A stretch of 48,651 nucleotides of DNA, counting the filler, from Jimgerdemannia flammicorona (Eukaryota): the NCBI GenBank assembly GCA_003990765.1. It is 2 parts of 2 records of this genome, joined end to end, with 100 filler letters (N's around TTAATTAATTAA, not from the genome) between each part and the next. Parts side by side here need not be neighbours in the genome. Positions count along the whole stretch, not along the records: positions 1 to 24,278 come from RBNJ01000994.1; 1 more part is not named here. One strand, given 5' to 3'. The notes beneath the pieces are model-generated. The model saw nothing but the letters and a program-made list of their open reading frames with translations, did no database searches and was not told the DNA's origin. Of this stretch, positions 1 through 48,651 are shown one piece after another. The translations under genes were made by a program, and so were the position numbers. The stretch's first letter is position 1; each line of letters begins with the position of its first letter.

Positions 1-999
1 GAACTTGGCCATCTAGGAGGAACAAATACATATGACAAGGCAAGAAGAACAATATGGTGGCCAGGGATGGAGGAAGATATCAGACAATTCGTCAAGACCT
101 GTGACAAATGCCAGAAACAGAAACAAGACCAATGAAATCAAACCCCAGGATTAGCACACATAGAACCAGTACCATTTGCCCACATTGCAATGGATGTAAT
201 CGGCCCTCTACCCTTGACCCTGACTGGTAACTGATACATCATTGTCATCATAGACCTTTTTACGAAGTGGATAGAAGCAGGACCTCTCAAGGAAGCCAAT
301 GCACAGTCAATCGCCGATTTCTTCCACAAGGAAATCATCTGCCGGTTCAAGACCCCAACACAAGTAACTACAGATAGAGGAACAGAATTCGTGAACCAGC
401 TCTTTGAGGTTCTCTACAAGAAGTACAAGATCCAGCACATTCGGACCACAGCCTATCACCCTCAAGGAAACGGACAAGTAGAAAGGACCAACAAAACCCT
501 CAAGAATGTTATCGCCAAGATCTGTGATAACTATGAGAATTAGGATCACTATCTGCCAATAGCATTATCTGCTCTCTGGGATATCCAATCACAAAGCACC
601 CACTTTACCCCTCGAGAAATGCTGTTCAGAGAAGAATGTTCTCAAGGAACCCTATCATCTAATAGAGATACTGTATGGAAATATGTGGACATGGAAATAT
701 GGAGACTACACCAAATCAGGAAGAAGGCTGAGGATTACATAACCAAGGTGCAGACACTACAATGGAGGAATGCGGAAAAGACCCACAAGCCCTTGGAGAT
801 TATCCAGATAGGAGACAAGGTCCTGGTGTATTGGAACATGGTAGAAGCTTTATGGTCACGAAAACTGGAGCCCAAGTGGGAAGGACCTTACCTTGTGCAA
901 GATATAAAAGGGACCACCTTTTGGCTACGAAAACCCTCAGGCACAATAATCCCCACCACCATTCACTGAAACTGACTCAAGAAATATCATGGCCAGTAA
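1..999 (+). pseudogene. Gypsy family A copy 1, integrase (partial, cut by window start)
   Basis: Shows HLGG..WWPGM..CDKCQ (HHCC), IAMDVIGPL, TDRGTEF, YHPQGNGQVER and KLEPKWEGPY. Internal stops sit mostly at CGA>TGA positions; true stop is TAA at 997-999. Collinear with the integrase of copy 3 (about 30975-31973). Confidence 0.95.
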
Positions 1000-1450
1000 C
1001 AAAAGTACCGCGATGGCACTCAAGATCACTAGTGCTACCCAAAGAGCCATCGAAAGACAATGGCACACCACCGAGCCTCCGACCATAGAGCTATACTATG
1101 AGGATATTCAGAGTATTGTTCAGACTCATCTCTCTTGGATCTCGCACTTTAGAGTCTATCAATATTGGGCAGAATTCCAAGAGTACTTCAAGCTTGGACA
1201 GGTACTCAATCAGGATCCAGCAATGACTAAGGAGGACTGGATTGCCAAGTGTCAACTCTTCCACTCACAGATCACTATTACCAAAAGGATCCACAAGTTA
1301 TTCTGAGAAGATGAAGCAGTGATAGACCACCTGAGAGGAGTAACTTCCACTGACTTCGAGAAAGTGAGAAGACATCATTGGGAAACAGTCATATAGCAAA
1401 TTGCACAGTATAAGACCATACAGACCATTGAAGCCTGAAAGTTTGAATAG
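989..1450 (+). pseudogene. Family A accessory ORF3 (about 153 aa, unknown function) between integrase and PPT
   Basis: ATG overlaps the last pol codons. Reading MASNKST..QEYFKLGQVL..KRIHKLF(R)EDEAVIDHLRGVTSTDFEKV.. reaches TAG 1448-1450, the same length as 31963-32424. Internal stops are transition-type. Confidence 0.8.
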
Positions 1451-1487
1451 ATGCCTCAGGGACGAGACCATCCATTCAGGAGGAAGT

Positions 1488-1964
1488 TGTGATGGTACAG
1501 CCAGATTTGGAAGAAGGAAATAGGGAATAGACACTTGATTGCACCCATTCCCAAAGTAGTATAGCATTATAGTTAGCAGTCCTCGATTTCAACATTGTCT
1601 AAATTCTTAGACATTGTCTAAATCTTAGACATTATCCAAATCGAATACCCCGATTTAGTATAGTATTTAGACATTGTCCAAATGTTTCAACAAAGTCCAA
1701 ATAACTCATTTATTACTTAGCCACTCTCTCATAGCTAGCAAACTTGTATAAATAACCCAGTATCTTTGAGTGAATAAACCTCAGATCGAAATAGTTCAAA
1801 GTAAAGAGATAAGCAAAGGAACTAGTAAGCCTGCAGGCAGATACACTTCGAACTCACACACCCTTCCCTGCAACTTCAAGAGACTCTGTGAGAGTCAGAA
1901 CAGTTAAGTTTTCAAGATACAGAAATCCAACGTACTTTCAAGAGTAAGCATCCACTACGTTACA
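1488..1964 (+). repeat. Family A 3' LTR of copy 1 (variant U3 module)
   Basis: Follows PPT AGGAGGAAGT; TGTG...TACA termini; TATAAATA near 1748 and AATAAA near 1773. Homologous to 3141-3608, 26250-26716 and 32461-32927. Confidence 0.95.
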
Positions 1965-3140
1965 CTACATACAGACTATTTTCATACTCAATTACTAGTT
2001 CACTAGTAATAGAAAAATATATTCTGATAGAATCAATGTTGTAGGAATAGTAAGATAATTATATATTATTTGGAAAAGATTTATATATATCTTTTGATTC
2101 TACTATTATTAATCAAATATATCTATACTTAAATTGACAGGATATTCTAAAAAATAACTAAATATTATAGATATATATAAATATTTATATCAAATTAATA
2201 ATATTGAGCAATATATCCAAAAGCCAATACTTATAATTTAAGCTCATCATCCACACTGATGTATTTTTTCTTCTCATAGATTAAACTAAGAAAATCATCA
2301 TCTGAAATTTATATACCAAGAGTATTATTAAGCTTATAATTCCTTTCTCAAATATCTTCTATTTCATACTTCTACTTATTAATTAACTTCTTATTTCATT
2401 TTATATTTAAAATAATATATATTAATATATTGATCTAAGGCTGTAGTAATACTATATAGTGATATAGTTTTTCAGTAATACTTGAGTAGTTTCAAATAGA
2501 TATTTTCAGCAGCAGTTACCATAATCTATAAGAAAAAAAAAAAAAACTCCTCTAAATTCTTCTGAAATTATCTTCAAAATTCTTCTGAATTATTTTCAAA
2601 ATTAAACTTTATTATATTGTTCACCATATCTATATTCTTCAATAGTATCATCAAGATAATTATATAACTAATTAAATAATAGAATTATAGCTACTATTAT
2701 AGAATATTTTGATACTGATATAGCTTTTGTCACTTTGGCAAAAGATTTGAGAAATTAGTAAATTAATTCAAATTATTGCTACATATCTTCAGATATATTA
2801 CTAAGCTATCTATCTATCATATATAGAATACTCAAGCCCTGCTAGTTAAAAGAGTTAGTCAGTATTGAAATAATTTCCAATTTCATTCTAAGTTAGTAGA
2901 AATTCAAAATAAACATATCTTATAAATTTTTATAATATATATCATATTGTATATTGAACTCTATCTCATTGAAATATCCAAAAGAGACTTTAAAGTAGAA
3001 ATTCCAGATAATTCACAAGCTTTCTAAGTTATGTCTATTATTGTACTAAATTCTTGATCTTTTAGTTAATCTTCCATAATATTATAATAGATTCATTAAT
3101 AGAACCAAGAGTATCTTAAACAATGAGATTCAATATATAT
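1965..3140 (-). pseudogene. Heavily mutated hAT transposase relic (catalytic region to C-terminal dimerisation domain)
   Basis: Minus-strand translation gives ILNLIV*D, LDISMR*SSIYNM (cf. LDVxTRWNSTYxM), FLKSFAKVTKAIS.SKYS, KLLKYY..TALDQ (cf. ATVLDPR) and NYLTIPTTLILSEYIFS (cf. DYLAIPATSVPSERxFS). Confidence 0.8.
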
Positions 3141-5585
3141 TGTGATGGTATAGCCAGATTTGGAAGAAGGAAATAGGGAATAGACACTTGATCACACCCA
3201 GTCCCAAAGTAGTATAGTCACATAGTTAACAGTCCTCAATTTCGCAACTTGCTAAATATTTCACAAAGTGCAAGATCGAGCTCTCCAATATAGTATAGCA
3301 TTTCGCAACTGGCGAAACATTTTACAAAGTGTTAAATGACTCATAACTTAGCCATGTAACTCAGTAACCATCTCATAGCTAGCAAACTTATATAAATAAC
3401 CCAGTATCTTCGAGTGAATAAACCTCAGATCGAAATAGTTCAAAAGAAAAGAGATAGTAAAGGAACTAGTAAGCCTGCAGGCAGATATACTTTGAACTCA
3501 CCCACCCTCCCCTGCAACTTCAAGAGACTCTGTGAGAGTCAGAACAGTCAAGTTTTCAAGATACAGAAATCTGACGTACTTTCAAGAGTAAGCATCCACT
3601 ATGTTACAACTTGGTGCCCATTGGCTGGTGATTCAAGACGAATCCCTCACTTTCAAGCTGAACAATGAACAACTGCCACCACCCAAACAACCATACAAAC
3701 TGAGCCCCAATACCCAGACAAGATGGATATGAGATCACCAGTATTCCATGGATATACCTCAGACAAATCGATCATCACCTTTATTGATGATTTTGAGCAG
3801 TATGCTGCTGTAAGGACCCTGACAGCAGCACAGCAAGTAGCCCTCATGCCCTTCAGCCTACGAGGCCCTGCCAGAGTAGTATTCACAGCTGCAACCTATA
3901 CAGGAAATGATACCAATACTATACTGACAGCACAGAAGACCTGGCTCCAAAATACATATTATACAGACAAGATCAAGCAAGCTCTGAAGGATTAGCTCAA
4001 TACAACATGCCAAGGAATGAGCGAGGATCCAAATACATTCTATACCAGAATTCGATATTAGATAATCCTTGCAGACTATGCTGCTGCTATCCGAGATCAA
4101 GTAGCCGAAGCAACCTTTATGAAAGGAGTTCATCCAGAAATAGCCATGGCCATCCACTCATCACCAGTGATTCTGGATCTGCCACAGAAGGTCACCTATG
4201 CTCAGCGATATTGGATAGCCAGACATCCACAAGACCATACAATGGAAAGGGTCACAGGAGTCAGAATTGAGGCACCCAAGGCAACCAGTGTGATCTCTAC
4301 CACAATGATCAATCAGAACACACCTCAGCCAAAAGCTACAGAGCAGCAGAAGAACAGTGACCCTATGGAGGAACTCGCCAAAAGGTTTGCTGAAATGACC
4401 ACCCATCTGGGAGACATGGTAAAGGAAATTCGAGGAAGAGACCACTGCCCTGTTCAGAAGTTTGCCGCCACCTCAGATAAGAAGAAAGATACCTGCTATA
4501 CTTGTGGAGAGGAAGGCCACTACTCCTATGAATGCATGAGTGAAACCAAGCACAAGGCTCAACCAAGCAATGCTACACAAAACAAGAAGCAGGCCAATAT
4601 AATTACCTTCAAGGAGATCGGATATTCTGACAAAGAAGAATGGGAGGCCTATCCTGCTCAGACCACCAAGAAGGATGCTCGCAAAGAACCCTACAAGAGA
4701 CCACCAGGAAGATCCAAGAAGAACTCAGTAGAAAAGCAAATGGAAACTGCCACAGAAAGTCAAGTCAAAGAGATGGACCAAGATACAGAGCTGGAGCAAG
4801 CAGTTCAAGATATCATCTGAGGAACCACTCCAGCCAGTGAAGGAGAAAAAGAAAGGAAGCTTTGCAAGACAAAGACCTTTAAGTATGATATCTTCAAGGA
4901 TCTTAGCCAACAAAAGATCAATGCAACCTTTGGTCAGCTTGCAGAAATCCCAACATTCAGACAGCAAATGAGGTTTGGACTTGCCGAAATAACTAAGGAA
5001 CAGGGATGGAAGATAACCAAGGCCAATAACACTCAAGAGGACTCAGGAGAAGAAAGTGAGGACAATTGCAAAACCTCTACATATGCAACATGCCAAATCA
5101 AAGATAGAATCTTTGAGGCCATCATTGATACAGGAGCAGGAGGATGCCTCCTCAGCAAGAAGGCAGCAGACCGCCTAGGTTGGGATGTAGAAGAAGCAAC
5201 AAAGCTGGTGTTCGTCACAGCCAATGGCACAAGAGCCATACCTCTGAGAAAGATCTGAGATGTTCCCATCAAGATTGGAAGAGCAACCATCCCAGTAGAT
5301 GTAATCATAATCAATGCCACCAACTATGACATCCTCATCAGCAATCAATGGCTTCACAAAGCCAAGGCAGTAATCGATCTCAACACCCAGAAGATGCAGA
5401 TCACCTACCAGGGACAGAAGATATGAATTCCCATCAATGTCAACAAAGGAGTCCTGCCTGACATAGAGGAAGAAGAGAGTGAGCAAGAGGAAGCTTATAT
5501 GGTGACTACTCCAAAGAAGAAGAAAGTTGGATGGATGAGTGAAGAAGAATGGTACAAGAAGATGGCAGAAGGCTATGTACCACCA
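3141..5585 (+). mobile_element. Gypsy family A copy 2, 5' half: LTR 3141-3608, PBS from 3612, gag, CCHC knuckle, protease; truncated by the LINE
   Basis: LTR TG..CA; PBS TGGTGCCCATTGGCTGG; gag with CYTCGEEGHYSYEC; protease IIDTGAGG and DILISNQWL. Homology to copy 3 stops near 5585. Confidence 0.93.
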
Positions 5586-5645
5586 GGTTACACAACCTTT
5601 GGAAGGTACTTTCAACATTGTTTTCAGCAAAAAGAGACTAACAAC

Positions 5646-7670
5646 ATGGCAACCGATAGGCAACCTGAGGTGCATACTGGGCAGGGTGGCCCAAGCACTT
5701 TCGACTGGCAGCAGGTGGGGAGGGGTCCAGGCCTGGGGGGAGGTATGAGGGGCCTGCTGGTGGGTGGATGTGAAAGGGGTGGAGGAGGTGGTGGAGGATC
5801 AGGATCTAGGAGAGCAAGCTTCACAGAGATGGTGAAGGGGAGACAGCCGATGTCAGGGCTGGAGAGCTGGCTGAGGAAGGGCAAGGAGACCAAGAAGGCA
5901 ATGGTGCCGGGGGGTGTGACCCTTGGAAGGGGGGGCGGTGGAGCTGTGGGAGTAGTGGCTGGGGGGGGTGTGACTGCTGATGGTGTTGGGACTGTCAATC
6001 TGGAAAAAAATCCAGATGTGACAGCTGATGGCGAGACTGAGTGGCTGAGGCTTAGAAGACAAGGGGACTTGGCAGATGGTGTAATGGGTCTGGCGGTGGC
6101 CCTGTTACTCAAGAAATTGATTTCAGCATTCACGGTCACACTGTGCTTCTGGGGCCTGGTAGTGATGGTGAAAATGGTACTGGGGCTCATCACTAAGCAG
6201 GTGGCAGATGTGGTATCTGTGAAGTTTTTGAAGGGACTGGAAGGAGTGGAGGTGGGTTTTGAGGAGATGGCACCACTGGAGGAGGTGCTGAAGGTTGGAT
6301 TGGTGGTTGGGAAGGTGTGTGTTCCAATGGCATGGTGCCTGAAGTGGGACCCCAGGGTGGTCCAACTGCTGGTGAAAGGAGTGCTGATGGTGACAGTGAT
6401 GGAGACAAGGAAGAGAGTTGAGGATTTCATGGCGGAATATGGTGAGGTGGTGGATATCGGGTTCAGGGTCTGGGAAGGGACCTCACTCAGGACTGGTGAC
6501 ATGGATGTGAGGATTCGGCTGGCTGGGAAAGAAGCCACTGGGAAGGCAAGGGATTGGCCTTCGGCGATGGTCTGGGGAGTAATCCTGTGTAAGGTGACAA
6601 GAGTAAAGGGGAGTGAGGAGGAGGAGGAGGATTTACTGGAAGCACTAGAAGAGCTGGGGGGTGCTGTAGAGAGGCGAGCGAAGGCTTGAGAGGCTTTTGA
6701 AGAGGCAACACACTTGGAGGTAGTGGATGCAAAGTGGATTCGAGTGACCAAGGAGCAGTGGGAAAGGGCTCAGGGGCGTAAGAGGCAGAAGAAGTTGCTG
6801 GCCAAGCTGGATAGCAGACCACTGGGGGAGGTGAGCAAGGTGAAGGGCACAGGGGGAGCTGAAGCGAGTGTCTGGGCCAGTGAGGGGGAGGGGAAGGACA
6901 AGAAGGAGGCAGGGGAGGATAAGAAGAAGGCTGGGAAGGACTCATATGCAGATGGTACACTGGAGGTGTGGGAGGAGGACTGTGTGGACTCCCCTACCCC
7001 TACCCCTCTCATCAGGCATGGCCCGGCTTCCCGGAATAGAGTGGTGGAAGATGTACCAATGCAAGGGACCCAGAGGGTGTAATTCAGAGTTCCAGAGATA
7101 GTGTATGGGGGACAGGTGGTGGCGGCTGGCAAGGAGGAACTGGTGGATGTCCTGGAAGTATGGGATGAGTCTGCAAGTGCTGGAGCTGACACCACAATGT
7201 TGGATGGAGGGAGGCCAGCGACTCCAGGGGGGAAAGAGGTGGAGAACTTGCTTTGGATGTGCCGGATGATGAATAACCTGGCGGCAGAAGAGTTGGGGGA
7301 AGTGGACTTGCAAGTGATGAGTGATGAGCATTGGGCAGGAATACTGCAGGGGGATGGCATAATGAAGGCATTGAAGGCGGAAATTCTTGCAGTGTACCTG
7401 GAGGAGGAAGGGTATGAGGTAGATAAGGAGAGGGAGGAGGAGATGGTGGTTGTTGCTGGAGAAAGGACTGAATACTGCTGGAACAAGCGACATGGACTAC
7501 AGCTCTAGCAGGAAGCATATATCGAATACTGAGAGGAGTTTGAGGAGAAGGCCAATGGAGAGATGAATGAGCTGCTGGCTGGATTGGAGGCTCAGAGGGC
7601 AGAAGAGGAGGAGGTGGCTGCGGAACATAATTTGGACAAAGCACAGGAGGAGATGAGCATGGAGCAGTAG
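5646..7670 (+). pseudogene. LINE ORF1 (Gly-rich N-terminus, RRM-like region, acidic C-terminus)
   Basis: One frame joins the ORF-track pieces 5499-6689, 6714-7082 and 7101-7508. SFTEMVKG motif; LLVKGV..AEYGEVVDI..RTGDMDVRI resembles Tx1-type ORF1. Confidence 0.75.
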
Positions 7671-7703
7671 AGGCTGATTGATGACATCACATATATCATC
7701 AAT

Positions 7704-10700
7704 ATGAACAGTACAATCAATATTTTCTCTTTGAACATGAATGGGTTATGGGGTGCTTCTCAACATAGGAACATTTTTACTTGGATGAAGGGATTGGAGG
7801 CTGATCTCTTCCTCTTGCAGGATGTCCAGTGTGAAGATGACTCTGATAGGTTAGAATGGATAAAGGAATGGGGAGGTGTGGCGATTTGGAAGGGCAAGGT
7901 TGGGATTTTGGTTAGGAAAAGCAGAGGGGAGATACAGAATGTGTGGTGCTGGGGGGAGAGACTGATCTGGGGAGAGTAGATTCAGGCAGGCTGGGAGCCA
8001 GTTATGATTGGCTCCTGCTACTGCCCTGTGGTATGGGGTGAGAGGGTAGATTGAGTGAAAGGCTTACAGGAGAGTGGATTACTTGTGGAGGCTGGGGTGG
8101 ATGTGCTCGGAGGAGATTTCAATATGGTTAAGGATATACTGCTGGATAGAACAGATGGAGGACAAGGTGCTGAGAGCAGGAGTGGAGGGCTGGTGGTATG
8201 GGAGGAAGTAGAAAGGCTAAGTGCACTATTGGATATTGAAAGGGAGTGCTGGGGGAGTAGGAGGGTCTATACACATTGGGCAGGGGGTCTGGGGACTAGA
8301 ATCAACTGGATTTTGACAGCCTGCTGCTGGGGACTAGATGTTTGAAAATCATTGGAGATGGAATGATGTCCATGGTCAGATCACTGGGGGCTTTTGGGAC
8401 AGGGGTGCTTTGGGGGAAGTGGGGATGGGCCTGGACATTGGCGCCTCAATTCCTCTTTGTTAGATGACAAGACCCGGTGGGATGAGTGGGCTAAAGACAT
8501 TCAACTGAGGGTGGAGAACTGGAGGCAGGAAGGGGCCACAGTTGGGACTCGGTGGATGAGGATGAAGGAAATGGCCAGGATTTACTGGAAGGAGGCTAGC
8601 AAGGAGGCAGGGAAGCAGTGAAAACAAAGAGTATGCTGGGTCTCTGCTAGATTGATGAGGCTCCTGGAGGAGTGGGCAAGGCTGACGATGTTGGAGGAAG
8701 AAGAAGATTGGAGATTAATGAGGGTGAAAATGGAGGTTGGGGAACTTCAACAGGTGCTGCGGGAGGAGGAAGAGGCAAGGGTACAGAGCTTGGCAGCACA
8801 TCTTCACTGACAGGATCTGGAGGAAGGAGAGAGGCCTTCCAAGCTTCTTACAAGGGCCCTTAAGGTGAGGTGGGTCCAGTAATGGTGGGAAGGGGTATTG
8901 GACTCTGATGGTGTACTGGTGTGTAGTGTACAGGACATTCTTGGATCGCTGAAGGAGAGATGGAGTGGATTGTGGAGTGAGGAGGAGGGTGGGGTGGATG
9001 CGAGGGTGGGGTGGATGCTGCTACAATTGAACGAATATTGGAGAATTGGCACCCACCACAAGTCGAAGGGCTAGGGGACCTGGTGATGTCTGTACAGGAG
9101 AATGAGATCCACCAGGTTCTTGCCGTGACAACATCCAGTATGGCACCTGGGGAGGATGGTCTGCCCTGGGACTTTTGGAAGTGAATGGTTGAAGTCCCAG
9201 GGGTGATGGGAGAGATGACAGCATTGTGTGACCTTATTCTACAGACAGAAAGGTGGGTGGGGGAGCAGGACCTTGGGCTGGTGACACTGCTCTACAAAAA
9301 CAAAGGAAGGCAGGAGGATTGGAAGAACTAGCGGCCGATAATGCTGCTAGATATGGACAGAAAGTTGGTAACTAAGGTGGTGGTGGTGAGACTACAGAAG
9401 GTGGCCCAGCAAGTCATGGGTGTTGAGCAGAGGGGATTTGTGAGTGGTCGGCTTATCAGGGATGGCACTGTCTGGGTGCATGGCATTATCGAAGGGGCAA
9501 GGACCTGTGGACTGGATGGGCATCTAGTTTTCTTGGACCAGAAGAAGGCATATGACTGGGTGCGAAGAGTCTGGCTGGAGAAAGTTTTGGATAGAATGGG
9601 GGTACCACATCAATTTCGGTCAACAATGGTCAGCCTACTGGAAGGGAGTAGGGCTGCACTCATATGTAATGGACATAGAGGGGTAGCATTTCCCTTGGGA
9701 AGGGGGGTGCCCTAGGGGGATCCATTGTCCCCCATTTTGTATGCTCTTTCTCTGGAACCACTTATAGACTGAATTAGGTGGAGGATAGTGGGGCTCTCTG
9801 TCTTTGGCATAGGATGGAAGGTTGGGGCCTTTGCTGACAACATGGTGGTGGGTTTGGATTCAATTGCTGATGTTGAGGAGCTCAAGAGGACTGTGGAGTG
9901 GTATGAGGAGTATTCTGGAGCTAAGCTGAATTGGCATAAGTGTGAGACGATGGTGCTCAGTAATGGCCTCGTGGGAGGGGAAGTTATAGGAACAATTGTC
10001 CCCACCAGTGAAGCAGTGTGGTACTTAGGTATCTACTTGTCAGTCTATGGGTCATTTCTGCCCAAGCTTTAGTGAGAGCAGAGGATTGGAATCTGGGAGG
10101 AGGCCCTGCAGAGTTGGGGGGGACAACATTTTTCTCTGGCAGGACAGGTCTCGATTTTGAATGTCTACTGGCTGCCAAAGTTGTGGTACCTGGTATATCA
10201 TCTGGACTTCCCAGCCTGGGTAGTGAAGAGATTGATGAAGTTGGCGAAGAGGTGGATTTGGGCTGGCAGGCAGAGTCAAATTAGTTGGGAGACCTTGTCC
10301 CTACCAGTGGCAAGAGGCGGTCTTGGGCTGGTTGACTTCCCAAAACAGTTACACTGCTTGAGAGTATGGTGGCTGAAGAGGGCGGTGGAGTTGAGAGGAG
10401 GTGGATGGGTTTCTCTGTTACAGAAGTTATGGGAGAGGTGGGCATCGCCAAGGGGCTCAACTGGTGATCTCCTCTCCTTGGTTGGGCTTCAGAACACTGC
10501 CCAACTATGATATAAAGGATTTTGGTGGGGAATTGCAGAAGGAGTGTACTGCATTGGTATTCATTGGCAGGGGAATGAAGGTGAGAAGGATTGGGACCCG
10601 GCAATGTGGAGATAGGACCATATACTGCTGAGTGGTACTTCTTTAGTTGAGTTCGACATTGGTGATAGAATGGAATGCCAAAGGGGACCAGGCCAGGATC

Positions 10701-11377
10701 TGTGGCCTAGCAGTTGGCAAGGAGTTGGAATTGGCGAAGAGTGGAACTGGCATGGTGTTTGGACCTGGAGTGCTGCAGTAAGAGCATGGCTGCCACCAAA
10801 GTACTGGATGGTCTGGTGGCGCATGCTGTAGAGGAATATTATGCTCAATTTTTGCTCAGGGCACCTTGTTGTAGGGGGTTGCTTCGACTGTGAGGAGTGC
10901 CATAATGTAGAGCAGGAGGGAGGTTATGTACAGATGCCAGAACATTGGCTAGGAGAGTGTGAGGTGTTGGGGGATTTTTGGCAGACAATTGGAGATCGAT
11001 TAGAGGTACAGAGTAGGAGTGATGAAGTACGGGGGTGATGAGAGGACTTGAAGGATAGATTGGTAGGGGGGATAGGGAAGGAGTGGCTTACTTTAGGTTG
11101 GGCTTTGGCTATTTGGGTGGGGCTAACCAGTCATTGGCTATTTTTTTTTGAGGATGGGAGGAGACAGAGCTTGGGGGACTGGCTGCTGCGATGGCATAGG
11201 CTTATAGAAGACACCTTAACAGGCTGGTGGCTGGGTTGGGAGATGTGGGGTGGTCAGAGGCACCGCTTGGTGGAGAAAATCTGTGGGCAAAGTGGGGGGA
11301 GAGTGGGGGTAGTTGGTGAAAGGGTGATTTTCATTCGTGAGGAAGTAGGGAGGGGCCCCCCTGTGGGGATTGGATAG
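7704..11377 (+). pseudogene. LINE ORF2: APE endonuclease, reverse transcriptase, C-terminal Cys/His finger
   Basis: Endonuclease: SLNMNGL, LLQD, GGDFN, SDH, WRLNSSLL. RT: PGEDGLP, N*RPIMLL, QRGFV.GR, LDQKKAYD, GVP*GDPLSP, FADN, GAKLN..K, YLG. C-terminal C..C..H...C. Confidence 0.93.
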
Positions 11378-11474
11378 TGGGTCAGAATGATGTATATTTA
11401 TTCATAGACTGGTAATAAAGGCGGAGTCCAAGTGACTATAAAAAAAAAAATATATATATATATATAATTACACA

Positions 11475-12665
11475 GCTCCTTTCTCTGCTATCTTACTGGT
11501 CACAAGATTTGGTAGACAACCTTTTGAGTTCCCTTTCCCCTATTATTACTCTCTTTACCTTGTATTGGTTTACTGTGTCTGCAGGGACATAGTGGGAGGA
11601 GGGCAATGGTGATAAGTTGCCCTTTTATCAGTATCAGATTGGTGTCTTCTCTACTTTTTTATAGATTCTGATACCTTCAGCTATATCTGAAGTATGCTCA
11701 TTTTAGTATAGTACCTTCTTCCTTTTGCTATTACCAATAAAGTATTATCTCAAAGCATTACAGATTATATAGGGAGTTGGCTGATCTTAGGCATCAAGTA
11801 CCCAGTATAGATTATCTGTAGGTTCTTAATACCTGTGGTGAGATTCTCTGGCTTTGGCAAGCTTTCTAGTAAGCACAGTTCTAGTATATATGACTGTTTT
11901 TCAGATATTGTTGAGATGGGAGGAGAGATGGCTGTCATAAATAAGAGGAAGAGTAATAATGGTAAATCAGTAGAGTGCTAGACTGAGAGCAGTTATCAGG
12001 GCTGGAGTGGGTGCTGCTTCAGTAAGATCTTTTAATTAGTACAGAGCAGTTAGGTAGTAGGTATCACTCTCAGCTTCTTTTGGCAATATGTGGGGTTAGG
12101 CCCCAGTTATTGAAGGAGAGTCAGGGGGCCTGAGGCTACCTATTTCAGATATCTTAGCTGTACTCAACTAAAACTGGAAGCTGATATGGTAATATAATTG
12201 ATGCCCACAGACTTGAGTAGTAGAGTATTAGAGATTTTCTTCCATCTCATATATAAATCCTTTACTTATTTTATCTGGGAGAACTAGGCTCTATCTACTA
12301 TAATACATATACTTTGATGAGAGTTTTTTCTTTATCTGTCATCCTTCTTAGGGTGGTAGGGGCTATTCTATTCAGCTTAGGCATAGTCTTATACATATGT
12401 TGGGGTCTCAGACATATGCTTTTGGTCATTGGCATATGGCTGAATTCCTCCTGGTAATAGAGAGAGTATAGTGCACAGAATGAGATATAGACCACTATAG
12501 ATTCTGCTATATCTAGTATAGTTGAATTGCTGGATAATATCTAGTCTAAGTTAATGAGAAAGCAGTGCTTTATAAGTAGTAGGGGAGAGTTTTAGCCTAT
12601 ATAGTCTAGGTTTCCTTCTAATAAAAATCTGTGGGACTCTGAGTCTGTAAAACAAAAAAAAAAAA
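11475..12665 (+). mobile_element. About 1.19-kb non-coding poly(A) retroposon, older copy
   Basis: Collinear with 47517-48651 from the same 5' start (GCTCCTTTCTC); AATAAA near 12620; poly(A) ends at 12665. Confidence 0.8.
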
Positions 12666-15129
12666 TGTAATTCCTGACTATAAGGAAGATCTTGCCAGTG
12701 TAATCAGAGTCAATTTCTCCTCCTTCAACTGAGATTTTGCTTTTGGCCAGACTGCTCCTAGTCTTGATAATTTCAGCATGGTTTTCTGGCAGCTTGACTC
12801 CAATCCTAGTACCAAGTAGGGTGGTGGTCTGTGGTTTGAGTGTAGTATCTTGAATGCTGGCAAGGTCTATTCCTATGGCTGTATTCTGGGATCTTGGCTT
12901 CAAGGTGAAACTTCTTGACCTTGAGGGTGATGTCTGATTCTTGTTCCTCCTCATCATCACTGTCAGCCTGAAGCTCAGGGGGCTGGTCATCTTCTTTGGC
13001 TTTCCTTTTTACTTTGGCAGCTTCTTGCTCATGTTTTTGTTGGCAGATTTTCCTGACTTCACTGATACAGGACCAGCAGTCATTTAGGTGTTCAGAGCAG
13101 TACATCCTAGTACTATGGGGGCATCTTTCCTGAGAGGCATAGCCATTAATAATCTTGTTATACCACTGCTCATCTGTGAGCTTGGGTGTTTTGTTCTTGT
13201 TCTTGTTTACTGAGTATATAAAGACCTCTGTGTCCTCTTTATCTCCTTCCTCTATGTCTGGTAGGACTCCTTTATAGACATTGATAGAGACTCATACCTT
13301 TCTTCCTCTATAGTTGATCTATATCTCCTGGACATTGAGGTCAATGATGGCCTTGGCCTTATGAAGCCATTGATTGCCAATGAGGATGTCATAGTTGGTG
13401 GTACTTGTAACAATCACATCTACTGGGATGGTAGCTACTCCTATCTTGATAGGGACTTCTTGGATCTTGCTAAGGGGGGGTAGCTCATATACTATCTGCT
13501 GTGACATAGACCATCTTGGTGGACTCTTCAATGTCCCAACCTGGGCAGTCAATTGTCTTCTTGCTCATGAGGCATCCTCTAGCACCAGTATCAATAATGG
13601 TATCAAAGATACAGTCTTTGATCTGATATGGAGTATAGGCTGATGTCTTGCACTGGTCTTTAGATTCTTCACCTGAGTTTTTGAATTCTTCCTGTGCATT
13701 GTGAGCTTCTACAATCTTGTACTCTTGATTCTTAGCAGTAGTTGCAAGTCCTACTCTCAACTGCTGTCTGAAGGCAGGGACTTCGGCTAGCTATCCAAAA
13801 GTAGCATTGACCTTTGTCCTTGTAGATATCATACTGGTGGATCTTGGTCTTGTATAGCTTCTGTTCCTTCTTGCTTTTGCTTTCTCCTGAGACTGGAGTA
13901 GTACCTTCAATGATTTGGCAGACAGCTTTATCTAACTCCATATCTTGATCAATCTCTTCAGGTTGAGTCTTGCTTTGAATAGTGATAGCTGAGGTCTTCT
14001 TTGGTCTTCCAACTGGCTTACTGTTGCTCTTATTGTCATAGGGCTTAGACCAGGTTCTGGTGCCTTCAGTAGCAGGGTAGAATTCAAGCTCCTCATAGTA
14101 TTCTTCATTATCAGTATCACCAATCTCCTTAATGACTACTACATTGGTTTGTTCTCTGGTTCTACTAGCATTGCTTGGTTGGACTTTGCATCTTGTTTTG
14201 ATCATACAATTCTTTACATAGTGGCCTTCTTCTTCACATCTGAAGCATGTGATATTGTGTTCTTCTGTAGCAGCTACAAATCTCTATACTGATCTCCTGT
14301 TGGTGCTTCAGACTTCTCTAACAACATCACCAAGGTATGTAGTCATCTTGGTGAACTGCTTGGCAAGTTCTTCCACTGGGTCAGCTTTGGCTGCCTTGGA
14401 GGTAGGTGGGGTTGGTTATCTGTTTACAATTGTAGCAGATATGATACTAGTTGGCTTTGATGGCTCCATCTTGATACCAGTTATTTTCTCCATTAAGTGT
14501 TCAGCAGAGTGTCTAACAGTCCAATATCTCTGTGCAAAGACCACTTTCTGATCAAGGATCAGTGCAGCTGGGGTAGACTAGATTGCTAGGGCAATTTCAG
14601 GGTAAACTTCTTTGAGGAAAGTTGAATCTGCTATTTGTTCCTTGAGGGTATCATCATAGCTAGCCAAGACAATCTGGTAGTAGATTTGGGTATAGAATGA
14701 GTTGGGATCTTCACTAAGTCCCTGGCAGATAGTATTGAGTTGATCCTTGAGAGCTTGCTTGATTTCTTCAGTATAGTATGTTGTTCTGAGGAAGACCTTC
14801 ATGTTGACAAGTTTGGCTATACTATTATTGGCAATAGTGGCTGTATTGAACTTGTCTCTGGCAGGTCCTCTGAGGCTGACTGATAGAAGGACCAATTGTG
14901 CATCCACACCAAGAGCTTATATGATAGCAAATTGTTCAAAGTCTTCAATGAAGGTCAGGATTGACTTTTTTGTAGTATATCCATAGAATGTGGAGGGGTA
15001 CATTTCTATCTTGTTTTGAATTCTTGCAGGGGTGACTCTTGTAGTCAGAGTAGTTATTGTGGGAGTTGTTTATTTTTTAGCTTGAAAGTGAGAGATTCAT
15101 CTTGAATCACCAGCCAATGGGTACTAAGT
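12666..15129 (-). mobile_element. Gypsy family B internal 5' half: PBS/leader, gag, knuckle, protease, Cys/His module, truncated dUTPase
   Basis: Leader nearly identical to family A; gag SLRGPAR; CFRCEEEGH; IIDTGARG; dUTPase IIKTRSSLAK..EGGEIDSDYTG cut at 12666. Confidence 0.9.
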
Positions 15130-16649
15130 TATCACATAGTGGTCACTGAGTCCTTCAAATATATCAGATTCTCTTCAAGATATATCTCTTAGACTAACTC
15201 AAGTTTGTTATAAGCAAGTTCTTATTGGAGTGCCTTTCCAAGGTCTTATAGTCCTCAAACTTCTTATCTTTAACTGTCTTGTTATCTTTTAGATTACTTG
15301 TAAGGAAGTATATGTAAGTAAACCAGAACTGACTTTATTTCAGAGAAAATAAGAGAAGTATTTATACAAAATATAATTCAATGATTGCTAAGATATAAAG
15401 CTAAATATAAATTTCAATAACTAAAATAAAATGCTAGGATAGAAAAAACTACTAAGTTCCAGAGCCAGCACTGATGGTTGTATAGATTCAGAATACTGGT
15501 ATAATTCAGTATTATGTCAAAATGCTGGTGCTGGTATTATTCAGTATAACTAAGAGACTTAGAGCAGAATGTTCAAGACCATAGGGACTTCATCATCAGA
15601 GATCAGGATGTCTTCGAAGGAGATGAGATCTGCAAACATCTCATCTGTCTCATCATTGTCATTGTCATTATATAGATTGCATATTTTACATACTTTGTAT
15701 ATGTTATGTATCTCACATATATCACATGGGATGATGTCATCACTGATGATATCATCATATTCAGTGGGAAGAAGGTCTGGCACTCTCCAGTCTATGAGGT
15801 TCTCTTTCACAAAATAGAGAACAAATGTGGGGTCTTGGAGAGGTCTAACCTGGATGCTTGGGACTTAGAATACTGAGATCAATCTTTGTAGGAATTGATC
15901 TGAGTTGTCCTGGCGAATGAGATGCCAGAAGTCTTCTACTTCATCACTATTGGACTGGGCTTCTGTAGCCACCCTGGCATCTAGTATATTGATATGGCAG
16001 GATGATAGGTCTCTGAAATCTGGGACTTTAACATACTCCAAGTTGGGGATCGACCATAGTGCATGCCTGAAGATCTGATGGATCTTCTTAGCTGTCCTTG
16101 TTTTGCATATATCCATGAGAGTGGTATCTTGTAGCTCTTGAGTGCTGGCCTGTGGGAACTCCCAGCAGAGGAGGTTTCCTATTTCATACTCCTGCCACAT
16201 TTTGAGACATTCGGTAGTAATGGTGATTCTTGTTTCCATTTCACAACAGTAGAGGATATAGTAATAAGGGTCACTAGTACCCAGGTTGACACTAGGAGTC
16301 CTTCTTGAGCAGATCCTCATGGCTCTTCTAATGTCTTGAAACATCCTTTCTTCAACTAAGGTATCTTAGTGGTTCCTTGATCTTGAGGTTTGGCAAGCAG
16401 TAGACATTTCATTTGTAGTAAGTCTTTAAGCTATTTTGGGATTGGTGGGTCTTATTGATTGCTACTACTGTGGTTTCTTGATCCTTCTTTTATATTTCTC
16501 AAGATATCTGAACTATGGTCACAATGACTCACAGTTGGTCATCATCACTCATCTCATATGCTATATGATCTTCTTGTACTCTGATCTGATGGCTTGTAAG
16601 GAAAGGCTGTCTCCTGTGCTAATGTCATCATTCTGGGGTCATCATTACA
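15130..16649 (-). repeat. Family B 5' LTR, about 1.5 kb, containing ORF3 in U3
   Basis: On the minus strand it starts TGTAATG at 16649, exactly at the junction with family C gag, and ends GTGATA (GTGACA in the other copy) just before the PBS. Collinear with 23068-24278. No convincing PPT between ORF3 and the promoter segment. Confidence 0.75.
15559..16407 (-). pseudogene. Family B ORF3, mutated copy
   Basis: MSTACQ..MFQDIRRAMR..; homologous to the open copy at 23518-24270; contains internal stops. Confidence 0.85.
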
Positions 16650-19600
16650 GTATAAATCAGAGACTGAGAAGCCTTTAAGAGAGCCCTTCACAAGCAGTTC
16701 AAGTCTGTTAATACTACCAAACTAGCCAGAGACAAGCTAGTGAACATTAAGTAACTCAAGTCTATACAAAGCTATAATGCACAATTCTTGTCAATCTTAC
16801 TCAAGCTATCAGCAATATCTGAGTATGAAGAGATAGACTGCTATGTCCAAGGTCTGAAAGGAAATACACAAGTCAAGGTCAAGCTAGAAGAGTCCAAAAA
16901 CCTTGATGAAGTCATAAGAATTGCTGATAGGTTTGATGTTATCACCTTTGGTAACTACTTCAAACCAGAATACTACAAGAAGAACTACTTCAAGAACTAC
17001 TACAAGAACCAACCAAGGACAGTTAGCCCAGCACCAATAAACTTAGACACTATGAATAGAAAGAACACCAAGCTTACTTCTGAAGAAAAAGACCATCTGA
17101 AGAAATCTGGAGCTTGTTTCTTTTATTGCCAAACAGAACACATTGTAACCAAATATCCAAAGAAGACTAGTGAACCCTCAAGACCAGTCACTGTGTTGTC
17201 CAAAGACATATCTGTCAACCCTACTATCAGTCAACCCAAGCTCAAGATTAAGAAGCTTCATCCAAGGGCCTAGACCCCTTAATATCAAATAGAAGGAGCC
17301 ATTGATCTTGACTTACACTTAGTCAAACAAGTCACTATTTCAGCCAAAGGCTGAACTATGGTACCTACTGGAATAGCAGTTCAATGTCCTGAAGGACATT
17401 ATACCAGAATTACACCATAATCAGGACTTAGTATTAAATATTATTTAAATGTAGGTACTGGTGTCATTAATCCAGACTTTCAAGAACAAGTTCAAGTTCT
17501 ACTTATCAATCAGAAGGATCAAGACTACACAGTTAAGGAAGGAGACTGAGTCATGCAAATTATTCTAGAAAAAGCCAGTAAACTCAAGATTACAGAAGTC
17601 CAAGAACTCTCTGAAACCAAATAAGATTAAAAAGATTTTGGCAGTACTGATCAAGCAGCAAGTCTTAGTGAAAATCGAGCTCAAGCTATGCTCATTTTCA
17701 AAGACCTAGTCAAAGGAAAAGAAGTTTAAGTACTCATAGACAGCAGAGCTGCAGGGAACTTCATCAATTAGAATCTTATCAAAAGCCTCAAGATCCTTAT
17801 CAAGCCTATATCCAAGAACAATAGTATAGTTACTACAGATGATACCCTGCACTCCATTAAGTCAATTGCCACCAAACTACCCATTAAGATCCAGAAATAT
17901 TAGGAATAAGTAGACTTTGAGGTTGTACTACTAGGAGATTATGACCTAATCTTAACTTACAAAACATAACCCTGACATTGATTGATATAAGAATGAAGTC
18001 ACTCTACTTCAAGATGGAGCCAACATCACTATCAAGACAAATAAGATCATAAACAAGACCCAGATTATAATACTATCAGCTATACAGTACAAGAGAGCAC
18101 TCAAGAAGGCAATGTATATCTTTATTATAATAGTCTGTCTCAAGAAACAAGACAAGAGACTATTAGTTAATGAAAGCATTAAGTTCCTGCTAAAAGAATT
18201 CAAGGATGTCTTTTCAGACAAGCTACCTGATCTACCATCAACATATTATGAAATCAAACTAACTCCAGGAGCTATACTATTCAAGAAGTACATGTACCAC
18301 ATGTCACTACTTGAAATTGAAGCAGTCAAGAAGGAACTAGAAGAACTACTTATACAAGGAGCCATTCAGCCAAACAAATCTCCTTATGGCTTACCAGTCT
18401 TATTCATCAAGAAGAAGAATAGTACTCTATGAATGTACATAGACTATCATGTACTCAATAAACTTACTGTTAAGAACTACTATCCACTACCCTTGATTGA
18501 TCAAATCTTTGATACTCTCAAGAATACCAAGTACTTCACTAAGTTAGACCTTATGTCAGGATATCACTAGATTTGAATTAAGCCAGAAGACATTTCCAAG
18601 ATTGCATTCATGACCCCCTTTAGACTCTACAAATTCCTAGTCTTAGCATTTGGTCTCACCAATGTATCCACCACATTCTAGACCCTGATGAACAATATAT
18701 TCAAGGACTAACTATTTATTTTCCTATTGATATATCTTGATGATATCCTGATCTTTAGTGCAACTAAAGAAGAACACCTCAAATACATTTGAATAGTCCT
18801 GGAGATCCTGTGAAAACACAAGCTTTATGTTAAGCTCAAGAAGTGTGAATTCTTCAAGAAACAAGTCAAATATCTTGGTCACATTGTCTCTGTATAAGAA
18901 ATTCAAGTAGACCCATATAAGATAGAAGCAATTGAAGAATGGCCCATTCCATCAAACCTCACAGAACTCTGATCCTTCCTTTGTCTAGCTGGCTACTACT
19001 GTCACTTTGTCAGAAACTTCTCTGGTATTGATGAGCCACTGACTAACCTCATGAGGAAGACCCCACACTCAGACCACTATGTACCCTACACCTGGGACCT
19101 CTTCTGTCAACAAGTCTTTCAAGAACACAAGAACTACCTGACCCATACTCCAGTCCTGCATAATGCAGATCAAGGCCTAAAATTCATAGTCATCACTGAT
19201 GTATTGAATTTTGCCATTGTCAAAAGATGATGGTAAAGAATATCATTCTATTGCTTTCAAGTCTCACAAGTTAGCCCCAGCTGAACAAAAGCTAGCCACT
19301 TATGAGAAGAAACTACTGACAATAATATATACACTAGACCACTAGTGATACTATCTAGAAGGTGTCAAGTTTGATATTATCACCAATCATCAATCCCTTA
19401 AGTATATCAATACCCCATCTACTCTGTCATATCTATAAGCCAAGTGGAGCCTCAAGCTTCAAACCTTCAACCCAATGATTATCTACAAGCCTGGCAAGAC
19501 ACTTATAGTACCAAATGTCTTATCAAGATGCCCAGATCTTACTACAATCATATAGGACACCTTGGCATCAGAATTCCTAAATCAAATCAGGTAAGCTTAC

Positions 19601-21020
19601 AAAGAAAATGTAATTGTCACTAGAGTTTTCTTGAATGAGCTCAAGGATATATATACTGTCAAGAACAACCTGATCTATTATCAAGATCAAGTCTACCTAT
19701 CTGAAAACATAAACCTACACTACAAGGTTTTATAAGAACACCATGACTCCTCTCTTGCCAGTTACCTGGGAATTGAGAAGACTGCCAAGAATATTCAACA
19801 CTACTACTATTGGCCAAGTATGGTCAAGGAAATCAAGAACTATATTGTTAGCTATAATCTATATTAGTACAATAAGTCTACCAACCAAGCACCAGTTGGT
19901 TTCCTACAACCACTGCTAATTCCCACCAAGAAATTTGAGCAAGTTACCATAGACTTTATAACTCAACTACTATGAACTTAATCTGGTGCTAATGTTATCA
20001 TCATATTCATTGACTGCCTAATCAAAACTATGGTTACTGAATCAACCACTATCAATGCTACTGTACCTGAGATTGCAAGAATCTTCTTCAAGTCCATCTT
20101 CTATCACTATAGCCTACCATGAGTAATTGTTAGTGATTGTGACCCCAAGTTCACCAGTCACTTCTGGAAAACTCTCTTTAAGACCCTGGGAACCCAATTG
20201 GTTATGTCTACCACCTTTTACCTACAAACTGATGGACAAACTGAGTACATGAATAGAACTTTAGAACAAATGCTTAGAAACTATATTTCTTATAAGTAAG
20301 ATAATTGGAACCACTATCTGACTTATGCAGAGTTTGTATACAATAATGCTGTCTAATCATCTACTGGTCTTTCCTCTTTCTGGTTACTCAATGGTCAAGA
20401 TTCTGAGACCCCTGCACATCTATTATCTTTCAAAAAAATAGTCAAATATAAGTTCCAACCATCAAGAACCTTACAGACAAAATGGATAAACTACTCAAGA
20501 TTGCTACTGTAAATCTTCAGAAGGCTCAACAGCATCAAGCTAAGTATGCTGATAAGAAATACTGTAATATTACTTATACTGTTAGAGATCAAGTCCTACT
20601 GTCTACCAAGAATCTCAAGATATAATCTCAAGTCAACTATCCTTCAAATAAGTTTCAACCCAAGTATATTGGACTTTTTGAGATTACTGAACAAGTCTCT
20701 GCATTCTCCTACCATCTCAAACTACCTGAAACCATGAGAGTACACCCAGTCTTTCATGTGTCATATCTCAAGACATAGAACCAGTCACCACCATACTCTG
20801 GTTGAATGCCTAAGCCTTCTGTCCCTATGATTATTGAAGACTATATTGAGTATAAAGCTGAGAAAATTCTTGACAAATGAATCTGCTACTGCTGTCTTGA
20901 ATACCTAGTCAAGTAGATAGGTTATCCTAAATATGATGCTATCTGGGAACCACTGGTCAACCTCAAGAACTCTCAAGATCTAGTTCAAAACTTCAAGGTA
21001 AAATGCATTGTCCAATTCCT
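16650..21020 (+). mobile_element. Gypsy chromovirus family C: partial gag, dUTPase, protease, RT, RNase H, integrase, chromodomain; degenerate, no LTRs recognised
   Basis: gag ARDKL..YVQGLK and GACFFYC. dUTPase about 17240-17650 (RITP*SGLS, GVINPDF, FGST). Protease LIDSRAAGNFI. RT YLDDILIF. Integrase TDGQTE. Chromodomain about 20845-21000 (EKILD..EYLVK*.GY....WEP..NL). Confidence 0.92.
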
Positions 21021-21259
21021 ATAGTGACTTCTTTGGATTATTGACAACCTATATCAATGACCAGTGTCTCATATATTAGAAGTTTACTTTGGGACCCCAG
21101 AACTAGCAGAACATTTAATTAACAAGAAGTCTACTGAAATGAAGCTACTAGCTGGGTTTGAACCTCTCCTAGTTGATTAGTCTAATAATAGGCCCTCTGC
21201 CCTATATGAGGTTGGCCAATCCCCACCAATGTGCCAATACAAGTTTGAGAAATTTTGGT

Positions 21260-22170
21260 TAAGTATATCTCTCAATAATTATATCTCCCTTTTATTATTT
21301 TATTTGATTGGTTATATGTTATGTCTGGCTATCTACCTTAATGATTATATCTTCTTTTTATTATTTTATTTAATGGGTTATATATCATATTAGGCTATCT
21401 GTCTTGATGATTATATGTATATCATACATATCTGGCTATCTGCCTTAATGATTATATCTCTCTTTTATTTTTATTTTATTTGATGGATTATTTTCATATC
21501 TAGCTATCTATTTCAATAATTATATCTTCCTTTTATTTTCATTTTATTTGATAGATTATATATCATATCTGGCTATCTATCTTGATGATTATATCTCCCT
21601 TTTATTTTTATTTTATTTGATGGATTATATTTTGAGTCTGACTATCTGTCTTAATAATTATATCTCCCTTTTATTATTTGATTTGATGAGTTATATATAT
21701 GTCATGTCTGGCTATCTGTCTTAATAATTATATTTTCTTTTTATTATTTTATTTAATAGATTATATATCATATCTAGCTATATATCTTGATGATTATATC
21801 TCTCTTTTATTTTCATTTTATTTGATGGGCTATTTTTATATCTGGTTATCTATCTTGATAATTATATTTCTCTTTTATTATTTTATTTGATAGATTATTT
21901 TCATATCTGGCTATCTGTCTTGATAATTATATTTCTCTTTTATTTTCATTTTATTTAATAGATTTCATTTCATATCTGGCTATCTATCTTGGTGATTCTA
22001 CTCTTTATTTATTTATTTTTATGGGTTATATATTATATTTGGCTATCTGTCTTCACAATTATATCTTCCTTTTATTTTCATTATATTTGATGAATTATAT
22101 GTTATATGTGACTATTTCTCTCAATAATTATATCTCTCTTTTATTTTCAATTTATTTGATAGGTTATGCT
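21260..22170. repeat. Tandem array of about 13 degenerate units of about 67 bp
   Basis: TATCTGGCTATCTGTCTTGATGATTATATCTCCCTTTTATTTTCATTTTATTTGATGG.. recurs mostly at 63-70 bp spacing, with one short unit. Confidence 0.9.
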
Positions 22171-23067
22171 GCCCTTCACTCACCTATCTACTCTTTACTC
22201 ATTATGTTTTTTTCCTACCACCCACCCTCTTTGTAGCCACTCCTCTATGTTTTTTTTTTTTTTTTTAACCACTAGAGCAGTCTTCATAACTATCTATTCC
22301 CTTTACTATCTATTTTTGCCACCCACCCTTCACTTATGGTTCCTTTGTAGCCACTCATCTCTTTGTAGCCACTCACTCTCTTTGTGGCTACCCACTCTCT
22401 TTGTGACCACTCTATACTCAAATATTTTTCACCTAAGAGATAGAGATCAATCCTTTATAGCTGATCACTTACTCTTTATTATCTTCATATTTAGTCACCC
22501 ATCCTTCATAGTATTTATAATCACTCATCTCTCTTTCAAAACTGACCTCTTTTATCATAATGGTCCAATCTATATTCCCAGAGCTCTGAGAGTCAAAACA
22601 GATCACTAATATATCTGAATCTATATTTTCAGAGCCCTGAGAGCCAAAACTGATCATCATAAGTATCTATATAGTTTATTTATCAAAATTATATATTGTT
22701 TATAATATTTATAGTAGGTATAGTAAAACTATCATTTTTTACAAATATATATAGTTCATTAGAATACAGTTTTTTGTAATATTAATCAAGTTAGATTTAG
22801 TTATTTTTTATATATTTTGTATCTGATTCAGGGTTAGCTGAGCAGTAATATCATATATTTTACATATCTTCCAAATATACTTATTTATCTCCTTTGACTC
22901 ATCAAGATAGTATAATATCAATTTGACTAGTTTTGTAATAGCTTATTCTTATTCTAAATCTGTTTTTTCTTATTTTTATTCATATTTATCTTGATATAAA
23001 ACTTTTCCAAAAATGTGGTAGTTCTTCAAAAGTAGTATTAGGGGTATGGAGGTATAAATCTTTGTAT

Positions 23068-24278
23068 TGTCACGTAGTGGTCGCTGAGTCCTTCAAATAC
23101 ACCAGATTCTCTTCAAGGTGTATCTCTTAGACTAACTCAAGTTTGTTATAAGCAAGTTCTTATTGGAGTGCCTTCCCAAGGTCTTATAGTCCTCAAACTT
23201 CTTATCTTTAACTGTCTTGTTATCTCTTAGATTGCTTGCAAGGAAGTGTGTGTATTGCACTGAGAAGACTGACTTTATTTCAGAGGAAATAAGAGAGGTA
23301 TTTATACAAAATATAATTTAATGGTTGCTAAGATATAAAGCTAAATATAAATTCTAATAACTAAAACTACTAAGTTCCAAGGCTGGCATTATTTAGTATC
23401 ATATCAAAATGCCGGTACTGGAACAATTTCGCGTCACCTCAGAATACCGGTGCTGGCATTATCCAGTGTTACATGAGAATACCGGTGGTGGCATTATCCA
23501 GTGTAACAAAGAACTTTTTAGAGCAGAAAGTTCAGGATCATGGGAGCTTCATCATTATCATCACTGAAGGAGATGAGATCCGCGAACTCTTCATGCAGGT
23601 CACACGTTTTGCGTGCTTCGGGTATGTCGCGCAGGATGATGTCATCGCTGATGATGTCATCACGTTCGGCGGGGAAATCAGGAACAAGATCTGGAGCTCT
23701 CCAGTCTATGAGGTTCTCTTCCACAAAGTAAGGGACAAATGTGGGGTCCTGGGGAGGTCTGACCTGGATGCTTGGGCCTTGGAATACTGAGATCAACCCT
23801 TGTAGGAATTGGTCTGGGTTGTCCTGAAGAATAGGGTGCCAGAAGTCTTCTACTTCTTCGCTGTTGAGGGTGATGGTGGACTGGGCTTCTGTAGCTACCC
23901 TGGCTTCTAGTGCATTGATGCGGCAGGATGACAGGTCTCTGAAGTCTGAGACTCTAACATACTCCAAGTTGGGGATCGACCATGGTGCATGCCTGAAGAT
24001 CTGATGGATCTTCTTTGCTGTCCTTGCCTCACGTAGGTCTATGGGGGTGGCATCTTGTAGCTCTTGAGGGCTGGCCTGTGGGAACTCCCGGCAGAAGAGG
24101 TTTCCTATTTCGTACTCCTGCCACATTTGGAGGCATTCGGTGGCAATGGTAATCCTTGTTTCCATTTCACGGCAGTAGAGGATAAAGTGATAAGGGTCTG
24201 CAGTACCCAGGTTGATGCTAGGAGTCCTTCTTGAGCGGGTCCTCATGGCTCTTCTGATGTCTTGAAACATCCTTTCCT
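23068..24278 (-). repeat. Family B LTR (3' or solo), CpG-intact, cut by the assembly gap
   Basis: TGTCACGTAGTGG terminus at 23068 with no PBS beyond it; minus-strand TATAAATA near 23300; 35-bp tandem duplication at 23441-23508; collinear with 15130-16350. Confidence 0.88.
23518..24270 (-). CDS. Family B ORF3, open 250-aa frame, unknown function (N-terminus probably lost in the gap)
   Basis: Uninterrupted frame. Shares QEY.[IL]G and K[KR]IH.[IL]FR....I..L..V...DF with family A ORF3; acidic C-terminal tail. Confidence 0.8.
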   Translation of the reverse strand: MFQDIRRAMRTRSRRTPSINLGTADPYHFILYCREMETRITIATECLQMWQEYEIGNLFCREFPQASPQELQDATPIDLREARTAKKIHQIFRHAPWSIPNLEYVRVSDFRDLSSCRINALEARVATEAQSTITLNSEEVEDFWHPILQDNPDQFLQGLISVFQGPSIQVRPPQDPTFVPYFVEENLIDWRAPDLVPDFPAERDDIISDDIILRDIPEARKTCDLHEEFADLISFSDDNDEAPMILNFLL

Positions 24279-24378
24279 NNNNNNNNNNNNNNNNNNNNNN
24301 NNNNNNNNNNNNNNNNNNNNNNTTAATTAATTAANNNNNNNNNNNNNNNNNNNNNNNNNNNNNNNNNNNNNNNNNNNN
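24279..24378. other. Artificial 100-bp assembly spacer (44 N, TTAATTAATTAA, 44 N)
   Basis: Symmetric N runs around a 12-mer that has stop codons in all six frames. Confidence 0.97.
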
Positions 24379-24486
24379 CCACCCTCCCCTGCAACTTCAA
24401 GAAGACTCTGCGAGAGTCAGAACAGTCAAGTTTTCAAGATACAGAAATCCGACGTACTTTCAAGAATAAGCATCCGCTACGTTACA
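24379..24486 (+). repeat. 3' end of a family A LTR, CpG-intact
   Basis: Matches about 3502-3608 and ends CCGCTACGTTACA; no PBS follows. Confidence 0.92.
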
Positions 24487-24829
24487 ATATATATAACTAA
24501 ATTTGAAATATATCTTATTTTAATATCTACTAAAAATCTAAATATATATATAAAGTAAGACTTTAAAATTTTGAGATTTTTATTTTTAATAAATTAGCTT
24601 CTAAAAAAAAAAAAGATATTCTAATAAAATTAATATTACTTAAATAGTAAAATATTAGTAAACTATTAAAATAATATTAAAAAATCTTATTTTATATTAT
24701 ATATTACTTTTATTTAAAAATAATAATATTAGACTCAATAAGTAACTTATTAAAATAAATAAATAGCTTATTATTAAGTAAGTTTTGATAGTATAAATAG
24801 AGCTGACTAAATAATAATTATATATATTT

Positions 24830-25159
24830 AAGGAGAGAAGATTAGTAAGTTTGGAAGAATATTTAGTAATATAAAAAGAGTTGTTAGAGAATATTATATC
24901 TAGCTAGTGGGTGAGATGAGATCCTTAGAGTAGTCATTACTAATACCTAGTAGAGAAGATTTATGAGTAGAGTATAGAGAGAGTTATAATAATTAATAGT
25001 TTAATAGTCTTTAATTATAAAGAGATAGAGAGTGATCTCTTAAGAGAAATTGATAAGAGATAAGGTTAATATATTATATTAGGAATATTAGATTTAAATA
25101 GGTTTGATAATAAATATCAAAGTCTAAGTAACTATAAAAAAAAAAAAAAAAAAAAAAAA
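24830..25159 (+). mobile_element. Extremely decayed LINE 3' fragment
   Basis: Ends AATAAA..AGTCTAAGTAACTAT(A)n, versus AGTCCAAGTGACTAT(A)n at 11424-11450. CTAGTAGAGAAGATTTATGAG aligns to TTGGTGGAGAAAATCTGTGGG. Confidence 0.7.
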
Positions 25160-26189
25160 TTATTAAAATATCTAAAATTTTTAATTAGAAATAATATAAA
25201 TAAAAAAATATTTATATTAAATATAAAAATTTTAGTAAACTAAATCTTTGAAGTATATATTTTAGAGTAATTATTATTTTTTCTTTTAATTTAAGTTAAG
25301 AAATTTACTATTACTTTTATTAAAAGTTCTTATAATATATAATATTAATAATAATAATAATAATTATAATAATTATAATATTTTATACTTTATATTCTAT
25401 TATATATTAATTACTTAACTAAAATTATAATTACTAACCTAATTACTATTAATATTATTACTTTGAATTATTATATTTATAATTTTCTAAAATATATATA
25501 AAATACTTAATATTCTTAAATATATTATAATTAAATTATATAAATATTATATTTTGATATTAGTTAATCAAATTGAACTATAGTCTATCTACTTAGATTA
25601 GTATATATTTATTTTTCTGACTAGCCTAAGTGTTTCTATATTTTAAATAATAAGATAAGAAGGTGACCTATATTAGATTATTATTATAGTATATTAGTTT
25701 TTACATATTATCAGTAACTGAAATATCTAATTTTATATTCTATTTTAATAATGAAATACAATATCACTAGATGTACAATCTTATTTATATTTGTAACTAT
25801 CACTACTTTTATTTAGTGCAATTAAAGTTTCTGACCTCTAAAATTCTACCAACTCTAGTAGGTATAAATTATATAATTACTGTTACTATATTACTAATAT
25901 AGTCTTAGTTAGTAATTACTAAAGATAGTAGCAGAGAATATATAAGCTATAAGATTAAGTAAGTTGATTCAGTAAAGATGAGCTAAAAATCTAAATATAT
26001 CAAGAAAGAAAATATTATATTAGAGATAGCTTATAAGGGTATTAATCTGTTCTAATAGAAAGAGTAGGAATATAATTATAGACTTCTAACTTTCAATAAT
26101 AAATTTTTTAATACAGATGATATTCCTCTCTGTCTTCTCAATTACTGTATCATTCTCTTTCTTCTTTATTCTTAATAAAGATAAGTATG

Positions 26190-26249
26190 ACAATATCACT
26201 CTTATTATCAGTACCTTATAGATTCTTTTATCTCTAGCTCTAAATTTAT
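26190..26249 (+). pseudogene. 5' part of the PMCA/PMC1-type ATPase relic (left limit uncertain)
   Basis: DSFISSSK immediately before the insertion joins the SYIITS.. segment after 32927 (cf. DPFIISGSKVLEGVG). Confidence 0.55.
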
Positions 26250-28849
26250 TGTGACAGTATAGCCAGATTTGGAAGAAGGAAATAGGGAACAGACACTTGA
26301 TCGCACCCAGTCCCAAAGTAGTATAGCCACATAGTTAGCAGTCCTTGATTTCACCACTTGCTAAATATTTTGCAAAGTGCAAGAACAAGCTTCTCGATAT
26401 AGTATAGCATTTCGCAACTGGCGAAATATTTCACAAAGTGTTAAATGACTCATAACCTAGCTATATAACTCAGTAACCATCTCATAGCTAGCAAACTTGT
26501 ATAAATAACTCAGTATCTTCGAGTGAATAAACCTCAGATTAAAATAATTCAAAGCAAAGAGATAGCAAAGGAACTAGTAAGCCTATGGACAGATACACTT
26601 CGAACTCACCCACTCTCCCCTATAACTTCAAGAGACTCTGCAAGAGTCAGAACAGTCAAGTTTTCAAGATATAGAAATCTGATGTACTTTCAAGAGTAAG
26701 TGTCTACTATGTTACAACTTGGTGTCCATTGGCTGGTGATTCAAGATGAATCCCTCACTTTCAAGCTGAACAATGAACAACTACTACTACCTGAACAACC
26801 ATATAAACCGAGCTCCAATACCCAGACAAGATGGATATGAGACCACCAGTATTTCATGGATATACCTCAGATGAATCAATCATTATCTTCATTGACAATT
26901 TCAAGCAGTATGCCACTGTTAGGACCCTGAGAGCAGCACAGCAAGTAGCCCTTATGCCCTTTAGCCTATGAGGCCCTACAAGAGCAGCATTTATAACTGT
27001 AAACTATGTAAGAAATGATGCTGATACTACACTGATAGCACAGAAGACCTGGCTTTGAACCACCTACTATACAGATGAGATCAAGCAAGCTCTGAAGGAT
27101 CAGCTTAATACAATATACCAAGGAATAAGCAAAGATCTAAACACATTCTACACCAGAATCTGATATCAGATAATTCTTGTGGATTATGCTGATGCTATCT
27201 GAGACCAAGTAGCTGAAGCAACCTTCATGAAAGGAATCTACCCAGAGATAGCCATGGCCATCCGCTCATCACCAGTGATTCTGGATGTGCCACAGAAGGT
27301 CACCTATGCTCAGCAATATTGGATAGCCAGACATCTACAAGACCATATAATGGAAAGGGTCATGGGAGTCAAAATCAAAGCACCTAAGTCAACCAGTGTG
27401 ATCCCTACCACAATGATCAATCGAAACACACCTCAGCCAAAAGTTACAAAGCAGCAAAAGAACAGTGACCCTATGGAGGAACTCACCATAAGGTTTGCTG
27501 AAATGACTGCCCACCTGGGAGATGTGACAAAGGAAATTTGAGGAAGAGACCACTGCCCTGTTCAGAAGTTTGCTGCCACCTCAGACAAAAAGAAAGGTAT
27601 CTACTACAGCTGTGGAGAAGAAGGCCACTACTCATATGAATGTATGAGTGAAACTAAGCACAAGGCCCAACCAAGCAATGCTACTAGAAATAAGGAACAG
27701 GCCAATATAATTACCTTCGAGGAAATTGGAGATTCTGATAAAGAGGAATGGGAGACCTATCCTGCTCAGACCACCAAGCAGAATGTTCACAAAGAATCCT
27801 ACAAGAGACCACCAGGAAGACCCAAGAAGAACCCAGTGGAAAAGCAGATAGAAATGGTCACCAAAAGCCAAGCTGAAGAGATGGACCAAGATATGGAGCT
27901 GGAACAAGCAGTTTAAGATATTATCCAAGGAACTACCCCAGCTAGTAGAGGAGAAAAAGAAAAGAAACTTCATAAGACCAAGACTTTCAAGTATGATATC
28001 TTCAAGAACCTTAGCCAATAAAAGGTCAATGCAACCTTTGGTCAGCTTGCAGAAATCCTAACATTTAGACAACAAATGAGGTTCAGACTTGCCAAAACAA
28101 CCAAGGAGCAAGGATGGAAGATAACTGAGGCCAATAATGTTCAAGAGGACTCAGGAGAAGAAAGTGAAGACAATTGCAAAACCTCTGCCTATGCTATCTG
28201 CCAGATCAAGGACTGAGTCTTTGAAGTTATCATCAATACGAGAGCAGGAGGATGTCTCATCACTAAGAAAGCAGTAGACTGCCTAGGCTGGGAGATAGAA
28301 GAAGCCACCAAATTGATGTTTGTTACAGCTGATAGAATACGAGCAACACCTCTGAGAAAGATCTGGAATGTACCCATCAAGTTTGGAGAAGTCACCATCC
28401 CGGTAGATGTCATCATCACTAATGCAACCAACTATAATATTCTCATTGGCAATCAATGGCTTCACAAAGCCAAGACAATAATTGATCTCAGTGCACAGAA
28501 GATGCAAATCATCTACCAGGGAAAGAAGATCAGAATTCCCATCAATGTCTACAAAGGAGTCCACCCAGAAATGGAGGAAGAGCAAGAAGAAGAAGCCTAC
28601 ATAGTTACCACAAAGAAAGGAAAAGGTAAGCAGTGGACAGAGGAAGAATGGTACAAAAGGATCACAGATAAATATGCCCCACTAAGAAGGTGCCTCTATG
28701 GTGAAAGAATGTACTGTGCCCAGCACTTGGATCGCTGCTACTCTTGCATCATCAAAGTGAAAAAGATCTCTAACAAGCCAAAGAAGAACCAGGAGGAACC
28801 AGAAGATGGACCACCAGAGCTATTGAATGACAGCGATAATGAAGAAGAC

Positions 28850-29280
28850 ATCATAGTCAAGATACGAAGGATCCACCCCAATATAGTCTTGCCACAGTAC
28901 AAATTGGAGAATGCAGCAGGAATGGACCTATCTACCACAACACACACAATCCTCAAACCACAAACCACTACTATGCTGGAAACAGGAATCAAAGTAACCA
29001 TCCCACCAAATTATGTCAGAATCCTCAAGACAAGGAGCAGCTTGGCAAAAAGCGAAATATCTATAGAAGGAGAAGTTATTGATTCAGACTATACAGGAGA
29101 AATTCTCCTCCTTGCCAGAAATCATAATCCAACAATCCCATTTGAAGTAAAGAAGAAGGATTGGCTGGTACAAATGTTCATCCTACCTGTCCTTAACCCA
29201 AGAATCAATGAAGTCGTAAACATCAGACAAACTCAGTGAGGAAGAGCTGGATTCAGCTCTACAGGAAGAGGAGTCCTTGC
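28850..29280 (+). pseudogene. dUTPase domain between protease and RT in family A
   Basis: NAAGMDL, ILKTRSSLA, GEVIDSDYTGEI, VQM and RAGFSSTG correspond to trimeric dUTPase motifs I-V. Confidence 0.93.
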
Positions 29281-30779
29281 AGCAATCAAGATTACAGAAT
29301 TGGAGTACAAGAAGGAGGAAAGCCAAGATAAACACCCTTATGTAATCGGAAAGAACTTTCTCCTCACAAAGGAGTTGCAGAACCTCTTGCATATATTTGA
29401 AGATGTACTGGTCACAGATTTCAAGGACATCAAGACTAAGAAACCCTTGTACTATCATGATATCAATACTGAAGATGTGAAACCAATCTATCAAAAAGCC
29501 TGCCCTATTCCGCCAGCATACAGGGAATGGCTCAAGACTGAAATCAAGGAGATGGAGGAATCCAATATCATCAAGGAAGCCAGCAGCCCTTGGTCTTTAC
29601 CTATTGTCCTTGTACCAAAGAAAGGAAGCCAACTAGGAGAATTTGCACCAAGACTCTGCACAGACTATAGAAGACTCAACGAGATCACAGAGAAGGATAG
29701 ACAACCATTGCCCAAAATTGGTGACATTCTTATCATGCTGGGGAATGAATCATGATTTTACACCACTCTAGATCTGTTCTCAAGATTCTACCAAATTGGC
29801 CTTACACCTGAAGCCAGTAAAAGATCAGCCTTCATCACTCCTGATGGAACCTATGTCTATCTCCACATGCCCTTTGGAATGTGCAATATACCAGCAAGCT
29901 TCTAGCAAATGATGAATAGCATCTTTAGAGATGTTATGGAAAAATGGATGATGGTATATGTGGATGATGTGATCATCTTCAGCTGAACAGCCAAGGAGCA
30001 CTTGGAACATATTGAGGAAATCCTCAGAAGGCTTTGCAAAAATGGCCTCTACATTAAGCCCAAGAAATGCAAATTGGGAGAAGAAGAAATTGATTACCTT
30101 AGATACATCATCAACCATGAAGGAACACACACAGATCCCACAAAGATCATGGCAGTAGCAGCATACCCAGTACCTATCAGTATCACTGAAGCCTGAGCCT
30201 TCATGAGACTAGCATCCTATTATAGGAGATTTATTTGAAGATTCTCCCACATTGCCAACCCTATCTATGATCTATTCAGAAAAGAGGTCAAGTTTCAGTG
30301 GACACAACAACAGCAACTAGCCTTTGATGAACTCAAGATCAGGCTGACCCAGGCCACAATCTTGAGAAGACCTGACTGGATATGCGAATTTATTCTACAG
30401 ACAGATGCCAGTGCAATGGGACTTGGAGCTGTCCTTGCACAGAAGAAGAATGGTACTGAGTATATAGTAGCCTATCTCAGCTGAGATACCCACAGAGCAA
30501 AGCAGTCCTATGAGTCATATAAGCTAGAATGTCTTACAGTCATCTGGGCTGTAGAGAAGTTCCACTATTACCTGGCAGGAAGATACTTCACCATCCAGAC
30601 AGACCACTCAGCACTCATCTGATTGCTCACCACCAGTGAACCCAAAGGAATCTACACCCGATAGATCATGAAGCTGCAAGCATATGATGCCACAATCACT
30701 CACCGCCCCAGAAGAACCAATGCCAATGCCAATGCCCTCTCACGGACACCCTGAAGGACCCCACCCCCACAAAATTACC

Positions 30780-31973
30780 ATGAATAGGGAGTTGTACTAT
30801 GGAATCATCAGCTATCTGGGGCAGCAAAAGATGCCTCTGTATCTGGAAGAATGGACAAAAACAATTATTAATCAGACATAGAAACAATTCGAAACTAATG
30901 GAGAAATACTCAAGAAAGGATAACAATTAGTCATCCCTGAGCACTAGAAGAATCAAGTAATGAAAGAAGTACATAAACAATGCCACATAGGAGGAACAAA
31001 TACATATGACAAAGCAAGAAGAACCATGTGGTGGCCTGGAATGGAAGAAGATATCAGACAATTCATCAGAACCTGTGATAAATGCCAGAAACAGAAATAA
31101 GACCAATGAAACTAGGCCCCGGGATCAGCATGCATAAAACCAGTACCATTTGCCCACATAGCAATGGATGTAATCGGTCCTCTATCCTTGACCCTGACTG
31201 GTAACTGATATATCATTGTCATCATAGACCTTTTTACGAAGTGGATAGAAGCAGAACCCCTCAAGGAAGTCAATGCACAGTCAATTGCTGATTTCTTCTA
31301 CAAGGAAATCATCTGCCAGTTCAAGACTCCAACACAAGTAACTACAGATAGAGGAACAGAATTTGTGAACCAGCTCTTTGAGGTTCTCTACAAGAAGTAC
31401 AAGATCCAGCACATTTGGACCACAGCCTATTACTCTCAAGAAAATGGATAAGCAGAAAGGACCAACAAGACCCTCAAGAATGTTATTGCCAAGATCTGTA
31501 ATAACTATGAAAACTGGGATCACTATCTGCCAATAGCATTATCTGCTCTCCAAGATATCAGATCACAAAGTACCCACTTTACCCCCCAGAAGATGCTATT
31601 TGGAGAAGAAAGTTCTAGTGGAAGTTTATCAGCAAATAATGATGCAGTCTGGAAGCATGTGGATATGGAGATACAGAGATTACATCAAATTAAAAAAAAG
31701 GCAGAGGATTACATAATCAAGGTACAGGCACTACAACAGAGCAATGCAGAAAAGATCCACAAGCTCCTGGAGATTATTAAGATAGGAGATGAAGTCCTGG
31801 TATACCAGAACATGGTAGAAGCTTCTTGGTCATGAAAACTGGAGCCCAAGTAGGAAGGACCTTACCTGGTGCAAGATATAAAAGGGACCACTTTCCAACT
31901 ACGAAAGCCCTCAGACACAATAATCCCCACCACTATTCACCAAAATCAACTCAAGAAATATCATGGCCAGTAA
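30780..31973 (+). pseudogene. Family A integrase, apparently a separate ORF
   Basis: ATG at 30780 is in the +1 frame relative to RNase H, whose frame stops at TAG 30785-30787; HHCC, DDE and GPY motifs follow. Confidence 0.8.
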
Positions 31974-32424
31974 CAAAAGTACTGTGATGGCACTCAAGAT
32001 CACTAGTGCTGCCCAAAGAGCCATCAAGAGACAATGGTATACCATCGAGCCTCCAACTATAGAGGAGTCTTATGATAGTATCCAAAGCATTGTACAGACT
32101 CATCTCTCTCGAATCTCACACTTCAAGACCTATCAGCATCAAAACGAATTTCAAGAGTACTTCAAACTTGGCCAAGTACTCAACCAAGACCCAGAAATGA
32201 CCAAAGAAAATTGGATCGCAGAATGCCAGCTCTCCTATTCCCAGATCATCATTGCTAAGAGAATCCACAAGCTATTCTGAGAGGATGAACTAGCACTAGC
32301 CCACCTGCGAGAAGTAACTCCCTCAGACTTCGACTGAGTCAGGTGACATCATTGGGAAACAGTAATGTAATAAATTGTACAGTACAAGACCATACAGACC
32401 ATTGAAGCCTGGGAGTTTGAATAG
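31963..32424 (+). pseudogene. Family A ORF3, copy 3
   Basis: Same start, length and final stop as 989-1450, with many synonymous differences. Confidence 0.8.
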
Positions 32425-32927
32425 ATACTTCAGGACAAGATCATCTATTCAGAAGAAAGTTGTGATGGTATAGCCAGATTTGGAAGAAGGAAATAGGGAA
32501 TTGATACTTGATCACACCCAGTCCCAAAGTAGTATAGCCACATAGTTAGCAGTCCTCAATTTTGCCACTTGCTAAACATTTCACAAAGTGCAAGATCGAG
32601 CTTCTCGATATAGTATAGCATTTTGCAACTGGCGAAATATTTTGCAAAGTGTTAAATGACTCATAACCTAGCCACATAACTCAGTAACTATCTCATAGCT
32701 AGCAAACTTATATAAATAACCCAGTATCTTTGAGTGAATAAACCTCAGATCGAAATAGTTCAAAGCAAAGTGATAGCAAAGGAACTAGTAAGCCTATAGG
32801 CAGATATACTTCAAACTCACCCACCCTCTCCTGCAACTTCAAGAGACTCTGCAAGAGTCAGAACAGTCAAGTTTTCAAGATACAGAAATCTGATGTACTT
32901 TCAAGAGTAAGCATCCACTATGTTACA

Positions 32928-34590
32928 TTATTAAGAGAATTAGATCTTATATTATTACTAGTATTATAGTTAACTCATTCTATAGTAAAACTATAATAGC
33001 ATTATGAACCAAACTAGAAGAGATCTGACTCTAGTCAAGCTCAATAATCTGATCAAAAAAATTACCAAGCTAGGTAGAACTATTAGATTGCTCATTGTTA
33101 GTCATATTGCTGATCAAATATTTCATCAAGTAGAAGTACTATGGTGTGCCCAAGTTAGTCATACTATTATGCTAGAGATTCTACAGATTGTCATAATTAC
33201 TATTATAATTATTATTATAATAGTACCAAAGGAAATGTCTTTGACCATTATCTTAATAAGTATTTTTAGTACTTTTTTCTATATTTCAATATTATTTGAT
33301 AATTATTCACATTACTATATCAGATCATTTCTTTTTCTTAAATTTGTATATATATATTACTCAGTGTATACTTATAGATATTAATCTTATATATCTACAT
33401 TCTCTCTACCTGTGAGACTTTAGACAATATCACTACTACTGCTCTGACAAAACTACCACTCTTACCCAAAATAAGATGTTTGATATTATGGATATATTTA
33501 GCATATCTCTCTGCTTCCTCCAGGATCTATCTGTCTTCTATACTGATCTCATCACTCTCAAAGATCTCAAAATACATATACTAAAACCTGCACTTGATCT
33601 TATTAACTAAGCTACCACTATTAACTCAACTGCTTTCAAGAGCAAAAATGATATAGATAATCTATCTTTTGTCATCTCTAAGATAAAGACTACTCTTCTT
33701 GGTTTTTATATAAGCTCAATACTGAAAATTATAATATCTTCTATAACTACTAGACCATTGAACAGCTCCTTTAGCTCTGAATAGAAAACAATGACAACTT
33801 TGATCTATATGCCTATATATAGTGATAATAGTAAGCATATCTCATATATTCTACCAAGTATATATCAAGTATATCTCTAAGTTACTTATATAATACTATA
33901 GTAGTATAATCAATATATATAATAGACTTATTCTTGAATTTACTATATATAGTTATAGAGAGTAATAAGATCTCTATAAGATAACTCCAGATCTATAACT
34001 ATAGTAGTATCACTATAGAGGGTCTTATGTTCTAATAGTTGCCTACTGCTGAGATATATGCTATCATCCTCAGGCTGTAGGTTCTAGTTCTGAGATCAAG
34101 TATATACTTATCTACAGGCTAAAGGAACTAAGTGAGATTGTAGTTATCACTAATGATGATACTAATAATGGGCCAGTATCTAAAATGGCTAATATTGGAT
34201 TTTTGATAGTGATTGTAAGAAGAGATAGTAAAGGAGATATTCAATATTATCTCAATAGATAATAACTTATCAAGACTATTATGTAGGACTGCTATATCAA
34301 TAATATTATCAAGAAGTTCTTATATTTCCGACCTATTATCAATATCATCTCTATGGTGTTGATTTTTGCATCAGCTATTATAAGTGATATAGAAAAGAGC
34401 ATATTAATAGCTATATAGCTACTTTGAGTATGTGGGGTTTTTTTTTTTGAATACTCAACTTCTCTCCTCTGATCTAGGTCAACTTATTTATAGATATCTT
34501 TATCACAATCACTCTGATCACAGATCTACTGATATCTGAACTACTGAACTATACTTCTGAATTTTAAAGTACTCCTCTGATTATAGAAGA
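32928..34590 (+). pseudogene. PMC1: Decayed intron-containing duplicate of a P2B (PMCA/PMC1-type) Ca2+-ATPase gene
   Basis: Motifs in correct order: IVPKEMSL (VPEGLPL), CET..CSDKTTTLTQNKM (DKTGTLT), INSTAF, SKIKTTLL (SKTETALL), FSSE*K, TNDDTNNGPVSK (TGDGTNDGPALK), IKKFLYF, LL*|VNLFIDIF (LLWVNLIMDTF). Intron GTATGT..CTAG at 34428-34477. Confidence 0.9.
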
Positions 34591-34639
34591 TGACTATTAA
34601 CCAGACTATCTTCTAGCTCAATATTACTATCATGTTACC

Positions 34640-36600
34640 CCATATATTTGTTTTTTTAAAGATTTTCAATAAGATCAAGTATGAATTATATTAGCTCAGA
34701 AGAATTTTGATTTTATAGTCTATACTCCTTTTGGACAATAGTTCTCTAGATAGATTATTTGAAAAGAATATTCTAAAATTTCTGAATTAGAAGTTGGACT
34801 GTCTTTGGGAGATCCTTTTTTATTTCTAACTTTGAGAATCATATAACTGTCAAGAATACTTACTTGTGCTTTTTGAAAAGCTTCTTGAATTAAATTACAG
34901 ATATGGTTTCTATTGGTACTTTTGTAGGCTTCTTTACTTCTATATAACCTTCTTTCTTTCTTTGTTTAGTATGAACTTATTGTCTCTTCAATTGATATCA
35001 GAATTATATAGTACTAATTAGAGTTTTTCAGAATAATGTGATATTCTTTTAAAGATATAATATAGAGATTTAATTTTTTAAAGTACTCTTGTATTGTATA
35101 GGATAGCTTGACTGTCATTTTGTTAATTTGATATTCTTTTCTATTAGCTGTAGAAATCTTAAATTCTATATATTGCAGTAGACTAATAGAAATAATTTTT
35201 AGTTTTTTTACTAACTTCTTACTGATAAAGTTATCAGATGCACCACTATTAATAAAGATATCTATTTCTTATCTCTTATACTTCTAGTACTTCTAAATCC
35301 TTTAGTACCTTAAGTGATTTCTTTTAGTTTTATAACTTTCTTGATTATCTTGGCTTATTTCAGAATTAGTTATATAACTCAGTCTTACTTCTTGATTTTG
35401 AAGAGCTATGCATTATTATTGATCAGAAGTACTTTAATTTTTTCATTATAGTCTAGATCAATTACCCCTGCATCTAGATGAATATAGTATTTGATACTAA
35501 GATCTAATTGTGGTATAATTCTTTTATAATATCCTTCAAATATCTGTATAGCTAGCTCAATAGCTACAAGTTATTACTATCTTATAGGAATTATTATATC
35601 TTAAGTGGCTACTAGGTCTGACCTAATTGCTTCTGAGGTTTTTACTTCTGATATAATAGTATTAAAATATAGTTTTTGAACAATCAGATATACTTCTTCA
35701 GTATGAGTAATAGATATTACTATTTTTTTCTTAGTAATAGTAAGTGTCTTCTTTGTTTCTGTCCAATCTTTGGTCTTTTTTAGGTATTAGGTAGTAATAT
35801 ATCCTTCTTCTCAACAATAGAAGCAGGCTTTACTTTTGTGTAATTTTTTCTTTTCCTCTGGTATAAGTCTTAATTTGGTAAATAGTATCTAAATATATTA
35901 GAGCAGATTCTACAACCTTTTTGGGGTATCTATATCCTTGGTGGGACTTCTTAATTGGTTTAGAGAAATTTTCTTTTCTAAAGAGATTATATCAAAGTAG
36001 TCTGTAATCAATATTACTTCTTTAATAGTTTTTGGATCACATAGCTCTACTTCTCACCTGGTGTGGTCCTTGAGTCCTTATATATATCTTTTAAGTTTTT
36101 TAACTTTACTGATATTATTGATCTCTAAGACTTTACTCATAAAGATAGTAGTATAGGTTTTAATAAATTCTGTTTATTCTAGAGATGACAATTTATCTCT
36201 GGCCATCTTTTTTGAGTTGATAAGCTTGAACTATTATATATATAAGTTGATCTTGAAACTCTTCTCAGTCTGAGAGGTCTACCTTCTTATCCTTGAAAAC
36301 TTGGTATTTCATTTTTTATCAAATAGCTATATCTTCTTATAATAGTACTCTTATATAAGTAACTAATTCTTCACTTGATAATCCACTATTACAAAGTACT
36401 ATGTAGTTTATATTGAAGAGCCAGATTTAGATATTATCTCTTCTTCTATTATAAGGTTTAGGTGATAGTAACTTGAGATATATATTCTTGACTATGATAG
36501 AGGGGTCTACTATTAGTCCTTTGTCTTTAAAATCTGATGTCTCTTCTATTGTTTATATCTTTTCTTATATCTTTTAATAGGTCTGCATCAGTTGTGCCAC
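34640..36600 (-). mobile_element. Gypsy family F relic: gag, knuckle, dUTPase, protease, start of RT
   Basis: KACFYC*EEGY near 35830; RIIPQLDLSIK..DAGVIDLDYNEKIKVLL at about 35430-35520; IFINSGASDNFI near 35245. Confidence 0.8.
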
Positions 36601-36929
36601 TTGTTCTTAGAGCTATTACATATCTTCTTTAGAGGCTATGATATCAGAAAGAGTTTATATGTACTCAGAGTTGAGAGTGGTGAGCAGTGGGGGATACCTG
36701 AAACTATGGAGTCTGAAATAGAAGTCAGTGAGTTAGAGAGCAGTAAGATGGAGTATAGCAAGGTATTAGCATGAGATATGATGGCTAAAGATTAATTGTA
36801 GATAGAGAATAGATAAATAAATACATATAGATAATAAACTAATACCCACTATACAACTGCAAACAGTAAACATAATTTGGAGATTCAGTATATTCTATTT
36901 AATTTGGTATATTCTGTATAAGTCCTGAT

Positions 36930-37075
36930 TGAGTGAGGTTTGCAATAATATTTGAATGAGGTTTGTGGTATATTTGAGTGAGATTTATAATGAGATTTGC
37001 AGTGAGATTTGAGTGAGATTTGTAAGTAAGAATAAAGTAAGATTTGCAAGCAATATTTGAGTGAGATTTATATAA
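36930..37075. repeat. Degenerate TTTGAGTGAG(G/A)TTTG repeats
   Basis: Motif recurs several times with variable spacers. Confidence 0.65.
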
Positions 37076-37393
37076 GTCAGACTTTGCAAGTCTTGTGCTT
37101 ACAAGTCGAAATAAGCTCAGTTTGAGTTATGCTTATACTTATGTTTATACTTACAATCTAGAGCAAATCTCACTTATACTTATACTTATATATATGCTTG
37201 CAATTCAGAGCTTTTCTCACTATATTTCACTTCTCTTATATGTATAACTCTTATATATTCCTCCACCTCTCTCACTCTTATTTCAATTTATTAGATATTT
37301 TAAAAAGGAGTTCAAAAGAGATTTCAAAGAGATTTCAAAAGAGCTTCTGAAAGCTATTATAGCTTTTGAATATTTAATATATCAAAATCTTAC

Positions 37394-37510
37394 TTTTATC
37401 TCTCATTCTTTACTTTACCTCATTCTTCACTTCATCTTATCTTTTACTTCATCTTATTCTTTACTTTACCTTATTCTTTACTTTGCCTCATCCTTTGCTT
37501 TATCTCACTT
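37394..37510. repeat. 17-bp tandem repeat, about 7 copies (TACTTTACCTCATTCTT)
   Basis: Units start at 37411, 37428, 37445, 37462 and 37479, with partial units on both sides. Confidence 0.85.
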
Positions 37511-38959
37511 AATTTACTACTATGTTAAAAATATTTAAATATAGCTATTTGGCCAATAAGTATTTATAAGGTTTCCCTCAAGCTTAATATATCTTAGCTT
37601 ACTATCTCAAAGCTCAGTGCTCTAAAAATACCCAGCTTACCAACACCCAGCCTGCCAAGCTTGCCAACACCCAGATTACTGAGCTCACTAACTCTCAGCT
37701 CACTGACTCTCAGCTCTGTAATCTCTAGCTTGACCACCAGCTCACTACTATATAGCTTACTCTCTCAGATCTTCAACTTTCTCACTTCTAGCTTGCCACC
37801 AAATAGCTCACTCCCCCAGATCCCCAGCTTTCTGACTACTAGCTTTCCACCAGTCTATAAGTATAAGATTTTCTACTAGATTATAATAATATAGCTTAAA
37901 AAAGTCATTTTTTTTTTTTTACTAAATTAATATCTAAATTATTTTTCTAATAATATTTGAAATATATATATCCTCTAGTTTTTAAGCCTGAACCAGAGTA
38001 CAAATATTGCTATAATTGCCATTTTTGTCATTGAGTTTACCCAAGCACTATCTGAGAGAATTATCAAACCAATTTCTCAGATATCCCAAATCTCATAGAG
38101 AAAAGACCTTATAAATCAGACATTAGATATACTTTTGCTATAGCCAACAAATATATTCAGAAAGTATATGATGACTAACTGAGGCAAGAAGTCATAAGAG
38201 TAATAGAAAACTATGTAAAAATTATAAAACATTCATCATACTATACTAGCTTTAAGATAAATACCAAACTGTAGAGCAAGTGGGGTTGTCTAGATAGAAC
38301 TATTATCATAGATGAATACAAAAAACTACTGACCATATTTAAATGAGTATTAGTGAAGAATGACAAAATGCTTTATATATAACTAATAGATATGTAATAG
38401 ACTTATATATTTGGTTGATATTAAGAAAAGAGGAGTAGCAGTGAAGATGATAGAGAGATAGAAGAGGTAGAGAGGTTAGTACAGGAGAGGTCAGCATTGG
38501 GGAGGTCAGTGTGAGGGAGGTTGGTATAGAGGAATATGGGAAGATTAGTATGGTGGATAAAATAGAGATTGGTATAGAAGAGATTAGTATAGAGGAGAAT
38601 ATAAAGGAAAGTAGTTTGGAATATATAGAGAAAGATAGTTTGGAATATAAGAAAGAGGAGAAGAATTAGTTGATTTATAGTAATGAAGAGTAAGATCTAT
38701 TTATATTAGTAAGCTCTTTATTTTTCTAATTTACTTCCTATTTATTTTCAATTTTATTTTAATTTCTGATTTCTAATTATGTTTCTGTTTTTTATTCTAA
38801 ATATATATCTTAAATATATAATATATATTTTTTTTGTACCTTATAGCTTAAAGATGAATTAAAGATAGATCTATATTGGATTAAATATAGATTAGAGTTG
38901 GGTTATATATATTTCTTTGATCAGATTATATATATTTCTCAATTTAGGTCATATATATT

Positions 38960-39210
38960 TTTCAGATCAGATTAAAGACAGATTATATATAATTCTAAGT
39001 CAGGTTAAAGATAGGTTATATATAATTCTAGATCAGATTAAAGATGAGTTATTTATAATTCTAAGTTAGATTAAAGATAGATAATATACATTTCTAGGTC
39101 AGATTAAAAATGGGTGATGTTTAATTCTAGGTCAGGTTAAAGATAGATGATATATATTTCTGGGTCAGATTAAAGATAGATTACATATAATTCTAGGTTA
39201 GGTTAAATAT
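38960..39210. repeat. 33-bp tandem repeat, about 8 copies; possible subterminal array of a hAT element
   Basis: Unit TTCTAGGTCAGATTAAAGATAGATTATATATAA; followed at about 39235-39242 by GAGTACTA, similar to the MITE end GGAGCACTA. Confidence 0.8.
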
Positions 39211-39399
39211 ATATACAGATCAGCTCAGATTGCAGAGTACTAGTATAGTATTACCTTTATATCATTAATCTAACTTACTGTTCTGACCAGAATGATATAT
39301 ACTATTGACCCAAATTCTTAAGTATACTATTTCTGAGGATATATATTAAGTATATATATATATATATAAGCTTTACAATACTTAAATCTGTTGTCTAAG

Positions 39400-40445
39400 T
39401 AATATTTGTTTATTTTTAGTTCTATAGCCTTACTCTTTATTTAATATTATAAAGACCTTTATATAATTTATATATGAGCTCCTTTTGCTCATCATTAGTT
39501 TATATCTTTATAGTTAATAGATATATCCTTCATATCTATATCACTATTCAAGAAGGCTGTTTTAATATCTATTTAATAAATTTTATGGTTATATTTATCT
39601 CTGATTATAAGAAGTACTTTAAGTGAAGTAAGCTTAAATACTAGAAAAAAGTTCTCATTATAGTTTATACTATATTCTTATAAATATTCCTTTACAAAAA
39701 ATTGAGCCTTATATTACTCTATACCACTATTACTATTATATTTAATTTTATATATGTACTCAGTAGAATCCTATACCTTATTGATTTGTCAGAAGAGAGA
39801 CTAAATTCCATATATCATTCTTGATATGTGAACTATACTCCTCAAATATAGTTTTTTTTCACTCTTTCTTATCATCCAAGTGTATAGCTTCATTATAGTT
39901 TGTTGGTTCACCAGTCATTACTATGTAGGTACACTTTCAGGTATAGTTTATATAATATTATTTATAATAGTATATCTTAAACTGATTTCAATAATCTCTT
40001 AAATCTGTTTTCACTTCATTTTGTAATATAGATTTGTACTTTTTTTACCTTTTAGGAAGATATCCTCATTGTTATCCTTGTATAATTCTTAGCTCTAATA
40101 GAAGTATTTACTATTGAATTTGGCTCATTATCTATCATAATGCTGGTTTTGCCCTCATTCTTTGTTTGGCTTGTCTTTGTCTCATCCATATACTCTGTAG
40201 AATATTTTCTCATCATTTTTATTATCATTACCATCTAGCCTTAATTTCTCATTTAAAAGACTCATGACTACATATTTATAGTCTGATAGTTTATCAGATT
40301 CTCTCATAGTAGCAACAACTATATTGTATGTCTCAGAAAGGTCATACATAAAGACCGGGACCTTGTTTTTATTTTTGATGAGGTCTACTGATATAGAAAG
40401 AGAATTCACTTAATTTGTCAGATTGTTAATATAGTCAGTATAGTT
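39400..40445 (-). mobile_element. Ty1/Copia relic: gag joined to RT by an internal deletion
   Basis: gag LSETYNIVV..SLLNEK; RT EEYSSHIKNDIWNLV, IDIKTAFLNSD (cf. MDVKTAFLNG) and KLYKGLYNIK* (cf. KALYGLKQ). Confidence 0.8.
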
Positions 40446-40446
40446 C

Positions 40447-40650
40447 TTTTTTTTTTATTTTTATTTTTATTTTTTTTTTTATAGTCACTTGGACTTCCTT
40501 CCTTTATTATGCCCATCTATCCTATATAAATACAGTTATCCCACCCCCTATCCAATCCCCCTAGGGGGGTCTCTCCCCTTTATCCCTTCCTAATGAAAGA
40601 CTACTTTGTTTAATACAATCTCCACCCTCTCACCACTCTGCTCACAGATT
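40447..40650 (-). mobile_element. 5'-truncated 3' end of a related LINE with poly(A) tail
   Basis: Reverse complement ends AATAAAGG..AGTCCAAGTGACTAT(A)n and aligns to 11278-11450. Confidence 0.9.
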
Positions 40651-40651
40651 A

Positions 40652-42043
40652 TGGAGTATATCCTCTATACTTATTGATTTCAAGATCAGGTTGTCATCTC
40701 AACCAAAGTCCTTTTTTGGACTAGTTCTGGATATTCAGAATTTTCCATATTTCAGGAAGTTCAAGAAACTAAGACCAGCTTAGTTGAATTGGCATATTAC
40801 TACAGATAATACCCAATTAGGAAATTTCATGATGGTGTTAGGAGTGGGACCTAATGGAGAGTAGATTTACTTAAAAGTGGTTTGTGGGTTATTAAATAGG
40901 TTTATTTGCTATTTATAATATTGCTATACTAAGAGTAGTTATGTGAAGAGATATTGTGGAGAAGTGTTCAGGAGTTGTGTTTGGATTATTCAAATATTCA
41001 AGTCTGAGATTCTGAGATCTGGAGAGGGGGTATTTATACTAGTGAGGGGCTATCTGGACTATACTGAATATGGATGTAGCACTTAGTGCTTTGCTGAGTT
41101 GGAATATAGTCACATAGTGCAAGAGTGATCTGATATGTCAAGAGATTGTCTGACTGCTGAGTCAGTTCACAGTTATGTCATATAAGACTAATCTAACTAT
41201 ACTATGACTGCTAAGCTATTTATAGATTTAGATACTATCTGGTTAGTCTTTGATGATATCACTATTGATGACATCATCGCTAGCAAAGTCTGAGCAGTTT
41301 TCTGACTTCTGATATCATCAGTTTCAAAGGTGTTGTCACTTCTATCTCTTGCAAGATTAAGGCTGTTCTTGGTAGTGGTAGTTGTACAAGGATAACAGGT
41401 CTTAGTTCTTTTTTTTTTTTGTCTGCTGGTGTATTTGCGAGGACTGGCCATCCTTATCTAGGGCAAGGGCTCCCAATGTCATGGCTGGGGGTTTGAACCT
41501 CTCAGAAATGATATTTTCTATAATCTGAGGCAATTTCTAGTAGTAATATCTGTCACATAGATAGCTTGAGATTGGTTTTGACAATGTTAGCTTTCTTGAG
41601 TTCAGATGAAGCATCTGTCACTCTCCAATGGAGGTGATACAGATAGAGTGAACAGAGTTATTCAAATGCATTTTACTTCTACTAAGTAATGAGGTCTTAT
41701 ATAGTCATGGTGTATCTTGGTCTTGAGTTGATAAGTACAGTTCATGAACCTTTTGATGGGTGAGATAGGGTTCTTCTTGTCTTGGTTTGATTTTGGTACT
41801 TTCGGTTTCCTTTTGTAATAGTACAGTACACTAGACTAGTTATAGAGGTTCGGAGTCAGTCTTATGGTTGTAGTACTTCTTCTGGTATTCTTGTATCTTG
41901 GTGGAGAGTTCTCATGCTTGCTGGTGTATTTTGTGTAACCAGATGATCTCTTCAGTAACTTGTTTTATAGTCTTGCATGTGGTTTCCAAATTAGTTCTGA
42001 GGATGATATGCAATTTTGGTGGCTTGGAGGTTGTGTGCTTACA
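40652..42043 (-). repeat. Family E LTR copy 1 (solo or orphan; about 95 bp missing at the left end)
   Basis: Collinear with about 42766-44729; starts TGTAAG on the minus strand; carries the empty MITE site GGTGATAC at 41633-41640. Confidence 0.9.
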
Positions 42044-42670
42044 GAAAAGGACCCACTCAGTTCTAGTGACTCTAGACTAAAGATCACCCATATCAATAAG
42101 CTACAGCTTAAAAAATTAGCTAAGAAATATCCTCTCTTTGCCATCTCTATCTATCTATCCAAAGAAGAACTCAAGAACTCTGAAGAAGACTTTTCCAAAG
42201 TTAATAACTATGTCAGACCCCTACTCCAGAAATTCCAAGATATATTCCTAAAGAAACTTCTGAAAGGCCTATTATCTAAATGAGTAGTAGACCATGCCAT
42301 CAAGACTATCTCAGATGCCAAGCCTGCCTTCAAGTCAATCTACTACATGTCTCTGAGAGAAATTAATATACTTAAGAAAGAGATTGATGAACTCTTAGAA
42401 CAAGAATTCATTAGACCTAGTGTATTACCCTATAGTATATCAGTCCTCTTTGTTGTCAAGAAAGGAGGAGACCTATAAATATACATTGATTACTATGACC
42501 TCAATGAGTAAATAATCAAGAACTGCTGCCCACTATCCTAAATCAATGAAATATTTAATAGACTTACTAATCTACAATTCATGAGCTCTTTTGACCTATA
42601 AAATAAGTACTGGCAAATTATCATGAAAAAAGAAGACATCTACAAGATGGCCTTTTATAAGAGGGTTACT
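42044..42670 (+). pseudogene. Gypsy RT N-terminal fragment between two family E LTRs
   Basis: LLQKFQDIF..VDHAI..EIDELLEQEFIRPS..VLFVVKKGGDL..IDY..LN. Confidence 0.88.
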
Positions 42671-44729
42671 TGTTAGGATAACCATTACATAGTTCTAGAA
42701 GAGTTTTCTGGAAGTTCTGGATATTCAAGAAGACCATTTTCTTAAGGTCAAGATTAATTTCATATAGAGTACATTATCTATACCTATTGATTTCAAGATT
42801 AGATTAATGTCTCAACCAAAGTCCTTTTTTGGACTAGTTCTGGATGTTCAGAATTTCTCATATTTCAGAAAGTTCAAGAAACTAAGACCAGCTTAGTTGA
42901 ATTGGTGTATTGCTGCAGACAATATCTAATTAGGAAATTTCATGATAAGATTAGGAGTGAGATCTAACAGAGAGTAGATTTACTTAAGAGTGGTTTGTGA
43001 GTTATTAAATAGGTTTATTTGCTATTCATGATATTGCTATACTAGGAGTAGTTGTATAAAGGAGTATTGTGGAGAAGTATTTAGGAATGTTCTTGTATAT
43101 TCAAATCTGAGATTCTGAGGTCTGGGGGAGAGGATATTTATACTAGTGAGGGGCTATCTGAGCTATGTTGAATATGGATATATATAGCACTTAGTGTTTT
43201 ACTGAGTCAAAATGTAGTATATAGTACAAGTATGATCTGATATATCAAGAGATCATCTGACTGCTGAGTTAGTTCACAGTTATATTATATAAGGCTAATC
43301 TAACTATACTATGACTGCTAAACTATTTATAGATCTAGATGCTATCTGGTTAGTCTTTGATGACATTACTATTGATGATATCATCTCTGGCAAAGTCTGA
43401 GCAGTTTTCTGACTTCTGATATCATCAGTTTCAAAAGTGTCATCACCTCTGTCTCTTATAAAATTAAGGTTGTCCTTGGTGGCAGTAGTTGTATAAGGAT
43501 AACAGGTCTTGATTTTCTTTTTTTTTGAACTGCTGGTACATTTGCAAGGACTGATCATCCTTATCTAGGGCAAGGGTTCTCAATATCATAGCTGGGGGTT
43601 CAAACCTCTCAGAAATGATATTTTCTGTAATCTGAGGCAATTTCTAGTAGTAATATCTGTCACATAGATGGGCTTGAGATTGGTTTCAACAATGTTGGCT
43701 TTCTTGAGTTCAGATGAAGCATCTGTCATTCTCCAACAGAGGTGACACTAGTGCTCCTAATGAGTCAATTTAATCTGGATTGGATTCGGATTGATTCGGA
43801 TTGAATCCCATCCAGATCAACTTGGATGGGATTCGAATCCCATCCGGATGGATTCGAATTAACCATTGTTTTGATTTCCTAATTAGACAATTAAATGTTT
43901 ACATCAATAACTTGATGAATAATTATCCAAATTTGATGTTCTTGGTGTCATTTGAAAGCCCTTAATAAGGCCTATCTAATGATACCAAGAACATTGAAAT
44001 CAGATCATGCGTTGCTGAGTTATGAAGGAAAACGTCTGAATCGCCGATTTTGATTTGCCGATTTTGGAAATTTCATCAAATGGAACATTTCCCTTAATAT
44101 CTCGGCAACACGTAATCCGAATTTAATGTTCTTGGTATCATTAGAAAGGCCTTATTAAGGGCTTTCAAATGACACCAAGATCATCAAATTTGGATGATTA
44201 TTCATCGAGTTATTGATGTAAACATTTAATTGTCTAATTTGGAAATCAAAACAATGGTTGATTCGAATCCATCCGGATGGGATTCGAATCCCATCCAGAT
44301 TGACTCGGTCGGAGCACTAGGTGACACAGATAGAGCAAATAGAGTTATTCAAATGTATTTTGCTTCTACTAAGTAATAAGGTCTTTGTATAGTTGTAGTG
44401 TATCTTGGTCTTGAGTTGATAAGTGTAGTTCATGAACCTTTAGTAGATAAGAGAGGTTCTTCTCATCTCAGTTTAAGTTTGGTACTTCAGTTTCCTTTTG
44501 TAATAGTATAGTATACCAAAACTAATTGTAGAAGTATAGGGTCAGTCTTATAGTTGTAGTACTTCTTTTGGTATTCTTATGTCTTAGCAGTAGGTTTTCA
44601 TACTTGCTGGCATATTTTATATAACCAGATGATCTCTTTAGTAACTTGTTTTGTAGTCTTGCATGTGGTTTCTGAATTGGTTCTGAGGATGACATACAAT
44701 TTTGGTGGCTTGGAGGTTGTGCACTTATA
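42671..44729 (-). repeat. Family E 3' LTR (about 1.48 kb plus MITE insertion)
   Basis: Minus-strand PPT CTAAGAAGGGAGAGT at 44730-44744; plus-strand terminus TGTTAGG at 42671; minus-strand TATA-like box near 43140. Confidence 0.9.
43749..44319. mobile_element. hAT-type foldback MITE (571 bp)
   Basis: TIR TAGTGCTCC/GGAGCACTA; 8-bp TSD GGTGACAC at 43741-43748 and 44320-44327; inverted arms of about 220 bp; empty site in the sister LTR; CpGs intact. Confidence 0.97.
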
Positions 44730-44744
44730 ACTCTCCCTTCTTAG

Positions 44745-47514
44745 CTTTTGATATCCTCATTAGGATCTTCTAATTTTGTTCTAGTATTGTTATATCATTT
44801 AGATAGTCAAAAGTCTGATAAGGTCCATTTTTTCAGAAAGTGGCATACTCATAGTACAGTTGCCTAATATATTAGATTCATATATTAAAGGGTTATGTAT
44901 TCAATGCTGTATACTGGAAGTAATCTTGACATTATTTACTGCTAGAGAATTTCCTCTAAGGAATTTTCTTAAATATCTATATCTTGTTTCTCACCAGTGA
45001 TATGGGGAGAATAGGCTGGCTTTCAGTTTTGCTATTTTTTCTAGAAAATCAGTATTTTATCTTAACTTGCTGAGTTCTTGATTTTGTTTGTGATAATTAT
45101 AATATTCTGGAGGGTAATACATATATAGTATATACTAATAGGTGTAGAAGTGTTTGGTTTTAGTTGTTCAAAGAATCATATTCCTGAACTAAGTCAGTGG
45201 TATTCTGAAGATTGGTCTTGGACTCCTATGTTGCATTATGGATCAGATAACTTTTCCATTTAACAAGATACTTGGGATAGTTCTTGTGGTTACATTTATT
45301 GAGAATTTGTTCAACTTTGTATTCTTCTTAGTCATTAATAATGACAGGTATAGGTGGTTCTGTAATTTAGTTCAGAAATAGCTTATAATCATTTTTATTA
45401 TATCACTTGAGATATTAGACATTGAAGACTGGGTGAATCTTAATGATATCTGGTAGCACCAATTTGTATAAGGTTGGAGAAACTTGTATAATGACTTCAA
45501 ATAGTCTGATAAATTTACTATTTAGCTTTGTAGATGGTCTGTGCTTGAGGTTATCAACTCAGTATTCTTAGATATCTAGTAGGACTTTTTCTCCAATATC
45601 AAAAGTTTCCTCTCAGCAGTACTGGTTAATATATTATAACTGTTGTTCTTAAGTTCATGATAAATTCTCAATTGTGATCTGGCTTAAATTGTATATTTAG
45701 AGCAGAAATTCTTCAATGACTTTGACTGTGGAGAGTTCATCAGTAGTTCAGATAAGTGTCAGAGAGGTGTTTGGGTTTTGTCCTATATTGGCAAAGAATG
45801 AAGTCATTCCAAGGAAGGCTTGCTTGCTATTGTTGTAGGCAAACTTGACTACAGTGAGATATTTATGCCAATCATCTTGTCTGTAGGAAATATAGTTCCT
45901 TAGCATTTGTTCCAGAGTTTGGTTCATTCTTTCAGTTTGGCCATCAGTTTCAGAGTAAAAGACTGTAGAGAGTATAAGTTTCATTCCAAGGTGTACATGG
46001 AGAGCTTTTCAAAAATAGCTGGTGAATTTTGAGTCTTGATTACTAACAATGATCTTAGGAAGACCATGAGAGTAGAAGATACATATTATCAAACAAGAGG
46101 GCAGCTATATCTGATACTATTATAGTAGTAATAGTTGGTACAAAGTGGGCTTATTTACTGAGATAGTTCATGAAGACAATAATTGCATCTTTTCCATTCT
46201 TGATTTGGGATAGTTGAACAATGAAGTTCATAGAGATTTATTTCCAATTAGTAGATAGTACTGAGATGGAGTGGAGTAGGCCAGGTTTTGCTAATGTTGA
46301 GGACTTGTTGCATTGGCAGATATCACAGGAAGTAATATAGGTCTTGAGCTAATCTGCCATATAGAGCCAATAGGAGTTTTGGAAGATGACTTCATAGCAT
46401 TTGTCAAATCCTAAATGTCCAGCTGTAGGGGCTTCATGACATTCAAATAGGATAGTCCTTTGGAGGTCTCAGTTGTTTGGAATATATAATCTGTCCTTGT
46501 AGTAGATAGCATTATTCTTCAGTTGATATTGATGGTACCAGGTGTGCTTATTAGCACTATCACTGCTCAGGATTTCTCAGAGTGCTTGAGCTTTCTTATC
46601 ATCAGTACATACTGTGATAATTTGTTCCATGATAGAGTTGGTAACCAATATAAGAGTTTGGATAACTTATTCAATTGGTAGTCTAGAGATTGTATCAGTG
46701 ACAATATTTTCCTTACTAGAGTAATATTAGATTTTATAGTCAAAGTTGGTGAGGACTTTCATCCATCTGGCTTGCTTTTGAGAAAGGGTAGCCTGGGTCT
46801 TGATATTGACTAATGACTTGTAGTCAGTCAATATAGTGAAGTATACTCCTTCTAGATATGATTGCTATTTGATCAGTATGTCTATAATGGCTAATATTTC
46901 CTTTTCATGAGTTGTATAGTTAATTTCTGCATTATTGAACTTATAAGAATGATAGGCAACAGGGTGTCCTTCTTATATAAGCACTGCTCTAAGAGCTAGG
47001 TCAGAGATATCAGTAGTAACTTCATATGGTAGAGCAGCATTTACCACTTGAAGTACTGGAGTAGTTATCAAGATATCTTTCAATGCTTGAAAGACTGTGT
47101 CTTGTTTGGGTCCCCAGTTTATAAGATTGTTAAAGTCCATCTCTTGTTTCATGGTCTAGGGCTGTTCTTCTTTCTTGCTATACTTGGTCATTTGGATAAG
47201 GGCAGTAGCAATTTTGGTAAAGTTTGTAACAAATCATCAGTAATAGTTTGCTAATCTCAGGAATGACTGAAGATCTTTTAGCTTTTTAGGTCTGGGCCAA
47301 TTCTTGATTGCAGATATTTTGCTAGGGTCCACTTTAATTCTATTTGACATAACAATGTATCCAAGAAATTAGATTTCCTTTAGAAGGAATTCACATTTGC
47401 TGAGTTTTGCAAAGAGTCAGTTTTCTTGGAGTTTCAGTAGTACTAGTTTAAGGTGTTCAAGATATTCCTCTAGGGTTTTGTTGAAGACTAGGATATCATC
47501 AATATAGATAACCA
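44745..47514 (-). mobile_element. Gypsy chromovirus family E internal 3' half: RT from YIDD, RNase H, integrase, chromodomain
   Basis: IYIDDILVF near 47500; TTDISD; ETDGQTERMNQTLEQMLR; IHPVFNV; EYKVEQIL..YLVKWK at about 45180-45330. Confidence 0.92.
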
Positions 47515-47516
47515 GT

Positions 47517-48651
47517 GCTCCTTTCTCCGCTACCTTACCAGTCACAAGGTTTGGTAGGCAACCTTCCGAGTCCCCTTTCCCCTAATATTACCCCCTCTAC
47601 CTCGGGTTGGTTTGCTGTGCCTGTAGGGGCATAGTGAGAGGAGGGCAATGGTGATGAGTTGCCCCTTTATCAGTGTTGGATCGGTGCTTCCTCCACTTTT
47701 TCGTGGATTCTGGTGCCTTTAGCTACGTCTGGGGTGTACCTGTTTTGGTGTGGCGCCTTCTTCCTTTTGCCGTCGCCAACAAGGAGTTATCTCGGTGTGT
47801 CTCGGGCTACGTAGGGAGTCGGCCGACCTTGGGCGTCAAGTGCTCAGTGTAGGTTACCTGCAGGTCCTCGGTGCCTGTGGTGGGGCCCTCTGGCTTTGGC
47901 GAGCTTCCTGGCGAGTGCGGTTCTGGCATAGGTGACTGCTTTTCAGGTATTGTCGGGATGGGAGGGGAGATGGCCGTCACAGATAGGTGGAAGGGCGATT
48001 ACAGTGAACCAGTAGGGTGCCAGGCTGGGGGCAGTCATCGGGGCTGGGGCAGGTGCTGCTTTGGTGGGGCCTTTTGATTGGTGTGGCGCGGTTAGGTGGT
48101 AGGTGTCACTCTCGGCTTCTTTTGGCAGGTAGCGGGGTGAGGCCCCAGTCATCAGGGGGGGTCGGGGGGCCCGAGGCTACCTATTTCAGGTGTCTTGGCT
48201 GCACTCAACTGGAACTGGGAGCTGACATGGCAACGTGATTGAGGCCCGCAGGCTTGAGTAGTGGGGTATTGGGGGTCTCCTCCCGCCTCACGTGTAAGTC
48301 CTTTACTCACCTCAACTGAGAGAACCAGGCCCTACCCACCGTGTTGTGCTTTGATGAGGGTTTTTTATTTGCCTGTCATTCTCTTTGGGGTGGCAGGGGC
48401 TATTCTATTCAGCTCGGGCATGGCCTTATACATACGATGGGTTCTCGGGCATGTGCTTTCGGTCGTTGGCATATGGTTGAGTTTCCCCTGGTGGTAGGAA
48501 GAGCATGGTGCGCAGAATGAGGTGCGGGCTTATCAGCCCTGCTGCGCCTGGCATGGTCGAGCTGCTGGACAATAGCTAGCCTAGGTTAATGGGGGGGCAG
48601 TGCTTGGTGGGTGGTGGGGGAGGGTTTTGGCCTATATAGTCTAGGTTCCCT
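47517..48651 (+). mobile_element. About 1.19-kb non-coding retroposon, CpG-rich copy inserted in family E RT (3' end outside window)
   Basis: Collinear with 11475-12615; interrupts RT next to the YIDD motif. Confidence 0.82.

Follow-up and report, generated by a model that had tools for sequence, protein, structure and literature searches.

A short selected gene between integrase and the 3′ LTR of a Ty3/Gypsy lineage, present as pseudogenes in Jimgerdemannia flammicorona

Introduction

What is the short reading frame that lies between the end of integrase and the 3′ LTR in a Gypsy family of J. flammicorona? Extra genes are common in LTR retrotransposons, but to our knowledge a role has been assigned to almost none of them. 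Studies of a few, CERV of Cer1 for example, uncovered new steps in the retroelement life cycle. We analysed a stretch of 48,651 nucleotides from this species (assembly GCA_003990765.1; two parts joined by filler), referred to below as the window, in which two copies of one Gypsy family (family A, copies A1 and A2) carry such a frame, here called ORF3. A preliminary description had presented ORF3 as an uncharacterised accessory frame in the env position with signs of purifying selection, and related it to a frame in a second, divergent family (family B).

Results

The 462-nt frame was found at the positions described before, 989–1450 in A1 and 31963–32424 in A2, both on the plus strand. As had also been described, it starts within the last codons of pol: the ATG is at 989 and the pol TAA at 997–999 in A1, and the corresponding positions in A2 are 31963 and 31971–31973. 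However, stop codons interrupt the frame in both copies. There are three internal ones in A1 ORF3 (153 codons and a terminal stop), at codons 106, 136 and 150 (1304–1306, 1394–1396 and 1436–1438), and five in A2 ORF3, at codons 106, 125, 128, 136 and 137 (32278–32280, 32335–32337, 32344–32346 and 32368–32373). The stop at codon 106 is common to both, and the initial open stretch is 105 aa. Both ORF3 copies are pseudogenes, and they sit in elements whose pol is likewise broken.

The intact ORF3 of a near-intact related element, L001, matched both copies in tblastn searches, at 989–1447 in A1 (62% identity, E 1e-61) and at 31963–32421 in A2 (67% identity, E 3e-67). Upstream in A1, positions 1–999 of the plus strand hold the decayed 3′ part of pol with in-frame stops, comprising the integrase core and the C-terminal GPY/F-type region; Pfam rve matched at 235–540, and integrase pieces of L001 covered 1–267 and 271–1029 at 81–87% identity (tblastn). 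Downstream, a polypurine tract, AGGAGGAAG, was read on the same strand at 1478–1486, directly 5′ of the A1 3′ LTR at 1487–1964, which was located by BLASTN against the A2 LTRs. The identical string AGGAGGAAG precedes the LTR of L001. The A2 element, also on the plus strand, has a 5′ LTR of 468 bp at 26249–26716, which is 91.45% identical to its 3′ LTR at 32460–32927 (BLASTN). In its gag-pol region (26831–31973), a gag that bears a CCHC knuckle precedes protease, dUTPase, RT, RNase H and integrase; stops and frame changes have split this region into many fragments. By eye, a splice donor-like GTAAG, a 5-mer that is frequent by chance, occurs near the ends of the A LTRs.

With two LTRs, a CCHC gag and the order PR-RT-RNaseH-IN, the family A host element is a Ty3/Gypsy LTR retrotransposon. 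The order of Pfam domains in both A2 and L001 is zf-CCHC, aspartyl protease, dUTPase, RVT_1, RT_RNaseH and rve, so that dUTPase sits between protease and RT in this lineage. L001 has the layout PR-dUTPase-RT-RNaseH-IN-ORF3-PPT-LTR: an open PR-dUTPase-RT-RNaseH frame of 940 aa is followed by integrase, by an intact ORF3 protein (P0043, L001:4001–4459), and then by the polypurine tract and LTR. Pfam found only rve, without a chromodomain, in L001:3283–4041. In A1, A2 and L001 alike, ORF3 lies on the sense strand between pol and the polypurine tract and 3′ LTR.

Five intact, colinear 153-aa ORF3 proteins from independent relatives were found in metagenome data (P0013, P0028, P0042, P0043 and P0045). 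They share 71–80% identity with P0013, without indels and with a common end. Pattern searches for further ORF3 copies gave 414 matches in metagenome contigs, one of which was confirmed, whereas none was confirmed among 35 matches in viral contigs or 173 in genome contigs. The protein family is tiny: only four members turned up at E ≤ 0.001 among 1.84 billion representatives. A search of 918 six-frame ORFs recovered only the two family B copies and revealed no ORF3 paralogue, either in gag or pol of the element or among the window's other Gypsy families. Taken together, these observations make ORF3 a true third gene, carried by a dUTPase-bearing, chromodomain-less Ty3/Gypsy lineage.

The signs of purifying selection were confirmed. 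NG86 dN/dS in the ORF3 frame was 0.12 for A1–A2 and 0.10 for A2–L001, against 1.05–1.6 in the other two frames. Among the three DNA sequences compared (A1, A2 and L001), pN/pS of the ORF3 frame was 0.20–0.26, with bootstrap upper bounds of 0.30–0.35, similar to the 0.16–0.25 of the adjoining part of integrase. Judged by these ratios, purifying selection has acted on ORF3 about as strongly as on integrase. A1 and A2 differ mainly at third codon positions, as was first noticed by inspection (17, 13 and 42 transitions and 7, 5 and 10 transversions at positions 1, 2 and 3), and the synonymous transversions GGA/GGC and GCC/GCA are indeed among the differences. Transversions at the three positions numbered 16, 12 and 41 between A1 and L001, and 15, 11 and 35 between A2 and L001. 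In the last 47 codons, after the stop shared by A1 and A2, pN/pS between these copies was 0.41, with an interval up to 1.15, and this pair does not establish constraint on that part.

Two family B copies on the minus strand of the window carry ORF3-like genes. Copy 1 has an intact frame of 250 codons from the second ATG (23518–24270), which is 89% identical to P0005 (247 aa); a run of N removes everything upstream. Copy 2 (15562–16411, including the end of pol) was delimited by a joint A+B+C HMM and by reading. Its pol stop, TGA, is at 16411–16409 and the ATG of the ORF3-like gene at 16407–16405. An internal stop lies seven codons 5′ of the second ATG (16344), from which the frame is open until 15865; the C-terminal half then shifts frame (15864–15562). 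The joint HMM matched both parts, at 15868–16365 (E 1e-52) and 15562–15864 (E 8e-26).

The kinship of A with B had been put forward on shared motifs, which held only partly. K[RK]IH.[LI]F is present in both A and both B copies, but the R that was said to follow it is a stop in A1 and A2. QEY.[LI]G as given matches family B alone, family A requiring a gap of one residue, and the spacer ahead of I..L..V...DF is five residues instead of the four claimed. Profile comparison of A with B was suggestive only (hhalign E 9.2e-5, 59%, and 1.4e-4, 52%). All five B proteins compared beat 2000 shuffles; in the six-frame control, the B copies scored E 0.03–0.08 and an unrelated ORF came right behind them at 0.082. 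When A and B proteins were compared pairwise by BLASTP, E was 0.053 and 0.007 across 26–29 residues only. The position after the end of integrase is common to ORF3 of A and B. The relationship of A to a third family, C, appears solid on profile comparison (hhalign E 5.3e-10, probability 96.6%; E 5.3e-4 in the library of 1.84 billion), and C against B gave E 1.3e-3 with a probability of 18%.

ORF3 had been described as soluble and unlike an envelope protein, lacking a signal peptide and a transmembrane segment. Hydropathy agrees with this in five intact proteins drawn from families A, B and C, the highest Kyte-Doolittle mean over 19 residues being 0.19–0.74; GRAVY of the intact proteins is −0.41 to −0.59. 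Nor was any characterised retroelement domain matched, since Pfam, a PDB sequence-profile search and Foldseek all remained without a significant match. Our searches thus support an uncharacterised accessory ORF, located 3′ of integrase and ahead of the LTR, with no relative in Pfam, PDB or known folds. In detail, Pfam gave nothing over its curated cut-offs for the A and B proteins. Its top row, HTH_Tnp_Mu_2, stayed under the cut-off (E 0.0025 for the first 105 codons of A2, 0.0054 for the read-through) and appeared in 2 of 18 family members at E ≤ 1 (best E 0.031). Pfam Chromo gave no match at E ≤ 10 with the A and B proteins or at E ≤ 1 with the 18 members. The best hit of the PDB profile search was a spectrin repeat at E 0.012. 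Foldseek found nothing at E ≤ 0.001 in PDB (best E 0.88 and 0.92 for models 1 and 2) or in BFVD (0.41), and the clusters returned by ESM Atlas either had no name or were unrelated (scores of 0.95 for P0013 and 0.89 for P0003).

The ORF3 protein is predicted to be all-helical. Mean pLDDT was low in both models (50.6 and 59); the latter value is from AlphaFold2 with 18 sequences, in which residues 61–120 reached 70–86 and formed four helices. A second structure search, independent of Foldseek, placed DNA-binding helix-turn-helix domains in its top rows, all below the noise level. The best was CENP-B(1–129) (1hlv_A; Z 4.9, rmsd 4.1, 69 residues aligned; Foldseek E 2.6), followed by SopB, ParB, VirB and KorB (Z 3.8–4.8). 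Z was below 5 for all 48161 chains, and by the tool's own guidance Z < 8 may reflect merely a common arrangement.

Homodimer prediction gave a score of 0.47 (0.44–0.50 across runs), while the best of three controls scored 0.00. The runs agreed in at least 70% of contacts, and pLDDT of the partner was at least 63. The predicted interface, residues 40–76 and 84–94, overlaps the invariant columns of family A. In benchmarks, the mark for a homodimer was reached by 21 of 30 pairs of one chain against 0 of 23 single chains for microbial proteins and by 17 of 29 against 0 of 30 for eukaryotic proteins. Reliability may be lower where a eukaryotic protein has no solved relative, since only 1 of 7 such proteins reached the mark.

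Discussion

Our analysis leads us to lean, by a small degree, towards the following account as a whole: ORF3 would be a selected third gene whose product, a soluble, all-helical protein of 153 residues, serves as a dimeric cofactor, and the copies in the window are dead. As to function, our best guess is a dimeric cofactor of the element that binds nucleic acid or chromatin. The protein would probably form a homodimer through its most conserved helices (residues about 40–76). More tentatively, it could act in trans as a nucleic-acid- or chromatin-binding cofactor that aids expression of element RNA or choice of the integration site, in a lineage without a chromodomain. The putative binding surface would be the second conserved motif (AK[RK]IH..F, then L..V...DF) within a helix-turn-helix-like core. 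With a pI of 4.5–6.8, the intact proteins range from neutral to acidic, a property that does not favour binding of nucleic acid. It is conceivable, though unlikely, that ORF3 represents a new accessory class, with A, B and C as its diverged branches: a small dimeric DNA or chromatin binder, made via reinitiation at the end of pol translation, that sets target choice or protects new copies from silencing in a Gypsy lineage lacking a chromodomain.

The way in which ORF3 adjoins pol suggests that it is translated in an unusual manner. In A as in B, its frame is +1 to that of pol, and translation would begin at an ATG of its own that overlaps the pol stop or lies next to it. Relative to this stop, the ATG is 8 nt upstream in A1 and A2, 41 nt upstream in L001 and 1 nt downstream in family B copy 2, and 3 of 10 aligned B proteins start at the upstream Met next to the pol stop. 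One possible route, to which we give less than even odds, is reinitiation on genomic RNA coupled to the termination of pol. According to PMC10275272, from which we draw selected statements, reinitiation after long ORFs may use a start very near or upstream of the stop, and the retrotransposon SART1 relies on stop-start reinitiation; viral reinitiation declines beyond roughly 30 nt, the start being expected within about 20–30 nt of the stop. A1, A2 and family B copy 2 are within this distance and L001 is beyond it. A1, A2 and family B copy 2 thus resemble SART1 (UAAUG) and the calicivirus TURBS in having the start within a few nt of the stop of a long ORF. They differ in that no upstream structure was found: RNA folding of the 130 nt 5′ of the start was no better than shuffles in all four sequences (z −0.03 to 0.29). 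For ORF3, such coupling is a possibility suggested by the sequence. To a second route, a spliced subgenomic RNA, we give equal weight.

Splicing is also part of a different reading, in which ORF3 encodes a nuclear factor like Rev or CERV that is made from a spliced mRNA and exports or stabilises unspliced genomic RNA. ORF3s of LTR retrotransposons typically come from spliced messages, as stated in the relevant passage of PMC5408684; self-association is predicted for this small, helical protein, and the N-terminus of family B is basic, with a net charge of +5 to +6 within a block of 20 residues. However, family A lacks an arginine-rich motif, and by eye the three A-type sequences share no conserved branch-point-like sequence before the ATG. 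We regard this function as unlikely.

Somewhat less probable still is that programmed +1 frameshifting fuses ORF3 to integrase, which it would extend at the C-terminus as a targeting module in the place of a chromodomain. Yeast Ty1 and Ty3 employ +1 frameshifting and so provide a precedent. The +1 relation to pol would fit, as would the 13 codons that are open in the ORF3 frame ahead of the ATG in A2 and L001, and the integrase of L001 ends without a chromodomain. On the other hand, all full-length A proteins share the start Met, and in A1, A2 and L001 its codon is flanked by A at −3 and G at +4. How far the pol stop lies from this ATG, and on which side, varies among the elements, the ORF3 frame of family B copy 2 is open for just six codons ahead of its Met, and a slippery site was not identified.

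The possibility that the frame is no gene, its conservation reflecting chance or a cis-acting constraint near the polypurine tract, is largely refuted, and we consider it very improbable. It could draw on the stops that close the frame in both window copies, on the lack of a known domain and on the tiny size of the family. Against it, the constraint is specific to one frame, the third-position excess extends to transitions and transversions, five intact, colinear versions exist and a distinct family C protein matches. Moreover, nucleotide identity across the frame is only 65–80%, so it is no conserved cis element. The weakest reading, a remnant of an envelope or fusogen gene, appeals to the env position and to rotifer ORF3s of 210–230 aa with membrane segments that are so read in the part of PMC5408684 that deals with them, and is contradicted by the five intact proteins, which have no signal peptide or membrane segment, by their predicted all-helical, soluble nature and by the lack of any env-like Pfam or structural match, so that we give it next to no credence.

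Among extra ORFs of Gypsy elements, ORF3 is set apart by its 153-aa length, by a start that abuts the pol stop and by the selection measured on it. Those of plant Ty3/Gypsy elements have reportedly been surveyed by Steinbauerova et al. The extra ORFs of fungi and plants, as far as they are described, resemble ORF3 in being sense ORFs between pol and the 3′ LTR that are lineage-specific and domainless. For fungal Gypsy elements, an "add. ORF with unknown function" is drawn in the portion of Novikova et al. 2010 (PMC2864245) that concerns them, and is set beside ORF3 by description only; our literature searches turned up no description of the ORF3 protein family. The additional gene brtn of Boty-like elements of Botrytis cinerea, another fungal Gypsy case, is given as antisense in the relevant part of PMC8365987, whereas ORF3 is on the sense strand.

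The same layout is known from bdelloid rotifer elements. In the sections of PMC5408684 on this subject, PR-dUTPase-RT together with an ORF3 is recorded from these elements and from basidiomycetes, and enzymatic ORFs are also mentioned. Juno, Vesta and TelKA share the same plan, with a CCHC gag, PR-dUTPase-RT-RH-IN, no chromodomain and a post-pol ORF3. Their ORF3s, however, are fusion glycoproteins of about 600 aa or proteins of 210–230 aa with membrane segments, while the one studied here has 153 aa and is soluble. CERV of Cer1, a C. elegans Gypsy element, is a non-envelope accessory protein of novel sequence that serves its element, and the excerpted account in PMC10309623 has it made from a spliced mRNA and exporting genomic RNA. 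Compared by description only, ORF3 is like CERV in being an element-encoded, non-envelope addition to gag and pol; the spliced mRNA and RNA export are features of CERV.

ORF3 is a tractable case, because selection on it is clear, intact copies occur in nature and a dimer interface is predicted. Should it prove to act in targeting or against silencing, it would reveal how chromodomain-less Gypsy lineages handle integration or evade host defence. For annotation, the frame belongs to the element and should not be called a host gene.

ORF3 occupies the same place as the chromodomain of chromoviruses, directly after the GPY/F region of integrase. It differs from it in being a separate frame with its own ATG, in its predicted all-helical fold and in showing no chromodomain signature. 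The window also contains, near 45.4 kb on its minus strand, a Gypsy element that bears a chromodomain.

The ORF3 frame in family A

Retroelements are nested within the window, and Gypsy family A is present three times on its plus strand. A1 is an element 3′ end (1–1964) with integrase, the ORF3 frame and a 3′ LTR at 1487–1964. A2 is a full-length copy (26249–32927) with two 468-bp LTRs, 91.45% identical, and its gag-pol is in many pieces, split by stops and frame changes. A3 comprises a 5′ LTR (3140–3608), gag and the pol start, with similarity to A2 until ~5569 and to the pol protein of L001, a metagenome contig with a near-intact family A relative, until ~5603. The Pfam order in A2 and L001 was zf-CCHC, aspartyl protease, dUTPase, RVT_1, RT_RNaseH and rve, and Pfam found no chromodomain in either. 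The dUTPase lies between protease and RT in A2 (28217–29236, Pfam E 4e-18), in L001 (L001:3–2822, E 1.5e-28) and in the divergent Gypsy family B (12595–13008, minus strand, E 4e-13).

The 462-nt ORF3 frame was located where the preliminary description had placed it, at 989–1450 (A1) and 31963–32424 (A2), with an ATG at 989 and 31963. As also described, it starts inside the last integrase codons, the ATG lying 8 nt upstream of the pol stop (TAA 997–999; 31971–31973) and in the +1 frame. In A1, A2 and L001 alike, position −3 of this ATG is A and position +4 is G. The polypurine tract (1478–1486) follows 27 nt past the terminal stop, and then the LTR. That the frame is open was not borne out, as internal stops were found at codons 106, 136 and 150 in A1 and at codons 106, 125, 128, 136 and 137 in A2; the longest open piece in the window copies is 105 aa. 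The ORF3 frame is real and constrained, yet broken in the window. C>T decay in the family A copies is also real: when changes were polarised with L001 as outgroup, the A2 branch had 58 C>T or G>A changes out of 72, and the A1 branch 49 out of 111.

Intact relatives and selection

ORF3 is a gene. A word-indexed search with its first 105 residues as query gave 8 proteins out of 9 candidates, among them P0013 (153 aa), which is colinear with the entire ORF3 frame. Cluster look-ups gave P0028, P0042, P0043 and P0045, all of 153 aa, 71–80% identical to P0013, without indels inside family A and with the same final residues. P0043 is coded at L001:4001–4459, the sole confirmed match of 414 pattern matches in a metagenome scan. 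L001 has an open 940-aa PR-dUTPase-RT-RNaseH frame and an integrase split into two open pieces, and its intact ORF3 is followed by a polypurine tract identical to that of A1 and then by the LTR. The start of this LTR (L001:4600–4685) consists of at least 4 tandem copies of an 18-nt unit. The ORF3 family is very small, with 4 matches at E ≤ 0.001 when 1.84 billion representatives were searched with a profile; a mixed profile of families A, B and C gave 16 matches from 3277 candidates. None of the proteins listed had a name beyond "hypothetical protein" or an accession.

Selection was measured on the three DNA sequences A1, A2 and L001. The third-position bias noticed between A1 and A2 was confirmed, with transitions at codon positions 1/2/3 of 17/13/42 and transversions of 7/5/10. 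Nei-Gojobori dN/dS in the ORF3 frame was 0.12 (A1–A2) and 0.10 (A2–L001), in agreement with the purifying selection proposed earlier, and 1.05–1.6 in the two shifted frames; synonymous sites were saturated between A1 and L001 (pS 0.83, pN 0.215). ORF3 pN/pS was 0.20–0.26 (bootstrap intervals 0.13–0.35), and that of the 239 integrase codons directly 5′ was 0.16–0.25. Transversions by codon position were 16/12/41 (A1–L001) and 15/11/35 (A2–L001). Since the third-position excess is present in transversions alone, C>T decay does not account for the signal. The weak point is the region past the shared stop, where A1–A2 alone, with 42 usable codons, gave pN/pS 0.41 (interval 0.16–1.15). That ORF3 is not a gene is nearly excluded.

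In the same three copies, synonymous divergence is greater in ORF3 (989–1450; pS 0.55–0.83) than in the adjoining integrase (271–987; 0.33–0.50), which could come from inter-lineage recombination or differing mutational load.

Properties and predicted structure of the ORF3 protein

The ORF3 proteins have GRAVY of −0.41 to −0.59 and pI of 4.5–6.8. No membrane segment was found (maximum 19-residue hydropathy 0.19–0.74), as the preliminary description had it. No known family matched in Pfam, in a PDB search by sequence (best E 0.012), or in Foldseek searches of PDB and BFVD with the ORF3 models. AlphaFold2 predicted helices only, with mean pLDDT of 50.6 from 9 sequences and 59 from 18 sequences (A, B and C), the latter with blocks over residues 61–120 at 70–86. 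In a Foldseek-independent fold search, none of the 48161 chains aligned reached Z 5. The top rows were DNA-binding helix-turn-helix domains, namely CENP-B(1–129) (Z 4.9, rmsd 4.1, 69 residues) followed by SopB, ParB, VirB and KorB (Z 3.8–4.8), though by the tool's own note values that low may mirror just a common helical arrangement. We take the putative helix-turn-helix resemblance as a lead only.

The homodimer prediction was above the mark, with a score of 0.47 (runs 0.44–0.50; best of three controls 0.00), at least 70% of contacts agreeing between runs and partner pLDDT of at least 63. Of proteins solved as pairs of one chain, 21 of 30 microbial and 17 of 29 eukaryotic ones reached this mark, whereas none of those solved as single chains did (0 of 23 microbial, 0 of 30 eukaryotic). 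Among eukaryotic proteins without an older solved relative, however, only 1 of 7 reached it. The predicted interface (residues 40–76 and 84–94) overlaps a block of invariant family A residues.

Families B and C

One of the four profile matches, P0023 (165 aa; whole-library E 5.3e-4), represents a third family, C, and aligns with the A profile (hhalign E 5.3e-10, probability 96.6%). Family B has its own relatives of 247–323 aa. Both its copies in the window are on the minus strand: copy 1 (24270–23518) has 250 intact codons, its upstream part being lost in an N run, and copy 2 (16407 to 15562) has one stop and one frame break.

The proposed kinship of A and B is suggestive, not conclusive. The two profiles aligned with hhalign E 9.2e-5 and probability 59% (wider profiles E 1.4e-4, 52%), and those of C and B with E 1.3e-3 and 18%. 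BLASTP between A and B gave E 0.007–0.053. All 5 B proteins outscored all 2000 shuffles with an A+C HMM; among 918 six-frame ORFs, the two B ORFs (E 0.031, 0.079) ranked beside an unrelated ORF (0.082). The same position after an integrase end supports kinship: a decayed end of the same type as that of A precedes the copy 2 ORF, with the integrase stop at 16411–16409, one base, and then an ATG (16407–16405) in the +1 frame, at whose Met 3 of 10 aligned B proteins begin. The motif reported as shared was nearly right: the two A and the two B copies all contain K[RK]IH.[LI]F, but both A copies have a stop codon in place of the R that follows, and QEY.[LI]G as written matches B only.

The C-terminal half of the B proteins (e.g. 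23518–23900, minus) forms a long acidic tail in which hydrophobic-acidic patches recur; its end is conserved, and its net charge falls as low as −6 per 20 residues. Family A has no such tail. Copy 2 is in a tandem arrangement with one common LTR, in which integrase end, ORF3 and LTR (15129–16411 minus) are directly followed by B-element gag, protease and dUTPase, and pol breaks off near 12667.

Translation and possible function

The ORF3 product is a selectively maintained, element-encoded, soluble protein, helical by prediction, with its own conserved ATG. The earlier reading of a conserved soluble accessory factor is supported in part, the link to family B being suggestive only. Because stop and start are close together in A and B, translation of ORF3 may be coupled to pol termination, as documented for the SART1 retrotransposon and several viruses (PMC10275272). 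Against this are the 41 nt between ATG and pol stop in L001 and the RNA upstream of the ORF3 start, where no special structure was found (z close to 0 in all 4 sequences). A spliced message would be equally possible; such messages are described as typical for ORF3s (PMC5408684), and one is shown for CERV of Cer1 (PMC10309623).

Our best guess, held tentatively, is that the ORF3 protein is a dimeric cofactor for the element that binds nucleic acid or chromatin; its role would be in RNA expression or in integration targeting, the lineage having no chromodomain. Two main rivals are each less probable. An export factor like Rev or CERV is rather unlikely. Still less likely is an integrase-ORF3 fusion by +1 frameshift, for which the frame is suitable and to which the conserved ATG of ORF3 is opposed.

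Extra ORFs after pol are already known in LTR retrotransposons, as PMC2864245 and PMC5408684 indicate. The former notes for fungal elements an "add. ORF with unknown function" and, for one from a basidiomycete, a dUTPase located between PR and RT; the latter also mentions enzymatic ORFs. Bdelloid rotifer elements share the PR-dUTPase-RT plan plus ORF3 seen here, but their ORF3s are described as fusion glycoproteins or membrane-segment proteins (PMC5408684), whereas ours is soluble; an env remnant is the least probable reading and nearly excluded. No description of the ORF3 protein family was found in the literature searched, a point on which figures and supplementary material of PMC2864245 may be informative.

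Other features of the window

Between two N runs at 24282–24378 is the string ttaattaattaa; this has the look of an artificial contig joint. Family B copy 1 loses its upstream portion here, and an A-type LTR end lies beyond the joint (24379–24490). The GC-rich (50–55%) stretch at ~5570–12600, between the truncated A3 and the truncated B element, contains a glycine-rich 396-aa ORF (5499–6689) and RVT_1 matches (9332–10069), and is probably another inserted retroelement; a related repeat is present at 47502–48521. Further Gypsy families are found at 16755–20404 (plus; Ty3 capsid-like gag, RT and integrase) and 42221–47515 (minus; chromodomain-like motif near 45.4 kb), and HMM search found no ORF3-like frame in these two. 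An AT-rich region contains a tandem array (21462–22167) with units 63–69 nt start to start, 62–76% alike, in which neighbouring spacings of ~136 nt equal two units.

Follow-up and report, generated by a model that had tools for sequence, protein, structure and literature searches.

The 5' LTR of family B, a dUTPase-bearing group of Ty3/gypsy retrotransposons in Jimgerdemannia flammicorona, is best explained as a long true LTR that carries a selected accessory gene, ORF3, in sense orientation within its U3 region; this explanation as a whole is held with good confidence. For its two components, the minus-strand segment from 16649 to 15130 very probably represents the true LTR of the family, and ORF3 is probably a functional gene of the element. 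In sister family A, a homologous accessory gene is found as well, but the conserved polypurine tract (PPT) follows that gene, whereas in family B it precedes ORF3.

Element content of the window

The window, i.e., the whole stretch of 48,651 nucleotides that was analysed, has an AT-rich composition (37.6% G+C) and a high density of retroelements, which were mapped by Pfam scans of all stop-to-stop frames of at least 60 aa together with self-BLAST (Table 1). Families A and B share 66% DNA identity (blastn) and 39-62% amino-acid identity (tblastx). Elements with a dUTPase between PR and RT have been described in fungi, rotifers, and planarians (PMC6431247, PMC2864245, accessible parts). The internal region of family B is truncated near 11458-12600, with gag, PR, and dUTPase at about 15100-12600, while family C begins mid-gag at the family B junction and constitutes a disrupted target.

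Table 1. Features of the window discussed in the text (PBS, primer binding site; positions count along the whole window)
Feature	Coordinates	Strand	Description
Family A		+	Ty3/gypsy, order gag-PR-dUTPase-RT-RH-IN
Family A LTRs	1488-1964, 3141-3608, 26250-26716, 32461-32927	+	467-477 bp
Family A PPT with 3' LTR	32447-32460 (PPT), 32461-32927 (3' LTR)	+	467-bp 3' LTR; comparison standard
Family A accessory ORF	31963-32424	+	homologue of the N-terminal half of ORF3; upstream of the PPT
Family A accessory ORF, second copy	989-1450	+	
Non-LTR element	~5430-11450		G+C-rich
Family B internal region	11458-15100	-	gag (CCHC), protease, dUTPase, RT start; Pfam
Family B PBS region	15101-15129	-	20/20 match to the family A PBS region
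Family B Ty3/gypsy 5' LTR (U3-R-U5) with ORF3 (copy 1)	15130-16649	-	1,520 bp
Promoter/R/U5 segment	15130-15558	-	429 bp
ORF3, copy 1	15559-16407	-	long ATG 16407, short ATG 16344, stop 15561-15559
LTR leader 5' of ORF3	16408-16649	-	242 bp; TATAAAAG at 16494-16487
Family C chromovirus	16650-21010	+	Ty3_capsid and RNase H Pfam matches; tblastx match with family A pol
Second family B LTR copy (copy 2)	23068-24278	-	cut inside its 5' part by the contig end
Contig linker	24279-24378	.	44 N, TTAATTAATTAA, 44 N

The ORF3 gene and its relatives

In copy 1, ORF3 spans 16344-15559 when read from the short ATG; the frames of several homologues open 21-26 codons earlier (MPA..QTSRSRNH..), at a start that corresponds to an ATG retained in copy 1 (16407-16405). 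The frame of copy 1 is broken by in-frame TAA codons at 16368-16366 and 15867-15865, and copy 2 has an open frame of 250 aa (24270-23518). The ORF3 HMM matches copy 1 at 15562-16344 with an i-E of 2e-97.

A word-indexed search of 5.8 billion proteins returned seven ORF3 matches, and an exhaustive search of 1.84 billion cluster representatives returned five. All of the matches are located on short JGI or ENA contigs, their lengths range from 138 to 342 aa, and none is fused to pol. A distant homologue, P0010, is encoded on a contig of 4,848 bp. A metagenome scan for ORF3 relatives yielded one contig of 1,345 bp (L001) that contains no element boundary; it is 67-70% identical in DNA and displays the order TATAAAAG, ORF3, and TATAAATA..GTGAATAAACCTCAG, the last of these resembling the family A LTR. 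No ORF3 relatives were found in the viral and prokaryote-genome collections.

Composition and possible role of the ORF3 protein

The N-terminus of the ORF3 protein is basic (six K/R among the first 25 residues, with a pI of 12 for residues 1-25) and contains an arginine-rich stretch, RRAMRTRSRR. The core is predicted to be helical, residues 40-140 reaching pLDDT values of 65-80 in the better model, while the tail (residues 196-250) is predicted to be disordered and comprises 16 D/E versus 4 K/R as well as 19 hydrophobic residues. The AlphaFold models were poor (pLDDT of 38.2 from 8 sequences, and of 52.9 from 16). No Pfam family, and no DNA-binding family, was detected in ORF3 at E<=0.01, and when the low-confidence model was compared with PDB and BFVD by Foldseek, nothing matched at E<=0.001. 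An atlas search gave a best score of 0.89, to an unnamed cluster. As the models are poor and neither a fold nor a family was matched, the proposed function is drawn from composition, which suggests that the product is most likely a trans-acting regulator or adaptor, involved, e.g., in transcriptional activation or RNA handling.

The narrower proposal of a transactivator, again judged by composition, appears unlikely. Much the same holds for the alternative in which both the long LTR and its gene are real, with the protein acting as an RNA-handling factor (in export or packaging, similarly to Rev) instead of a transcriptional activator: the strongly basic, arginine-rich N-terminus, the predicted helical core, and the leucine-rich, hydrophobic C-terminal end would all suit such a factor, and an accessory protein of Cer1 was reported to be necessary for the export of genomic RNA (PMC10309623, accessible part); however, ORF3 resembles no RNA-binding family, P0010 does not have a strongly basic N-terminus, and the argument is one of composition throughout.

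Selection on ORF3

The dN/dS ratio is 0.26 between copies 1 and 2 (242 codons) and 0.14 between copy 2 and L001 (239 codons, with dS near saturation). These values bear on the possibility that the long LTR is real and ORF3 is only its passenger, i.e., a captured or duplicated piece without a role in the element that is undergoing slow decay. The orphan status of ORF3, with no known domain or fold, is compatible with such an origin, as are the broken frame of copy 1 and the C-terminal third, which varies in both length and sequence. Ratios of 0.14-0.26 argue against it, and so do the frames that stay open in diverged lineages (homologues down to 28-38% identity), the alignment of 16 sequences, in which 9 columns do not vary and 19 hardly vary, and the C-terminal ..P..LNF motif, which is kept down to 38% identity. 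The homologue is moreover retained in sister family A, where the frames are open in six intact or partial relatives. A mere passenger thus seems quite improbable; judged from these comparisons, ORF3 is an orphan gene confined to its lineage, and purifying selection acts on it.

The homologous gene in family A

Beyond the two family B copies, a six-frame search of the window with the ORF3 HMM (stops read as X) matched only two sites, both of them in family A (i-E of 0.0016 and 0.0024); their score was reached in 0 of 40 shuffles. In a profile comparison by hhalign, the N-terminal half of ORF3 aligned with the family A homologue along 102 columns, with a probability of 87.6% and an E-value of 3.5e-6. 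A tblastx comparison of the ORF3 region with the post-integrase region of family A gave no match at E<=0.01, so the homology between the two families surfaced with profiles only. Both profile results agree with the claim of the earlier note that the family A homologue lies outside the LTR. The accessory frame in the window (31963-32280, and 989-1306 in the other copy) ends at a TGA and contains in-frame stops; intact relatives read through at the TGA and encode a protein of 153 aa that ends 22 nt before the PPT. The family A homologue therefore occupies the position between integrase and PPT, whereas the family B ORF3 does not, its PPT being located upstream.

Boundaries of the family B LTR

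Read on the minus strand from 16649, the family B LTR comprises the leader, ORF3, the promoter segment, and the terminal ..GTGATA at 15130. The earlier note had placed ORF3 inside an LTR of about 1.5 kb, with a promoter segment of about 420 bp and some 240 bp more beyond the gene, and these proportions were confirmed by measurement: the LTR runs for 1,520 bp (16649 to 15130), the promoter segment for 429 bp (15558-15130), and the stretch from the long-form ATG (16407-16405) to the terminus for 242 bp. The TGTAA terminus that it described was likewise seen, at 16649-16645, within an LTR opening TGTAATG and next to the plus-strand flank GTAT. This flank belongs to the antisense gag of a different gypsy element (family C, Ty3_capsid match), and the junction is abrupt.

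At 15130, the LTR ends in ..CACTATGTGATA in copy 1 and in ..CACTACGTGACA in copy 2. The LTR thus starts with TG, and its CA end is present as ..GTGACA in copy 2 and altered to ..GTGATA in copy 1, a copy with many transitions; such termini agree with the short, imperfectly inverted ends expected of a Ty3/gypsy LTR. Directly 3' of the LTR lies ACTTAGTACCCATTGGCTGGTGATTCAAG, followed by gag CCHC, protease, and dUTPase. The 20-mer CCATTGGCTGGTGATTCAAG has only three sites in the window, namely the family B PBS and the two family A 5' LTR/PBS sites, and three matches were reached in 0 of 100 shuffles. Motif evidence in the promoter segment consists of TATAAATA at 15366-15359 and AATAAA at 15339-15334; the same TATA-to-AATAAA layout is common to family B, the family A LTRs, and L001. 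ORF3 is located in sense downstream of the LTR start (16649) and upstream of the TATA box (15366), which is the position of U3. In both copies, the sequence from the ORF3 stop to the promoter segment is free of purine runs of at least 8, in agreement with the earlier observation that no clear PPT separates the two.

As the window contains no 3' LTR start of family B, it cannot by itself place the LTR start. Contigs of four public runs were therefore aligned to 14500-16900 at 80% likeness. They originate from three soil metagenome or 'organism A' studies, and are short contigs from samples other than this genome; the public runs listed as containing window sequence include no RNA run, and each contains only a small share of it, at most 0.14. 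Past 16649, eight contigs (one from X2, four from X4, and three from X5, i.e., two studies and three of the four runs) diverge from the window into one common continuation, which on the element strand reads ..CTTATTCAGGAGGAAGA and then TGTAATG, with a tract of ..ATTCAGGAGGAAGA. The PPT predicted by the earlier note just before TGTAATGATGACC was thus found, in three of the four runs. For comparison, the 3' LTRs of family A are preceded by ..CCATTCAGGAGGAAGT or ..CTATTCAGAAGAAAGT, and then begin with TGTGATGG. The 13-mer ATTCAGGAGGAAG is identical in the contigs and in the family A PPT (1474-1486, 13/13), and the PPT pattern has no sites in the window other than the starts of the two family A 3' LTRs. 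Two more X2 contigs diverge from 16641, with eight variant letters ending in TTACA and unlike letters thereafter. A PPT with internal sequence, the family C gag, and a third sequence thus all meet TGTAA, the pattern expected at the 5' end of an LTR.

The continuity of the segment is supported by two contigs that extend across the short ATG (16344) by 31 or more bases in both directions (records 14 and 30) and by two that bridge the LTR/PBS junction at 15130 (records 21 and 27). Contig chimeras are unlikely, because the longest identical stretch between families A and B at this junction is far shorter than 31 bases. Loose contig ends near 15545-15553 represent family B variants of the kind also seen in copy 2. 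Taken together, the PPT contigs, the varied flanks, the bridging contigs, and the lack of a purine run after ORF3 are the grounds on which the 1,520-bp LTR is accepted. That the true LTR measures only about 430 bp and ORF3 is internal, copy 1 being the remnant of a tandem pair whose upstream element was deleted up to 16649, is very improbable: sister family A does combine 467-477-bp LTRs with an internal ORF3 homologue, copy 2 (ORF3, 430 bp, and a non-PBS flank) fits both layouts equally, and no full-length family B element is among the sequences seen, but the deletion endpoint would have to fall exactly on TG, a family A-type PPT stands exactly at 16649 in other copies (eight contigs), two more contigs run on from 16641 with other letters, and a PPT-like run before the 430-bp segment is absent in 2 of 2 copies.

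Another run resembling a PPT, GAAGAAAGGA with TGT after it (16353-16342), overlaps the short ATG of ORF3 but is located inside the coding sequence. As a candidate LTR start it was rejected, since it is coding in all long-start homologues, and it is also contradicted by the contigs that bridge the run. Between the LTRs of families A and B, the blastn match is limited to the final ~40 bp; their starts agree at 12 of 18 bases when anchored, and a local alignment of the LTR starts was equalled by 635 of 1000 shuffles and is not significant.

Order of gene and PPT

With the PPT directly before 16649 in other family B copies, plus-strand priming begins upstream of ORF3. The earlier note had inferred that priming moved upstream, and this was not established: the PPT (13/13) and about 30 preceding bases are the same as in family A, so that no new priming site is involved and only the order of gene and PPT differs. 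By eye, the ~15 bases upstream of the 13-mer are also similar to family A. A search downstream of the ORF3 stop for remains of an older LTR start found none (the matches there were equalled by 104 of 1000 and 418 of 1000 shuffles). As to the origin of the arrangement, either the gene or a gene copy entered U3, or the PPT and the LTR start were copied upstream of the gene.

Proposed replication and expression

Since U3 begins right after the PPT, ORF3 belongs to U3 and would be copied to both ends of the element. Each round of reverse transcription would place ORF3 at both ends of the new insertion, and recombination between the LTRs would leave it in the solo LTR. In the genomic RNA, ORF3 is present only at the 3' end, and its translation would therefore need a subgenomic or spliced message; spliced messages are described as the typical means of expressing an ORF3 in LTR retrotransposons (PMC5408684, accessible part).

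Two routes of transcription might be considered. ORF3 could be transcribed as the 3' part of the element RNA; alternatively, the TATA-like TATAAAAG box at 16494-16487 could drive an mRNA polyadenylated at the AATAAA of the same LTR, and this route would yield an mRNA of ~1.1 kb from any LTR. The box is located ~80 nt before the long ATG in copy 1 and 57 nt before it in L001, and the two boxes are out of register in the alignment. A separate ORF3 promoter in the LTR leader is put forward as a candidate, and is less likely than not. It is somewhat less probable, and on the whole unlikely, that each family B LTR constitutes a complete gene cassette, with a TATA-like promoter in its first 242 bp, ORF3, and its own polyadenylation signal. 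If it did, every 5', 3', and solo LTR would be an expressible copy of the gene, and the dose of the factor would scale with the number of LTRs and outlast the loss of internal regions. Such a factor could be a family-specific activator, an adaptor in RNA export or packaging, or an antagonist of host silencing, and the exchanged order of gene and PPT between families A and B would then record an internal accessory gene becoming an LTR gene.

Relation to known systems

To our knowledge, the textbook examples of LTRs that encode a protein are limited to a few retroviruses (MMTV sag and nef). The nef gene starts upstream of the PPT and crosses it. In contrast, the whole of ORF3, its long start included, is located downstream of the PPT, and no homology links the two. 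The likeness to lentiviral nef and to the 3' ORFs of foamy viruses consists in an accessory gene that overlaps U3 (PMC2664473, accessible part). MMTV sag is similar in more respects, being a sense ORF that lies wholly in U3, upstream of the TATA box, in a long LTR (~1.3 kb), and that is thus present in both LTRs of the provirus (same source, same limitation). However, ORF3 shows no similarity to sag in sequence, family, or fold (Pfam and Foldseek, the latter with a low-confidence model), and by eye it has no hydrophobic membrane anchor. Moreover, family B is a Ty3/gypsy retrotransposon in which no env was seen, whereas MMTV is a betaretrovirus.

Cassandra TRIM elements contain a 5S RNA gene in each LTR, which is independently transcribed and multiplies with the LTR. 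This 5S gene is a non-coding pol III gene and Cassandra is a non-autonomous TRIM, whereas ORF3 is protein-coding and belongs to an autonomous gypsy family.

Among Ty3/gypsy elements, the aORF or ORF3 located between integrase and the 3' LTR constitutes the same lineage-specific type of accessory gene, and the family A homologue has exactly this position. Captured ORFs downstream of pol are described in plants and bdelloid rotifers (PMC6431247 and PMC5408684, accessible parts), the ORF3-bearing elements of bdelloids having LTRs of 159-551 bp (PMC5408684, accessible part). Those ORFs are internal and upstream of the PPT, whereas the family B ORF3 is downstream of it, inside the LTR. The rice elements Retrosat2, RIRE3, and RIRE8 combine long LTRs (>3 kb) with an orphan ORF0, in which the rate of non-synonymous change is below the synonymous rate; unlike ORF3, however, the ORF0 of Retrosat2 is located upstream of gag-pol and not inside the LTR (PMC3485330, accessible part). 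The accessory ORFs of LTR retrotransposons are described as internal in the accessible parts of PMC6431247, PMC5408684, and PMC3485330, and a literature search that covered few subscription journals, with sources accessible in part, found no description of a conserved protein gene inside a retrotransposon LTR.

A gene carried by the LTR doubles with each insertion and is still present after LTR-LTR recombination has eliminated the rest of the element, and as a result its dose and persistence evolve differently. Annotation pipelines that take LTRs as non-coding will miss ORF3. The pair of families A and B offers a natural before-and-after comparison for a gene crossing the PPT boundary.

The second family B copy and the flanking element

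Copy 2 is 83.5% identical to copy 1 over 1,167 aligned columns, from the 3' end of the LTR to near the short ATG. The earlier note had assigned it the same layout, with an open 250-aa frame and a tail of ..EEFADLISFSDDNDEAPMILNFLL, and in these respects its account stands; the end at 24278 is, however, artificial, because the contig linker, which shows the window to be a joined pseudomolecule, is located there instead of a natural terminus. Copy 2 represents a 3' or solo LTR, since its ..GTGACA end is followed by non-PBS DNA. Copy 1 has T/A where copy 2 has C/G at 69+44 positions, versus 18+14 in the opposite direction; this excess is a transition-biased decay like RIP or the deamination of methyl-C. 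Copy 1 is without its 3' half and its 3' partner LTR.

The free flanks of the two copies (plus strand GTATAAATCAG.. for copy 1 and ..GGAGGTATAAATCTTTGTAT for copy 2) both have GTAT beside the LTR and have the 9-mer GTATAAATC in common. Copies 1 and 2 could be the LTRs of one old insertion in a tandem family C element, and an integrase with preferred target sites would explain the shared flanks equally well. Comparison of the left flank of copy 1 with a related gag at 36230-35766 (stops read as X) gave no support (1744 of 2000 shuffles), and no longer relatives of the family C gag were found. Near 20840-20980, family C has by eye a chromodomain-like reading.

Flanks and decay of the family B LTR copies

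In the minus-strand Ty3/gypsy family B, which carries the accessory gene ORF3 inside its LTR, GTAT adjoins the LTR in the free flanks of both copies (16650-16660 for copy 1 and 23040-23067 for copy 2), and the 9-mer GTATAAATC is common to these flanks. The shared motifs could reflect either a target preference of the family B integrase or a single target site for both copies, with the chromovirus family C in tandem; the latter reading was unsupported by a protein-level test.

The two LTR copies differ in composition (15130-16350 versus 23068-24278): copy 1 has T/A where copy 2 has C/G at 113 sites, with the reverse at 32, and their G+C contents are 37.7% and 45.3%, respectively. Public contigs share this bias relative to the window, with A>G counts of 89-110 in each run and T>C counts of 53-73. 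The decay of copy 1 is RIP-like or deamination-like.

At 16353-16342 and 24278-24268, a purine run of 9-10 bases with TGT after it extends across the short ATG of ORF3. It resembles a PPT with an LTR start, but in the long form of ORF3 it is coding. The run may serve as a second, internal priming site.

Accessory ORF of family A

The accessory ORF of the plus-strand Ty3/gypsy family A, a homologue of the N-terminal half of ORF3, contains TGA at the same codon in both window copies (32278-32280 and 1304-1306), whereas the intact relatives P0025-P0028 have R, Q, or H at this position; the two copies thus have an inactivating change in common. Probably both copies descend from one already-broken master, or one from the other.

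Other repeats and the contig junction

The block at 5430-11450 (~6 kb) looks like a younger non-LTR retrotransposon containing endonuclease and reverse transcriptase matches (see table); the region 5427-7686, with long open frames on both strands, is probably its ORF1 region. The block is richer in G+C (46-57%) than the window (37.6%), and G strongly exceeds C in it (skew +0.3 to +0.6). Its neighbors are a truncated family A element (to 5569) and a truncated minus-strand element (from 11458).

Coordinates of additional features in the window
Feature	Position	Remarks
Endonuclease/exonuclease/phosphatase match	7671-7976	within 5430-11450 block
RVT_1 matches	9332-10069	within 5430-11450 block
Tandem units of 66-69 bp (~13)	21247-22167	downstream of family C chromodomain
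Contig linker (six-frame-stop)	24279-24378	TTAATTAATTAA between two runs of 44 N
Family A LTR, last ~110 bp	24379-24493	directly after contig linker
Direct repeats, ~1.4 kb (n=2)	40650-42041; 42763-43748 plus 44319-44727	84-87% identical

LTR ends of family C were not found. Beyond the tandem units come a long T run and AT-rich non-coding DNA to 23067; this whole stretch may represent the family C 3' UTR or LTR. The two direct repeats could represent either long LTRs or some non-autonomous element, and the ORF3 HMM detected no homologue in them. They are spaced by only 720 bp and lie beside a minus-strand gypsy pol at 46300-48651. The six-frame-stop linker marks the window as a joined pseudomolecule, so adjacency across it is not real.
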